Shown here: positions 1 through 64,000 of the stretch, piece by piece
How the letters are laid out: each line of letters begins with the position of its first letter
Numbering within the stretch: position 1 is the first letter of the stretch
NCBI GenBank assembly: GCA_027315405.1
Contig: DAHUYB010000068.1
Location: 13,391 to 77,390 of the forward strand
Origin: Gammaproteobacteria bacterium
GTDB taxonomy: Bacteria; Pseudomonadota; Gammaproteobacteria; Natronospirales; REEB76
DNA: 64,000 nt
Direction of reading: 5' to 3'
Made by a program: the position numbers and the translations under genes
The notes under the pieces: model-generated
The model's database searches: none
Told to the model about the DNA's origin: nothing
Seen by the model: only the letters and a program-made list of their open reading frames with translations

Positions 1-167
1 GCAGTATGTGCGACTGCCCTCGAAGCAGGGGCATGATTCCTTCCTGGTTGATGTGGATCGGTTCCGTCCGACCGTTGGGGACTTTATCGCCGCCCTGTGA
101 GTGTGGTGGTGCTGTCAAACTCGCAGTTATGTTTGGCGCTGGTTGTGCAATCCCAGTAGGCCAGTGC

Positions 168-1016
168 CTATCTCTTTTGAACCGCGGGGCTGGTATCCGA
201 AGTGCCGATCAGAAACGCGCGCGGATCCACCGGCGTACCGTTGAGGCTCACGGTCCAGTGCAGGTTTGGGCCGGTGGTGCGGCCGGTGGCGCCGATGCTG
301 CCGACGATCTGGCCCTGTTCAACTGCCTGTCCGCGCTTAACATCAATTTTGTTCAAATGACAATATACGCTGTATAAACCTTGGCCCAAGCTGATGGTCA
401 GCGTGTGGCCGCAAAAATAATAATGACCCACGTCCACCACCGTTCCGACCGCCGGCGCGCGTACCGGCGAGTTCCTCGGCGCGCCGATATCAATGCCGCT
501 GTGAGGGCTGCGGGGTTCACCATTAAGGAAGCGGCGCAGGCCGAAGCCGCTGGTCTCGGGTCCCGCCGCCGGCCAGATGAACGCCAGAGCGGGATCGCGA
601 TCCGGTACCCAGGTATCGAGCAGTTTGCTCAGATGCGCTTGCTCCCGTTCGATGCGATCAAGTTCCGCGGAGGTGGGATTCACCAATTGCGGGTTCTTGA
701 TGATGAGTCTCTGTTCCGGATAGCGCTTGGGCAGTACGCTGAATTTGATTTGCCGCGGCCGTGGCCCCGTCATGCGCACGGCCAGTTCCCAAGTGCCCGC
801 GGCAGCGGCAAGCGGAATGCCGACGATGGCGTACCAATGACCGGTATATTTTACCACCATGATGCGTTGCCCATCGAAATACACCCGTGGGGTAGTTGCG
901 GTGGCAGGCAATTCAATCACCGCCACGCCTCCTGGTACCGGCTCGTTCCTTGGCAGCCTGGCCGCCGCGACTATGGGTAAAAATGCAGCCACCAGAAGCG
1001 CCACGCCACCTTTCAT
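168..1016 (-). CDS. M23/LytM-family metallopeptidase-like protein, probably exported
   Basis: 282-aa ORF with a hydrophobic N-terminus (MKGGVALLVAAFLPIVAAA). LytM motifs are HSGIDIGAP (HxxxD), YCHL and GPNLHWTVSLNG, where the HxH position reads NLH. Its start overlaps the xseA stop by 4 nt. Confidence 0.8.
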   Translation of the reverse strand: MKGGVALLVAAFLPIVAAARLPRNEPVPGGVAVIELPATATTPRVYFDGQRIMVVKYTGHWYAIVGIPLAAAAGTWELAVRMTGPRPRQIKFSVLPKRYPEQRLIIKNPQLVNPTSAELDRIEREQAHLSKLLDTWVPDRDPALAFIWPAAGPETSGFGLRRFLNGEPRSPHSGIDIGAPRNSPVRAPAVGTVVDVGHYYFCGHTLTISLGQGLYSVYCHLNKIDVKRGQAVEQGQIVGSIGATGRTTGPNLHWTVSLNGTPVDPRAFLIGTSDTSPAVQKR

Positions 1017-2395
1017 TTTGCGACCTCTTTGGCTATGGATTCGATTTCGGCAGACAGCCGGCCGTCGGCGAGTCGCGCCTGGATTTTATGACCGATGCGG
1101 GTGGAATCCACCGAGGCGATCACCGTGCCGCTGGCCGCATCCGTCAGGATGGCATAACCCCGGTCAAGGGTTGCCAGCGGATTGACGGTATCCAGCCCAC
1201 GCACCGCCAAACCCAAGCGACCCTCCAGATCTTTGAAATACTGGCGTGCAGCGAACGCCAGCCGCCCTGCTGCCGCTCGGCAACGGTTACCCAGCAGGGC
1301 GAGCCGGTGAGCGGGATTGTGCTGATACAGGCGTGCATGCAATCCATCCAGGCGGGCCGCCTGCGAGCGCTGCTGCGCTTGCAGTGATTGCAGCAAGCGC
1401 GCCTCCAGTTCATCCACGCGCTGGGCATGTTCCCGCAACAGCCGCGCGGGATGCAGTTGCTCGAGCCGTTCAGCACACCAGTCCAGCCGCTGGTGCAGAC
1501 CGGAGAGTACAGTCACAAGTGTTTGCGTCAGCGTACGGCGGGTTTGTGCGAGCCGGCGCAGCCATTCGCCGCCGTCGGGGGTCACCAGCTCCGCTGCCCC
1601 GGTGGGTGTGGGCGCACGCACGTCGGCGACAAAATCCGCAATGGTGAAGTCAATCTCATGGCCTATGCCACTGACAACCGGGATATCACATTCATAGATT
1701 GCACGTGCCACAACCTCCTCATTGAAAGCCCAAAGATCCTCCAGCGAACCGCCGCCGCGGGCCACGATGAGTACATCGCATTCGGCGCGGGCACCGGCTA
1801 TCCGCATCATGGCGGCAATTTTTTGCGCGGCGCCTTCGCCTTGTACCGGAACCGGATAGACAATCGTTCGCGCCAGCCGGTAGCGGCGGCGGATCACGCT
1901 CAGGATATCGTGCAGCGCCGCGCCGCTGGGCGAAGTCACCACGCCGATGCTGCGCGGCATACTTGGCAATAATTTCTTGTGGGCGGCGTCGAACCAGCCG
2001 GCTTTAGCGAGTTTCTGTTTGAGTTCCTCGAAGGCGCGCTGCAAGGCGCCGTGGCCGGCTTCCTCCAGGTGCTCGATGATGAGTTGGAAGTCGCCGCGGG
2101 CCTCGTACAAGCTCACACGCGCGCGCACCAGTACGTGCATGCCGTCGGCTGGTTTGACACGCAGGCCACCCGCACGGTTGCGGAACAAGGCGCAGCGCAC
2201 TTGCGCGGAAGTATCCTTGAGGGAAAAATACAGGTGCCCCGAGGCCGGACGCGACAGATTGGACAGTTCGCCCTCTACCCAGATGAGCGGGAAGCCGCCC
2301 TCCAGCAGAGCGCGCGCCTCATGGTTGAGCTGTGAAACCGAGAGCACCCGCCGCCCGGGGGGTTCCAGTACCACGCTTTCCTGTGCTGATGTCAT
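1013..2395 (-). CDS. xseA: Exodeoxyribonuclease VII large subunit
   Basis: 460-aa ORF. The N-terminal OB-fold signature LSVSQLN..ARALLEGGFPLIWVEGELSNLSRPASGHLYFSLKD and the long C-terminal coiled region are typical of XseA. Confidence 0.9.
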   Translation of the reverse strand: MTSAQESVVLEPPGRRVLSVSQLNHEARALLEGGFPLIWVEGELSNLSRPASGHLYFSLKDTSAQVRCALFRNRAGGLRVKPADGMHVLVRARVSLYEARGDFQLIIEHLEEAGHGALQRAFEELKQKLAKAGWFDAAHKKLLPSMPRSIGVVTSPSGAALHDILSVIRRRYRLARTIVYPVPVQGEGAAQKIAAMMRIAGARAECDVLIVARGGGSLEDLWAFNEEVVARAIYECDIPVVSGIGHEIDFTIADFVADVRAPTPTGAAELVTPDGGEWLRRLAQTRRTLTQTLVTVLSGLHQRLDWCAERLEQLHPARLLREHAQRVDELEARLLQSLQAQQRSQAARLDGLHARLYQHNPAHRLALLGNRCRAAAGRLAFAARQYFKDLEGRLGLAVRGLDTVNPLATLDRGYAILTDAASGTVIASVDSTRIGHKIQARLADGRLSAEIESIAKEVAK

Positions 2396-2488
2396 GCGCC
2401 ATGATAGCCGCGGCGCTGGGGCGGCGAAAGCTAAAGCTGCGGCTTGGTGGAATTCAGGGCACTGCCCGGTTTACCCGGCGAGTATTAA

Positions 2489-4000
<1,512 letters not shown>

Positions 4001-4119
4001 TGCGCTCACTCCATTTGAGGCAAGGAGCGGGGAGTGAGGCGTAAACCAGATACAGGCTTTTCCATTTACTATCGGCTCCCCATCCGCGCCGCAGAAAAAA
4101 ACCGTAGCGAAACCCTTGC

Positions 4120-5742
4120 ATGAAATCCGCCCGCACGCCGGACACCCGAATAGCTTCCACCGTTTCCGAGCCCCGCGATATTCATGCGCAGCGCATCCTG
4201 ATTGTTGATTTTGGTTCCCAGTGGACGCAATTGATCGCACGCCGCGTACGCGAGATCGGCGTGTTCTGCGAAATCCGTTCGCCGGAAATAAGCGCGCAGG
4301 CCATCCGTGAATTCGCCCCACGCGGCGTGATTCTGTCGGGCGGGCCGGAGTCGGTAGTGGGTCAGGCCACCCCCAAGACGCCACCCGCAGTTTTCGACCT
4401 GGGAGTGCCGGTGCTGGGCATCTGCTATGGCATGCAGGATATGGCCGCGCAACTCGGCGGTAAGGTAAGCGGCGGTGCACACCGAGAATTCGGGGTTGAG
4501 CCAATGACGGTGACCGCGGCGTCCTCACTGCTGGACGGCCTTGCTGACAACCAGGATACCCAGGGCCATGCGCTGCTGGAAGTGATGATGAACCATGGCG
4601 ATGCGGTGATCGGGTTGCCGGCGGGGTTCATCTCGATTGGCGCATCGCAGGATATCTCCTGCGCGGCCATGGCGGATGAGGCGCGGCGTTTCTATGGCGT
4701 GCAGTTCCACCCGGAGGTCACCCAGACAATTCAGGGCGGCAGGATACTCTCGCGTTTCCTGCTGGATATCTGCGGTTGTGCGGCTGTGTGGAATCCCACC
4801 CGCATTATCGAAGATGCCATCCGCAGGGTGCGTGAACAGGTCGGCACCGGCAAGGTGCTGCTGGGACTGTCCGGCGGGGTGGATTCATCCGTCGTGGCGG
4901 CGCTCTTGCATAGCACCATCGGCGACCAGTTGACCTGCGTATTTGTGGACACGGGACTGCTGCGCCTGCACGAGGGCGATCAGGTCATGGAGACTTTCGC
5001 GCGTCATATGGGCGTGCGGGTTCTGCGTGTGGACGCAGAGCCGCGGTTCATGAGAGCGCTCACCGGCATTACCGATCCTGAACAGAAACGCAAAACCATC
5101 GGCAAACTGTTCATTGAGGTATTTGAGGAGCAAGCCGCCAAACTAAAGGATGTGCAGTGGCTGGCCCAGGGTACTATTTATCCCGACGTTATCGAGTCAG
5201 CCGCCGCCAGCAGCAAAGCGCATGTGATCAAGTCCCATCACAACGTGGGTGGCCTGCCGGCAGCTATGAACCTCAAGCTGGTAGAGCCGCTCAAGGAACT
5301 CTTCAAGGACGAAGTGCGCAGGATCGGTGTCCAGTTGGGCCTGCCCCGAGAGATGGTGAGCCGCCATCCGTTCCCGGGGCCGGGTCTGGGGGTGCGCATC
5401 CTGGGAGAGGTCAAGAAGGAGTATGCGGACTTGCTGCGCAGTGCCGACGCTATATATATGGAGGAGTTGCGCAACTCCGGGCTATATGAGCAGGTCAGCC
5501 AGGCGTTTGCCGTGTTCCTGCCGGTGCGTTCCGTGGGGGTCATGGGCGACGGTCGCCGTTATGACTACGTGGTGGCCCTGCGCGCGGTGGAGACCGTGGA
5601 TTTCATGTCGGCGCGCTGGGCACGCCTTCCCTATGATTTCCTCGACCGGGTGTCCCGGCGCATCGTGAACGAGGTGGCCGGCATTTCGCGGGTGGTGTAT
5701 GACATCAGCGGCAAGCCGCCGGCCACCATCGAGTGGGAATAA
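4120..5742 (+). CDS. guaA: GMP synthase (glutamine-hydrolysing)
   Basis: GATase domain ([28 protein letters not shown]), ATP-PPase P-loop SGGVDSS and a C-terminus ending PPATIEWE. The N-terminus is about 15 aa longer than usual, so the start is somewhat uncertain. Confidence 0.92.
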
Positions 5743-5755
5743 TGAAAGTGGTGCC

Positions 5756-6304
<549 letters not shown>

Positions 6305-6418
6305 GCCAGCTATAGCTGCCTGCGGGTGTGGGCTAAAATAATCGGCTCAACGCCCAGCCAGGGAAGACGAGGCGGGTCAGCTTGCCATGGAGGGCGCGTT
6401 GCGTATGAAGAGCTTTTT

Positions 6419-6510
6419 GGAGAGGTACCGAAGCGGTCACAACGGCACCGACTCGAAATCGGTTGGGGGTTAAATGCCCCACGTGGGTTCGAATCCCACC
6501 CTCTCCGCCA
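6419..6510 (+). tRNA. tRNA-Ser (anticodon CGA), class II with long variable arm, encoded CCA
   Basis: Hand-folded. Acceptor GGAGAGG/CCTCTCC, 3-bp D stem CCG/CGG, anticodon stem ACCGA/TCGGT with loop CT-CGA-AA, long variable arm, T arm GTGGG-TTCGAAT-CCCAC, discriminator G plus CCA. Confidence 0.9.
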
Positions 6511-6556
6511 TTTATTCCACTACACTTGATATAGTCTGTTCACCTGGAATTCAAGC

Positions 6557-6895
6557 ATGACCGCTCGTCATATATATAAAGTGATTTTCATGAACCAGGG
6601 CAAGATCTACGAGGTCTATGCCCGCAAGGTGAGTCAGGATGGTTTCTGGGGATTCATCGAGATAGAACAGTTGGTGTTTGGCGAGCGTTCCAGCGTGGTG
6701 CTGGATCCCGGCGAAGAGAAGCTCAAGGATGAATTTGCCGGCGTGAAGCGCACGTATATTCCCATGCATGCAGTGATACGCATCGACGAGGTGGCTCACG
6801 AAGGTGCTGCCAAGATCATCGCCCTGGAGGGCGCTTCCAATGTGACGCCATTCCCGATGCCCATGTATACACCCGGCAGTACCCACAAAAAATGA
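6557..6895 (+). CDS. DUF1820-like small conserved protein
   Basis: 112-aa ORF. IYKVIFMNQGKIYEVYARKVSQDGFWGFIEIEQLVFGE matches my recollection of the DUF1820 family pattern. Confidence 0.65.
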   Translation: MTARHIYKVIFMNQGKIYEVYARKVSQDGFWGFIEIEQLVFGERSSVVLDPGEEKLKDEFAGVKRTYIPMHAVIRIDEVAHEGAAKIIALEGASNVTPFPMPMYTPGSTHKK

Positions 6896-6935
6896 AATAT
6901 TCGGTGGTCGGGCCTGAGCCCGTGACTCTCTGAAC

Positions 6936-7706
6936 ATGCGCTTCGCCCTGCTGGGCAGCGGCAGCCGCGGCAATGCCACGCTGGTGCAGTCCGGCCGCAC
7001 CTGCGTGATGGTGGATTGCGGCTTTTCCGCGACTGAAACCACAGCGCGACTTGCACGGCTGCAAATTGCTCCCGAAGATGTTTCGGCTATCCTCATCACC
7101 CACGAACATGCAGATCATGTCAATGGCGCAGCCAGGTTCGCCGGCCATTATGGAATACCGATCCGCTGCACGCCGGGTACGCTGGCAGGTTGCGCGAAAC
7201 TCGGCGTCGAAGCACTCGAGACCATTGACCCGCAGCTGGAGTTTCAGTTGGACGATCTTATGGTCACACCCTTGACGGTACCGCATGATGCGCGCGAGCC
7301 GACGCAATTTGTTTTTTCCGATGGCCGTCACCGATTGGGTATTTTGACTGATACGGGCAGTATCACGGGCCATATCCGGCGGCTGCTGGATGGCTGCGAC
7401 GCACTGATCCTCGAATGTAACCACGACAGTGCTCTGCTGGAGAACGGCCCTTATCCGGCACAGCTCAAATCACGGGTCGGCGGGCCCTTGGGGCATCTCA
7501 GCAACACGCAGGCAGCGGGATTATTGACGGATTTGGAGTGCGGAGGGCTGCAGCACCTGGTGGCGGCGCACTTGAGCGAAAAGAACAATACACCCGCATT
7601 GGTGCGTGAGGCGCTTGCGAGGGCCATGAACTGTGAGCATGACTGGATACAGCTGGCCACGCAGGATGCAGTCTTGGACTGGCGCGAATTGCTGACAGGC
7701 GGTTGA
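6936..7706 (+). CDS. MBL-fold metallo-hydrolase
   Basis: 256 aa. Begins MRFALLGSGSRGNA, then VMVDCGFS and the metallo-beta-lactamase motif ILITHEHADHVNGA. Confidence 0.8.
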   Translation: MRFALLGSGSRGNATLVQSGRTCVMVDCGFSATETTARLARLQIAPEDVSAILITHEHADHVNGAARFAGHYGIPIRCTPGTLAGCAKLGVEALETIDPQLEFQLDDLMVTPLTVPHDAREPTQFVFSDGRHRLGILTDTGSITGHIRRLLDGCDALILECNHDSALLENGPYPAQLKSRVGGPLGHLSNTQAAGLLTDLECGGLQHLVAAHLSEKNNTPALVREALARAMNCEHDWIQLATQDAVLDWRELLTGG

Positions 7707-7923
7707 ACCAACCTGGTTATTCCGATCGATGCAGGTGGCCTACGTTTGCAGGGTGTCTAACAGGTTGAAAAAATGGAGAAATCGGGAAACCACGATTTCC
7801 GTTTGTAATGCTGAAAAGGTCAAAACGATCTTCAATATTTTGGAGAACGTGTGACTGGAGGGTGTGGCTACCTTCCGGTAAAATGTCCGTCTGATTACGC
7901 TCCCTTTTCCGCAAGGACCAAGC

Positions 7924-10900
7924 ATGTTGCAGTTCCGTGGTGGCCCGGCGTTCTCCGAGTTCCGCATCCAGAAACTGCTCGATAATCTGCACACGCTGAT
8001 CCCGAGGGTTTCCGGCCTGAGCGCGGAATTCAGCTATTTCGTGGATTTGGCCGGTGTCCTCAGTATCGGCGAACAGCGCATCCTCAAAGAATTGCTGGCC
8101 GAAGACCAGCCTCCGGCAACTCAAACACCGGCCGGGTTATTGTTGTTGTGTGTGCCGCGTTTTGGCACGATTTCACCCTGGGCCAGCAAGGCCACCGACA
8201 TTGCTCACAACTGCGGTTTGGGCAAAATCCGCCGTATCGAGCGCGGCATTGCTTTCCACCTGACCCACACCGGCGCACCGCCAAATCGCGATGCCTTGAC
8301 GCGTGCCGCCCCCGTGCTGCATGACCGCATGACCCAGATATTACTAAGCGATGCCGATGAGGCGGCCAAACTCTTCGACCAGGCAGCGCCGGCGCCAATC
8401 CAGAGTGTGGATATTCTCAAGGGCGGCCGTCGGGCACTGGTCAAGGCCAACCAGGAATACGGTTTTGCGCTTTCCGATGACGAAATAAACTATCTGATTG
8501 ATAATTTCAAGAAGCTCAAGCGCAACCCAACGGACGCGGAACTCATGATGTTCGCCCAGACGAATTCCGAGCATTGCCGCCACAAGATTTTCCGTGGCGA
8601 CTGGATCATAGATGGAGAACCACAGGCCATTTCACCGTTTGACCTGATTCGTCGGACTCACGAACACAACCCCCAGGGGGTGTTATCCGCTTACCGCGAC
8701 AACGCATCCGTAATCCAGGGTTACAAAGGCAGCCGCTTCTTTCCGCGCCCGTTGGACAAGCTCTATGCACGTCATGAGGAGCCCATCCACATCCTTATGA
8801 AAGTCGAGACCCACAACCATCCAAGCGCGATTTCGCCGTTCCCCGGCGCCGCCACCGGGGCCGGCGGTGAAATCCGCGACGAGGCAGCGACCGGGCGCGG
8901 AGCAAAACCCAAAGCCGGCCTCACGGGGTTTTCCGTATCCAATCTTCACATTCCGGGATTCGAACAACCCTGGGAGCGGGAATACGGCAAACCCGCGCGT
9001 ATTGCCTCTGCTTTGGACATCATGCTCGAGGGGCCCATCGGTGCGGCTGCGTTCAATAATGAATTCGGCCGGCCGGCCCTCAACGGCTATTTCCGCACCT
9101 ACGAAATGCGGGTGAATGGGGCTGCGCGTGGCTACCACAAGCCCATCATGATTGCCGGCGGTCTGGGAAATATCCGCGCGTTGCATGTTGAGAAAAAGGT
9201 ACTACCCGCGGGCACCAAGGTGATTGTGTTGGGTGGACCCGCCATGATGATTGGTCTGGGCGGCGGAGCCGCCTCCAGCATGGCCAGCGGCGCCAGCGTC
9301 GAGGATCTGGATTTTGCCTCGGTGCAACGCGGTAATCCGGAGATCCAGCGGCGCGCCCAGGAAGTAATTGATGCCTGTTGGGCGTTGGGGGAAGCCAATC
9401 CCATCCTCTCGGTTCATGACGTCGGTGCGGGCGGGCTGTCGAATGCGGTACCCGAAATCCTGGATACGAGCCGGCGCGGCGGCCTGCTGGAACTCAGGAG
9501 CATACCCAACGACGAACCGGGAATGTCGCCGATGGATATCTGGTGCAATGAGGCCCAAGAGCGTTTTGTATTGGCGGTGGCGCCTGCACAGCTCATGGAA
9601 TTCGAACGTATCTGCAAGCGCGAGCGCTGCCCATTTGCCGTCATTGGCGAAGTCACCGGTGAGCGCATGCTGGTGGTGAAGGATTCGCACTTCGATACCC
9701 AACCCGTGGATGTTAGTATGCAGGTCTTATTGGGCAAACCGCCAAAGATGCTGCGAGATGTGCAGCGCATCAAGCCGGTGCCCAATCGCTTCGATACCAG
9801 CAAACTTGATTTGCAGGATGCGGCCCTGCGGGTGTTGCGTCTGCCGGCGGTGGCGGACAAGAGTTTCCTCGTGACTATCGGTGACCGCAGCGTCGGCGGT
9901 CTTGTATGCCGCGACCAGATGGTGGGTCCATGGCAGGTACCGGTCAGTGATCTGGCGGTTACCGCGGCGAGTTATGACGGCTACCATGGCGAGGCCATGG
10001 CCATGGGCGAACGCACTTCTTTGGCAGTGATCAATGCGCCGGCTTCGGGCCGTATGGCGGTGGCGGAAGCCCTCACCAACATCGCCGCCGCCGGTATCGG
10101 CGAGCTGGCACAGGTGCGGTTGTCGGCCAACTGGATGGCGGCTTGCGGACACCCTGGTGAGGACGCGGCACTTTACGATACGGTAAAAGCCGTAAGCGAA
10201 CTGTGCGTGGCCTTGAATATCGCCATCCCGGTGGGCAAGGATTCCCTGTCAATGAAAACCGTATGGCAGCAGGAAGGCGCAACCCGCACGATGGTGGCGC
10301 CTCTGTCACTCATCGTATCCGCGTTTGCGCCGGTAGAGGATGTGCGTCGCACGCTTACGCCGCAATTGCGCCTGGATAAGGGTAATACCGCGCTGCTACT
10401 GATTGATCTGGGCGGCGGCCGCAACCGCTTAGGGGGATCCTGTCTGGCGCAAGTGTTTGGCGGGGCCGGCGAAATCACTCCGGATATAAACAGCGCGGCG
10501 GAACTGGGCGGTTTTTTCGCGGCCATACAGGAATTGAATGCCGCCGAAAGGCTGCTCGCCTATCATGACCGTTCTGATGGCGGCCTGTTCGTGAGTCTGT
10601 GCGAAATGGCGTTTGCATCCCATTGTGGCATTGCAGCGCAACTGGATGAGATTGGAGACGACGTCTTTGCAGCGCTGTTTACCGAGGAGGCCGGTGCGGT
10701 CATCCAGGTACATGAAGAAGATGTGCCTTTGGTGCAGCGGATATTCGCAAGCCATGGATTGTTGAATGTGCCATTTCTGGGTATACCACGTGATGATGAC
10801 CGTATCGCATTCAGTAGCGGCGGGCAGCTGGTACTTGATGGTAGGCGCACTGAATTTCAAAGCGCCTGGAGCGAAACCAGCTTGCATATGCAACGCTTGC

Positions 10901-11802
10901 GGGATAATCCCGAAGGTGCGCAGCAGGAATTCGAATCCAAGTTGGATGCAGGTGATCCCGGCCTGCACGTGAAATTGAACTTCGATGTCAGCGAAAACGT
11001 GGCTGCACCTTTTATCGCCACGGGATTGCGTCCGCGTGTTGCAATATTGCGGGAGCAAGGCGTCAATGGTCAGGCTGAGATGGCAGCCGCCTTTGATCGT
11101 GCCGGCTTTGCCGCCGTGGACGTACATATGACTGATATCACGGAAGGGCGCGTGAGTCTGGCTGATTACGCCGGCATCGTCGCTTGTGGCGGATTCTCCT
11201 ACGGTGATGTGCTGGGCGCCGGCCAGGGTTGGGCCAAATCGATTCTCTTCAATCCGCGCGCACGTGATGAGTTCGGGCAGTTTTTCGATCGCAGCGACAG
11301 CTTCGGCCTGGGTATTTGCAACGGTTGTCAGATGATGGCAGCGTTGGGTGACCTGATGCCCGGTACCGTGGGTTGGCCGCGTTTCGTGCGTAACGCGTCG
11401 GAACAATTCGAAGGCCGACTGAGTCTGGTGGAAATCCAGCCGTCCACCTCGGTGTTTTTTACCGGTATGGAGGGCACGGTATTGCCCATCGTGGTGGCGC
11501 ATGGGGAAGGGCGGGCAAAATTCGCCCGCACCGATGGCGCCGAGCAATTGTTGACCAGCGGTCGTGTACCGCTGCGTTTCGTGGATAACCATGAACGCGC
11601 CACGGATCGCTATCCTGCCAATCCGAACGGTTCACCCCTCGGCATTGCCGGCATCAGTAATACGGATGGCCGTTATACCTTGCTGATGGCTCACCCCGAG
11701 CGGGTGTTTCGCACGCTGCAAATGTCCTGGCACCCGCGGGACTGGGATGGAGATGCACCCTGGCTGCGCTTGTTTCGCAACGTGCGGGCGTGGGTGGGGT
11801 AA
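7924..11802 (+). CDS. purL: Phosphoribosylformylglycinamidine synthase (single-chain large form)
   Basis: 1292 aa. N-terminus [19 protein letters not shown], a central AIR-synthase-like duplication and a C-terminal GATase with GICNGCQMM. Confidence 0.95.
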
Positions 11803-11854
11803 CGGTATAGCTATCGCTCAATAGTCGCATAATCCCGTTTCATGGGAATCAATA

Positions 11855-13708
11855 CTAGGGTAGTAGTCCGGCAGCGCCCAGCTGATCAAATTCGTCTTCT
11901 ATCCGCTGTCGGTGTTCTTCCGGGTATGCCACGGGACACCCATCCGAGCCGGGTTGGCAGAAGACTGATCTTTGCCCCGCGGTATTTGCCAACCGCAGCG
12001 CCACATTCCCGTCAGAATGATACCCACTGGCGGATAGTGTGGTTGCATCGGCGACAGCGGGACTCGCATCCCAGATGAACAAACTTTGGATCGATACCTG
12101 ATACCAATGACAAACGTGGCTACCGGTAAGCTCTACGCAACGGCCTTCGGGTTTGTGTCCCGAATCCGCTACAAAGGTGAAACGCACGCTGAGTTGGGGT
12201 GATATAACTTTCTTTTTGAATTGTACGGGTTCAAATTTCCAGGCGGAGATGGCAGCACGTACCGCGCCAGCCAAAGCCATCGGTCCATTCACCATTTCGG
12301 TATTGATGTCCTTGACCCGCCCGGTTTGACTGATGCGGAATGAAGCCTGTACCGTGCCGCCCAGGTCATAGCGCCAAACTTGGTAGGGGTAAGCAGGTTG
12401 TGGCAGCGGCTGCGCCGCGATAATTTGCAGCTCGGAAGCGGGCGGATTTCCTGACACATATTGAGTGACCGGTCTTGAAGGCGGCGTCGGTGCCGGCGGA
12501 ATCGGCGACAGGATCACAGGAACGGCTTGCGGGGATTCAAACCGGGGGCGCGCCATGGCCAATGTTCGCGCAAAGCGCGTGGGAGCAAGTTTTATCCGTA
12601 GGCCTAAAGCAGGGCGTTCCGCAAGCGGCCGTAGTTTACCTGTCTCTGGAGACTGGGGCTGAATTGGAGTCATTACCACTGCATGTGCAGATTGAAAGGA
12701 ATGGCCGGTTGCATGGCTATGCACCAGTCCAGCGACAGCGATTGATGCTGATAATCCGAGCAGCACCAGGGTCCAACCGGAGAAACGCTGCCTGGGTTCG
12801 GAATGATGGGCGAGGCGGTAAGCACGATGCAGCAGTGAGCCGCCATTTGCGGCCATGTTGAAGGCCGCATGCAGGCGCCCATCTTCAAGCGCCGCAAGAG
12901 CTTTGAGATAGACGACGCGATCGCCGCAGGTTTCCATGACGGCATCATCACAGCAAAATTCACGCTGGTAGCGCGCATCCCGGGAGATCCAATGCACCAC
13001 CGGGTGATAGAACAGCAGTGTTTCCACCACCAGTTGCAACAGGTTAAATAGGTAATCACGACGGCGGATATGTGCGAGCTCATGGGCAAGAATCATTTCT
13101 GCCTGCCGCCAGCTGAGTCCGCACACGGCGCTGGGTGGTATCAGGATCACCGGTTTGAGCCAGCCCAGGACCATGGGTGCGTGTGCGCGTGCCGAGGCAA
13201 TTAGATGCACCGTCGCTTTAACCCGCATTTTCTTAGCCAGCGCATCCAGCAGAGGTTGCCAGGGGTGGGCAGACGGGAACAACAAGGAGCGTCGCAGGCT
13301 AGCGGCCAGACGCCAGCCCCAGAGTGCGCGTCCCCCCATGAGTACCACCCCGCCGAGCCAGATAATCACAACCCATGGGATGAAGGGTGTGAGCCTATCC
13401 GCCAGCGTCTGAGAAAGGCTGGCATGCAGCGCGCTACCTGTGGTGGCCATAAATTCGATTCGCACCGACGGCGGCAGCGGCAAAGATTCGGTATTCCAGC
13501 AGGCCAAATAAAAGAAGGTGATCAAGGGCAGCAGCATGAGCGTGAAGAGAGCCGCCAATGCCAGACTGTAACGCGTTTGTGGAGCGGCATGGCGCAACAT
13601 GCGGCTCAAGCAGAGGTAGAGCATACCCACGAGTGCGCCCTGCCACAGGAAATGGATCAGCGTCCAGCCCAGATGCGCTATCAAGCTGGTTTGGGCGAGG
13701 CCGTTCAC
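11855..13708 (-). CDS. BlaR1-type M56 metallopeptidase fused to a TonB C-terminal-like domain plus a Cys-containing C-terminal extension
   Basis: 617 aa with N-terminal TM segments. M56 zinc motif ILAHELAHIRRRDYLFNLLQLVVETLLFYHPVV, a Pro-rich linker and a TonB_C-like segment (YPYQVW..GGTVQASFRISQTGRVKDI..AISAWKFEP). This is followed by CVELTGSHVC and about 84 further residues. A 4-nt overlap links it to the upstream blaI-like gene. Confidence 0.8.
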   Translation of the reverse strand: MNGLAQTSLIAHLGWTLIHFLWQGALVGMLYLCLSRMLRHAAPQTRYSLALAALFTLMLLPLITFFYLACWNTESLPLPPSVRIEFMATTGSALHASLSQTLADRLTPFIPWVVIIWLGGVVLMGGRALWGWRLAASLRRSLLFPSAHPWQPLLDALAKKMRVKATVHLIASARAHAPMVLGWLKPVILIPPSAVCGLSWRQAEMILAHELAHIRRRDYLFNLLQLVVETLLFYHPVVHWISRDARYQREFCCDDAVMETCGDRVVYLKALAALEDGRLHAAFNMAANGGSLLHRAYRLAHHSEPRQRFSGWTLVLLGLSASIAVAGLVHSHATGHSFQSAHAVVMTPIQPQSPETGKLRPLAERPALGLRIKLAPTRFARTLAMARPRFESPQAVPVILSPIPPAPTPPSRPVTQYVSGNPPASELQIIAAQPLPQPAYPYQVWRYDLGGTVQASFRISQTGRVKDINTEMVNGPMALAGAVRAAISAWKFEPVQFKKKVISPQLSVRFTFVADSGHKPEGRCVELTGSHVCHWYQVSIQSLFIWDASPAVADATTLSASGYHSDGNVALRLANTAGQRSVFCQPGSDGCPVAYPEEHRQRIEDEFDQLGAAGLLP

Positions 13709-14103
13709 TGTGGTTCTTGCTCCAGCTCATTGATGAGTTCGCGGATGCGCATCAGTTCAGTGCTGCTGGCCGGCCGGCCGGAACCCAGTGCTTGCAGCAC
13801 CAGCTCTACAACGGAACCTTCAAAAGCGCGTTGCATTAATTTGCCTAACAATTGCTGTTGCGTATCCGTGCGGCTGAAGGCCGCGTTGTAGATGTGGGCG
13901 CGTGCCGAATCATCCCGCTCCACCAGACCCTTGACGTGCATGATTTGCAGCAGTTTGAGTACGGTGGTGTAGCCTACCCGGTTATGTTGTTTCACCGCCT
14001 CGTGAACCGTATGCACGGTACTCGGCCCCTGCTTCCAGAGCACATTGAGGATTTCCAGCTCGGCATCCGTCGGGTGGGTGGAACGGGCTCGGCGTGGTGA
14101 CAT
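13705..14103 (-). CDS. BlaI/MecI/CopY-family transcriptional repressor (paralog 1)
   Basis: 132 aa. Winged-helix signature ELEILNVLWKQGPSTVHTVHEAV..GYTTVLKLLQIMHVKGLVERDDSARAHIYNA. Confidence 0.85.
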   Translation of the reverse strand: MSPRRARSTHPTDAELEILNVLWKQGPSTVHTVHEAVKQHNRVGYTTVLKLLQIMHVKGLVERDDSARAHIYNAAFSRTDTQQQLLGKLMQRAFEGSVVELVLQALGSGRPASSTELMRIRELINELEQEPQ

Positions 14104-14790
14104 AGTGTGCTCCGGACCAAGATTTCAGAATCCGCAGGCTAAGGCAGGTAGCCACAGTGGGTTGCTTAAGTATAGACAAAAATGCGAGATATTTCGTATG
14201 TGGCGGATTCAAACTGGGTGGCGGACGTTAGCAGCGGGGGTACTTTTTTGGCTTTATGCGGTCGCAGGCAGAACACCACGGGTTTACCCGGGGATGAATG
14301 GGCCCGGCGGCAGCATGGTGAAGGCATGGAAGTCGTCAAGGCGGGGCATAGTGGTTACCACCTGCAATACCCCGTAGTCTGGGTATGTAAATACCGCCGC
14401 CGGATGCTGAATCCTAGCGGGTGCCAATATATGCGGAAAGTATTGCCGAAGCTGCTGCGAAGTATGCCCGGCGTAGTGATCGAGATGATTGGCATTGACC
14501 GGGATCATGTGCACAGGGGGATAGTGATCCCGCCGCGGTATAGCGTTGCGGCGGTGATGGGGCAGTTGAAAAGCCAATGGTCGTCGCACCTAAGGAAGAC
14601 CTTTGGGTGGCTGAGGAAGGTGTACTGGAAAGAGAATATTGTCTGGTCGCCGGGCTACTCCGTGAGCAGCGTAGGCGTGGAGGAAGAGACTGTTAAACGG
14701 TATGTGGAACACCAAGGTCGCCAGGATTCAGGTCAGTTCCGTATGGAACTGTAACGGTAAGGACCCCAGCTTTAGCCGGGGGAATCTATT
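14104..14790 (+). mobile_element. IS200/IS605-family insertion (tnpA-only, about 0.69 kb); boundaries approximate
   Basis: The whole 687-bp gap between the blaI-1 start and the truncated peptidase fragment is filled by a Y1-transposase gene plus flanks. An imperfect hairpin CCCCAGC-TTTA-GCCGGGG follows the tnpA stop (about 14764-14781). The size fits IS200-type elements. Confidence 0.6.
14326..14754 (+). CDS. tnpA: IS200/IS605-family Y1 (HUH) transposase TnpA
   Basis: YHLQYPVVWVCKYRRRML, HUH motif DHVHRGIVIPP and catalytic-Tyr region VWSPGYSVSSVG. The ATG at 14326 gives about 142 aa; the 14182 start is less likely. Confidence 0.8.
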   Translation: MEVVKAGHSGYHLQYPVVWVCKYRRRMLNPSGCQYMRKVLPKLLRSMPGVVIEMIGIDRDHVHRGIVIPPRYSVAAVMGQLKSQWSSHLRKTFGWLRKVYWKENIVWSPGYSVSSVGVEEETVKRYVEHQGRQDSGQFRMEL

Positions 14791-15397
14791 TTGGAATAGG
14801 GCGTGGCAGATGAGCAATGGCGGTAACAACGGTAATGGCGGTACCAGCTTCGTCGCTCCGCAACTTGCCGAGCTCTTTGCCGTGCAGGCCTCCTTGGCCT
14901 CGGCTCCCCTCGGACAAGCAAACTCTGCGATTTATATCGATGCCAACAGCAGTCACTACTCCACTGACTTCCACGACATCACTTCGGGTAACAATGGTGC
15001 ATTCAGTGCGGGTGTCGGTTGGGACCATCCCACAGGCTGGGGATCGATCAATGCGACAAATCTGCTAACCCATATTGAAGGCTCATCCACACTTTCACCG
15101 CCGATCAATCTAACTGCCGAGTATACAAATTGCATCAACAAGCGTGATACGTACTTCATTTCATGGCAGGCGGGCCCCGTTGGGAATGCCGCCGCTTATG
15201 ATGCTGAATATGAGTACGGCGCGGGCGGTTGGACGGTCTTCAAATATGGCGCGTCACCGACTGCAAACCTTACGCTTTTGCCGAATGAGTCGGTTAGCAT
15301 TCGCGTACGCGCGACAAATGGGTCGATCTGGACCAGTTACACGTCGATAGAGTTTCCTAGTTCACCGTGCGTCCCGCCGCCTTCACCATCGGGTTAA
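14790..15397 (+). pseudogene. 5'-truncated S53 (sedolisin/kumamolisin-type) serine peptidase remnant plus a beta-rich C-terminal domain
   Basis: Only the C-terminal part is present: the catalytic-Ser motif GGTSFVAPQLAELFA and the Ca-site region FHDITSGNNGAFSAGVGWDHPTGWGS. There is no signal peptide, prodomain or Glu/Asp catalytic region, and the fragment abuts the IS200 element. Confidence 0.65.
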
Positions 15398-15422
15398 CGT
15401 GCGCGGCTAAAATTCAAGCATT

Positions 15423-17444
15423 ATGGCAACACGTGTGTTCAAATACCTGGTTCTCATGGCTGCCGGCTTAGGGGTTATGGCTATGCATGAGCCGCTGGAC
15501 ACGCGTGTCCTATCCCATGAAGGGTGTTCGCAGGTTGCTCAATGCGCGCTGGCCAATCTTCCGGCACAGTGGCAACTGATCCAGAGCGACAGAGGTTACG
15601 AGATTTATGACGCGACGCAGAAGTTATCGGTGCGGGTGGATGCGCAACAGACCGTGATTGTCGCGGGCAACGCCGCCGGGATATTGAGGTTGGTTGATTA
15701 TAGCTCAGGTCAGCAGATCACACCGACGATCGCTGAAAAGCTCGCCCGACAGAACGGCCAGCTCCGAGTAATCTACGGGCACGGCTTGACGGCGTGGTAT
15801 CGGAAAACTCAGCGCGGAATAGAACAAGGGTTTACCCTCAGCAAGGAGCTTAGCAGTAATTCGAACCAAGTTAAGCTGGTCTTCGATATCAGAGGCCATC
15901 TGCTGGTCCATTTGCGGACACCGCGGGAGCTGGATTTTAACGATGCTGGCGGGCGGACCCGTCTGCGCTATGCGGGAGTTTTTGCTTATGACGGGCAGCA
16001 TCGGCCTCTGCGCGCACGGATGGCGCTTGCGGGCCACGCACTGACACTTAGCATCGTCACCCGCGGTGCCCGCTATCCTATTACCGTGGATCCACTGATC
16101 ACGACGGTGACGCAATTCAAGGATCCCGATCAGGTGCGCGGAGATAACTTTGGGCAGAGCTTGACACTGTCGGGTGACGGCTCCGTTGCATTGATCGGCG
16201 CGTTCAGCGCCGGTGCCAATGGCAGCGCTACCGGTAAAGCTTACATTTATTCGCAAACCAACGGCACCTGGAATACCCAGCCAGCGGTGACCTGGCTTGA
16301 TCCTCAAGGCATAACCCTGGATAAGTTCGGATGGCCCGTGGCTCTCTCGGCGAACGGGACCACGGCGGTCATTGCGGCTGCGGGCAACTCACAGGTCTAC
16401 ATCTATTCATCATCCGGCGGTACGTGGTCGGCAACCCCGGTGGCTGTGCTCCCTGACCCGGCGGGGATCGCCCATGACTGCTTCGGCTGCAGTGTTGCTG
16501 TGTCTGCGAACGGGACGGTGGTCCTCGTCGGAGCCTTCGGCACGACCGTGAATGGCAACTCTGATGTCGGTCGGGTATATGTATTTGCCCAAAGTAACGG
16601 TACTTGGTCCACGTCCCCGGTGGCGGAGCTTAATGATCCCAGTGCTGTTTTTGGAGAGTCTTTTGGGTATGCCATTGCCCTGTCCGCCGATGGCACGGTG
16701 GCATTGATAGGCGCTCCCCAACTGAGTGGAGGAGTGGGCAGGGTGTTCTTTTTTGTTGCACAGAGTGGTGTATGGCGTTCAACACCAATCGCCACCCTGT
16801 TAGACCCCATGTCCAACGTACTAGATAATTTTGGGTCTAGCTTGGCACTGCCCTCCAACGGCACCGTGGCTCTTGTGGGTGCGTACGGCTCAGATAAAGG
16901 TTCTGGAACCGTATACCTGTACCGCTCGGCTGGTGGCGTGTGGTCGGTCACACCAGAGGCGTCGTTTAGCGATCCGGATGCCGCCGCCGGCGATTTTTTC
17001 GGTTACAGTGTGGCGCTGTCGGGTGATGCCACCACTGCCCTGATTGGGGCACCCGGCGACCAGGGAAGCGGCGCCTACGGCGGCGCAGAAGGGAAGGCCT
17101 ATGTATTCAAGGAGATGAATGGCCAATGGGCGACGACTCCGACAGGCACAGCAAGCTTGGTGGATCCGTATCCGATTGCCTTAGACGGGTTTGGCACGAG
17201 CGTGGCGTTGACCTCGACCGGTACGATCGCGTTGGTCGGTGCTCCTCAAACACCTGGAATCCTGCCCGTGGGTAGTCCCAATAATACTGGGGGTCCGGGT
17301 CAGGCGTACGCCTTTGAAAATTCAAACGACTGGGGCTACGGCGGCACGGCAACATCATCTGGCGGTGGAGGCACCTTTGACTGGCTATGTTCTGCGGGGC
17401 TCTTGATATTGTCATGGACTGGCCGCCGCCGGCTCAGGCGGTGA
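15423..17444 (+). CDS. Secreted FG-GAP-repeat (7-bladed beta-propeller-like) protein with a GlyGly-CTERM-like sorting tail
   Basis: 673 aa with a signal-like N-terminus. It has seven repeats of the form D-x-FG-x-S-[VL]-A-[LV]-S-x-[DN]-G-[TS]-x-A-[LV]-[IV]-G-A...G-x-[AV]-Y-[IV]-[FY]. The C-terminus is SSGGGGTFDWLCSAGLLILSWTGRRRLRR. Confidence 0.8.
   Translation: MATRVFKYLVLMAAGLGVMAMHEPLDTRVLSHEGCSQVAQCALANLPAQWQLIQSDRGYEIYDATQKLSVRVDAQQTVIVAGNAAGILRLVDYSSGQQITPTIAEKLARQNGQLRVIYGHGLTAWYRKTQRGIEQGFTLSKELSSNSNQVKLVFDIRGHLLVHLRTPRELDFNDAGGRTRLRYAGVFAYDGQHRPLRARMALAGHALTLSIVTRGARYPITVDPLITTVTQFKDPDQVRGDNFGQSLTLSGDGSVALIGAFSAGANGSATGKAYIYSQTNGTWNTQPAVTWLDPQGITLDKFGWPVALSANGTTAVIAAAGNSQVYIYSSSGGTWSATPVAVLPDPAGIAHDCFGCSVAVSANGTVVLVGAFGTTVNGNSDVGRVYVFAQSNGTWSTSPVAELNDPSAVFGESFGYAIALSADGTVALIGAPQLSGGVGRVFFFVAQSGVWRSTPIATLLDPMSNVLDNFGSSLALPSNGTVALVGAYGSDKGSGTVYLYRSAGGVWSVTPEASFSDPDAAAGDFFGYSVALSGDATTALIGAPGDQGSGAYGGAEGKAYVFKEMNGQWATTPTGTASLVDPYPIALDGFGTSVALTSTGTIALVGAPQTPGILPVGSPNNTGGPGQAYAFENSNDWGYGGTATSSGGGGTFDWLCSAGLLILSWTGRRRLRR
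16143..17340 (+). repeat. Seven tandem coding repeats (about 55-60 codons each) of FG-GAP type
   Basis: The repeat starts read DNFGQS, DKFGWP, DCFGCS, ESFGYA, DNFGSS, DFFGYS and DGFGTS in the translation. The similarity is at protein level only. Confidence 0.6.
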
Positions 17445-17537
17445 TCAGAGGCCCGGATCCAAGCTCTGATAGAAGGGCGATTCAAACCGGGTTAGCTGCG
17501 CGATCGGCTGGCGGGCATGAGCTGCGAGACTTGGTAT

Positions 17538-19157
17538 TCAGTTAGCGGAGCACACATGGTAGCCCATGGGGATTTTGCAAGCCCTACTGTTCGTAGCGGG
17601 GGCCTGCAGCCGGAAGACGAATTCCTCGAGCATGCGCTGCGCCACCGGTACGCCGCCCAGCCTCGCGGGTTCTATTTTCCACTGACGTAGCGCGTCCATC
17701 GCCGCCTGTCCGAAAAGGCGTGAACCGGTTACGTGGATAACATGCATGGCCGTGATGCGACCCTCCGGCGTCAGGGTAAATGCCACTGTTGCGGAGCCTT
17801 CAACACCGCGCTCTAAAGCGATGGATGGATAGACAGGCGAATGCTGTGCAATGACGGTGCCACCCGCATGGCTGGGCGCAGAAAGGGCTTGCATAACCGG
17901 TATCGCTGTGTGCAAAGCCGCGACAGCGGGATGAACGGGTGCTGCTAATCCAGGCATGGCATTGAATACAATCCTCTGGGACTCATTAAGTATCTGGACT
18001 GGTTTGAGAGCGGCTGGGTATGTCCATATCGGTGCGTTTATCCCGGTTGGAGATAGTCTGGCTGCGGACGTATGCGATGCTAGCTTGCCCAGCAGGGTGT
18101 ATTTGGCAGTCACGACCGCTTGTTGGAATGCGGACTTCGGGTGGGTAAATTGTATGCTGCCGGCGGTAAATAATAATCCCGCGATCAGCAGCAGCGGTAA
18201 CCATGAAGCGGCAGCGTTGGAAGCCGGCAGTCCCAAGAGGCGGTGAATCCGATCCAGCACCGCGCCGCCGTTGGCACCGAGCACTAATGCGGAACGCGGC
18301 TGGCGCAGGCTTTCAAGTTCTGTCAGCGCGCGTGCGTACTCCACGGCATTGCCATGCAAACCTACCACCATGTCATCGCAGCATTGCTCGCGTTCAAGAC
18401 GCGCTTGCTGGGATACCCAGCGTACCACTGGGTGATAGAACAATAGGGTTTCCACGGCTACCTGCAGCAGATTCCACAAATAGTCTTGGCGGCGGATATG
18501 AGCCAGCTCATGGGCCAGTATTAGCTCCATCTGCAGGGGAGTTAGACCTGCCATGACGCTGGGTGGGATCAGGATGATGGGTTTGAGCCAACCTATAACG
18601 GAGGGCACGGCGATACCGGTGGAGACGGCCAAACGCACCAGTTTTTTTATGCCCAACAATGTGCGTACGGATTCGACCACCGCTTGCCACTCTGGTAGGG
18701 ACATGAATGCGGCGGTCTCCCGCAATTGATAAGCGTGGCGCCAGCCGCGCCAGGCACGCAGCGTCATGGTGAGCACGCCCAGCAGCCACAGAGGCACTGC
18801 CCAGGGAACCAGCGGTTGCAGCCAGAACCTTAGATGGTCGAGTACTGACAATCCCGTGGCAGCACTCTGGTTTAGATTGATCGTGGATACGTTTGCGAGG
18901 GTTTTCAACGGCGCATGCGTGGCGATACCCATCGTCGCGTGCGCCAGATGAATAAACGTGATGATGGGCAGTGCGGCCATTACGGCCAGGGCGCCCATGG
19001 CCAAATGATAACGGGCGGCTGGTGATTGCCCTTGCAGCAGTCGTTGCATTCCAACATAGACTGCGCCGATTGCGACGCCTTGCCAGAGAAAATGCACCAG
19101 AGTCCAACCCAGGCAATGGATCAGCGTCGAATTGAGGAGTGTCTCAACGGCGCTCAT
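17538..19157 (-). CDS. BlaR1-type M56 metallopeptidase fused to a TonB C-terminal domain (paralog 2)
   Basis: 539 aa. M56 motif LILAHELAHIRRQDYLWNLLQVAVETLLFYHPVV and TonB_C-like segment PVYPSIALERGVEGSATVAFTLTPEGRITAMHVIHVTGSRLFGQAAMDALRQWKIEP. It ends with CKIPMGYHVCSAN. A 4-nt overlap links it to blaI-2. Confidence 0.8.
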   Translation of the reverse strand: MSAVETLLNSTLIHCLGWTLVHFLWQGVAIGAVYVGMQRLLQGQSPAARYHLAMGALAVMAALPIITFIHLAHATMGIATHAPLKTLANVSTINLNQSAATGLSVLDHLRFWLQPLVPWAVPLWLLGVLTMTLRAWRGWRHAYQLRETAAFMSLPEWQAVVESVRTLLGIKKLVRLAVSTGIAVPSVIGWLKPIILIPPSVMAGLTPLQMELILAHELAHIRRQDYLWNLLQVAVETLLFYHPVVRWVSQQARLEREQCCDDMVVGLHGNAVEYARALTELESLRQPRSALVLGANGGAVLDRIHRLLGLPASNAAASWLPLLLIAGLLFTAGSIQFTHPKSAFQQAVVTAKYTLLGKLASHTSAARLSPTGINAPIWTYPAALKPVQILNESQRIVFNAMPGLAAPVHPAVAALHTAIPVMQALSAPSHAGGTVIAQHSPVYPSIALERGVEGSATVAFTLTPEGRITAMHVIHVTGSRLFGQAAMDALRQWKIEPARLGGVPVAQRMLEEFVFRLQAPATNSRACKIPMGYHVCSAN

Positions 19158-19561
19158 TGATCATGGGCCTCTAGTTCATCGAGACGGGCGCGGATTTTAC
19201 TGATTTCCTCCGTGCTGGCGGGTTTGGCAGAACCCAGAGCTTGCATGACGAGTTCCGTGGCGGAGCCCTCGAATACCCGATGCAGCAATTTACCCAGGAT
19301 TTGGCGCTGAGTTTGATGCTTGCTCAGGGCCGGTTTGTACACGTGAGCACGTTCCGAGTCATCGCGGCTGACCAAGCCTTTCTGATACATGATCTGCAGC
19401 ATGCTAAGCACCGTGGTATACGCGAGACCGTGGCGTTCCAGCGTCTCATGCACTTGGCGTACGGTGCTGGGACCCAACTGCCAAAGGACGCTCAGAATTT
19501 CCAACTCCGTTTCGGTGGGTTCAGGCAGGGCGGGTGCGGGAGATGCTTTTCTGATGGTCAT
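19154..19561 (-). CDS. BlaI/MecI/CopY-family transcriptional repressor (paralog 2)
   Basis: ELEILSVLWQLGPSTVRQVHETL..AYTTVLSMLQIMYQKGLVSRDDSERAHVYKPA. The start at 19561 (MTIRK...) is chosen by length comparison with paralog 1; the ATG at 19606 is an alternative. Confidence 0.8.
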   Translation of the reverse strand: MTIRKASPAPALPEPTETELEILSVLWQLGPSTVRQVHETLERHGLAYTTVLSMLQIMYQKGLVSRDDSERAHVYKPALSKHQTQRQILGKLLHRVFEGSATELVMQALGSAKPASTEEISKIRARLDELEAHDQ

Positions 19562-19610
19562 TGCTGGTTGATATCCAGTTAGGTGCTGGTCAAGCCACAT
19601 TACCATGCAG

Positions 19611-19712
19611 TATAGTACAGTCTACTAGGTATCTAGTATAAAATTCTTTAGGCCTTGCAAGACTGAATTTTCTGACTATAATACTATTTATTTAGTACTT
19701 CTAATATAGTAT
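19611..19712. promoter_or_regulatory. Cluster of TAGTA/TACTA dyads (candidate BlaI-type operators) in an AT-rich divergent intergenic region
   Basis: Three dyads: TAGTA-cagtc-TACTA (19613-19627), TACTAG-gtat-CTAGTA (19623-19638) and TACTA-tttatt-TAGTA (19682-19697). ATACTAT (19681-19687) and ATAGTAT (19706-19712) also form an inverted pair. The half-site occurs six times in about 100 bp. Confidence 0.4.
19655..19682 (+). promoter_or_regulatory. Sigma70-like promoter for the small lipoprotein gene
   Basis: TTGCAA (19655-19660), a 16-nt spacer, then a perfect TATAAT (19677-19682). The predicted transcription start falls inside the third TACTA/TAGTA dyad. Confidence 0.45.
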
Positions 19713-19743
19713 TTTATATTGAACCCATTGAGGAGCAAGACTC

Positions 19744-20058
19744 ATGAGCAAATGGATATCTTCCCTGGGATTAGCCCTATTGATGACGGCCTGTGCCACA
19801 CCCCAACAACCAGCTGCCCAGGTTTCTGGCGCCGCGACCTCCAGTGGGCAACCGCAGATGGTGGTTTCAACGGGGACCCAGCCTGCGGGCCAAAAACTCA
19901 TCTGCAGCGAGAGCTACCCTATGGGCTCGCACATACCGCAGCGCATCTGTGTGACCCCGGAACAGGCTGCTGCCCGTAAAAAAGCCGCCCAGGAGGCCAT
20001 GCGAAATGTCCAGATGCAGGGCGCTCAGTCTCAAGGATCCGGCAATAATCCTCCCTGA
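19744..20058 (+). CDS. Small lipoprotein with a conserved-looking Cys pair
   Basis: 104 aa. GAGGAG RBS, signal peptide with lipobox LLMTAC, mature part containing LICSESYPMGSHIPQRICVTPEQ, and a Q/A/G-rich tail. Confidence 0.7.
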   Translation: MSKWISSLGLALLMTACATPQQPAAQVSGAATSSGQPQMVVSTGTQPAGQKLICSESYPMGSHIPQRICVTPEQAAARKKAAQEAMRNVQMQGAQSQGSGNNPP

Positions 20059-20108
20059 CTATTGGTTTCTACACACTGACGTCTCTTGAGATCGTCGGGA
20101 GTCTCTGG

Positions 20109-20142
20109 GATGGCCGGTTACAATACCGGCCATCTTTAATTT
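20109..20142 (+). terminator. Rho-independent terminator-like hairpin (perfect 10-bp stem) plus T tract
   Basis: GATGGCCGGT (20109-20118), loop tacaat, ACCGGCCATC (20125-20134), then TTTAATTT. It lies downstream of the lipoprotein gene and only about 14 nt before the hutU start. Confidence 0.6.
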
Positions 20143-20155
20143 GGAGATTCCGGCC

Positions 20156-21826
<1,671 letters not shown>

Positions 21827-21854
21827 GGACCGAGCCGCCGTGTAAATTAGCAGC

Positions 21855-22595
21855 ATGCACATGGACCTGAACGCGGACATGGGCGAGGGTTGCGGCGATG
21901 ACGAGGCGCTCATGTCGCTTATCACTAGCGCCAGCATTGCCTGCGGCGCGCACGCCGGGGATGCCACCAGCATGCGGCGCACCGTTGAAGTCGCCGTAAG
22001 CCGGGGCGTCAGCATCGGCGCGCATGTTGCCTACCCTGACCGAGAAGGCTTCGGCCGGCGCGAGTTATCGCTACCGCCGGCTAGCATCACAGTGGCAGTG
22101 CTTGGGCAGGTGCGAGCACTGGATGCCGCTGCGCGCGCGGCGGGCACCCGGATTAGTTATCTGAAAGCCCACGGCGCGCTCTATAACCGCATGGCCGACG
22201 ATGCCGATACCGCCAATGCCGTGATTGCCGCTATAAGGACATTCGATGCATCCCTGGCATTGCTCACTCTGCCCGACAGCGTAGCCATGACGCGTGCACG
22301 GGCGTGCGGCCTTAAGGTTTTTGGCGAGGCCTTTGCAGATCGTGCGTATACAGCGGGCGCCCGGTTGGTGCCGCGCTCCCGGGCTGATGCGGTTATTACC
22401 GATGTCGCTGCCGTCACCCGTCAGGCCATAAGCCTGGCCACCACCGGAAAAATCGCGAGTTTGGATGGTTCAGTCATATCCATTCACGCGCGCTCACTGT
22501 GCATACATAGCGATACGCCGGGCGCTGTTAACTTGGCAAGAGTGGTGCGTGCGGCGCTTGAAGAGTCCGGTGTCAGCGTGCGCGCATTCACATGA
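21855..22595 (+). CDS. pxpA: 5-oxoprolinase subunit A (LamB/YcsF family)
   Basis: N-terminus MDLNADMGEGCGDDEALMSLITSASIACGAHAGD is the LamB/YcsF signature. Confidence 0.85.
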   Translation: MHMDLNADMGEGCGDDEALMSLITSASIACGAHAGDATSMRRTVEVAVSRGVSIGAHVAYPDREGFGRRELSLPPASITVAVLGQVRALDAAARAAGTRISYLKAHGALYNRMADDADTANAVIAAIRTFDASLALLTLPDSVAMTRARACGLKVFGEAFADRAYTAGARLVPRSRADAVITDVAAVTRQAISLATTGKIASLDGSVISIHARSLCIHSDTPGAVNLARVVRAALEESGVSVRAFT

Positions 22596-23203
22596 CTACG
22601 CGTTTTGTCGGTGACAGCGCTCTGCTGGTGGACACAGAAAACGTCCAAACCGCCCAGCAGCTGTGTGCAGTCATCCATCGGCAATCGTTGAAGGGCCTGC
22701 GTGAATTGGTACCGGCCTATAACACCCTGTTGGTGGAATTTGATCCGCTTGAGTTTGACGTGATGCAGTTCATCCGCCGTTTGCCACAATTCTTAAAGGC
22801 ACCTCCGCTTCGTGGTCTGGTGCGCGAGCACGACATTGAGGTGACTTACAACGGCGAGGATTTGGAAGAGGTGGCACGGATGACCGGCCTGAGTATCCTA
22901 GAGGTGATCCAATGTCATAGTGCCGCCACGTATACGGTGGCATTTTTGGGTTTTGCACCGGGATTTCCCTATTTGACCGGGCTGGATCCGAAACTGCGGA
23001 TGCCGCGTTTGAAATCGCCGCGCACTCAAGTGCCAGTCGGTGCCGTGGCGATTGCTGACGAATTCAGCGGCATATATCCTCAAGCCACCCCCGGTGGTTG
23101 GCGCATCCTGGGACATACGAATACGGTGTTGTTCGATGTTTCACGACCCACACCGGTTCTGCTGATGCCGGGCGATACCGTGCATTTTCGGCCGCTAGTA
23201 TGA
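22592..23203 (+). CDS. pxpB: 5-oxoprolinase subunit B (KipI / allophanate hydrolase subunit 1 family)
   Basis: 203 aa. Motif YTVAFLGFAPGFPYLTGLDPKL, with start and stop overlaps to pxpA and pxpC. Confidence 0.85.
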   Translation: MTTRFVGDSALLVDTENVQTAQQLCAVIHRQSLKGLRELVPAYNTLLVEFDPLEFDVMQFIRRLPQFLKAPPLRGLVREHDIEVTYNGEDLEEVARMTGLSILEVIQCHSAATYTVAFLGFAPGFPYLTGLDPKLRMPRLKSPRTQVPVGAVAIADEFSGIYPQATPGGWRILGHTNTVLFDVSRPTPVLLMPGDTVHFRPLV

Positions 23204-24222
23204 TTACCGTGCTCGAACCCGGGTGGTTTACCAGCTTCCAGGACAGGGGCCGCAACGGCTTTGCCCATCTAGGCGTACCACAAGCAGGTGCGGCCGATAG
23301 CCTGAGCCTGAGACATGCCAACCTGCTGGTAGGAAATACCGGCAACGCTGGGGCATTGGAGATAACCCTGAGCGGGCCGATGCTGCGTTTCGAAATCAAT
23401 ACTGTGATTGCGTTGGCAGGCGGTCGTCTTGAGGCGCAGCTTGATGATTTGCCTTTGCCCATGTATCAAAGCATACCGGTACGTGCCGGCCAGGTATTGA
23501 CGTGTGGCCGCCTATTGACGGGACTGCGCTGTTATCTCGCGGTGGCCGGCGGGTTTTCCGCAGAACCGGTGCTTGCCAGCATTTCCACCGATACTTTGAC
23601 GGGTTTGGGACCATCCGCTCTGCGGGCTGGCGACGCTCTATCCGTACAGATCCATATCCTCAATCAGGGTTGGTACCTGCGGGCACCGCCGGAATTTTCG
23701 GATAATGTGATGCTAAGGGTGATCGCGGGACCCCATAAGGAATGGTTCACCCCAAGTGCCCTGGCAGATTTTCTGGAAAGTGAATATCAGGTGCGTACCC
23801 ACAGCGACCGGACCGGCTTGCGCCTGGCGGGCCGGCAAATTCCACGCAGTCACCTGGGCGAGTTGCGATCACAAGGTATGGTGAGCGGTGCAATACAGGT
23901 GCCTGGGGATGGGCATCCCATCCTGCTGCTGCCCAATCACGGCACCACCGGCGGTTATCCGGTGATTGCGGTGGTTATCCACGCAGACCAACCACGCCTT
24001 GGTCAGTTGCGCCCCGGCACAAAGCTGCGTTTCGAGTCGGTGACGCGCGAGCAAGCGCTGACAGCTCTTCAAGTCGGCGAAACCGATTTACGTACTGCGC
24101 TTGTACCTGCCGATCCCGGGTTGTTGGCGGCTCGTAGCCTGATGCAACTGGCCAAATCCCATCCTTTCCTGCAGGAGGCCAGTTTGCAGATGGGTCAACG
24201 CAAGCTCCGTCTACGCCGCTGA
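23200..24222 (+). CDS. pxpC: 5-oxoprolinase subunit C (KipA / allophanate hydrolase subunit 2 family)
   Basis: Begins MITVLEPGWFTSFQDRGRNGFAHLGVPQAGAAD. The ATG at 23200 overlaps the pxpB stop (ATGA). The ORF-track start at 23098 is inside pxpB. Confidence 0.85.
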   Translation: MITVLEPGWFTSFQDRGRNGFAHLGVPQAGAADSLSLRHANLLVGNTGNAGALEITLSGPMLRFEINTVIALAGGRLEAQLDDLPLPMYQSIPVRAGQVLTCGRLLTGLRCYLAVAGGFSAEPVLASISTDTLTGLGPSALRAGDALSVQIHILNQGWYLRAPPEFSDNVMLRVIAGPHKEWFTPSALADFLESEYQVRTHSDRTGLRLAGRQIPRSHLGELRSQGMVSGAIQVPGDGHPILLLPNHGTTGGYPVIAVVIHADQPRLGQLRPGTKLRFESVTREQALTALQVGETDLRTALVPADPGLLAARSLMQLAKSHPFLQEASLQMGQRKLRLRR

Positions 24223-24254
24223 TCATCCTGAGTATTGGCAATAATTTGATTTTC

Positions 24255-24743
24255 ATGCGGAAAATCCACAATCAAATCAGTGTACTTATTTTCATGGGTG
24301 TGGTGGGTGGCGCACTCGTAGCCTGCGCGCCTTGGCCGGAGAGACCGGAAGTCCGGCCGTATAGTGCGGCGCAGGCAAAAACCGCTGCCGAAATCGTACG
24401 ACTTGTCCGCCAGCAACTGGGCATACGCTACGTTTATGGTGGCGATACTCCGGGCGGATTCGATTGTAGCGGGCTGGTGTATTATGTTTTCAGACGCGCT
24501 GGTCTGGCGGTGCCGCGTACCGCCAATGCGCAGTTATATGCCTCGCATCCCGTCAATTTTCAGGATCTGCACCCCGGGGACTTGGTGTTTTTTGAGATTG
24601 CCGGCAATGTGCAAATGCACGTAGGAATTTATGTGGGCAACGGCGAATTCATCCATGCGTCGGAAACCGGGCAGCCCGTATCCTATGCGTTTTTGGATAA
24701 CCCTTATTGGAAAACGCGTTTTGTGGGCGGCGGCCGGTTCTGA
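24255..24743 (+). CDS. NlpC/P60 (C40) cysteine peptidase lipoprotein
   Basis: Lipobox GALVAC. Catalytic region YVYGGDTPGGFDCSGLVYYVF, then HVGIYVGNGEFIHA. Confidence 0.85.
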   Translation: MRKIHNQISVLIFMGVVGGALVACAPWPERPEVRPYSAAQAKTAAEIVRLVRQQLGIRYVYGGDTPGGFDCSGLVYYVFRRAGLAVPRTANAQLYASHPVNFQDLHPGDLVFFEIAGNVQMHVGIYVGNGEFIHASETGQPVSYAFLDNPYWKTRFVGGGRF

Positions 24744-24893
24744 AGCAAGGCTTGACCGAAAACTGGCCCCGCATCTTTACCCGACAACACCGGGAATATT
24801 CCTGGGTCTATCAGACTATCTTCCATGATTTTCCTGCGTCGCGCCGCTTTCCTTTTGTGCTGGTGTGTACACGCTAATGGATATTAAAAGGTC

Positions 24894-26153
24894 GTGCACA
24901 TGTGGTTGGCGTTGAATGAACTGCATCCCACCACCCGGCGCTTGCTGGCATCGCGGGCAGTGCGCAGCGTGGCCCAGGGCGCGCTGGTGGCGGACTTGTC
25001 CCTGTATCTGCATGCCCTGCACTGGAGTGGCCTGGGGATCGGCCTGACATTGACCGCCGGAGGGTTGATTGCCGCAGTCTTGAGTTTACTCATCGGCATC
25101 GCCAGTGACAGCTTCAAACGCAAACCATTCCTGCTGTACAACGAAGGTCTCACAGTAGTGTGCGGTTTGGCGCCGTTAGTAAGCGCCAGCCCGGTAGTAC
25201 TGGTGATAGCCATCATCATCGGCGGCTTTGGCCGCGGCAGCAACGGCTCCGCTGGTCCGTTTGCACCCGCGGAGCAGGCTTGGCTTGCGGAAGCCGCGCC
25301 GCCCGTGAATCGCGGTTGGATATACAGTTTGAATACCGCCGCAGGCTTTTTCGGAATGACCTTGGGTGCGCTGCTGGCTATATTGCCGGCCTTTTGGGTG
25401 CATCCCCTGGGTCCGCAGTTGGCATACAGCCCAATATTCATGATCGTAGCGCTGGGAGGTTGCGTGAATCTGTGGCTGCTGAGTGGTGCGCGTGAGCTGC
25501 GCGCCGAGCCGGGGTCACGCCAGAGCGCGAACACGTTCAAGAAAACCCCTGCCCATCGTTTCGAGAATCACATCCTGTGGCGACTGTTTCAGCTTAATAC
25601 TATCAACGGCCTTTCTATCGGCCTGACGGGAACCTTGATTGCATACTGGTTTGCTCTTAAATTCCATATCGGCCCTGGCGCTATCGCGCCGATGATGGCG
25701 ATTACTTTTGCGCTCACCGGCATGACCTCCATTTTTGCCGGCCGGCTTACGCAGCGGCATGGCCTGGTAAGCTCGGTGCTGTGGTCACGGGGTATCGGCG
25801 TGCTATTGCTAATGCTTCTGCCGCTCATGCCCTGGTTCTGGTTGGCAGCGATCATTTATATGTTGCGGCTCGCATCCAGCGGGGCATCCCTGGGCGCACG
25901 CCAGGCGCAAGTGGTGTCGCTGGTGCGTGACGAACGCCGGGGCTTGGCAACCAGCGTGAATGCGGCAGCGTTTCAGGTGCCGCAATCCATCGGGCCGGGA
26001 ATTGCAGGACCGATGATTGCCGCCGGCATGTTTGTTACGCCCTTTTATCTGGCTGCGGGGTTGCAGGTGCTGTACGTCATTGGTTATGGACGCGTATTCC
26101 GTCGTTACGAGCGGGTTGGAATGGCGACGCCGGAAAAAAAATCGCCCCTTTGA
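24894..26153 (+). CDS. MFS transporter
   Basis: 419 aa with about 12 hydrophobic segments in a 6+6 layout and a basic loop (SDSFKRKP) after TM2. The substrate is unknown. Confidence 0.75.
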   Translation: MHMWLALNELHPTTRRLLASRAVRSVAQGALVADLSLYLHALHWSGLGIGLTLTAGGLIAAVLSLLIGIASDSFKRKPFLLYNEGLTVVCGLAPLVSASPVVLVIAIIIGGFGRGSNGSAGPFAPAEQAWLAEAAPPVNRGWIYSLNTAAGFFGMTLGALLAILPAFWVHPLGPQLAYSPIFMIVALGGCVNLWLLSGARELRAEPGSRQSANTFKKTPAHRFENHILWRLFQLNTINGLSIGLTGTLIAYWFALKFHIGPGAIAPMMAITFALTGMTSIFAGRLTQRHGLVSSVLWSRGIGVLLLMLLPLMPWFWLAAIIYMLRLASSGASLGARQAQVVSLVRDERRGLATSVNAAAFQVPQSIGPGIAGPMIAAGMFVTPFYLAAGLQVLYVIGYGRVFRRYERVGMATPEKKSPL

Positions 26154-26186
26154 GCGGGATGTGCTCCGGATAGATGTCCGATTAAA

Positions 26187-27101
26187 TTATGGTGAATTGT
26201 TTAATATTGTGTTGACAGTCTGTTGCGCAATAACGGGTATATTGCCGCTGTATGTAAAAACGATATTGTCGGCGGTGGCAGGGTTATCCTGGGCGGCCTG
26301 ACAGGTGAATGCCAGTGTGTATTCGCCAGCCGGCAGGTAGGCAGCGGTGAACTCATACTCGCCGGTCGTATTGTCTAGCTGCACGGTGCTCTCGGTGACC
26401 GGCTGACTGGCCAGTGGCGCGCTGTCGTTGATGTCGGTGGGTGCGGCATTGGCGCTGGCAAACACATAGACCGCCGGTGTGCAGCCGGGGGTAATGAGCG
26501 TATTCGGCACCACCCCGATGATGTTGCCGGCATCCATGACGTTCACCATGCGGCCGATGGGTGACAGTTGGTAGGCGGTGGAACCCACGGCCGGCGGGAG
26601 CACGGATTTGCGCGCATCGAAGTCTATGAAGTAGTCACCCGCCATGCTGTTGCTGATGGTAAATGGTGCGTTGATATTCAGGGAGGTGAATTCAGAACAT
26701 GGCAAACCACAGGGATAGGGAGGCGGGACGATCAAGGCGTGCTGACTGCCGTCGTTGAGAATGATATACGAATCCGTGCCGCTGCCGTTGGCGCTGATAG
26801 TCAGTACCAATCCCTTATACTGGCCGGCAGGCAGGATCCAGTTGCCGATGAGCGGCGTGCTTATGCCCTGTTGCAGTTGCAGCAGGTCAATTTGCTGGGG
26901 TTGCGGGAAATTGAAATTAATAGGATTGCCGTTCACAGGTATTGCTTGCACACTGACGATATCCACCACCACGCTGGTGGCGTTGTCCGCGGGTGTATCG
27001 GTAATCGAGAGCTGCATCTGGCCATTGCCACTGCTAACGCAGCCGGCAAACGCAGCAAAGATCAGAGACAGAACCAGGAACCTGTAGATATGCCGACACA
27101 T
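26187..27101 (-). CDS. DUF4382-like lipoprotein (paralog 1)
   Basis: Start MCRHIYRFLVLSLIFAAFAGC (lipobox). LSITDTPADNATSVVVDIVSVQA..IDLLQLQQG..LPAGQYKGLVL..DFDARKSV matches the DUF4382 pattern as I recall it. The C-terminal beta-rich domain ends YTLAFTCQAAQDNP. Confidence 0.65.
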   Translation of the reverse strand: MCRHIYRFLVLSLIFAAFAGCVSSGNGQMQLSITDTPADNATSVVVDIVSVQAIPVNGNPINFNFPQPQQIDLLQLQQGISTPLIGNWILPAGQYKGLVLTISANGSGTDSYIILNDGSQHALIVPPPYPCGLPCSEFTSLNINAPFTISNSMAGDYFIDFDARKSVLPPAVGSTAYQLSPIGRMVNVMDAGNIIGVVPNTLITPGCTPAVYVFASANAAPTDINDSAPLASQPVTESTVQLDNTTGEYEFTAAYLPAGEYTLAFTCQAAQDNPATADNIVFTYSGNIPVIAQQTVNTILNNSP

Positions 27102-27218
27102 AGACACCTCCCAAACCGCGAGTATCGGCCGGAACTTCAAGCCGGCTGGCGCTGAATTTTACCCTGATTTAAACGCCTGAGCCTGTCAACGGTTACCCCT
27201 TGCCGGCGCTGCCAGTCT

Positions 27219-28100
27219 TCAATTCAAGCTGACGAAGGTGGTTTGCCCGGCGTTTACACTGGCGGTGGTCACGGACGTGAAGCTGATATTGTCGGTAGTG
27301 GTCGGGTTATCCTGGGCAGCTTGGCAGGTGAAGGCCACGGTATACAGTCCCGGCGGCAGCCAGCCAACGGTGAAATTGTATTGTGCCGTGGTGCTGTTGA
27401 TACCCACCAGAGCACTGCTGATAGGCTGCACTGTGCCCGACGGTGCATTGATATTTACATCCGTGGGCGTCACCTTGCCGCTGTAAACATAGATGGCGGG
27501 GGAGCAGCCAGACGGCACCAGTGTTGTTGCTACGGAACCCGTGATGCTGCCGGCGTCAAGATTATTTACAGCCCGCAGCGATGGTTGCAGGATGTATTGT
27601 CCCGGATTGTTGGGGTCTGGATAGATAGACCTGCGCAAGTCCATATCCACGGTGTAATTGGCGCTTATGTTCCGAAAGACGATGAAATTCACGGGCACGG
27701 TGATTTTTGTCGGCGATCCGGCGGGTATGACAAGTGGATCGGTATTACCGCTGCCGATCAGCGTGATATTCGAATCCAGTGTCCCCGGCGCGGCTTCGAA
27801 GTACAGGGTGATGGAGGTGTAATGGCCGGTTGGCAAAGGTTGGCTGATCAGGAATTGCGAGAGACCGCCTTGTAATTGGTAAAAATTGAACGTCGCTGGA
27901 GCTGGGAATGGATAGTACAGCGTGCCGGCGTCCCCGGTTACGTCCAATTCGGTCAATGTAATATTGATGCTGTTTGCCCCATCAATCGGCGCATCGGCGA
28001 TGTAAAGATTGAGGCTGGGCGTACTGGAACCACCACCACAACTGGCGACTAGCAGTAGCACGCACACGACGGCGGCGGACCGGGCAATCAGTCTGAGCAT
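27219..28100 (-). CDS. DUF4382-like lipoprotein (paralog 2)
   Basis: Lipobox LLVASC. LYIADAPIDGANSINITLTELDV..FYQLQGG..LPTGHYTSITL..DMDLRRSI, with C-terminal YTVAFTCQAAQDNP shared with paralog 1. Confidence 0.65.
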   Translation of the reverse strand: MLRLIARSAAVVCVLLLVASCGGGSSTPSLNLYIADAPIDGANSINITLTELDVTGDAGTLYYPFPAPATFNFYQLQGGLSQFLISQPLPTGHYTSITLYFEAAPGTLDSNITLIGSGNTDPLVIPAGSPTKITVPVNFIVFRNISANYTVDMDLRRSIYPDPNNPGQYILQPSLRAVNNLDAGSITGSVATTLVPSGCSPAIYVYSGKVTPTDVNINAPSGTVQPISSALVGINSTTAQYNFTVGWLPPGLYTVAFTCQAAQDNPTTTDNISFTSVTTASVNAGQTTFVSLN

Positions 28101-28221
28101 GGGGGGCTCCGAATCAGGATATGTGACAGCTGGGAGGTTGGTTCTATATGACTGACGGCAAGTTTACCGCGTACCGCTCCCGGCTCCTAGAGGTACAGCA
28201 CATTAAGCGGGACGCATGCCA

Positions 28222-28267
28222 TAAAAAAAGAGGGGCCTCTCATCAAAGGGGGAAAACAAGAGGCCCC
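28222..28267 (-). terminator. Rho-independent terminator-like hairpin downstream of hutH
   Basis: On the minus strand: GGGGCCTCT (28267-28259), an 18-nt loop, AGAGGCCCC (28240-28232), then TCTTTTTTTAT. The loop is long, so confidence is moderate. Confidence 0.5.
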
Positions 28268-28462
28268 AGACTTCCCCACGTTGCGTGAGGTCGCCATAAA
28301 CAGATAAATACCACGGCGATACTACATCCGCCGATCCAGAGTCTGTTCAAGACAGGTTTGATTATAGTCAAAATCCCAAAACATATCGCCGACATGACAT
28401 AAATTCAGCAACCGGTGATTTTGCTGGAATTCCCGAAAATCACCTGAACCCTGGATACCGAT

Positions 28463-29995
28463 TTAGGCCAATAATAAATGGCTGACGGCATCCCCGTTCA
28501 GGCATCCAGCCAGTAGGCCGTTGTTTAGTTGCTTGGCAATCTGGCGGATGTCGCCATCCAGCCGCCGATCGCCGTCATGGTCTGCCGCGTGCCGGCGCAG
28601 CAGCGCGTGGACTACTTCCAATTGAGCGGTGGTTTTTAGCGGCCGTTGAGCATCGATAGCCGCGGCCGCCGCCAGTGCCTCGATTGCCAGGATGTAGCGC
28701 ACGTTTTCCAGTATCTGTAGCAGCTTCAAACCCGCCCACGGCGCCATGCTCACGTGGTCTTCCTGGCCTGCGGAGGTTGGGATGGTATCCACGGAGGCGG
28801 GGTGGGCGAGGGTCTTGTTTTCTGAAGCTAGGGCTGCAGCCCCCACATGCGCAATCATGAAGCCCGATTCCACGCCCGGTTCCCGGGCCAGGAACATTTC
28901 CAGCCGCGGGTTGATTTTTTTGAGCAATAGGTCGGTACGCCGTTCGGAGATGTTGCCGAGCTCGGTGACGGCAATGGCCATAAAATCCGCCACGAAGGCC
29001 AAGGGTTCCGCATGGAAATTGCCGCCCGAGAGCACCTCCTCGCCGAAAATCAGCGGATTGTCTGAAACGCTGTTACATTCCTTGCCCAATATTTTGGCAG
29101 CATGCGCAAGCGTGTCCCACACGGCACCGTATACCTGCGGCATGCAGCGTAAGGCGTACGGGTCTTGCACCCGGTCGCAGCCTTGGTGGGACCGCCAGAT
29201 TTCGCTGCCGGTCAGGAGACTGCGGAACAATTCCGCCACCTGAATTTGTCCCGGCAGGTTGCGTACTGCGTGGATGCGCGCATCAAAGGGACTATAGCTG
29301 CCTGCCAAGGCCTCCAACGTCAGCGCCCCAATCACGATGGACGACAGCAAGATATTGTGGGCCTGAAACAGACCCTCCATGGCGAGCGCCGCACTCATCT
29401 GGGTGCCGTTGAGTAAGGCCAATCCTTCCTTGGCTTCGAGCTGCACCGGTTTCGTATCCGCAGCGGCGAGCAATGCCGCGCCGCGCAGCAATTTTCCCTG
29501 GTGTAAGGCCTCACCCTCGCCGATGAGCGCCAAGGCCATGTGGGCGAGTGGCGCCAGATCACCAGACGCGCCTACGGAACCTTTCGCGGGAATCACCGGC
29601 AGCACGTCGTGATTGAGCAGTGCCAGCAGTGTGTCAACCACCAGCGAGCGAATGCCGGAGTTGCCTATGGCCAGGCTATTGGCCTTGAGCAGCAGAATGC
29701 GGCGGGTGATCGCAGGCGAAAGCGGGTCACCAAAACCGCAAGCATGGCTGCGCACCAGGTTGTACTGCAACTGAATGAGTTGGTCGCGGGAAATATGCTC
29801 GCGGGCCAAGGCACCGAACCCGGTATTGATGCCGTAACATACCCGTCCGGTTTCGATGACACGGCGGACTGTGTCCACGCTCATCTGCATTTGCAGGCGC
29901 GCATTGTCAGCGAGTACAGTCTGCGACCGACTCGCATCAAATTCAGCCAGCATCTTGAGCGTCAGATCAGCACCGGTGAGTGACAACTGGGTCAT
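28463..29995 (-). CDS. hutH: Histidine ammonia-lyase
   Basis: 510 aa. MIO-forming motif GSVGASGDLAPLAHMAL, with full-length HAL-like sequence. Confidence 0.95.
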   Translation of the reverse strand: MTQLSLTGADLTLKMLAEFDASRSQTVLADNARLQMQMSVDTVRRVIETGRVCYGINTGFGALAREHISRDQLIQLQYNLVRSHACGFGDPLSPAITRRILLLKANSLAIGNSGIRSLVVDTLLALLNHDVLPVIPAKGSVGASGDLAPLAHMALALIGEGEALHQGKLLRGAALLAAADTKPVQLEAKEGLALLNGTQMSAALAMEGLFQAHNILLSSIVIGALTLEALAGSYSPFDARIHAVRNLPGQIQVAELFRSLLTGSEIWRSHQGCDRVQDPYALRCMPQVYGAVWDTLAHAAKILGKECNSVSDNPLIFGEEVLSGGNFHAEPLAFVADFMAIAVTELGNISERRTDLLLKKINPRLEMFLAREPGVESGFMIAHVGAAALASENKTLAHPASVDTIPTSAGQEDHVSMAPWAGLKLLQILENVRYILAIEALAAAAAIDAQRPLKTTAQLEVVHALLRRHAADHDGDRRLDGDIRQIAKQLNNGLLAGCLNGDAVSHLLLA

Positions 29996-31176
29996 ATCCT
30001 GTTTCCCTTGAAGAATATTGCATCGGGCCTTAGTCCGCCCAACTGGTAAAGCAGAAATTCTGGAGCCGGCAGGTCCCAGACGCTGAAATCCGCGTGTCGT
30101 CCCGGCGTGAGACTGCCGATTTTATCCGACCGGCCCAGGGCCTGAGCGGCATTGCGAGTCACCCCCAATAGGATTTCTGCGGGCGTGAGTCCGAAAGTGA
30201 TGGCGCTCATGTGCATCACCGTGAGCAGGCTGACGATCGGCGAGGAGCCGGGATTCAGGTCCGTGGCCACTGCCATGGGAACCTGGTGACGGCGCAACAG
30301 CGCTATCGGCGGTTTGCGGTTTTCACGCAGGAAATAAAACGCTCCAGGCAGCAGGACCGCGACGCTTCCGGAGCGATACATTGCCAGAACATCTTCTTCG
30401 GTTGCATATTCCAGGTGATCACAGGACAAGGCACCATGGGCTGCGGCCGCTGTGGTAGCGCCCATATTGGAAAGCTGGTCGCTATGAGCACGGGTTTTCA
30501 GCCCGGCTTTGGCGGCCTGCATGAACAGCTGGCGCAGATCTTCGGTTGTGAAAGCCATGGTTTCAGCAAAGATATCCACGCTTTCCGCCAGTTTCTCCCG
30601 CACCACTGCTGGTAGCATGTTGTTGATGACATCGGAAAAATAATCTTCGCGGGTGCGCCCGCTGGGCACCGCATGTGCTCCCAGGAAAGTCGGTACGATA
30701 TCCATATCCAGTTGCCGGCGCAGCTGGCGTATGGCGCGCAGCATTTTGAGTTCATTCTCCATATCCAGGCCATAGCCGCTTTTGATTTCAACGGTGGTGA
30801 CGCCCTCGGCATGCAATGTCCTCAAGCGCGGCAGGGTTTCCCTCACCAGCTGTTCTTCACTGGCGGCGTGCACTGCGTTTACGGTGGCCTGGATACCGCC
30901 GCCGGCGCGCGCCAAGTCCCCGTAAGTCGCGCCCTGGAGTTTAAGTGCATGTTCCGCCAGACGATTGCCGGCATACAGCGCATGGGTATGGCAATCCACA
31001 AAACCCGGCAGCACCACGCGATTGGCCGCATCAAAGACTTCCGTGGCGGGCGCATCCGCGGGTACGCCGAGGGCGGCGATGCGGCCGGCGCTGACCGCCA
31101 GGGTCCGTGCGGGCGCTTCGGCTGCTCCCTCATGCATGGGGTAAAGGCGGGCATTCTTGACAAGCAGGTCGTACAT
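29992..31176 (-). CDS. hutI: Imidazolonepropionase
   Basis: 394 aa amidohydrolase. PGFVDCHTHALYAG, and a 4-nt overlap with hutH. Confidence 0.92.
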   Translation of the reverse strand: MYDLLVKNARLYPMHEGAAEAPARTLAVSAGRIAALGVPADAPATEVFDAANRVVLPGFVDCHTHALYAGNRLAEHALKLQGATYGDLARAGGGIQATVNAVHAASEEQLVRETLPRLRTLHAEGVTTVEIKSGYGLDMENELKMLRAIRQLRRQLDMDIVPTFLGAHAVPSGRTREDYFSDVINNMLPAVVREKLAESVDIFAETMAFTTEDLRQLFMQAAKAGLKTRAHSDQLSNMGATTAAAAHGALSCDHLEYATEEDVLAMYRSGSVAVLLPGAFYFLRENRKPPIALLRRHQVPMAVATDLNPGSSPIVSLLTVMHMSAITFGLTPAEILLGVTRNAAQALGRSDKIGSLTPGRHADFSVWDLPAPEFLLYQLGGLRPDAIFFKGNRI

Positions 31177-31221
31177 GGGTCGTCCCTAGTCGCTGGCGCG
31201 CGAATCTGAGAGCATAAGGGT

Positions 31222-32553
31222 ATGCAGACGCGCCTTACTTTCAAATATGTGCTGACACCGGAAGGTTTGCGCCGTGACCAGACATTGGTAATTGGCGCCA
31301 GCGGCCTGATCGAGGCGCTGGAGCCGGGAATCGGCCACGCGGATGGTTTTTTCGCGATTCCCGGCATGCCCAATGCCCATAGCCATGCGTTCCAGCGCGC
31401 GCTCTCCGGTTTCGGAGAAATGCCCCACGGCGGGGATTCTTTCTGGAGTTGGCGCGAGGCCATGTACCACCTTGCCAATCGAGTAACGCCGGCCGACATG
31501 TTTGTGATTGCGCGCGAGGCGTTTCTCGACATGCTGCGCGGCGGATTTACCAGTGTCGCTGAATTTCATTATGTGCATCATATGCCGGACGGCCGTCCCG
31601 GTCCGGAAATGGCGCGGGCCATCGTGCAGGCGGCGCACGCAGTGGGCATCCACCTGCTGCTGTTGCCGGTGTTTTACCAGACCGGCGGTTTCAACACGCC
31701 GCCGACGGACGGGCAGCGGCGTTTCGTGCACGCCAGTATAGAGGACTACTGTGGTCTGCTGCAGGAACTGCACGGCGTACGTCTCGGTATCGCGCCCCAT
31801 TCCCTGCGCGCGGTAGCGCCTGAAATGCTGGTAAGGCTTATTAATGCAGTGGAAAACTTGTCCGGCGGCAAGTGGCCGATCCATATCCATGTGAGTGAGC
31901 AGCAGCGAGAAGTCGAGGAATGCCGGGTACGATACCACGCCGCACCGATTGAACTGCTGGCAGGCACGCTGGCGTTGAATCACCGCTGGAACCTGGTGCA
32001 TGCCACCCACGCCACGCCAGCGGAATGCCAGCTGATCATCAAGCAGGATGCCACGGTAGTGCTATGCCCCATCACCGAAGCCTACTTGGGCGACGGAATA
32101 TTTGCGGCGCAAGAGTTCGTGCGTGCGGGCGGCCGTTTTGCGATTGGCTCCGACAGCAACTGCCGCATTGACGCAGTCGAGGAACTGCGCTGGCTGGAAT
32201 ATGGTCAGCGCCTGCGGAAGCAGCAGCGCGCCCAACTTACCGGCGCCTCGGGTCTCGGCGCAGCCCTCTGGCAGCAGGCTTGCGCCGGCGGTGCGGCAGC
32301 TTTGGCGGAACCGGTGGGTGAAATCGCGGTGGGTAAGCGCGCCGATCTGGTGGTATTGGACGAACAGGGTTCACCCTGGCTCGGACACGATATCAACACC
32401 GTGCTGGATGCCCTGATCATCGGCGGCAGCCGGCACGATATCGCGGCGGTGTATGTGGGCGGCAAACGCCTGGTGGATCACGGCATGGCGACTGGCGCGG
32501 AAATTAGTACCCGCGAATTTGCCCGGGTCGTCACAGGGCTCAATGAGCAATGA
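31222..32553 (+). CDS. hutF: Formimidoylglutamate deiminase
   Basis: 443 aa amidohydrolase. IPGMPNAHSHAFQRALSGFGE. It is divergent from hutI and followed by hutG. Confidence 0.85.
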   Translation: MQTRLTFKYVLTPEGLRRDQTLVIGASGLIEALEPGIGHADGFFAIPGMPNAHSHAFQRALSGFGEMPHGGDSFWSWREAMYHLANRVTPADMFVIAREAFLDMLRGGFTSVAEFHYVHHMPDGRPGPEMARAIVQAAHAVGIHLLLLPVFYQTGGFNTPPTDGQRRFVHASIEDYCGLLQELHGVRLGIAPHSLRAVAPEMLVRLINAVENLSGGKWPIHIHVSEQQREVEECRVRYHAAPIELLAGTLALNHRWNLVHATHATPAECQLIIKQDATVVLCPITEAYLGDGIFAAQEFVRAGGRFAIGSDSNCRIDAVEELRWLEYGQRLRKQQRAQLTGASGLGAALWQQACAGGAAALAEPVGEIAVGKRADLVVLDEQGSPWLGHDINTVLDALIIGGSRHDIAAVYVGGKRLVDHGMATGAEISTREFARVVTGLNEQ

Positions 32554-33371
32554 GCATGCAGCTCAGGCCCTATGAAATTCGTGAACCGTCAGCACCCGAA
32601 ATACCGCTGCTGGTGAGCATTCCGCATACTGGCACCTACGTTCCTGATGCCATCGCCGCGGAATTCGCCTCCGATTACATCCGCAGCCTGCCCATGACCG
32701 ATTGGCACCTGCATCATTTATATGATTTTCTGCCGGCGCTGGGGGTCACGACCATTTATGCCACTTATAGCCGCTTTGTCGCGGACCTGAACCGTCCACC
32801 GGATAATGCACCGCTGTATCCGGGCCGCTTTGAAACCGGGTTTGTGGCGCTCCAGACTTTCCAGGGCGAGGATATTTACCGTGCGCCGCCGTCAGCGGAA
32901 GAAATTACCCGGCGCCGCGCTCTGGTGCACACTCCCTATCATGCCAAACTGCTGGAGTTAATCCACGCCAAGGTCATGCGATTTGGCCGGGTGGTGCTGA
33001 TTGATGCCCATAGCGTTGCGTCCCGCGCCAATCTGCTGCATGGCGAGCTCAAGGAACATATTTATCTGGGTGACCGCGACGGCCGAAGCTGTGAGCCCTG
33101 GTTGGTGGATGTCGCAGAGCGCGGTTTTCTGGAATCCCATTACACGCTGATGCGCAACCATCCCTACAAGGGTGGCTATATCACCGAACATTACGGCCAG
33201 CTTGAGCAGGTCGAGGCTTTGCAGATCGAGATGTGCCAGCGTGTCTATATGGATGAGGATGATCCGGCCGGGGGGCTGAGTCATCCCAATTTTACCCAGG
33301 CCAAAGCCCGCATTCGGGCCGTGCTTGAAACTGTGCGCGTCGAGACGCTCAAACAGCGGGCAGGCTGGTGA
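32550..33371 (+). CDS. hutG: N-formylglutamate amidohydrolase (deformylase)
   Basis: 273 aa. PLLVSIPHTGTYVPD, FVADLNRP and VLIDAHS motifs of the FGase family, with a 4-nt overlap with hutF. Confidence 0.85.
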   Translation: MSMQLRPYEIREPSAPEIPLLVSIPHTGTYVPDAIAAEFASDYIRSLPMTDWHLHHLYDFLPALGVTTIYATYSRFVADLNRPPDNAPLYPGRFETGFVALQTFQGEDIYRAPPSAEEITRRRALVHTPYHAKLLELIHAKVMRFGRVVLIDAHSVASRANLLHGELKEHIYLGDRDGRSCEPWLVDVAERGFLESHYTLMRNHPYKGGYITEHYGQLEQVEALQIEMCQRVYMDEDDPAGGLSHPNFTQAKARIRAVLETVRVETLKQRAGW

Positions 33372-33438
33372 AGCCGGGTTGATTTTTCTGAAAGTGCCCG
33401 CATTTTGTCCAGTTGATGCCTCCAGGAGGAGCAAACCC

Positions 33439-34296
33439 ATGACCAGCCAGGCGCGCAGCGTAGCGACAACCATCGAACCCCAGCGGGTTTCCGACGGTGC
33501 GGGTGTCAAACTCAAACGCAGTATTGCCACTGCCACCTTGGATTACCTGGATCCGTTTCTGCTGTTTGATCATTTCGGTTCCGATAATCCCGACGACTAC
33601 ATTGCCGGTTTTCCCATGCATCCGCACCGCGGCATCGAGACCGTGACCTACATGCATGCGGGCGTGGTGGAGCACAGAGATTCCCTCGGGCACGCGGGCA
33701 GTATCGCGGCAGGCGACGTGCAATGGATGACGGCGGGCCACGGCATTCTGCACGAAGAAATGCCGCAGTTGCGTGGCGGTCAGCTGTCCGGTTTCCAGTT
33801 GTGGGTAAATCTGCCGGCAAAACTCAAACTGACCAAACCCCGCTACCAGGAAGTTGCCGCCAAACGGATTCCCGAAGTCGGGCGCGAAAACGGTGTGCAT
33901 ATGCGCGTCATCGCCGGTAGTGTAGATGGAGTCCGGGGTGCGGTGAAGGAAATCGCTGCCGATCCCACCTATCTGGATGTGTGCATGCCGGCAGACGCAG
34001 TTTTCAGGCAGGCGATCCCGCGTGGACACACGGCCTTCGCTTATGTCTATGAAGGCGAGGGACAATTCGGCGTGAACACCAAGTCCGTCGGCACGAATGT
34101 GCGTGGACCGAAACTCGTGGTGTTTACCGACGGCGATACCGTGGAAATCGGAGCTGCACCAGCGGGCGTTAAATTTCTGCTGATTTCCGGTCAGCCGTTG
34201 CATGAGCCGGTGGCGCGTTATGGCCCGTTCGTAATGAACACCGCGGAGGAAATCCAGCAGGCCCTGATGGATTTACGCAATGGAACCTTCGTGTGA
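33439..34296 (+). CDS. Pirin-family protein
   Basis: The ATG at 33439 is preceded by AGGAGGA. Cupin metal site FPMHPHRGIETVTYMHAGVVEHRDSLGH..QWMTAGHGILHEE. Confidence 0.88.
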   Translation: MTSQARSVATTIEPQRVSDGAGVKLKRSIATATLDYLDPFLLFDHFGSDNPDDYIAGFPMHPHRGIETVTYMHAGVVEHRDSLGHAGSIAAGDVQWMTAGHGILHEEMPQLRGGQLSGFQLWVNLPAKLKLTKPRYQEVAAKRIPEVGRENGVHMRVIAGSVDGVRGAVKEIAADPTYLDVCMPADAVFRQAIPRGHTAFAYVYEGEGQFGVNTKSVGTNVRGPKLVVFTDGDTVEIGAAPAGVKFLLISGQPLHEPVARYGPFVMNTAEEIQQALMDLRNGTFV

Positions 34297-34304
34297 AGCG
34301 CAGA

Positions 34305-34350
34305 TAAAAAATCAAAAAAACGGGCGCTGTGACTTGTACACGGCGCCCGT
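34305..34350 (-). terminator. Rho-independent terminator for the methyltransferase gene
   Basis: Stem ACGGGCGC (34320-34327) pairs with GCGCCCGT (34343-34350). On the minus strand it is followed by TTTTTTTGATTTTTT. Confidence 0.6.
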
Positions 34351-34372
34351 GATTCTTGAGAATACCTGAATT

Positions 34373-35215
34373 TCAGGGCTTCACAAATTTGAGGGTCATG
34401 CGGTCGGATTCGCCGATGGCCAGCATTTTTGCACGCAGGTTCTTGGGTCCTGCGAGATCCGGCGGCAGCCAATGCACCATGATGTCCTCCGGATCCTTGG
34501 GATTGGCATTGATTTCCGAAGCCCCCGCCAGCTGGAAGCCGGCCTTGAGCCCCACCTCGATCATGTAATCCTCGGGAATGCGATGTAATTCTCTGGAGCT
34601 TTCCACGGCGTTGGCAAAGGGTCTTGCGCGGTGCTCCACCACCCCAAATACACCTCCGGGTTTGAGCACGTTGTAGGCGGCTTTGAATACTCCGGCAAGC
34701 GTCGCGGGACTGTGATTCAACCAGTTGTGGGCGTTGCGGAAGGTCAGCACCAAGTCGGCGGAATTAGCCGGCCCCAGATTCACCTGCTCCGGTGGCGCGA
34801 AAGGGATGACTTTCTCGATGTGCCCGTACACCGCTGGGTCAGCCTTGAGTTTTGCATCATAGGCGGCCGCCATGCGGTGCATGAATGAACTGGTGCTGTT
34901 TAAAGGCGCAGAGGCCTCGATGAGGTGGCCATGCTGGTAGAGAAAAGGCGCAAGAACTTCTGTGTACCAACCGGCGCCGGGTTCCAGTTCTATCACGGTC
35001 ATATCCGGACGGATACCGAAGAATTCCAGGGTATCGACCGGGTGGCGGAATTGATCGCGCGCCTTGTGGGCGGCTGAGCGCCAACTGCCGTTAAGAGCCT
35101 CTTTGAGCAGCGTCGTGGTGTTGCCCGACGGCGCGATCGGACCTGCGCTTGCAGTGGATGCGATCAACAATACGGTGGTAACCAGGAAAGAAAATCTGCA
35201 GAAGCGAAGAAACAT
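34373..35215 (-). CDS. Class I SAM-dependent methyltransferase-like protein with an N-terminal signal peptide
   Basis: 280 aa. N-terminus MFLRFCRFSFLVTTVLLIASTASA, and Rossmann motif I VIELEPGAGWYTEVLA. Confidence 0.7.
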   Translation of the reverse strand: MFLRFCRFSFLVTTVLLIASTASAGPIAPSGNTTTLLKEALNGSWRSAAHKARDQFRHPVDTLEFFGIRPDMTVIELEPGAGWYTEVLAPFLYQHGHLIEASAPLNSTSSFMHRMAAAYDAKLKADPAVYGHIEKVIPFAPPEQVNLGPANSADLVLTFRNAHNWLNHSPATLAGVFKAAYNVLKPGGVFGVVEHRARPFANAVESSRELHRIPEDYMIEVGLKAGFQLAGASEINANPKDPEDIMVHWLPPDLAGPKNLRAKMLAIGESDRMTLKFVKP

Positions 35216-35344
35216 GGCTGGATCCTCCTGATGAAGGGGTTAACTATAACTCTTAGGCTCGGAATATGATGCAAGATATGGTAAAAAGTGCGCCTTTCCT
35301 GCGGGTTTTTGCTGCCAAATGCCCTGCTTACCGGGTTACACCAC

Positions 35345-36079
35345 ATGAGCCATGACCGATTCACCTTTGTTTTGCAATCAAGCCGCATGGCTACGCCGCG
35401 CGTGCGCCAGCTCAATTTTCGGCGCGAAGATGGCGCCCCGTTCAACTACACGCCGGGACAATTCATCACTCTGCACATGCCCTGGCAGGATATGGAGCTG
35501 CGCCGCAGCTACAGCGTGGCCACCATTCCAGGCAGCGAGGATGAGGTACAGATCGCGGTTACCTATGTGGAAGACGGGCGTGCCACGAAACTGCTTTACG
35601 GGATGTCAGCTGGCGCGCGAGTGGAGGCTACCGGGCCATTCGGGCGCTTCGTGCTGCGCGACGATCCGCCCGGGCGCTATTTGCTGGTGGCCACCGGAAC
35701 CGGCGTTTCGCCCTACCGCGCCATGCTGCCACAGTTGCGTGCGCGGCTCGACGGCAAGCAGCACGAAGCGGTGCTGCTGCTGGGGGTACGCGGTCCGGAT
35801 GAATTGCTGTTTGGCGAGGATTTTCTGAGCTTCGCCCGCGAAAATCCTGCGCTCTGTTTTATCGCAAGCTACAGCCGGCGCATGCCCGGGACGCCAATGG
35901 CGCATGCGCGCCAAGGCTACGTGCAGGATCACCTGATGGAACTCCAACCTGATCCTAAGCGCGACATCGTGTATCTGTGCGGCAATCCGGACATGATTGA
36001 CACGGCCGTAGAGCGCCTCAAGGCCGCCGGTTTCGACAACCACAACCTGCGTCGCGAGAAATATGTATCTTCCAATTAA
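35345..36079 (+). CDS. Ferredoxin-NADP reductase-type FAD/NAD(P)-binding oxidoreductase
   Basis: FAD motif RSYSVAT and NAD(P) motif LVATGTGVSPYRAML. The start at MSHDRFTF (35345) is preferred over 35288. Confidence 0.75.
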   Translation: MSHDRFTFVLQSSRMATPRVRQLNFRREDGAPFNYTPGQFITLHMPWQDMELRRSYSVATIPGSEDEVQIAVTYVEDGRATKLLYGMSAGARVEATGPFGRFVLRDDPPGRYLLVATGTGVSPYRAMLPQLRARLDGKQHEAVLLLGVRGPDELLFGEDFLSFARENPALCFIASYSRRMPGTPMAHARQGYVQDHLMELQPDPKRDIVYLCGNPDMIDTAVERLKAAGFDNHNLRREKYVSSN

Positions 36080-36135
36080 CCGCGGCGGTGTGCTCTGTAT
36101 TGGCTATCCGTTTGATCGCGCAGAGCTTGCGGCGA

Positions 36136-37227
36136 TTATTTTGCAGCTTTCAGCTTTGCCCTGAGCAGCATCACGGCTCTATCCAGGACCGGGTCATCGC
36201 CGTGCTTGAAATCAGCGGGCGTGGTGGCAACTGTCACCTCGGGTTTTATCCCATTCCACTCGATCACCCGGCCACGGGCGGTCATGTCATAGCAAATCGG
36301 CACGCTGTAGTGCCAACCCTTGCCAAGACTGAAAGTACGCGGACAGCCGGAAGCGCCACCGGTGGTGGCCCCGACGGTGGTCACCTGTGGCAGTGTCTGC
36401 ATGGCAGCAATGAAGTTCTCGGTGCTGCTGAAACTGTCGGGACCGATGAGCAGCATCACCGGCCCGGTATAGTGCGCACCCAAGGAAGGCTCCAGGTACC
36501 TGGGCACCGCATGACCAAGATCGCTGGGCAATGGACCGTTGCGGTAGCGGTAATATTCACTTAGATGTGGCCTGGAAGCGAAATATCCGGCTACCTTGTA
36601 GGCCAGTGCCTCATCACCGCCTCCATTCATGCGCACATCCAAGATCAGGCCGGTATTGGATGGGAACTGCGATAACACCGCATCGAAATCCTGCAGAGAA
36701 AGTGCCCGCTTATTCCAGTCGTCAATAAAGATGTAGCCGAAACCGTGCACATGGCCAAACCCCCAGTCGGCACCGCCAAAATACTCCAAATCCGTTACAT
36801 ACTTCTTGCCGAGTATCGCAGCTCTCCAATTGGGATCCGCAGCGCGAGCCGGATTATAAGTATTGACGTATTTGCCCGCGGGGGATCTCAGCCAGACATG
36901 GACATCTTTAAGCGTGGCTCCCATGGTCGCCAGTAACGTTACCAGTTGCCGCTCGTTAGTTGCCTTGTATGCCAGCGGCCGGTAATGAGCATAGATCGCC
37001 TGCCAATCCACATGCTTGTAGTCAAAATAAGGGTAGAGGCGGTCAAATTTGTACCAATATTCTTCAAATTGACGTGCATAGATATTTTTTGGCTCTGCAT
37101 GACCCGGCGCGATGGCCGGCACGCAACCGAGCAGCGCCAACATCACACCGCACAAGATCCCATGGGAAACGTTCCAGGCGCGGCAGGCAAGAGAGCGATT
37201 CATAAGTAATATTCGCCAGCACTTCAC
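36136..37227 (-). CDS. S41-family peptidase (lipoprotein-like)
   Basis: Lipobox ALLGC. LILDVRMNGGGDE and the IGPDSFSSTENF region are typical of S41 tail-specific-protease-like enzymes. Confidence 0.72.
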   Translation of the reverse strand: MKCWRILLMNRSLACRAWNVSHGILCGVMLALLGCVPAIAPGHAEPKNIYARQFEEYWYKFDRLYPYFDYKHVDWQAIYAHYRPLAYKATNERQLVTLLATMGATLKDVHVWLRSPAGKYVNTYNPARAADPNWRAAILGKKYVTDLEYFGGADWGFGHVHGFGYIFIDDWNKRALSLQDFDAVLSQFPSNTGLILDVRMNGGGDEALAYKVAGYFASRPHLSEYYRYRNGPLPSDLGHAVPRYLEPSLGAHYTGPVMLLIGPDSFSSTENFIAAMQTLPQVTTVGATTGGASGCPRTFSLGKGWHYSVPICYDMTARGRVIEWNGIKPEVTVATTPADFKHGDDPVLDRAVMLLRAKLKAAK

Positions 37228-37261
37228 GATTGCTAAATGACACGAATGCGGTAGTGATCTA

Positions 37262-38929
37262 TTAACCCTTCAAACGCCGGTATTTGATGCGATGCGGCTG
37301 ATCGGCATCGGCACCCAGGCGGCGTTTGCGGTCAACCTCGTAGTCCGCATAATTGCCTTCGAACCATACGACTTTGGAATCACCCTCGAAGGCCAGCATG
37401 TGGGTGGCGACGCGGTCCAGGAACCAGCGGTCGTGGGAGATGATCACCGCGCAGCCGGGGAAGGTCAGCAGCGCTTCTTCCAACGCCCGCAGGGTTTCGA
37501 CATCCAGGTCATTGGTGGGTTCGTCCAACAGCAGCACATTACCGCCATCCCTGAGCACCTTGGCAAGATGCACGCGGTTGCGTTCGCCGCCGGAGAGATC
37601 GCCCACGCGCTTCTGCTGGTCCGGGCCCTTGAAGTTGAAACGCCCCACGTAGGCTCGCGAGGGTGTCTGGTAATTGCCGACCGTGAGAATGTCTTGACCG
37701 TTGGCGATTTCCTCCCACACGCTCTTGCCGGCGCTGAGCGCATCGCGGCTTTGGTCCACGTAGGCCAGTTTCACGCTGGGACCGATGCGCAGTTCACCGG
37801 CATCGGCTTTTTCCCGGCCCACGATCATACGGAATAGGGTGGTTTTGCCGGCACCGTTCGGGCCGATAACACCGACGATGCCACCGGGCGGCAGGTTGAA
37901 GGACAGCTCGTCATAAAGCAGTGTCTCGCCGAAACTCTTGCGTAGCCCTTTTGCTTCCACCACGACATCGCCGAGGCGCGGCCCCGGCGGGATATAGAGT
38001 TCCTGGGTTTCATTGCGCTTCTGGAATTCCGTCGAGGACAATTCTTCGAAGCGCTGCAGGCGCGCCTTGCTTTTGGTATGTCGGCCCTTGGGATTGGTGC
38101 GCACCCACTCCAGTTCCTGTTTCATGGCCTTGATGTGGGCAGTTTCCTGTTTTTCCTCAACCTCCAGACGTTTTTCCTTCTGTTCAAGCCACGAGGAATA
38201 ATTTCCCTGCCAGGGAATTCCGTGGCCGCGATCCAGTTCCAGTATCCAGCCGGCCACGTTGTCGAGAAAATAACGATCGTGGGTGACAGCCACCACGGTG
38301 CCTGGATATTCCTGCAGATAGCGTTCCAGCCAAGCCACCGATTCCGCGTCCAGATGGTTGGTGGGTTCGTCGAGCAGCAGCATGTCGGGCTTGGAGAGCA
38401 GCAGACGACAGAGCGCCACGCGGCGGCGTTCGCCGCCGGAAAGCGTGGTGACATCCGCATCCCAAGGCGGCAGACGCAGGGCTTCCGCCGCCATTTCCAG
38501 CACGTGATCCAAATTGGTGGCGCCGGCGGCCTGCAGGATATTTTCCAGACGCGCCTGTTCGGCGGCGAGTTTGTCGAAATCGGCATCCGCTTCTGCATAG
38601 GCGGCATACACCTTATCCAGCTGCTCTTTGGCATCCTTGATTTCACCCAGTCCGTCTTCCACATTGGCGCGCACATTTTTTTTCGCATCCAATTGCGGTT
38701 CTTGTGGCAGGTGGCCGATGCGGATACCCGCCAGCGGCCGCGCCTCGCCATGGATGTCCTTGTCCACGCCCGCCATGATGCGCAGCAGCGTGGATTTTCC
38801 GGAGCCATTCAGACCCAATACGCCGATCTTGGCGCCGGGAAAGAAGGACAGGGAGATATCGCGCAGAATCTCGCGTTTGGGGGGCACTACCTTGCCCACC
38901 CGATTCATGGTGTAGATGTATTGCGCCAT
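37262..38929 (-). CDS. ettA: Energy-dependent translational throttle protein EttA (ABC-F ATPase)
   Basis: Begins MAQYIYTMNRVGKVVPPKREILRDISLSFFPGAKIGVLGLNGSGKSTLL. It has two ABC cassettes, and 555 aa from the ATG at 38929 matches EttA length. Confidence 0.92.
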   Translation of the reverse strand: MAQYIYTMNRVGKVVPPKREILRDISLSFFPGAKIGVLGLNGSGKSTLLRIMAGVDKDIHGEARPLAGIRIGHLPQEPQLDAKKNVRANVEDGLGEIKDAKEQLDKVYAAYAEADADFDKLAAEQARLENILQAAGATNLDHVLEMAAEALRLPPWDADVTTLSGGERRRVALCRLLLSKPDMLLLDEPTNHLDAESVAWLERYLQEYPGTVVAVTHDRYFLDNVAGWILELDRGHGIPWQGNYSSWLEQKEKRLEVEEKQETAHIKAMKQELEWVRTNPKGRHTKSKARLQRFEELSSTEFQKRNETQELYIPPGPRLGDVVVEAKGLRKSFGETLLYDELSFNLPPGGIVGVIGPNGAGKTTLFRMIVGREKADAGELRIGPSVKLAYVDQSRDALSAGKSVWEEIANGQDILTVGNYQTPSRAYVGRFNFKGPDQQKRVGDLSGGERNRVHLAKVLRDGGNVLLLDEPTNDLDVETLRALEEALLTFPGCAVIISHDRWFLDRVATHMLAFEGDSKVVWFEGNYADYEVDRKRRLGADADQPHRIKYRRLKG

Positions 38930-38996
38930 GGCTGCCTGCAATCTGAAAGGGAGCGAAATTATCCGTGAAAGCCGTGGGCGCTGCCAGATGCGCTCG

Positions 38997-39917
38997 TCAA
39001 CCGTAGCCCTTGGTCTTGGTGTATCCGGTGCGGGCATGGCGTTCGATGAAGGCGATGATTTCGCCGGCGATGTTTTTCCGGGTGGCGGCTTCGATGCCTT
39101 CGAGCCCCGGTGACGAGTTCACTTCCAGCACCAGCGTGCCCTTGGCGGAGCGGATCAGATCCACGCCGGCCACGTTCAGCCCCATGATTTTGGCGGCTTT
39201 GACGGCCATGTCCCGTTCCGCCGGGGTGATGCTGATGGCCGCGGCTTTGCCGCCGCGGTGCAGGTTGGCGCGGAACTCACCCTTGCGGGCCTGACGTTTC
39301 ATGGAAGCCACAACCTTGCCGCCGATGACGAAGCAGCGTACGTCGGTGCCGCGGGATTCCTTGATAAATTCCTGCACCAGAAAATGCGCGTCCAGGCCGC
39401 GGAAGGCGTCAATAACGCTCTCCGCGGCATGCCGGGTTTCCGCCAGCACCACGCCCTGGCCCTGGGAGCCTTCCGTGAGCTTGATGATGAGCGGCACGTC
39501 CCCGACGATCGCCAGCAGGTCATTGGTGTCGTCCGGCGAATGCGCGAAGCCGGTCACCGGCATGCCGATACCCTTGCGTGCCAGCAACTGCAGTGAACGC
39601 AGTTTGTCACGGGCACGGCTGATGGCCACCGATTCATTGAGTGAAAACACGCCGATCATCTCGAACTGGCGCAGCACGGCGGTGGCATAAAAGGTCACAG
39701 ACTGCCCGATGCGCGGTATGACGGCGTCAAAGTTTTCCAGTTTGCGCCCTTTGTAGTGGATCTCGGGGTTGTGCACCGAAATATTCATGTAGCAACGCAA
39801 TGGATCGATGACATAGAGATCATGGCCGCGTTTCAGTCCCGCCTCCACCAGACGTTTGGTGGAATACAGCCGGGTATTGCGCGATAGCACGGCGATTTTA
39901 AGGCGCTTACTTTTCAT
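38997..39917 (-). CDS. rimK: Ribosomal protein S6 L-glutamate ligase (ATP-grasp)
   Basis: [46 protein letters not shown], with a full-length ATP-grasp domain. Confidence 0.92.
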
Positions 39918-39931
39918 GTGCTCACATCAAG

Positions 39932-40423
39932 TCAGGTTTTTTCATCATTGTCTTCCTCGCGATCACCCCGCCGGCGGCCGCCGGTTGCATACGAGCCGTC
40001 GGGGTTGACCAGCAACTTGTCCCGCATGGCGCCGCGACCGATGAGCAGGCGGAAGCGCATGGTGTCCCGGTCGGTGAGCGTAAGTTCGATGGGCCAAGTC
40101 ATGGCACCAATGCCTACGCGCGTCGCAATTACCAACCGCTGTTCCCGGTGGCCGCCGGAATCCATTACCCAGCGTTCATCCACGATTGCCGCTGCGCAAA
40201 AAATTTTCGGCCGCAACTTATGCTGCAGCGGATGCACTCCAAAGCGTACCATGCGCTGTCCATGTTCGCTGAAGGTATCGAGTGCAAAGGCATGCAAAGC
40301 GGAAGTGCGCGCTCCGGTATCGATCTTGGCCTTGATGCGCGCGATGCCGAGATCAGGTAATGCCGCCCATTCGCGCCAACCCACCTGGATTTTCATTGAA
40401 ATCGGCGCGTGTGTCATGCTCAT
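39932..40423 (-). CDS. RimK-associated retropepsin-like / 'ATP-dependent zinc protease' family protein
   Basis: VGWREWAALPDLGIARIKAKIDTGARTSALHAF, immediately upstream of rimK. The start may be the internal Met at 40396. Confidence 0.72.
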   Translation of the reverse strand: MSMTHAPISMKIQVGWREWAALPDLGIARIKAKIDTGARTSALHAFALDTFSEHGQRMVRFGVHPLQHKLRPKIFCAAAIVDERWVMDSGGHREQRLVIATRVGIGAMTWPIELTLTDRDTMRFRLLIGRGAMRDKLLVNPDGSYATGGRRRGDREEDNDEKT

Positions 40424-40487
40424 GACCCATGTCGTGGCGCGGACTATACTATCACCCTTGTGTTATTTCTTGCGCCGGAAATCAAGC

Positions 40488-41444
40488 ATGGCCAGCTCAA
40501 CATTGGTGCAAGTCGGTGCCTGTCATGACCCGTTGCAGGCGCGCTATGGGTTTGGTGACGGCCACCCCTTTGGCTACGATCGTTTCGGTGCTTTTTGGAA
40601 GGAAGCCACCAGCCGCAATCTTGATAAACGTACGCTGCCGATCACGGCCCGTTCCGCCACGCGCCAGGAGCTGGAAGCGTTTCATACACAGCCTTATCTC
40701 GAATTCATCACCCGGCGCTGCGCACAGGGTGGTTATTTGGATGGCGGTGATACGCCGGCGCTACCGGGAATATTTGAGGCAGCAAGCCGGGTGGCGGGCG
40801 CCACCCTTAACGCAGTGGCGGGCGTAATGGCGGGCGAATACCGGCGTGCGTTCATACCCATCGCCGGATTGCATCACGCCGGCCGTGATCATGCCGCCGG
40901 GTTCTGTGTACTCAATGACATCGGCGTGGCGATCGAACACCTGCGGCGCGTGCACCACCAGCAACGCATTGCCTACGTGGATATTGATGCCCATCACGGC
41001 GACGGCGTGTTCTACGCGTATGAAGCGGACCCCGATCTAATGTTTGCCGATTTGCACGAGGATGGGCGATTCCTTTATCCCGGCACCGGGCGCGCCGATG
41101 AAACCGGCAGTGGCGTCGCAGTGGGCACCAAACTCAACATTCCCCTGCCGCCCGGCAGTGGCGACCCGGAATTCAGGTCAGCCTGGGAGCAGGTGGAGCG
41201 CTATCTACGGAAGCAAGCGCCGCAATTTATCTTGTTTCAATGCGGCGCTGATAGCATCGAAGGGGATCCCATTACCCACCTGCGCTACACGCCGGCCACG
41301 CACGCCCATGCGGCCGCACGTCTATGCATGCTGGCGGATGAGCTATGCGATGGCCGCATCGTGGGTCTGGGCGGCGGAGGCTACAATCGCCGCAATCTGG
41401 CGCGGGCCTGGTGCGGTGTCGTCGAGGCATTTCTGGGGACCTGA
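40488..41444 (+). CDS. Histone deacetylase-family (AcuC / acetylpolyamine amidohydrolase-like) protein
   Basis: GLHHAGRDHAAGFCVLNDIGVAI and YVDIDAHHGDGV. The ATG at 40488 is the true start; the 508-aa ORF-track version (39918) is an antisense read-through artefact. Confidence 0.85.
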   Translation: MASSTLVQVGACHDPLQARYGFGDGHPFGYDRFGAFWKEATSRNLDKRTLPITARSATRQELEAFHTQPYLEFITRRCAQGGYLDGGDTPALPGIFEAASRVAGATLNAVAGVMAGEYRRAFIPIAGLHHAGRDHAAGFCVLNDIGVAIEHLRRVHHQQRIAYVDIDAHHGDGVFYAYEADPDLMFADLHEDGRFLYPGTGRADETGSGVAVGTKLNIPLPPGSGDPEFRSAWEQVERYLRKQAPQFILFQCGADSIEGDPITHLRYTPATHAHAAARLCMLADELCDGRIVGLGGGGYNRRNLARAWCGVVEAFLGT

Positions 41445-41509
41445 GGCAGGTTAGCGGTAAGGTACAATGGCCTCCCAAAAAATGACTCGCCCCACCCTTG
41501 GAGCCGCTG

Positions 41510-42778
41510 ATGTTCAGCCACGACATGACAATTGCCGGGTTTGACGACGAACTCCACGCGGGACTGCGTTCGGAGTTGCGGCGTCAGGAGGAAAATATTG
41601 AGCTTATCGCCTCCGAGAACTACGTGAGCCCACGGGTGCTGGCCGCCCAGGGTTCGGTGCTCACCAACAAGTATGCGGAAGGCTATCCCGGCAGGCGTTA
41701 CTATGGCGGCTGCGAATTCGTGGATGTGGCCGAGCGGCTGGCGGTTGAGCGCGCAAAAAAACTGTTCGGTGCCGCGTATGCGAATGTGCAACCGCACTCC
41801 GGTTCGCAGGCAAATGCCGCGGTTTATCTGGCGCTGTTGAAAGCCGGCGACACCATCCTCGGCATGAGCTTGGCGCACGGCGGCCATCTTACGCATGGCG
41901 CCAAGGTGAATTTCTCCGGCAAGTTCTTCAATGCTGTGCAATATGGGATTGACACGTCCACCGGCCTGATTGATTACCAGCAGGTGGCGAAGCTGGCAGA
42001 AGAGCACAAACCGAAAATGCTCGTGGCCGGATTCTCCGCCTATTCGCGCCGGGTTGATTGGCAGAAGTTTCGCGACATCGCCGATGCCGTCGGCGCCTAT
42101 CTGTTTGTGGACATGGCGCATGTTGCCGGGCTGGTGGCGGCAGGAATTTATCCCGATCCGGTCAAAATCGCAGACATCACCACTACCACTACGCACAAGA
42201 CCCTGCGCGGCCCGCGCGGCGGTCTGATCCTGGCGCGCACCAATGAGGAGATCGAGAAGAAACTGAATTCCACCGTGTTTCCCGGCACCCAGGGCGGACC
42301 GTTGATGCATGTCATCGCCGCTAAGGCAGTGGCGTTCCTGGAAGCTCTGCAACCGGAATTCAAGCTCTATCAACAGCAGGTGCTCGACAATTCCCGCGCC
42401 ATGGCGGATGCACTGCTGAAACGCGGATTCAACATCGTCTCCGGGGGCACCGATAATCACCTGTTCCTGATGGATCTCATCAGCAAGAACATCACCGGCA
42501 AGGATGCGGATGCCGCGCTGCATAAGGCCAATATTACGGTGAACAAGAACGCCGTGCCGAATGATCCGCGTCCGCCAATGGTGACCAGCGGCCTGCGCAT
42601 CGGCACTCCCGCGGCTACCACCCGTGGATTCAAGCAGCCTGAGATACGCGAACTAGCCGGCTGGATCGCGGATATTCTTGACGATATGGGTAACGAGAAG
42701 AAAATCGCGCACGTCAAGGATCAGGTGCTAGCTCTATGCAGAAAATTCCCCGTTTATCCTTCGAGCATGAAATATTGA
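41510..42778 (+). CDS. glyA: Serine hydroxymethyltransferase
   Basis: [37 protein letters not shown], with the PLP-Lys region [14 protein letters not shown]. Confidence 0.95.
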
Positions 42779-42796
42779 GCCCGGCGCGAGCGCCTC

Positions 42797-43309
42797 ATGC
42801 ACTGCCCATTCTGTAATCATGAGGACACCAAAGTGATTGATTCGCGCCTCGCCGGCGAGGGTGCGCAGGTGCGCCGCCGCCGCGAATGCGAGAAATGCGG
42901 CGAGCGTTTCACCACTTTTGAGACTGCCGAGCTGGTGATGCCGCGCATCGTCAAAAGTAACGGCACTCGTGAGCCCTTCAACGAGCACAAATTGCGCGCC
43001 GGCATGATGCGCGCGTTGGAAAAACGTCCGGTCAGCACCGAAGCCATCGAAGCCGCCATCGCGCGCATTACCCATAAATTGCAGGTAACCGGTGAGCGCG
43101 AGCTTCGTTCCTTGCAAGTTGGCGAGCGGGTCATGGAGGAACTCAAGGCGCTTGACGAAGTCGCCTACGTGCGCTTTGCCTCCGTATACCGCAGCTTCCA
43201 GGATGTGAATGAATTCCAGGAGGAAATCGAGCGTCTGCAGGATGAAACCGCGCGTGCAGCCCTAAAACGCGAACAAATGCCGTTATTACCGGATGAGGAA
43301 AAAAAGTGA
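42797..43309 (+). CDS. nrdR: Transcriptional repressor NrdR
   Basis: [18 protein letters not shown]...[17 protein letters not shown] zinc ribbon followed by an ATP-cone. Confidence 0.93.
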
Positions 43310-43421
43310 GGCGTGAAGCGTGAGATGCGAGGTGTATTTTGTTGCGCGTAGGGTACGCAGGATAGGCTATTTTAGTTCCTACGTTTGTTACTCCTCACTC
43401 CTGACTCCTCACCCCTTACTT
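43305..43421 (+). repeat. Copy C of the intergenic purine-arm / pyrimidine-arm element (nrdR-ribD junction)
   Basis: AGTGAGGCGTGAAGC (43305-43319), TTTGTTGCGCGTAGG (43338-43352) and CCTGACTCCTCACCCCTTACTT (43400-43421). AGTGAGG can pair with CCTCACT (43393-43399). Confidence 0.35.
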
Positions 43422-43428
43422 GTTTAAC

Positions 43429-44529
43429 ATGTTCTCCGCCGCTGATCACGCCTTCATGGCCGAAGCTCTGCGGCTCGCGGAACAGGGGTTATATACCACC
43501 GACCCTAATCCGCGTGTTGGCTGTGTGCTGGTAAAGGATGGCAATGTCGTCGGCCGAGGTTTCCACCGCAGAGCGGGTGAAGCGCATGCGGAGGTGAATG
43601 CGCTCAAGCAGGCAGGCAGCGATGCTCATGGCGCCACGGTCTATGTCACGCTGGAACCCTGTGCGCACTTCGGACGTACCGGGCCCTGCGCCAATATGCT
43701 GGTGCAAGCAAACGTTGCACGGGTTATCGCCGCCATGGCGGATCCAAATCCACAGGTGGCCGGCAAAGGCTTTGAGAAGCTGCGGGCCGCCGGTATTGAA
43801 ACCGCCGTGGGTCTGCTGGCAACGGAAACCCGGGCGCTTAATCCGGGTTTTGTAAGCCGCATGACCCGCGGCCGTCCCTGGGTGCGCAGCAAGTTGGCGG
43901 TGAGTCTTGATGGCCGCACAGCGCTTGCCTCGGGCGCGAGCAAGTGGATCAGCGGTGAGGCTGCCCGGGAAGATGCGCAACGCTGGCGTGCGCGCAGCTC
44001 CGCGATTCTCACAGGCATTGGCACGCTGCTGGCAGACGATCCGGCGCTCACGGTACGTTTGCCGGGCGAGTGGCGCCAGCCCAGGCGCATTGTGGTGGAT
44101 GCGCAGTTGCGCACTCCGGCGGATGCACGGCTCTTGAAAAAGGCGGGCAAGACCCTCATTGCCACACTCGTTGCCGATGCCCGGCGCCACGCCGCCTTGG
44201 TGACTGCCGGCGCCGCCATCATGGTGCTACCTGCGGCTGACGGCCACGTTGATCTTGCTGCTCTGATGCGGCAACTCGCGGCAAATGAATGCAATGAAGT
44301 GCTGGTGGAAGCAGGCGCGGTTTTGAACGGCGCGCTGCTCAAGGCGGGGCTGCTGGACGAACTCATCATTTACATGGCGCCGCAGATATTGGGCGACACT
44401 GCCCGCGGCATGTTCAGGCTGCCGGCGCTGGACAGGCTGCAAGAGCGTATTGAATTGCAACTCGCGGATGTACGCATGCTGGGGTCTGATCTGCGCATCC
44501 TGACTGTTCCCCAGCCGAGGAAAAGTTGA
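43429..44529 (+). CDS. ribD: Bifunctional diaminohydroxyphosphoribosylaminopyrimidine deaminase / 5-amino-6-(5-phosphoribosylamino)uracil reductase
   Basis: HAEVNALKQAG and TLEPCAHFGRTGPC deaminase motifs plus the reductase domain. The start is the ATG at 43429, with the TTG at 43420 as an alternative. No recognisable SD. Confidence 0.9.
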   Translation: MFSAADHAFMAEALRLAEQGLYTTDPNPRVGCVLVKDGNVVGRGFHRRAGEAHAEVNALKQAGSDAHGATVYVTLEPCAHFGRTGPCANMLVQANVARVIAAMADPNPQVAGKGFEKLRAAGIETAVGLLATETRALNPGFVSRMTRGRPWVRSKLAVSLDGRTALASGASKWISGEAAREDAQRWRARSSAILTGIGTLLADDPALTVRLPGEWRQPRRIVVDAQLRTPADARLLKKAGKTLIATLVADARRHAALVTAGAAIMVLPAADGHVDLAALMRQLAANECNEVLVEAGAVLNGALLKAGLLDELIIYMAPQILGDTARGMFRLPALDRLQERIELQLADVRMLGSDLRILTVPQPRKS

Positions 44530-45134
44530 TGTTTACCGGAATGGTACAGGCGGTGGGTAAGGTGCAGACACTCGAAGCACGCGGCGGAGACCTACGCTTG
44601 CAAATACAGGCCGGTGATCTGGATACGGCAGCGCTGAAAATCGGGGACAGTATCGCCATGAATGGTTGCTGCCTGACGGTCGTCGGGAAACTGCCTGACG
44701 GCTTTGGTGTGGATGCTTCCCGGGAAACCTTGGCACTTACCACCTTTGGCGATCTCAAGGCGGGTACCGCCGTCAATCTGGAAACCGCCCTGACGCTCAG
44801 CACACCCTTGGGCGGCCACCTCGTGATCGGCCATGTGGATGGCGTGGGTGTGGTGCAAAGCCGCCGCGAGGATGCCCGTTCGGTGCGTTACGATATCGAG
44901 GTGCCGGTGGAACTGATGCGCTATATCGCCCGCAAGGGGTCCATCTGCGTGGATGGCGTGAGTCTGACGGTCAATGCTGTGGAGGCCAACCGCTTTGAGG
45001 TGAATATCATTCCTCACACCCTGGAACATACCATAATACGCGACTATCGCATTGGCACACGCGTCAATCTAGAAGTGGATCTCATAGCGCGCTATCTTGA
45101 ACGCCTGTTGGTGGCGCAGACGGTTTCTAATTGA
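44529..45134 (+). CDS. ribE: Riboflavin synthase (alpha chain)
   Basis: MFTGMVQAVGKV..., with the internal duplication (SIAMNGCCLTV / SICVDGVSLTV). Confidence 0.9.
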   Translation: MFTGMVQAVGKVQTLEARGGDLRLQIQAGDLDTAALKIGDSIAMNGCCLTVVGKLPDGFGVDASRETLALTTFGDLKAGTAVNLETALTLSTPLGGHLVIGHVDGVGVVQSRREDARSVRYDIEVPVELMRYIARKGSICVDGVSLTVNAVEANRFEVNIIPHTLEHTIIRDYRIGTRVNLEVDLIARYLERLLVAQTVSN

Positions 45135-45166
45135 CTCAGATCTGATTCTGGATTTGGAGAGAGTTC

Positions 45167-46303
45167 ATGCCAAGTACCGTGACGCAGATGAAATACGCGA
45201 ACCTGGATGCCATGGAGGATATCCTGAAGGACATCCGTGCGGGCAAGATGGTCATCCTCATGGATGATGAAGATCGTGAGAATGAGGGCGATCTCATCAT
45301 GGCGGCGGAGAAAGTGCGTCCCGAGGACATCAATTTCATGGCGCGTTATGGACGCGGTCTCATTTGTCTTACTCTGACCCCCGAGCGTTGCCGTCAATTG
45401 CGGCTGCCGCTCATGGTGAGTGAGACCAATGAAAACCGCACCACCAATTTCACACTCTCCATCGAAGCCGCAGAAGGCGTGACCACCGGCATATCCGCCT
45501 ATGACCGGGCGCACACCGTACGTACCGCGGTGCGGCTGGAAGCGGTGCCGGAAGACCTGAAGCAACCCGGGCATGTGTTTCCCATCATGGCGCAACCCGG
45601 CGGCGTGCTGACGCGTGCCGGCCATACGGAGGCCGGCTGTGATCTCACCCGCCTGGCGGGGCTGGAACCTGCGGCCGTGATCGTCGAAATCCTGAACGAG
45701 GACGGCAGCATGGCGCGCCGCCCCGATCTGGAAAAATTCGCGAAAGCCCATGATCTCAGGATCGGCACCATCGCCGACCTGATCAGTTACCGGCTCGCCA
45801 AGGAAAAAACCGTCGAATGCATCACCGAATGCAGGGTGCCGACAGAATTTGGTGAGTTCCGCATGGCGGTGTACGAAGATCGGGTCAACAAGACGGTGCA
45901 TTTGGCACTGATCAGTGGCGAGTTAAAACCCGAAGAACCCGTGCTGGTCAGGGTACATTTACAGAGCACCCTCAATGATGTGGTGGGGGTGCGCTGGGAT
46001 GATCTGGGCTGGCCGCTGCGCAATGCGTTGCGGCGGGTAGCCAAAGAAGGCGGGGTGGTGGTGATCCTGCGGCAACCAGAGGATCCAGCCGGGCTGGTGG
46101 AACGCCTGCGCGGCCACCTGAATGACGAGCTGCAAAACGAGGAAGCTGCACCCGATGGCGCAGTGCTGCGTACCTATGGCGTTGGCGCCCAGATTCTCCT
46201 GGACTTGGGGGTAAGGCGCATGCGCGTCCTGAGTCAGCCGAAGAAGATGCATGGGCTATCCGGCTTCGGTTTGGAAGTAGTGGAATATGTTTTCTGCGAC
46301 TGA
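45167..46303 (+). CDS. ribBA: 3,4-dihydroxy-2-butanone-4-phosphate synthase fused to a degenerate GTP cyclohydrolase II-like domain (RibBX type)
   Basis: The DHBPS half is intact ([24 protein letters not shown]). The GCHII-like half lacks the three Zn-binding Cys: it reads [21 protein letters not shown] where canonical RibA has VRVHSECLTGD..LRCDCG. Confidence 0.88.
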
Positions 46304-46379
46304 CTAAAGCCAAGGACCGATTATAACGGCAAGCTTGCGGAGCTGGCGCAATCGGGTCTGGGGAGATGGCGCATAATCA

Positions 46380-48173
46380 TTGCCTGGCATCTGCCCTGAG
46401 GGCGCCGTGGTGCGCATCGATCAAAACCAGCAGGGGTTTTTCGCCCGCTTCAAACAGCACCACCTCTACCGGGTAGTGGTGGTGTATGCGATTTTTGCAT
46501 GGGTACTCATCCAGCTTTCTAACAGCGTGTTCATCGACTTCGGTCTTTCACAAAGTGCCGTACGTGTGCTGATTGTGATACTGCTACTGGGTTTCCTGGT
46601 AGTAGTAGCGGTGGCTTGGATGCTGATCAAGCCTCGCGATCCCACAAAACTCGGTCGCTGGCAGCGGCTGCACTGGAAACTGGGTGCTGTGCTTTCGGCA
46701 GCAATGCTGGTATTAGTAGTAATCTCCGCTTGGTCCACATGGAGGTATTCTGAACAGCACCCGTTCAAGGTTGTCGCTTGGTCTCCGGGCGCCCCCGCCT
46801 TTCAACCTTCTGCCGGCACCCTCGTGGTGCTGCCATTCACGAACTTGAATGCCGACCCCAAACTCCGTTATTTCAGCGACGGCATCACCCAGGACTTGAC
46901 CGATGCCCTGGGCGAGAATCCGGCGCTGCGGGTAATCGCCTGGGATACCGCATCCGCTTATCGTGATACGCAACAAAATGCGACCACCATCGGTAAAGCA
47001 CTCAATGTTGCCAACCTTCTACACGGTAGTATTCTGCGACAGGGGAACCGGGTACGGGTGACGGTGGAACTGGTAAATACCATCAGCGGTTACCAACTCT
47101 GGTCGGAACATTACGATGAGCAGCTCAAGGACATCTTTTCGGTGCAGGACGGGATTTCAGGCGCCATTGCCAGCGCGCTTGGAGTCCAGCTCGCGGTTGC
47201 CCCGGTAGGGCGGAGCATCAATCCCCAAGCCTATGACTTCTATCTTAGGGGCCGGACGGCAGCCGACCTTTATTCAACCGCGGATCTGAAAGCAGCGGAA
47301 CAGTATTTCAAACAGGCCCTGGCACTCGATCCTGATTATGCCGATGCCTGGGGCCGGCTGGCGCATGTATATATTGTTCTTAATCAGATAAGTGACTTGC
47401 CGCACAAAACGGCATTTAAACTAGCGGCCGCAGCAACGCATAAGGCGCTGACGCTCGATCCCAACAGTGTCCAAGCGCTAACCGCGTTAGGGAACATCTA
47501 CGCCGACACCCACCATCTTTCTGAGGCAAGAGCAGCCTATCAGCACGCCCTCGCGCTTGACCCCAGCGATGCAACGGCGCACATGGACTACGCGCTCATC
47601 CTGCCGTACACACAAGCCTTGGTCCAAGATCAGGTTGCTGTGCAGTTGAACCCGCGTAGCGTCATTGCCCAGAACAATCTGGCAGCGGACTATGTAAATG
47701 ATCACGACTATCTGCAGGCGCTGGTACCCATATTGGCCATGTTGCAATTGACGCCGGATAATATTGATGCGGCATTTAGTCTGGCTTTTGTCAACCAGCA
47801 GTTGCGGCATTATCCGGAAATGATGTCGGCATTTGACCTGGTGAGGCCAACCACGGCGCTTGACAAGCAACTGGCGGCCGCGGGAAAACTGACTTACAAA
47901 TCTCTGCTCGATCCTGCTCTGCGTGCTCAGGCCATGGATACCCTTGCGCACCTGCCGGCAGCAAAGCTCAGCCCCAACCAGCGATATGATCTCATCCAGT
48001 TGCAGCTCGCCCTCGGACAGGAGCATGCCGCCCTGCGGCTACTAACGTCTTTATGCGCCGCCGCGCCGGAAGATTGTACCGACCTCGCCATCAATCCCAA
48101 TTTTCAAGTACTGCACGGTAATCCAAGTTTCGAGAGGATCGCCCGGCGCTATACCACCACCACGCTCAACTGA
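46380..48173 (+). CDS. Membrane-anchored TPR-repeat protein
   Basis: 597 aa. N-terminal motif FKQHHLYRVVVVYAIFAWVLIQLSNSVF plus two TM segments. A conserved module (VVLPFTNLNADPKLRYFSDGITQDLTDAL) is followed by multiple TPR-like repeats. The start is non-ATG (TTG at 46380 or a nearby GTG) and uncertain. Confidence 0.7.
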   Translation: MPGICPEGAVVRIDQNQQGFFARFKQHHLYRVVVVYAIFAWVLIQLSNSVFIDFGLSQSAVRVLIVILLLGFLVVVAVAWMLIKPRDPTKLGRWQRLHWKLGAVLSAAMLVLVVISAWSTWRYSEQHPFKVVAWSPGAPAFQPSAGTLVVLPFTNLNADPKLRYFSDGITQDLTDALGENPALRVIAWDTASAYRDTQQNATTIGKALNVANLLHGSILRQGNRVRVTVELVNTISGYQLWSEHYDEQLKDIFSVQDGISGAIASALGVQLAVAPVGRSINPQAYDFYLRGRTAADLYSTADLKAAEQYFKQALALDPDYADAWGRLAHVYIVLNQISDLPHKTAFKLAAAATHKALTLDPNSVQALTALGNIYADTHHLSEARAAYQHALALDPSDATAHMDYALILPYTQALVQDQVAVQLNPRSVIAQNNLAADYVNDHDYLQALVPILAMLQLTPDNIDAAFSLAFVNQQLRHYPEMMSAFDLVRPTTALDKQLAAAGKLTYKSLLDPALRAQAMDTLAHLPAAKLSPNQRYDLIQLQLALGQEHAALRLLTSLCAAAPEDCTDLAINPNFQVLHGNPSFERIARRYTTTTLN

Positions 48174-48316
48174 CGTCCTTGGCCCACGCCTGCGCGGCAG
48201 GGGAATGGCCGTGCAAAGATGAACCGGGGACCCTTCACCAAGCTTTTCCAATGACGCGTCGTGCAACGCGGCAGCTCTCGGTTAGAATACGCATGGATTC
48301 CAACCGGTTCTTTAGC

Positions 48317-48793
48317 ATGACCACGCATCTCAGAATTATCGAGGGTGAAACCGCCGCCAGCGGGGCACGCGTGGCTATCGTGGCGGCACGCTTCAACGCC
48401 TTTGTGGTGGACAAGCTGGTGAGCGGGGCTTTGGAAACCCTGCATGCTCAGGGCTTACGGGATGAGAACCTGACGTTGGTGCGGGTGCCGGGCGCATTTG
48501 AAATCCCTCTGGCGGTGAAAAAGCTGGCTGCCGGCGGCGGGCAGGACGTGGTCATCGCGCTGGGTGCAGTCATCCGCGGTGAGACGCCGCATTTCGATTA
48601 TATGGCGGGTGAATGCGCCCGCGGCGTTTCCCGGGTGGTGTTGGAAACCGGAGTGCCGGTGGCATTCGGGGTGCTCACCTGTGACACGGTTGAGCAAGCG
48701 CTGGCGCGCGCCGGCGGTAACGCCGGTAACAAGGGCGCGGACGCGGCCCTGGCGGCACTGGAGATGGTCAATCTGTTCCGGAAACTTGGCTGA
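48317..48793 (+). CDS. ribH: 6,7-dimethyl-8-ribityllumazine synthase
   Basis: From the ATG at 48317: MTTHLRIIEGE..ARVAIVAARFNAFVVDKLVSGA..VPGAFEIPL..GAVIRGETPHFDY. Confidence 0.9.
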   Translation: MTTHLRIIEGETAASGARVAIVAARFNAFVVDKLVSGALETLHAQGLRDENLTLVRVPGAFEIPLAVKKLAAGGGQDVVIALGAVIRGETPHFDYMAGECARGVSRVVLETGVPVAFGVLTCDTVEQALARAGGNAGNKGADAALAALEMVNLFRKLG

Positions 48794-48796
48794 GCC

Positions 48797-49243
48797 ATGG
48801 CCGCAAGTTCCAAACCCGGTGCACGAGCGCGCGCACGTGCCCGGCGGCTGACCTTGCAGGGACTTTATCAGTGGCAGCTTTCCGGCGCGTTGCCCGCTGA
48901 CATCATTGTCCAGTTGTACGCTAACCAGAATACCAAGGATACCGATACGGACTATTTCGAGGAGCTGTTGCGTGGCGCCATTGCTGACAGCGATAAATTG
49001 GCCGCTGCTTTCACGCCGTATCTGGATCGTCCGCCGACGCAACTGGATCCCGTTGAACGCGCCATATTGTTGTTAAGCACGTATGAACTCAGCACGCATC
49101 CGGATGTGCCGTATCGCGTGGTGCTCAACGAGGCGGTGGAGCTGGCCAGGAAATTTGGCGCGGAAGACAGTCACAAATATATCAATGCGGTATTGGACAA
49201 GACTGCCGCTGAATTGCGCCGTTCCGAACGTGCAGCTGGTTGA
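48797..49243 (+). CDS. nusB: Transcription antitermination factor NusB
   Basis: 148 aa. ARARRLTLQGLYQWQLSG... and RVVLNEAVELARKFG..KYINAVLDK. Confidence 0.9.
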   Translation: MAASSKPGARARARARRLTLQGLYQWQLSGALPADIIVQLYANQNTKDTDTDYFEELLRGAIADSDKLAAAFTPYLDRPPTQLDPVERAILLLSTYELSTHPDVPYRVVLNEAVELARKFGAEDSHKYINAVLDKTAAELRRSERAAG

Positions 49244-49357
49244 GGTTATCCCCCCCCTCACCCTTCCCTCGGCAACTGCTCCCTGCGTTGCCCAACCTCC
49301 TACATCCCTGTGGTCGTCTCCCACAAGGGGAGGGGAAAGCAGTCAGGACAGTGATTG

Positions 49358-50311
49358 ATGGACGAATTTGAATTGATCCGCCGTTATTTTGCCAGCCAAT
49401 CCATGCGCAGGAACGATGTGCGGCTGGGTATCGGTGATGACGCCGCCATCCTGCAGGTACCGGCAGGACAAGAGTTGGTTGCCTCAGTGGATTCACTGCT
49501 GGCCGGCGTGCATTTCCCAACCGATTTGCCAGCGCAAGCCATTGGCCATCGGGCGCTGGCGGTAAACCTGAGCGATCTCGCCGCCATGGGCGCCGAGCCC
49601 GCCTGGGCCTTGCTGGCGCTTAGCCTGCCTCAAGCTGACCTTGATTGGATCCAGGAATTTGCGCACGGTTTCTTGGCGCTCGCGACACGTTACCAGGTAG
49701 CGTTGGTGGGCGGGAATCTGGCGCGCGGCCCGTTGAACATTGCGGTTACCGTGCACGGTTTTGTACCCACCGGCCAGGCACTCACCCGCAAAGGCGCGCG
49801 TGCGGGTGATCAGGTGTTCGTCAGCGGCTGGCTGGGGGATGCGGCGGCCGGCTTGCGGCATTTACAGGCACACACGCTGGCGACCGCAGCCGACAGTGGT
49901 GTGCAGCGTTTCTGCTTTCCCGAACCACGCATCCATGCCGGCCTGGCCTTGCGCGGTATTGCCAGTGCGGCTATTGATATATCTGATGGACTGGCGGCGG
50001 ATCTGGGACATCTGCTGGAAGCGAGCGGGGTGGGCGCGCAGTTGGAGGTGGGGCAGCTGCCCCTGTCGGCCTCATTGCTGCAACACGCCACCCGGGAACA
50101 GGCAATTAACCTGGCGTTATCCGGCGGCGATGATTATGAATTGTGTTTCAGCGTGCCGCGGGAGCGCATGATTCTGCTGGAATCGCGTCAGCATGAATTC
50201 GGTTGTCCCGTGACCCGGATCGGCGAAATTACCGCCGCCAAAACCCTGCAGTGCCTGCGAAATGACCGCACGGAATGGCCGTTGCGGGCTACCGGTTACC
50301 AACACTTCTAA
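49358..50311 (+). CDS. thiL: Thiamine-monophosphate kinase
   Basis: MDEFELIRRYF...GIGDDAAIL.. in the conserved nusB-thiL-pgpA order. Confidence 0.88.
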   Translation: MDEFELIRRYFASQSMRRNDVRLGIGDDAAILQVPAGQELVASVDSLLAGVHFPTDLPAQAIGHRALAVNLSDLAAMGAEPAWALLALSLPQADLDWIQEFAHGFLALATRYQVALVGGNLARGPLNIAVTVHGFVPTGQALTRKGARAGDQVFVSGWLGDAAAGLRHLQAHTLATAADSGVQRFCFPEPRIHAGLALRGIASAAIDISDGLAADLGHLLEASGVGAQLEVGQLPLSASLLQHATREQAINLALSGGDDYELCFSVPRERMILLESRQHEFGCPVTRIGEITAAKTLQCLRNDRTEWPLRATGYQHF

Positions 50312-50325
50312 GTAAAGACCCGTCC

Positions 50326-50820
50326 ATGCCCAATCGCCTGACCGCCTGCGAAGTCTTCAGCAATCCAATTCATCTGTTGGCCTATGGGTTCGGCAGCGGT
50401 CTGTCTCCGATAGCGCCTGGGACCACCGGTACTTTGGTGGGGATCCTCATCTATCTGCTGCTGATGCCAGTACCTCGTTGGGCGTATCTGGTTATCACCC
50501 TGTTGCTCTTTCTGGCTGGGATATTCATCTGCGGTTACAGCGCCCGCAAGATGGGCGTGGAGGATCCCGGCGCGGTCAACTGGGACGAAGTCGTGGGTTT
50601 TCTCGTCACCATGGCGTTCGCGCCTCATGGATGGCCGTGGGTGGTTCTGGGATTCGCGCTGTTCCGTTTCTTCGATATCCTCAAACCTTGGCCTATTCGC
50701 TGGTTCGACCGCAACCTGCATGGCGGTTTGGGTATCATGCTGGACGATGTGATGGCCGCGGTTCCCGCTGCGCTCATCATATATATAGTGACACTGATCA
50801 TGAAAATGGCCCGAGCCTGA
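50326..50820 (+). CDS. pgpA: Phosphatidylglycerophosphatase A
   Basis: NPIHLLAYGFGSGLSPIAPGTTGTLVGI, then NWDEVVGF and DILKPWPI. Confidence 0.88.
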   Translation: MPNRLTACEVFSNPIHLLAYGFGSGLSPIAPGTTGTLVGILIYLLLMPVPRWAYLVITLLLFLAGIFICGYSARKMGVEDPGAVNWDEVVGFLVTMAFAPHGWPWVVLGFALFRFFDILKPWPIRWFDRNLHGGLGIMLDDVMAAVPAALIIYIVTLIMKMARA

Positions 50821-50874
50821 TAACCGCATGCATACACTGGACATCCTGCGGCCAGGGCTGTAAAAGGTCCTCAC

Positions 50875-52197
50875 ATGTCAGACGGAACCTCCATGAACGC
50901 CCCTGCCAAGCTCGGTAAGTTCGTCATCACCCGGGAGCTGGGGCGCGGCGCCACCGGTACCGTCTATCTGTGTCACGATTCATTCCTGGGCCGGGACGTG
51001 GCCATCAAGCTCTACAACTTCGACGGCGATGCTACCGAAAAGGCAACCCGTACACGGCGCAAGTTGTTCTTCAACGAGGCCTATCTCGTTGGCAAGATGA
51101 ACCATCCCAATATTCTGCCCATCTTCGATGCCGGTGAGGATGCGGATCATTGCTACGTGGTGATGGAGTACGTGCGTGCCGCACAACCACTCACGATCTT
51201 CTGTCGCGCCGACAACCTGCTGCCGGTGCGCAAGGTGGTGGAAGTCGTATTCAAGTGCGCCAAGGCCTTGGATTACGCCCATCGCAAGGGACTGGTGCAT
51301 CGTGATATCAAGCCCGGCAACATTCTCATGACCGCAGAAGGCGATGTGCGCATCGTGGATTTTGGCGTGGCCCACATGGCAGGCAACGAGGAAGGGCAAC
51401 TCAAGGGACTGGTAGGTTCGCCCAGCTACATGGCATCCGAACAGATGCGCCAGCAACCCTCCACCGTGCAGACCGACCTGTATTCCCTGGGCGTGGTGAT
51501 GTACGAGCTGCTGACCGGCAAGCGGCCGTTCTATGGGGATAATCTTTCACGTCTCGTGCATCAAATCGTCTATGCCACTCCGCCACCGGTACATCGCCTG
51601 CGCCCCGATGTACCCGGAGTACTGGAAGAGATCGTGTACAAGGCCTTGGAAAAGGATCCGACGCGGCGTTACCGCAGCGGCCTGGAGTTTGCCACCGATT
51701 TGACGCGCGCGGTACGCACCCTCGACCAGCTGTCCGAGGAAATGGCGGAACAGGAACGCTTCAATATCCTGCGCAGACTGCGCTTCTTCGAGGATTTCAG
51801 TTATCCGGAGATTTACGAAGTGCTGCATGCCAGCCGCTGGCAAAGTTACGGCCCAGGCGAGCATATCGTGGTGGAAGGTGAGCTTGACGATTGTTACATC
51901 ATCGTCGTATTAGGCGACGCCGAGGTGCGCCGCGGCGACAGGAGCATCGGTATTTTGAGAGAGGGGGATTGTTTCGGTGAGGCCCCCTATCTGGAACAGG
52001 GCCGCAGTCTCGCTGGCATCACGGCCCAAACCACCATGAATGTGCTGCGCGTGAATTCAACGCTCATTGGTCAGGTGTCGCTGCAATGCCAGTTGCGCTT
52101 CCACAAGATGTTTCTCAAAACGCTCATTGAGCGGCTCACCCGTGGTGAGCGCAAAACGGACGCTATGGTGGAATCCACCGGCTCTGCCGAATCCTGA
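50875..52197 (+). CDS. Hanks-type Ser/Thr protein kinase fused to a C-terminal cyclic-nucleotide-binding-like domain
   Basis: Kinase motifs GRGATGTVY, VAIK, HRDIKPGNIL, DFGVA and SPSYMASE. The C-terminal approximately 120 aa (RFFEDFS..GEHIVVEGE..DCFGEAPYLEQGRS) resembles a cNMP-binding beta-barrel. Confidence 0.85.
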   Translation: MSDGTSMNAPAKLGKFVITRELGRGATGTVYLCHDSFLGRDVAIKLYNFDGDATEKATRTRRKLFFNEAYLVGKMNHPNILPIFDAGEDADHCYVVMEYVRAAQPLTIFCRADNLLPVRKVVEVVFKCAKALDYAHRKGLVHRDIKPGNILMTAEGDVRIVDFGVAHMAGNEEGQLKGLVGSPSYMASEQMRQQPSTVQTDLYSLGVVMYELLTGKRPFYGDNLSRLVHQIVYATPPPVHRLRPDVPGVLEEIVYKALEKDPTRRYRSGLEFATDLTRAVRTLDQLSEEMAEQERFNILRRLRFFEDFSYPEIYEVLHASRWQSYGPGEHIVVEGELDDCYIIVVLGDAEVRRGDRSIGILREGDCFGEAPYLEQGRSLAGITAQTTMNVLRVNSTLIGQVSLQCQLRFHKMFLKTLIERLTRGERKTDAMVESTGSAES

Positions 52198-52203
52198 GGC
52201 GGC

Positions 52204-53064
52204 TTACTTGGGCGCGGCTGCCGCGTTTCTGGGTTCCGCGTCTTTGTCCCGTTCCACCATGGCATAGGCCGAGTGGTTATGGATGGATTCGAAATTCTCG
52301 GATTCCACGCTGTAGGCACGGATACGCTCATCGGTATTCAGTTTCATGGCAATGTCGCGCACCATGTCCTCGACGAACTTGGGATTGTCATAAGCGCGCT
52401 CGGTAACATACTTCTCATCGGGACGCTTCAACAAGCCAAACAGTTCCGAGGAAGCTTCCCGTTCCACTACGTCAATCAATTCCTCCAGCCAGATAAAGCC
52501 GCGGGTCTTGCAGTTCACTGTCACGTGAGAACGCTGGTTGTGTGCGCCGTAATCGGAAATTTCCTTGGAGCAGGGGCATAGGCTGGTCACCGGGATCACT
52601 ATCCTGATGCGCAGGCAGTTCTGATTATCCTTGCGTTCGCCTATGAAGGTGACGTCGTAGTCGAGCAGGCTTTGCACTCCGGATACCGGTGCTTTCTTGG
52701 TGATGAAATAGGGGAAGCGCATCTCGATGTGGCCGGAACGGGCACCCAGGCGCTCGCTCATCTCGGTCAGCATTTCCTTGAATGATTCCACGGTAATTTC
52801 GCGCTCATAGTGGTTGAGTATTTCCACGAAGCGCGACATGTGTGTGCCCTTGAAGTTATGCGGCAGGTCCACGTACATATTGAAGGTCGCAACCGTGTGC
52901 TGTTCACCGCCGGAACGGTCCCGCACCCGGATAGGATGGCGAATGTCCTTGATGCCAACCTTGTTGATGGGTATGCGGCGGGTATCGGCGCTCGATTGCA
53001 CATCGGCGATGGGCAGAAGTTCAGCCTCGGCCGGGTGGCTGGGTGTCATGTTGAAGTCCTCCAT
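52204..53064 (-). CDS. folE2: GTP cyclohydrolase IB (FolE2/MptA family)
   Basis: [51 protein letters not shown]. The ATG at 53064 is preceded by GGGAGG. The longer 53289 start would overlap dxs. Confidence 0.85.
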
Positions 53065-53212
53065 CTGACGTACCTCCCAGGGCAGGTGCGGCGACCGGCG
53101 GATAAAAGGCGCGGGAACCGGGATTTTCCACTGGCGGCCGCAGATCGCGGCGCACGGACTGTCAATACGGATCGTTAGGCTAGCATAATCGGAGTCTGGA
53201 GGGGTGATCCGT

Positions 53213-55105
53213 TCACCGGCCGGCGGCGCGTGGCTGGCGCTGCGGCGCATCCAGCCACTTTTCCAGCGCGCGGCGAATACCTGCCGCATCCAGGCCCACT
53301 TCCTTGAGACATTCTTCCCGCGAGCCGTGTTCCACGATTACATCCGGGATACCGAGATTAAGCACGGGCGTGCGCAGGCCGTGGGACATCAGCAGTTCAT
53401 TGACGGCACTGCCAGCGCCGCCGGCAATGGCATTGTCTTCGATGGTGACCAGGGTGTTATGTGAGGCCGCCAGCTCCAGGATCAGGGTTGCATCCAGCGG
53501 TTTGACAAAGCGCATGTTGACCAGCGTCAGGTTCAAGGTTTCGGCGCTGGCGTGGGCTGCCTCCACCATGGCACCGAACGCCAGCAGCGCGGTGCCGTTG
53601 CCGCGACGCTGGATCTCTGCCTTGCCGATGGGCAGTGTATGCATCTGCTTTACGATCCGCACACCCGGTCCGCGGCCGCGCGGGTAGCGCACCGCCGCCG
53701 GCTGGTTGAGCAGCATGCCCGTATATAGCATCTGCCGGCATTCGTTCTCGTCCGCCGGAGCCATGAGCACCAGATTCGGCAGACAGCGCATGTAGGTGAA
53801 ATCATAACTACCCGCGTGCGTGGGACCATCGGGTCCCACCAGGCCGGCGCGGTCAATGGCGAACAATACCGGCAGATTCTGCAGCGCCACGTCATGCACC
53901 AACTGATCGTAAGCACGCTGCAGGAAGGTGGAATAGATGGCCACCACGGGTTTCAGACCGTCGCAGGCGAGGCCCGCTGCCAGAGTAACCGCATGCTGCT
54001 CGGCGATACCCACATCGAAATAGCGATCCGGAAAGCGTTGCGCAAATTCAACGAGACCGGAGCCTTCCCGCATGGCGGGAGTGACGGCCACCAGCCGTGG
54101 TTCCTGTTCCGCCATGTCGCACAGCCAGTGACCGAAGACTTCCGAGTAATTGGGGCTGACGGCGGCTTTCTGAGGAATTTCGCCGGTGGCCACATTGAAT
54201 GCCGACGGGCCATGCCATTTGATGGGATCCTGTTCCGCCGGTTCGTAACCCTTGCCCTTGCGCGTGACCACGTGCAGAAACTGCGGCCCTTTGAGGGCGC
54301 GCATGTTGCGCAGGGTTTTCACCAGTGTCGCCAGGTCATGACCGTCCACCGGGCCGATGTAATTGAATCCCAGTTCCTCGAACAGCGTGCCGGGGGCCAC
54401 CATGCCCTTCATGAATTCCTCGGAACGCCGCGCCAGCTCGCGTACCGGCGGCATGATGGACAGGGCTTTTTTGCCGCCCTCGCGGATGTGCGAATACACG
54501 CGGCCGGAAAGCACTTTCGCGAAATAATTCGAGAGTGCGCCCACGTTGCCGGAGATGGACATGTCATTGTCGTTGAGCACCACCAGCAGATTGGCATCCA
54601 GGCTGCCGGCATGATTGAGCGCCTCGAAGGCCATGCCCGCAGTCATGGCGCCGTCACCCACGAGCGCCACCACGTGACGATCTTCACCTTTGTGTTTGGC
54701 TGCCAGCGCCATACCGAGAGCCGCGCTGATGCTGGTGCTGGAATGGCCCACGCCGAAGGTGTCGTATTCGCTTTCCGCGCGTTTTGGAAACGGCGCTAGA
54801 CCTTTCCATTTGCGGATTGTATCGAGGCGATCGCGGCGTCCGGTGAGCACCTTGTGCGGGTAGGCCTGATGACCCACATCCCATACCAGCCGGTCATAGG
54901 GTGTGTTGAACACATAGTGCAGCGCCAGCGTGAGTTCCACCACACCGAGACCGGCGGCGAAATGCCCACCCACGTTGCTGACGGTCTCAATCAAAAACGC
55001 GCGCAACTCATCCGCCACCTTTTTCAGGTCGGCTTCCGGAAGCGCGCGCAGATCCTCAGGCGAATTGATGCGCGCCAACAGGGGAAAAGCGGAAAGATCA
55101 GTCAT
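53213..55105 (-). CDS. dxs: 1-deoxy-D-xylulose-5-phosphate synthase
   Basis: 630 aa. [36 protein letters not shown] and the ThDP motif [15 protein letters not shown]. Confidence 0.95.
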
Positions 55106-55160
55106 GGCGGCCCATTGCGTGGTAGCCCCATTATCCGAGCTTTATGCCCAGGCCTTCAAC

Positions 55161-56051
55161 TCAATTGCTGCGCGTGACAATATATTCCGAGAGCCAGGCC
55201 AGTGGTTCGGCCGCCTCGCCGAAAGGCGCGAGTGCGGTGACCGCAGCGTGATGGAGATCGCGTGCGCGCCGGCGGGATTCTTCCAGACCCAGTACGCTCG
55301 GATAGGTCGGTTTGTTAAGCGCGGCGTCAGCGCCGCTGTGCTTCCCCAGAGCCGTGGTTTCGCCCTCCACGTCCAGGATGTCATCGCGGATCTGGAAGGC
55401 GAGTCCGGCGCATTTTGCGTAACGGTCCAGGGCGGTGCGCTTCTCAACCGCCAGTCCGGGCAGGCTCTGGGCCGCCAGCAACACGCTGGCGCGGATAAGG
55501 GCGCCGGTCTTGTGGATATGCATAAGTTCCAGCTCTGCGAGACCCAAGTTCTTGCCGGCGGCCGCCAGATCCATGGCCTGGCCGCCGGCCATGCCGGTGG
55601 AGCCACTGGCCACCGCCACGCTGCGGATCATCTCAACGCGCGCCGCCGGCAATACCCTCATGCTCGGGTCCTCGGCCAGAATCAGGAACGCCAGCACCTG
55701 CAGGGCATCGCCGGCCAGAATAGCGGTGGCTACGTCGAAGGCCTTGTGGCAGGTAGGCCGGCCGCGTCGCAGGTCGTCGTTGTCCATGGCCGGCAGGTCG
55801 TCGTGAATCAGGGAATAGGTATGGATCATTTCCACCGCCGCTGCCGGGCCGTCCAGCTGTTCGGCGGGCACGCCCAGGGTCTCGCCGGCGGCGTAAATCA
55901 GCAGCGGCCGCAGGCGTTTGCCGCCGCCCAGCACCGCGTAGCGCATGGCCGCATGCAGCCGCAGCGGTGGCTTGTGCGCGGCTGGCAGCCAACGGTCCAG
56001 AACTTTTTCAATGCGCCTTGAATACTCCGGCACCCGTTCCCGGAAGGGCAT
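55161..56051 (-). CDS. ispA: (2E,6E)-farnesyl diphosphate synthase
   Basis: First DDxxD motif LIHDDLPAMDNDDLRRG and second motif FQIRDDILD. Confidence 0.92.
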   Translation of the reverse strand: MPFRERVPEYSRRIEKVLDRWLPAAHKPPLRLHAAMRYAVLGGGKRLRPLLIYAAGETLGVPAEQLDGPAAAVEMIHTYSLIHDDLPAMDNDDLRRGRPTCHKAFDVATAILAGDALQVLAFLILAEDPSMRVLPAARVEMIRSVAVASGSTGMAGGQAMDLAAAGKNLGLAELELMHIHKTGALIRASVLLAAQSLPGLAVEKRTALDRYAKCAGLAFQIRDDILDVEGETTALGKHSGADAALNKPTYPSVLGLEESRRRARDLHHAAVTALAPFGEAAEPLAWLSEYIVTRSN

Positions 56052-56054
56052 GAA

Positions 56055-56300
56055 TTATTCGTCCTCGGTATCCAGGGCGGTCAGTTTCTGTTGGCCATCC
56101 TTCTCAATCAGCATTTCCACCTTGAGTTCCGCCTGTTTCAGCGCGCTTTGGCACAAACGCGTGAGCGTGATGCCGCGTTCGAAATGTTTCAGGGCGGTAT
56201 CTAGGCTGAGGTCGCCCTTTTCCAGAGTGGCGACGATTTTCTCCAGTTCTTTGAGGGCGGCTTCAAAGTCCGGGGTAGCTGATTTGGCAGGTTTGACCAC
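56055..56300 (-). CDS. xseB: Exodeoxyribonuclease VII small subunit
   Basis: FEAALKELEKIVATLEKGDLSLDTALKHFERGITLTRLCQ. The GTG at 56300 sits 6 nt after AGGAA and gives 81 aa. Conserved xseB-ispA-dxs order. Confidence 0.85.
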   Translation of the reverse strand: MVKPAKSATPDFEAALKELEKIVATLEKGDLSLDTALKHFERGITLTRLCQSALKQAELKVEMLIEKDGQQKLTALDTEDE

Positions 56301-56369
56301 GGCGTATTCCTGAGTGAGGCCGGGCAAGTTACACGTCACAACTGACAGGGTCAAACATGATTTGGCTTG

Positions 56370-56398
56370 TTGACATCTCCCGGCAGCGGGGCTAAATT
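56370..56398 (+). promoter_or_regulatory. Sigma70-like promoter upstream of the rubrerythrin cassette
   Basis: A perfect TTGACA (56370-56375), a 17-nt spacer, then TAAATT (56393-56398). Confidence 0.45.
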
Positions 56399-56408
56399 GG
56401 AGTTATTT

Positions 56409-56423
56409 TTAGACTTAGTCTAA
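56409..56423. promoter_or_regulatory. Perfect 7-1-7 palindrome TTAGACT-T-AGTCTAA (candidate Fur-family-type operator)
   Basis: It begins 11 nt downstream of the -10 hexamer, overlapping the expected transcription start, and lies about 60 nt upstream of the rubrerythrin ATG. Confidence 0.4.
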
Positions 56424-56482
56424 GCCTGTTGGGTTGAACCCGGCAGGACCGGTCTTCCCTCAGTAATTATCCGGAGGAAATC

Positions 56483-56908
56483 ATGAGCAAGCAATTGAAA
56501 GGCAGCAAAACCGAGGAAAACCTCAAATACGCGTTTGCGGGTGAGTCTCAGGCCAACCGCCGTTACCTGTATTTCGCCGCCAAGGCGGATGTAGAAGGCT
56601 TTAACGACGTGTCCGCCGTGTTCCGCTCCACCGCGGAAGGCGAGACCGGCCATGCCCACGGCCACCTGGAATATCTCGAAGCGGTCGGCGACCCGGCCAC
56701 CGGCCTGCCCATCGGCAGCACCGACAAGAACCTCAAGGCCGCCATTGCCGGCGAGACCCATGAGTACACTGACATGTACCCGGGTATGGCCAAGGCCGCC
56801 CGCGAGGAAGGCTTCAACGAAATCGCCGATTGGTTCGAAACCCTGGCCAAAGCAGAGCGTTCCCACGCTAACCGTTTCACCAAGGCCCTCGATACCCTCG
56901 GTAAATAA
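56483..56908 (+). CDS. Rubrerythrin-family diiron protein (no rubredoxin domain)
   Basis: 141 aa. [54 protein letters not shown] and [11 protein letters not shown] form the two ExxH diiron half-sites. Confidence 0.88.
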
Positions 56909-56922
56909 TGTGTTGTCTTTGA

Positions 56923-56954
56923 GCGGGGCACGCGTCAGGCGTCCCCGCGCTTTT
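56923..56954 (+). terminator. Weak GC hairpin plus TTTT after rubrerythrin (possible partial terminator)
   Basis: GCGGGG (56923-56928), a 14-nt loop, CCCCGC (56943-56948), gc, then TTTT (56951-56954). Confidence 0.3.
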
Positions 56955-56988
56955 ACTGATCCCGTTCCTCGGGAAAAGGGGGTTGCAC

Positions 56989-58323
56989 ATGCCCGCTGAA
57001 GGCGGCCTCAAAGCGCCCAACAGGCATCCGCTCGATTGGCAGAGCCCGGATTTCTGGAACCAGGAGTCGCTGCTTACGGAGATGGAGCGCGTCTTCGATA
57101 TCTGCCACGGCTGCCGGCGCTGCTTTAACCTGTGCAATTCATTTCCCACGCTCTTCGATGCCATTGATGGCACTGACAGCGGTGAGTTGGCCTCGGTGGA
57201 CAAGAAAGTCTATTGGGAGGTGACGGATCACTGCTACCTCTGCGATCTGTGCTTCATGACCAAGTGCCCCTATGTGCCGCCGCACCCCTGGAACGTGGAT
57301 TTCCCGCACTTGATGCTGCGCGCCAAGGCCCTCAAGTTCAAAAGCAAAGGCGCGGGCTTCCGCGACAAACTGCTTTCCTCACCGGAAAAACTTGGCAAGT
57401 TCGCCGGTATTCCCATCGTGGCGCAGAGCGTGAACGCCCTGAACCGCAACCGTAGCGTCCGCAAGCTGCTGGACAAGACTTTCGGCATCGATGCGGATGC
57501 CGTGGTGCCGGAATTCCACAGTGATACGGCGCGCAAACAACTCAAGCGTCACACACCGCTGGCGAGCGTGGCGGAACCGGCGGAGGGCACCCATGGCAAG
57601 GTCGTTGTATTCCTGACCTGCTACGGCAACCGTAACCAGCCGGAGTTGGTGACAGATTTGGTGGCGGTGCTGGAACATAACGGCATTCCCACGCGCCTAA
57701 CCACCCAGGAGCGTTGCTGCGGTATGCCCAAATTGGAGCTGGGGGATTTGGATGCCATCCGGGAAAATAAGCAGGAAAACATCCCAATGCTGGCGCAGCT
57801 GGTGGACGAAGGCTGGGACATCGTGGCGCCGATTCCGTCCTGTGTGCTCATGTTCAAACAGGAACTGCCGCTGATGTTTCCCGGAGATGCGCAGGTGAGC
57901 AAGGTCAGAGACAATATCTACGATCCGTTCGAGTACCTGATGCTGCGTCACCGGGCCGGCAAGCTGAAAACCGATTTCAAGAAATCGCTCGGCAAGGTTT
58001 CTTATCACGTGCCCTGCCACCAGCGCGTGCAGAACATCGGCTTGAAGACCAAGCAATTGCTGGAACTGGTGCCGGGTACGCGGGTGGAAGCCATCGAACG
58101 CTGCTCCGGACACAACGGCACGTATGCGGTGAAAAGAGAGTTTCACAAAGTCTCCATGAAAATCGGCCGGCCGGTCATGGAGCGGGTGGCGGCTTCCGGC
58201 TGCGATCATTATTTCAGTGATTGTCCGATGGCGGCGGAACAGATCCAGAACGGCCTGCCGGACCGGCGTGAACCGGAATCACCTCTGCAACTGTTGTGCA
58301 TGGCCTACGGATTATCGGACTGA
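56989..58323 (+). CDS. Iron-sulfur oxidoreductase with two 4Fe-4S ferredoxin motifs and two CCG domains (HdrD/GlpC/LutA-like)
   Basis: CHGCRRCFNLCNSFP and CYLCDLCFMTKCPYVP. Cys-rich CCG-type regions are LTCYGN...CCGMP and VPCH...CSGHNG. The ATG at 56989 follows GGGGG. Confidence 0.85.
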   Translation: MPAEGGLKAPNRHPLDWQSPDFWNQESLLTEMERVFDICHGCRRCFNLCNSFPTLFDAIDGTDSGELASVDKKVYWEVTDHCYLCDLCFMTKCPYVPPHPWNVDFPHLMLRAKALKFKSKGAGFRDKLLSSPEKLGKFAGIPIVAQSVNALNRNRSVRKLLDKTFGIDADAVVPEFHSDTARKQLKRHTPLASVAEPAEGTHGKVVVFLTCYGNRNQPELVTDLVAVLEHNGIPTRLTTQERCCGMPKLELGDLDAIRENKQENIPMLAQLVDEGWDIVAPIPSCVLMFKQELPLMFPGDAQVSKVRDNIYDPFEYLMLRHRAGKLKTDFKKSLGKVSYHVPCHQRVQNIGLKTKQLLELVPGTRVEAIERCSGHNGTYAVKREFHKVSMKIGRPVMERVAASGCDHYFSDCPMAAEQIQNGLPDRREPESPLQLLCMAYGLSD

Positions 58324-58412
58324 ACCATATGACGGTGCTTTCCCGCAGGACGGGCAAGAGTCACGACTTTAACCTCAATATTTGTATTTATTGTTTGTAT
58401 TAAGGAACAATC

Positions 58413-58703
58413 ATGGCAAGTGAAGGCTATCATGAACCGATCGAGGAGCTGTCCGACGAAATCCGCGACTTCCACCGGGCAGTAGTGTCGTTGATGGAAG
58501 AACTGGAAGCGGTTGACTGGTATCACCAGCGGGTGGCCGCCTGCAAGGACAAGGAATTGGCGGCCATTCTGGCGCATAACCGCGACGAGGAAATGGAGCA
58601 TGCCTCCATGGTGATCGAATGGATCCGCCGCCACAATTCGCGTTTTGACCACCAGCTGCGGGACTACCTGTTCAAGGACGGTCCCATCACCGATCGCAAA
58701 TAA
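58413..58703 (+). CDS. Encapsulated-ferritin-like (EncFtn-type) ferroxidase homolog lacking a cargo-loading C-terminal extension
   Basis: 96 aa. HEPIEELSDEIRDFHRAVVSLMEELEAVDWYHQRVAACKDKELAAILAHNRDEEMEHASMVIEWIRR closely parallels the Rhodospirillum rubrum EncFtn core as I remember it, with both metal-site motifs (EELEAVDWY and EEMEH). It ends ...GPITDRK. Confidence 0.78.
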   Translation: MASEGYHEPIEELSDEIRDFHRAVVSLMEELEAVDWYHQRVAACKDKELAAILAHNRDEEMEHASMVIEWIRRHNSRFDHQLRDYLFKDGPITDRK

Positions 58704-58717
58704 GGCCCGCCGGCAGC

Positions 58718-59302
58718 ATGCACAAGCTTGAACGCAAGGATCTCTGGAGTCTTGAAGACTACGCGCAGAAGCGCGCGGTTTTTCGCGAGCAGGTGATGGC
58801 GCATAAGAAAAACCGCGATTTGCAGATCGGCCCGCACGTGCATTTGCTGTTCGAGGATCGCCTGAGCATGCAATACCAGGTGCAGGAGATGCTGCGGGCC
58901 GAGCGCATCTTCGAGGCGGAAAGCATCCAGGACGAACTTAATACCTACAACGCACTCATTCCGGATGGTAGGAATTGGAAAGCCACCATGCTTATCGGAT
59001 TCGAGGACATCGCGGAGCGCCAGCAGGCATTGATGAAGCTCATCGGCATCGAGGACAAAACCTGGGTACAGGTGGCAGGCCACGATCCGGTGTACGCCAT
59101 CGCCGACGAGGATATGGCACGCGAGAATGCCGACAAGACCTCAGCCGTGCATTTCCTGCGATTCGAGCTGACGCTCGTCATGATCAGAGCCCTGCAGGCG
59201 GGCGCTGACCTGAATGCCGGTGTGCGTCACGCCAATTACAATCACAGTGTTACGCCGGTGGCGGATGCCTTACGCGCGGCGCTGCTCGTCGACCTGGACT
59301 GA
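58718..59302 (+). CDS. DUF3501-family protein
   Basis: 194 aa. DLWSLEDYAQKRAVFREQVMAHKKNR..HLLFEDRLSMQYQVQEMLRAERIFE..YNALIPDGRNWKATMLI matches the DUF3501 pattern as recalled. Confidence 0.78.
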   Translation: MHKLERKDLWSLEDYAQKRAVFREQVMAHKKNRDLQIGPHVHLLFEDRLSMQYQVQEMLRAERIFEAESIQDELNTYNALIPDGRNWKATMLIGFEDIAERQQALMKLIGIEDKTWVQVAGHDPVYAIADEDMARENADKTSAVHFLRFELTLVMIRALQAGADLNAGVRHANYNHSVTPVADALRAALLVDLD

Positions 59303-59371
59303 GGAATTTGCTGTAAGCGCACGGCGGAATCGGGTTAGAATTCACGGCGCGCGAACCGCAGGCTTTGCTAA

Positions 59372-61282
<1,911 letters not shown>

Positions 61283-61583
61283 GCAGCCAGATGGGCATTA
61301 CTAACGATGCCGGTTACCCTTCCAGCCCCACGGGACTCCCCGACATCTTGAAATATAGGCGGATTTATCAAAAATCGCGGTATCCGGCTGTGGTTAGGCA
61401 GCGGGCGTCATAAATAGTTCCGCGGTACCCGCAATCGTGGTACCAATCATGATTACACTGAGCGCCTGGCTTGCAAGCATTCGGGGCAATGGCCTATATT
61501 TCCCCACCTGGGATTCATCAGGCATGCATCGAAACGACTCTCGCATTGACGTTTCGGCCCAAAATTTTACCGCTTAGGATGAA

Positions 61584-62126
61584 ATGAACACCTTTGTGCG
61601 ATTAACTAAGGCCGGTTACTACGCCGACTTCGTTTTCTACCCAATATTTTTGCTGACGCTGGCAGGCGTGGCGATAGCCCGCGATACGCCGGCGGCCTGG
61701 CTGCTCTGGGTTGTGCTGTGCCTGACCGGGGTTGCGATCTGGACCTTGCTTGAATACGGCCTGCATCGTGTCGCATTCCATCACATTGTATTGATTCGCA
61801 AGTTGCATGATCTGCACCACGCCATGCCGACCGCCAAAATCGGCACCCCCACCTGGGTGACCGGGGCCCTGATCTGCGGGTTTTTGCTGTTACCGCTGTG
61901 GCGGGAGGCAGGTTTTAATCTGGCGAGTGGTCTTACTTGCGGATTGGCGGCAGGGTATCTCTGGTATGTCACGGTGCATCACGCCACCCATAACTGGCGC
62001 ACGCATCCGAATTCTTACCTGCATCGGGCAAAACGCCGCCATGCAACGCATCATCACTCCCAACAGCCCTGTAATTTCGGCGTCACTACGGTGTTTTGGG
62101 ACCGCATCTTCCATACCGTGCGCTAG
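61584..62126 (+). CDS. Fatty-acid hydroxylase / sterol desaturase-superfamily membrane protein
   Basis: 180 aa with about 4 TM segments and histidine boxes HRVAFHH, HDLHH, HHATHNW and HATHHH. Confidence 0.7.
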   Translation: MNTFVRLTKAGYYADFVFYPIFLLTLAGVAIARDTPAAWLLWVVLCLTGVAIWTLLEYGLHRVAFHHIVLIRKLHDLHHAMPTAKIGTPTWVTGALICGFLLLPLWREAGFNLASGLTCGLAAGYLWYVTVHHATHNWRTHPNSYLHRAKRRHATHHHSQQPCNFGVTTVFWDRIFHTVR

Positions 62127-62314
62127 CGATAGAGATACACGGCATGATTTCTCCTAGAATCTCGTGCTGGTCAGATCCGAATCTTTAGTCTGATACGACC
62201 GGCGGATTCGTCCACAAGAAATGGTGACTGATTCTGTTTGCTCCCCTAGTAAGCGAATGTGCCAGAGGCACAAGTGTCTGAAAATATGGCGTACTTTTAG
62301 AAAGCAGACTCGAT

Positions 62315-62554
62315 TCAGGATTCTTTAATCTGAATCCGCTTCATACGGCTGGTGACGCCGCTTTTGATGGAAACCGCGGATTTGGGGCACGCGAAGCGCT
62401 GTGCAACCAGCGCGATCAGTTCTTCATTGGCTTTGCCGTCTATCGGCGGTGATTTCAGCTGTGCCAGCCACACGCCGTCAGCGTCCGGTTCATCCAGAAC
62501 GCTGACGCGCGTCTTGGGTTTGATCCTGACCCGGATGGTTTTCATAGTGCTCAT
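62315..62554 (-). CDS. DUF167 (YggU/UPF0235) family protein
   Basis: 79 aa containing LKSPPIDGKANEELIALVAQRF..KSAVSIKSGVTSRMKRIQI. Confidence 0.8.
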   Translation of the reverse strand: MSTMKTIRVRIKPKTRVSVLDEPDADGVWLAQLKSPPIDGKANEELIALVAQRFACPKSAVSIKSGVTSRMKRIQIKES

Positions 62555-62746
62555 GCTGCGCTCAAATTAACCTGCGATCGCGGCTAGCGCTTTAAAAAGG
62601 CAGAACTTTTGAAACATGGCTGACGATGATGGCAACCTGGCCTATTCCCATGATTTTGTTCTTCTCAATCTGATGAAATGGGTACTGCGCGCTTATCCCT
62701 TGTGCGATATAACGGACTTTGAGATCGGCGGTACACGGCGACCGGC

Positions 62747-62785
62747 GGCGCTTTGCGGGCAGTAGAAGCCTGCCCGCAAAGCGCC
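62747..62785. other. Perfect 16-bp stem hairpin
   Basis: GGCGCTTTGCGGGCAG (62747-62762), loop tagaagc, CTGCCCGCAAAGCGCC (62770-62785). It lies just downstream of the minus-strand membrane-protein gene, with no flanking T tract on either strand. Confidence 0.4.
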
Positions 62786-62801
62786 TGTGGCTGACGAAGT
62801 C

Positions 62802-63203
62802 TCAGACCGCGCGTGGCCGAGAGCTGGCATTCCCGCCCCGGGGAGTCAGCAGGGCCAGTACGATGGCGACCACGAACAGTGCCGGTACGTCTCCCAGCAG
62901 ATGACCATGATGCTCGGGATACATGAAGGCCTGAACGGTCATGATTCCGCCGTGTACTACGCTCGACCAGACCGTGAACCAGATCAGGCTGAGGTGATCA
63001 AGCGGATTCCGGGCGGCGATGATCAGGAACACGCCGAGTGTCGCGTAAATTCCGACGATCATCAGCGGGTAGTCCGAATGGCCCGTGTGCCACGACCAGC
63101 CGGATGGCCAGATCATCATGAGCGGATAAATGCCGGCGATGAATATTATTCCCACCAGTACCAGTGCGATTTTTAGATACTTGAGGTGGTGAGCTTCGTT
63201 CAT
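62802..63203 (-). CDS. Hypothetical integral membrane protein (about 4 TM, His-rich loops)
   Basis: The ATG at 63203 is preceded by AGGAGAGAACC. MNEAHHLKYLKIALVLVGIIFIAGIYPLMMIWP..., with HTGHS and PEHHGH loops. Confidence 0.6.
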   Translation of the reverse strand: MNEAHHLKYLKIALVLVGIIFIAGIYPLMMIWPSGWSWHTGHSDYPLMIVGIYATLGVFLIIAARNPLDHLSLIWFTVWSSVVHGGIMTVQAFMYPEHHGHLLGDVPALFVVAIVLALLTPRGGNASSRPRAV

Positions 63204-63282
63204 GGTTCTCTCCTTTAAATTGTGATCTATCGTCTGTTGATTTAACTGTGGCACCAGATTTTAACCAGGTTCAATGAAAACG

Positions 63283-63555
63283 TTACTCAGCGGTGGTTGG
63301 GCCAATGACAGAGATTACCTGAGAGATGCGATTGGCTGGGAAGCCGCCTTGTTGGTCATTTTGACGAACCATTTGTTCATTGGGGGCGATGTATACGCAG
63401 TAGATATTGTCGCCGGTGACAAAACTCTCTAGCTACTGGATCTGTGGACCCATCTTGCTGAGGACGCCACAGGATTTCTGTGAGATGGCCTTGAGTTCGG
63501 GGGCCGAGAGTTTTCCGGCGCCTGGAAGCTCTCGTTCAATGACGTATTTTGGCAT
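63283..63555 (-). pseudogene. DUF4242-family gene interrupted by one in-frame TAG (absent from the ORF track)
   Basis: The minus-strand translation is MPKYVIERELPGAGKLSAPELKAISQKSCGVLSKMGPQIQ-TAG-LESFVTGDNIYCVYIAPNEQMVRQNDQQGGFPANRISQVISVIGPTTAE-TAA. The TAG (63433-63435) sits where the family normally has Trp (TGG). Confidence 0.75.
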
Positions 63556-63658
63556 GACGCTTCTCCTTCCATGGGTTAGGGAAACGCAAGTTTACGCCTC
63601 GGGCCAGGCAAGGGCGAGAGGGTCTCGCTCAGTTATGTGCTTGGGCAGCGGTTCGGGG

Positions 63659-63985
63659 TTACAGCCGCCGTGCATAGAGACCCGCAAGCACGAGCCCGAT
63701 CAACAGCGGCAGTGCAAAACCAGCCAGGTGTATGAGCCAGATAACAAAGTTATCGCTCGCCGACTTGCTGTACGGCCACATTATCGCCACAGCCGCATAC
63801 ACCAGGCTCGCCAATATGATGGCAGCACCCGCGAACCGGTTGATTGAATACCACACACGATCATCCGCGAGGGTTTTTCGTATCCGGAATCCGTAGAACC
63901 GGTTGCGCGGGATGAGCCCCAGGGCGAGGGGTATAGCGGCCAGAAACAGCAGCACCGCGGGAATGGCGAAAGGCTGCGAAAACAC
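63659..63985 (-). CDS. SdpI/YhfL-family membrane protein
   Basis: 108 aa. IPRNRFYGFRIRKTLADDRVWYSINRFAG flanked by TM segments. GTG start close to the window edge. Confidence 0.62.
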   Translation of the reverse strand: MFSQPFAIPAVLLFLAAIPLALGLIPRNRFYGFRIRKTLADDRVWYSINRFAGAAIILASLVYAAVAIMWPYSKSASDNFVIWLIHLAGFALPLLIGLVLAGLYARRL

Positions 63986-64000
63986 AGGGTTCGGCCTGCG

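Follow-up and report, generated by a model that had tools for sequence, protein, structure and literature searches.

The locus raises the question of whether four neighbouring genes, encoding a rubrerythrin, an Fe-S protein, an EncFtn-like protein and a DUF3501 protein, make up one uncharacterised module, as a preliminary description of this DNA had proposed. We examined the window, i.e. the whole 64-kb stretch of DNA, and detected all four genes as co-directional ORFs on the + strand, with the positions and the tightly spaced, operon-like layout that had been claimed. In particular, we identified RBR, an aerobic-type rubrerythrin of 141 aa without a rubredoxin domain (56483..56908; PF02915 1e-30, full profile), RFO, a GlpC/HdrD-like Fe-S protein of 444 aa (56989..58323; PF02754 CCG 2e-11), s-FLP, a short EncFtn-like ferritin-like protein of 96 aa (58413..58703; PF22277 1e-41), and a DUF3501 protein of 194 aa (58718..59302; PF12007 4e-69). 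The RFO start was assigned to the ATG at 56989, 81 nt past the rubrerythrin stop, with a possible TTG at 56983; the NCBI record has the 444-aa form. The divergent xseB, ispA and dxs genes were also found on the - strand, and the setting xseB-ispA-dxs / cluster / parE-parC was common to 15-21 other loci. An Rfam scan of 52000-64000 gave no match.

Three of the four families were already known as a set. RBR, RFO and DUF3501 were described and named in 2016 as the aerobic-type rubrerythrin system, with triple co-occurrence in 185 genomes (Cardenas 2016), and this widespread three-gene system was traced into mitochondria (Gray 2020), so the term "uncharacterised module" had to be dropped. The window has the same families in the order RBR-RFO-DUF3501: a rubredoxin-less rubrerythrin with B. 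pseudomallei Rbr and sulerythrin as its nearest relatives, a co-localised COG0247-type RFO that combines a CCG domain with two [4Fe-4S] motifs, and a co-localised DUF3501. It differs in the EncFtn-like gene added between RFO and DUF3501; the published descriptions of the system name no such gene, and the figure contains only an unnamed "HYP" gene. Our verdict is that the window operon is a lineage-restricted variant of the known system. The best explanation would be the known three-gene oxidative-stress operon carrying an accessory s-FLP and an ICE-like operator, with a mechanism that we infer, and we give it a probability of about 0.65. The claim that the biochemistry has not been worked out did stand: the supply of electrons by RFO/DUF3501 for peroxide reduction is a hypothesis both in Cardenas 2016 and in the 2025 preprint on B. 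pseudomallei Rbr (BpRbr), which only hypothesises electron delivery by the partner proteins.

PF02915 was the only family match of the RBR, in agreement with the reported lack of a rubredoxin domain. Its nearest solved structures were B. pseudomallei Rbr (4DI0, 7e-78) and sulerythrin (1J30, 1e-51), while classical Rbr (1B71) was matched at only 4e-30. RFO had been read as a 2x[4Fe-4S] plus 2xCCG protein. The cysteines invariant among 49 homologues fell into two motifs of the CxxCxxCxxxC type and a single clear CCG domain (C213, C245-C246, C287), so the [4Fe-4S] part of this reading was retained, but "2xCCG" is only approximately right because the other domain, with C345, C374 (in "CSG") and C414, is degenerate and is not called by Pfam. 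The overall architecture is like that of the CCG-domain Fe-S subunits GlpC, HdrD and LutA; the window protein differs from them in its degenerate second domain and stands without glpA/glpB, hdr or lut genes as partners. GlpC itself was considered as an identity and rejected: RFO aligned full-length to GlpC models, yet its scores were below the cut-offs (229.7 bits against 278 for NF008369, and 153.4 against 279.9 in a second GlpC comparison), and its neighbours are rubrerythrin and s-FLP. For DUF3501, the solved homologue was 3FJV (1e-49), which was also the sole PDB match of the AF2 model (pLDDT 91; TM 0.95).

Judged by its sequence, the window EncFtn-like protein is a member of the s-FLP class (PDB 3K6C type). 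Its best solved match was 3K6C, the N. europaea protein NE0167 (9e-40), ahead of R. rubrum EncFtn. This entry holds 10 chains, and we take it to be the s-FLP crystal structure, out since 2009. The class of short EncFtn-like proteins has already been recognised (2024 review, PMC11202242), and our literature search on NE0167 found no paper beyond that review. Members occur in at least 595 species and share with the window protein a length of about 95 aa, the ferroxidase-centre residues, an ExxH motif, a short tail without a targeting peptide and the lack of an adjoining shell gene. They are mostly solitary genes, whereas the window s-FLP is embedded in the rubrerythrin operon and would therefore be under its promoter and operator. 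The metal site was intact, as had been claimed: all the metal-site residues of R. rubrum EncFtn were kept, with E31, E32, E34, W38 and Y39 corresponding to window E29, E30, E32, W36 and Y37, and H57, E61, E62, E64 and H65 to H55, E59, E60, E62 and H63. The ferroxidase centre (R. rubrum Glu32/Glu62/His65; window E30, E60 and H63) was invariant in 24 homologues. The EncFtn cargo proteins of R. rubrum and H. ochraceum have the same two-helix domain (PF22277) at about 60% identity, and the EncFtn entry- and exit-site residues were likewise kept in the window protein. The cargo proteins differ in having a C-terminal targeting peptide, and Cys44, invariant in 89/89 s-FLPs, is replaced by Ser in the cargo forms (R. 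rubrum and Acetoanaerobium EncFtn). In published work, Flp decamers oxidise iron and need a shell to store it; the window s-FLP would thus not be an iron store.

The four families had been claimed to form one module, but their co-occurrence did not hold as a rule: three of them co-occur, and the fourth was present in a small minority of cases. Of the 80 species-level s-FLP loci, 7 had the s-FLP within the cluster; the count was also 7 among the 76 informative DUF3501 loci. s-FLP is a recurrent accessory of the cluster and not a core member, because about 9% of the clusters have an s-FLP and about 9% of the s-FLPs are in a cluster. Nothing requires it, since about 91% of the sampled clusters were without s-FLP, as was B. 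multivorans, where RBR, RFO and DUF3501 were present and both s-FLP and the operator were absent. Conversely, N. europaea has an s-FLP and is missing from the published genome lists for the rubrerythrin system, and thus appears to have s-FLP without that system. When present, s-FLP was nearly always located between RFO and DUF3501, and the four-gene order was found again in L001, L004, L005, L006, L044, L053, L090, L114, L128, L143 and L152. Spacers were short, and the s-FLP and DUF3501 genes overlapped in L001 and L053. The DUF3501 cluster (7/80 loci) was the only recurrent neighbour of s-FLP; the other s-FLP genes were solitary, and clustering plus a Pfam scan of their 142 flanking ORFs found no family with more than three members. 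In NJ trees of s-FLP and DUF3501, both computed without support values, cluster-linked s-FLPs and their DUF3501 partners were scattered among the non-linked ones, which showed that insertion of s-FLP next to DUF3501 was repeated and phylogenetically scattered.

In the window, RFO and s-FLP are separated by an AT-rich spacer of 89 nt (58324..58412, + strand), compared with about 20-30 nt in most other s-FLP-carrying loci. Read from the sequence, it contains the direct repeat TTTGTATT twice (58381-58388 and 58394-58401). Prediction gave neither a promoter nor a terminator on the + strand of this spacer; a second promoter could be hidden there.

Upstream of RBR, we found a sigma-70-type promoter, TTGACA-17 nt-TAAATT (56370..56398, + strand), the sole + strand promoter-like site in 56000-59600. 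It had been presented as one strong-looking promoter. It was indeed single, and its -35, 17-nt spacer and TAnAnT -10 were kept upstream of rubrerythrin in five related loci (L001, L004, L005, L006 and L044), but its score of 10/12 taken alone was not above shuffle expectation. A 17-bp palindromic, ICE/Irr-box-like operator, TTTAGACTTAGTCTAAG, follows 10 nt downstream of the -10 (56408..56424), as a single match in the window (chance expectation 0.03). In 1.64 Mb of related loci we counted 36 sites with up to 3 mismatches, 34 of them directly upstream of rubrerythrin; the other two lay more than 7 kb from an s-FLP gene. The regions upstream of solitary s-FLP genes, inspected and scanned for this palindrome, gave no sign of a shared regulon. 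This conserved ICE-like palindrome upstream of rubrerythrin is new here, and a literature search with the half-site strings found nothing useful. The published ICE consensus, TTTAGAA-N3-TTCTAAA, is alphaproteobacterial, and the window site (half-sites TTTAGAC and GTCTAAG around TTA) matches 11 of its 14 specified bases. The palindrome TTTAGAC-N3-GTCTAAA is one position per half-site off the consensus, and exact consensus sites occurred in the same place in L152. The window operator overlaps the predicted transcription start, as in the repressed bfr and rubrerythrin-like targets of the Irr/ICE regulon: at bfr and at a rubrerythrin-like gene, repression by Irr was reported to act through ICE boxes that overlap the transcription start, and rubrerythrin-like genes are listed among the minimal Irr regulon members. 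However, the regulon was found only in Alphaproteobacteria in a 2006 survey, while the window comes from a gammaproteobacterial MAG; the three-gene version of Burkholderia has no ICE-like operator. No Fur-family gene was present in the 64-kb window. An Irr-like gene adjoined the cluster in L124 and L147, whose products scored 116-123 bits against IrrA, more than against PerR or Fur and below the NCBIfam equivalog cut-offs of 150-170.

According to the reading that we prefer, the diiron rubrerythrin would reduce H2O2 to water, and its electrons would come via the two [4Fe-4S] clusters of RFO, because the rubrerythrin has no rubredoxin domain. The CCG domains of RFO may draw these electrons from quinol or thiol, with DUF3501, which is fused to RFO in Nitrosomonas, as a putative docking or adaptor subunit. 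s-FLP is predicted to form a soluble decamer that uses O2 or H2O2 to oxidise free Fe(II), thereby removing the second Fenton reactant; it would work beside the peroxidase and take no part in the electron chain of the latter. The operator would be occupied by an Irr-like repressor of the Fur family, with its gene outside the window, and the operon would be freed when the cell is iron/haem replete or an oxidant is present.

We weighed this reading against four others. That s-FLP is loaded in trans, via its short C-terminus, into an encapsulin from another part of the genome is very improbable. The s-FLP tail of about 10 residues might be an uncharacterised binding sequence (2024 review, PMC11202242), the genome is represented by an 85-kb contig only, and TIGR04535 gives s-FLP 130 bits, just over the 125-bit cut-off, hence the NCBI name "encapsulin-associated". 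However, the tail (...LFKDGPITDRK) carries no targeting-peptide motif when compared with SLGIGSLK and GLNIGKMK, and the protein ends 3 residues past the aligned domain, so the targeting peptide is missing as the preliminary description had stated; in contrast, the EncFtn of L164 has a 25-residue tail ending in GLNIGKMK. The reported lack of a local shell gene was borne out as well, as no Linocin_M18-type gene was present in the 64-kb window, and a search for the encapsulin shell (PF04454) gave nothing at E<=1, neither in the window nor in the 163 s-FLP-/DUF3501-anchored loci, with probes that recovered the positive control in L164 (8e-173). Neither did the recurrent s-FLP neighbours include an encapsulin family, and the operon placement of s-FLPs argues against applying the "encapsulin-associated" label automatically. 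It is just as hard to believe that the adjacency of s-FLP is a functionally meaningless insertion accident, even though s-FLP genes land in widely varied contexts and the AT-rich spacer before the window copy is unusually long. The same insertion point recurred in at least 8 separate places of the DUF3501 tree, beside different s-FLP lineages, and fewer than 0.1 adjacencies were expected by chance among the 80 loci, assuming about one DUF3501 gene per genome, against the 7 observed.

The remaining two readings give s-FLP a closer part in the operon, and both are unlikely. s-FLP may be an integral redox partner, either with stable diiron centres re-reduced by RFO/DUF3501, as a second terminal peroxidase or oxidase, or as a factor that repairs the rubrerythrin site or supplies it with iron. 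The position of its gene between RFO and DUF3501, abutting or overlapping the DUF3501 start, fits this, as does L035, where a DUF3501-s-FLP pair occurs with RBR and RFO absent within +/-8 kb. In L150, L157 and L163, and in Thermoproteales (Cardenas 2016), DUF3501 pairs with a ferritin-like diiron protein in the absence of RFO, and the invariant Cys44 could be relevant given that the RFO family includes disulfide reductases. Against this, some 91% of the s-FLP genes stand alone and lack a conserved neighbour, the cluster-linked copies form no separate sequence subgroup, no natural fusion of s-FLP to DUF3501 or RFO was found with a concatenated query or among the long matches from the representative search, and N. 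europaea seems to be without the rubrerythrin system. Slightly less likely still is a mainly iron-handling operon, in which Fe(II) oxidation would fall to the two ferritin-like proteins, RFO would release iron as a ferric reductase and the regulator would respond to iron. The operator resembles the ICE box controlling bfr and mbfA-type iron storage genes, a Pelagibacter rubrerythrin annotated as a putative ferroxidase responds to iron limitation, and s-FLP is a ferroxidase homologue. However, peroxidase activity was reported for sulerythrin, a close relative of the window RBR, BpRbr was reported to be induced by oxidative stress (2025 preprint), neither ferritin-like protein forms a storage cage, and in L096 the s-FLP directly follows RBR-RFO-DUF3501, with an AhpC-type peroxiredoxin gene on one side and a thioredoxin-reductase-like gene on the other, an oxidative-stress context that also favours the preferred reading.

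A bolder generalisation, which we regard as speculative and rather unlikely, would make s-FLPs free diiron peroxide/iron-stress enzymes that act together with RFO/DUF3501 or are its reduction targets, with Cys44 as a redox handle for a disulfide-reductase-like RFO and with Irr/ICE control of rubrerythrin extending far beyond Alphaproteobacteria. If true, the operon-embedded copies would show the role of the whole s-FLP class, which is routinely mis-named "encapsulin-associated". The finding itself is a modest new clue to two proteins, s-FLP and DUF3501: the recurrent placement of s-FLP between RFO and DUF3501 offers a concrete pairing for biochemistry, and the ICE-like operator makes iron, haem or oxidant the predicted signal and points to a kind of regulator, hence to conditions in which a phenotype might be sought. 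The plasmid collection, which supplied the Burkholderia comparison locus and the encapsulin positive control, contained 4 DUF3501 and 7 EncFtn matches, on different replicons and too few for co-occurrence. Finally, the fusion search gave only N-terminal over-calls and one EncFtn-encapsulin fusion.

Four open reading frames were recovered on the + strand in operon-like spacing, and Pfam and NCBIfam placed them in the families named in the preliminary description: a rubrerythrin (RBR; 56483-56908, 141 aa; PF02915 at 1e-30, without the rubredoxin domain, as had been claimed), an Fe-S oxidoreductase (RFO; 56989-58323, 444 aa; PF02754 CCG domain at 2e-11), a short EncFtn-like ferritin-like protein (s-FLP; 58413-58703, 96 aa; PF22277 at 1e-41) and a DUF3501 protein (58718-59302, 194 aa; PF12007 at 4e-69). 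An alternative TTG start is possible 6 bases upstream of the RFO gene, for which the record carries the 444-aa form. Upstream and divergent lie xseB, ispA and dxs, as originally noted, and folE2; parE follows downstream. The single promoter proposed ahead of the cluster (TTGACA-17-TAAATT, 56370-56398) was conserved in all five related loci that retain it, and no convincing internal terminator was found within the four genes. The observation itself is thus confirmed, and its interpretation is supported in part. The spacer ahead of the s-FLP gene (58324-58412) was AT-rich and unusually long (89 nt; about 20–30 nt at the same junction in most other loci); it contained a direct repeat, TTTGTATT, at 58381-58388 and 58394-58401, and promoter prediction was negative there.

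Three of the four genes of this supposedly uncharacterised module had already been published. Cardenas, Quatrini and Holmes (2016) reported a rubrerythrin lineage of 'aerobic type' that lacks a rubredoxin domain and is co-localised and co-occurs with DUF3501 and an Fe-S oxidoreductase that was named RFO; the three were present together in 185 out of 4461 genomes, and Nitrosomonas had a DUF3501-RFO fusion. Gray et al. (2020) subsequently followed the system into mitochondria. The biochemistry is still uncharacterised, as had been stated: the donation of electrons to B. pseudomallei Rbr by its operon partners, in place of rubredoxin, is still only a hypothesis in a preprint from 2025. The four-gene cluster is a lineage-restricted variant of this known but biochemically uncharacterised system. 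In three of the loci fetched for comparison (L150, L157 and L163), DUF3501 directly followed rubrerythrin with no RFO between them; the literature reports such a two-gene form for Thermoproteales.

The RFO aligned end to end with GlpC models, yet its score of 229.7 bits was below the 278-bit cut-off. Two four-cysteine ferredoxin-type motifs (C41/44/47/51 and C84/87/90/95) and one clear CCG domain (C213, C245-C246, C287) were invariant in 49 homologues. In the proposed '2x[4Fe-4S] plus 2xCCG' architecture, '2xCCG' is therefore only approximate: the second domain is degenerate, its invariant residues in the same homologues being C345, C374 (in 'CSG'), C414, His346 and His377. The rubrerythrin was closest to B. 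pseudomallei Rbr (4DI0, 7e-78) and sulerythrin (1e-51). The solved homologue of DUF3501 was 3FJV (1e-49), which was also the only PDB match of its AF2 model (pLDDT 91; TM 0.95), and fold comparison therefore yields no functional hint. Neither the rubrerythrin nor the DUF3501 protein of the window contained any cysteine.

Among solved structures, 3K6C (NE0167 of N. europaea) matched the s-FLP best, at 9e-40, and the cargo proteins of R. rubrum and H. ochraceum came after it. A 2024 review (PMC11202242) uses the term 's-FLP' for short ferritin-like proteins that seem to lack a targeting peptide, form decamers in the crystal and have no known role. All published R. rubrum metal-, entry- and exit-site residues were kept in the alignment, in line with the intact EncFtn-type metal site first described, and the absence of a targeting peptide was corroborated, since the protein stops 3 residues after its structured domain. 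We searched for encapsulin with two probes, a T. maritima encapsulin sequence and the shell protein of a classical Acetoanaerobium locus, L164, in which a 264-aa Linocin_M18 protein (7e-82) comes after an EncFtn whose tail ends in ...GLNIGKMK; the search was validated against L164 (1e-56). When the window and every other fetched locus were translated in six frames, neither probe matched any of them at E<=1; the reported lack of a local shell gene thus holds for the 64-kb window of the 85-kb source contig. The s-FLP scored 130 bits against the NCBI model TIGR04535 (cut-off 125), and relatives (P0275, P0276 and P0282) were deposited as 'encapsulin-associated ferritin-like protein' because their scores just exceed that cut-off. 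This name is probably misleading for the s-FLP class, as no encapsulin lies near the window s-FLP or its relatives. Cys44 (motif ACKD; 58542-58544) was invariant in 89 out of 89 s-FLPs examined; the position is Ser in R. rubrum EncFtn and in the Acetoanaerobium cargo protein.

Scanning one genome per species returned at least 595 s-FLP relatives, of which the best 80 were fetched with their loci. The full order RBR-RFO-s-FLP-DUF3501 was present in 5 of these 80 (L004, L005, L006, L044 and L053 (Sedimenticola)). The culturable Sedimenticola hydrogenitrophicus is a carrier of this order. One Thiobacillus locus (L027) had s-FLP-DUF3501 at the contig edge, and an uncultured Thiomargarita MAG (L035, 6263-9932) had the reverse order, DUF3501-s-FLP, flanked by grpE, HAD hydrolase and guanylate kinase genes; RBR and RFO were both absent up to 8 kb away. 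The other 73 s-FLPs were solitary, and clustering and Pfam search of 142 ORFs flanking them found no family in more than 3 loci and no encapsulin. With DUF3501 as anchor, we fetched 80 metagenomic loci (54–65% identity; 76 informative), in which RBR-RFO-DUF3501 was the usual arrangement. The s-FLP was linked in 7 of the 76: between RFO and DUF3501 in L090, L114, L128, L143 and L152, directly upstream of DUF3501 in L085, where the contig stops before any RFO gene, and about 0.9 kb downstream of DUF3501 in L096. Co-occurrence of all four families, the check put forward in the preliminary description, was therefore not the rule: the core trio is normal, and about 9% of loci show s-FLP linkage whichever gene is the anchor. 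Chance alone would give fewer than 0.1 linked loci in 80, and a meaningless adjacency is most unlikely. This linkage, which none of the accessible encapsulin surveys reports, is a new but modest lead.

Among the metagenomic DUF3501 loci, ParE was adjacent in 21 and IspA in 15, and most of these have no s-FLP. The setting folE2-dxs-ispA-xseB / rubrerythrin cluster / parE-parC was conserved in the window (52204-61282), L001, L088, L111, L115, L123, L133, L160 and others; since most such loci lack an s-FLP, the gene has been inserted into a stable block of synteny. Linked cases were scattered in neighbour-joining trees of both DUF3501 and s-FLP, and the nearest relative was a solitary s-FLP for 9 of the 16 linked ones, a pattern that suggests the gene was gained or lost repeatedly and not just once.

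Recruitment beside DUF3501 is recurrent, and the s-FLP could be a true redox partner of RFO and DUF3501. Its nearly constant position there, the L035 pair and the invariance of Cys44 would favour this, but a strict partnership fits poorly with Burkholderia chromids, which keep the three genes without s-FLP, and with the lack of any natural fusion of s-FLP to DUF3501 or RFO in our search. Moreover, N. europaea, the source of 3K6C, is absent from the accessible part of the published genome lists for aerobic-type RBR, DUF3501 and RFO (PMC5114695, supplementary tables), where other Nitrosomonas and Nitrosospira do appear, which suggests that an s-FLP can exist without the rubrerythrin system. We regard such a partnership as improbable; on these grounds, and given the 9% linkage, the s-FLP is a recurrent accessory, not a core member.

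Ten bases past the -10 element lies a 17-bp palindrome, TTTAGACTTAGTCTAAG (56408-56424), which appears almost identical to the iron control element (ICE) of the regulator Irr, TTTAGAA-N3-TTCTAAA. The window contains only this one site, against a chance expectation of 0.03. Up to 3 mismatches from TTTAGACTNAGTCTAAA, we found 36 sites in 1.64 Mb of fetched loci: 34 lay directly upstream of a rubrerythrin gene, spread over 31 loci (e.g. L001 6044, L004 1198, L094 4082, L113 3586, L152 3589, L162 45), and three loci (L095, L110 and L132) had two tandem sites 31–51 nt apart. The match score was attained by 0.4% of random 200-nt windows. The box was absent near solitary s-FLP genes and in B. multivorans. 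A 2006 study, which found ICE only in Alphaproteobacteria, counted rubrerythrin-like genes among the minimal Irr regulon of some of them, and ICE boxes overlapping the transcription start are reported to mediate repression of bfr and of a rubrerythrin-like gene by Irr. The window and several box-carrying loci are labelled Gammaproteobacteria; a putative ICE-like operator outside Alphaproteobacteria is a further modest lead. Candidate regulators are Fur-family genes convergent to DUF3501 on the - strand of L124 (1250-1768) and L147 (6879-7322), which scored best against IrrA/Irr models, ahead of PerR and Fur, at 116–123 bits (below the 150–170 cut-offs). The window had no Fur-family gene.

We favour, with a probability of roughly 0.65, a picture in which the rubrerythrin would reduce peroxide with electrons that RFO takes up at its CCG domains, from a quinol or a thiol, and passes on via two [4Fe-4S] clusters, DUF3501 would act as adaptor, the s-FLP, as a free decameric ferroxidase, would lower Fe(II) under the same stress, and an Irr-like repressor would gate the operon. 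The ICE-like box might also suit a mainly iron-handling module, a reading we find distinctly unlikely. Loading of the s-FLP in trans into a distant encapsulin is highly improbable for a protein that lacks a targeting peptide. The L096 locus comprises an oxidative-stress island on one strand (4138-8752), where RBR-RFO-DUF3501 is followed by a peroxiredoxin of the AhpC type (6820-7419), then the s-FLP (7491-7778) and a flavoprotein resembling thioredoxin reductase (7796-8752). Finally, a CNP1-like gene (PF08750), the one further non-housekeeping gene that recurs beside the cluster, lay directly 3' of DUF3501 in six loci (L092, L101 (1143-1712), L130, L136, L149 and L152).
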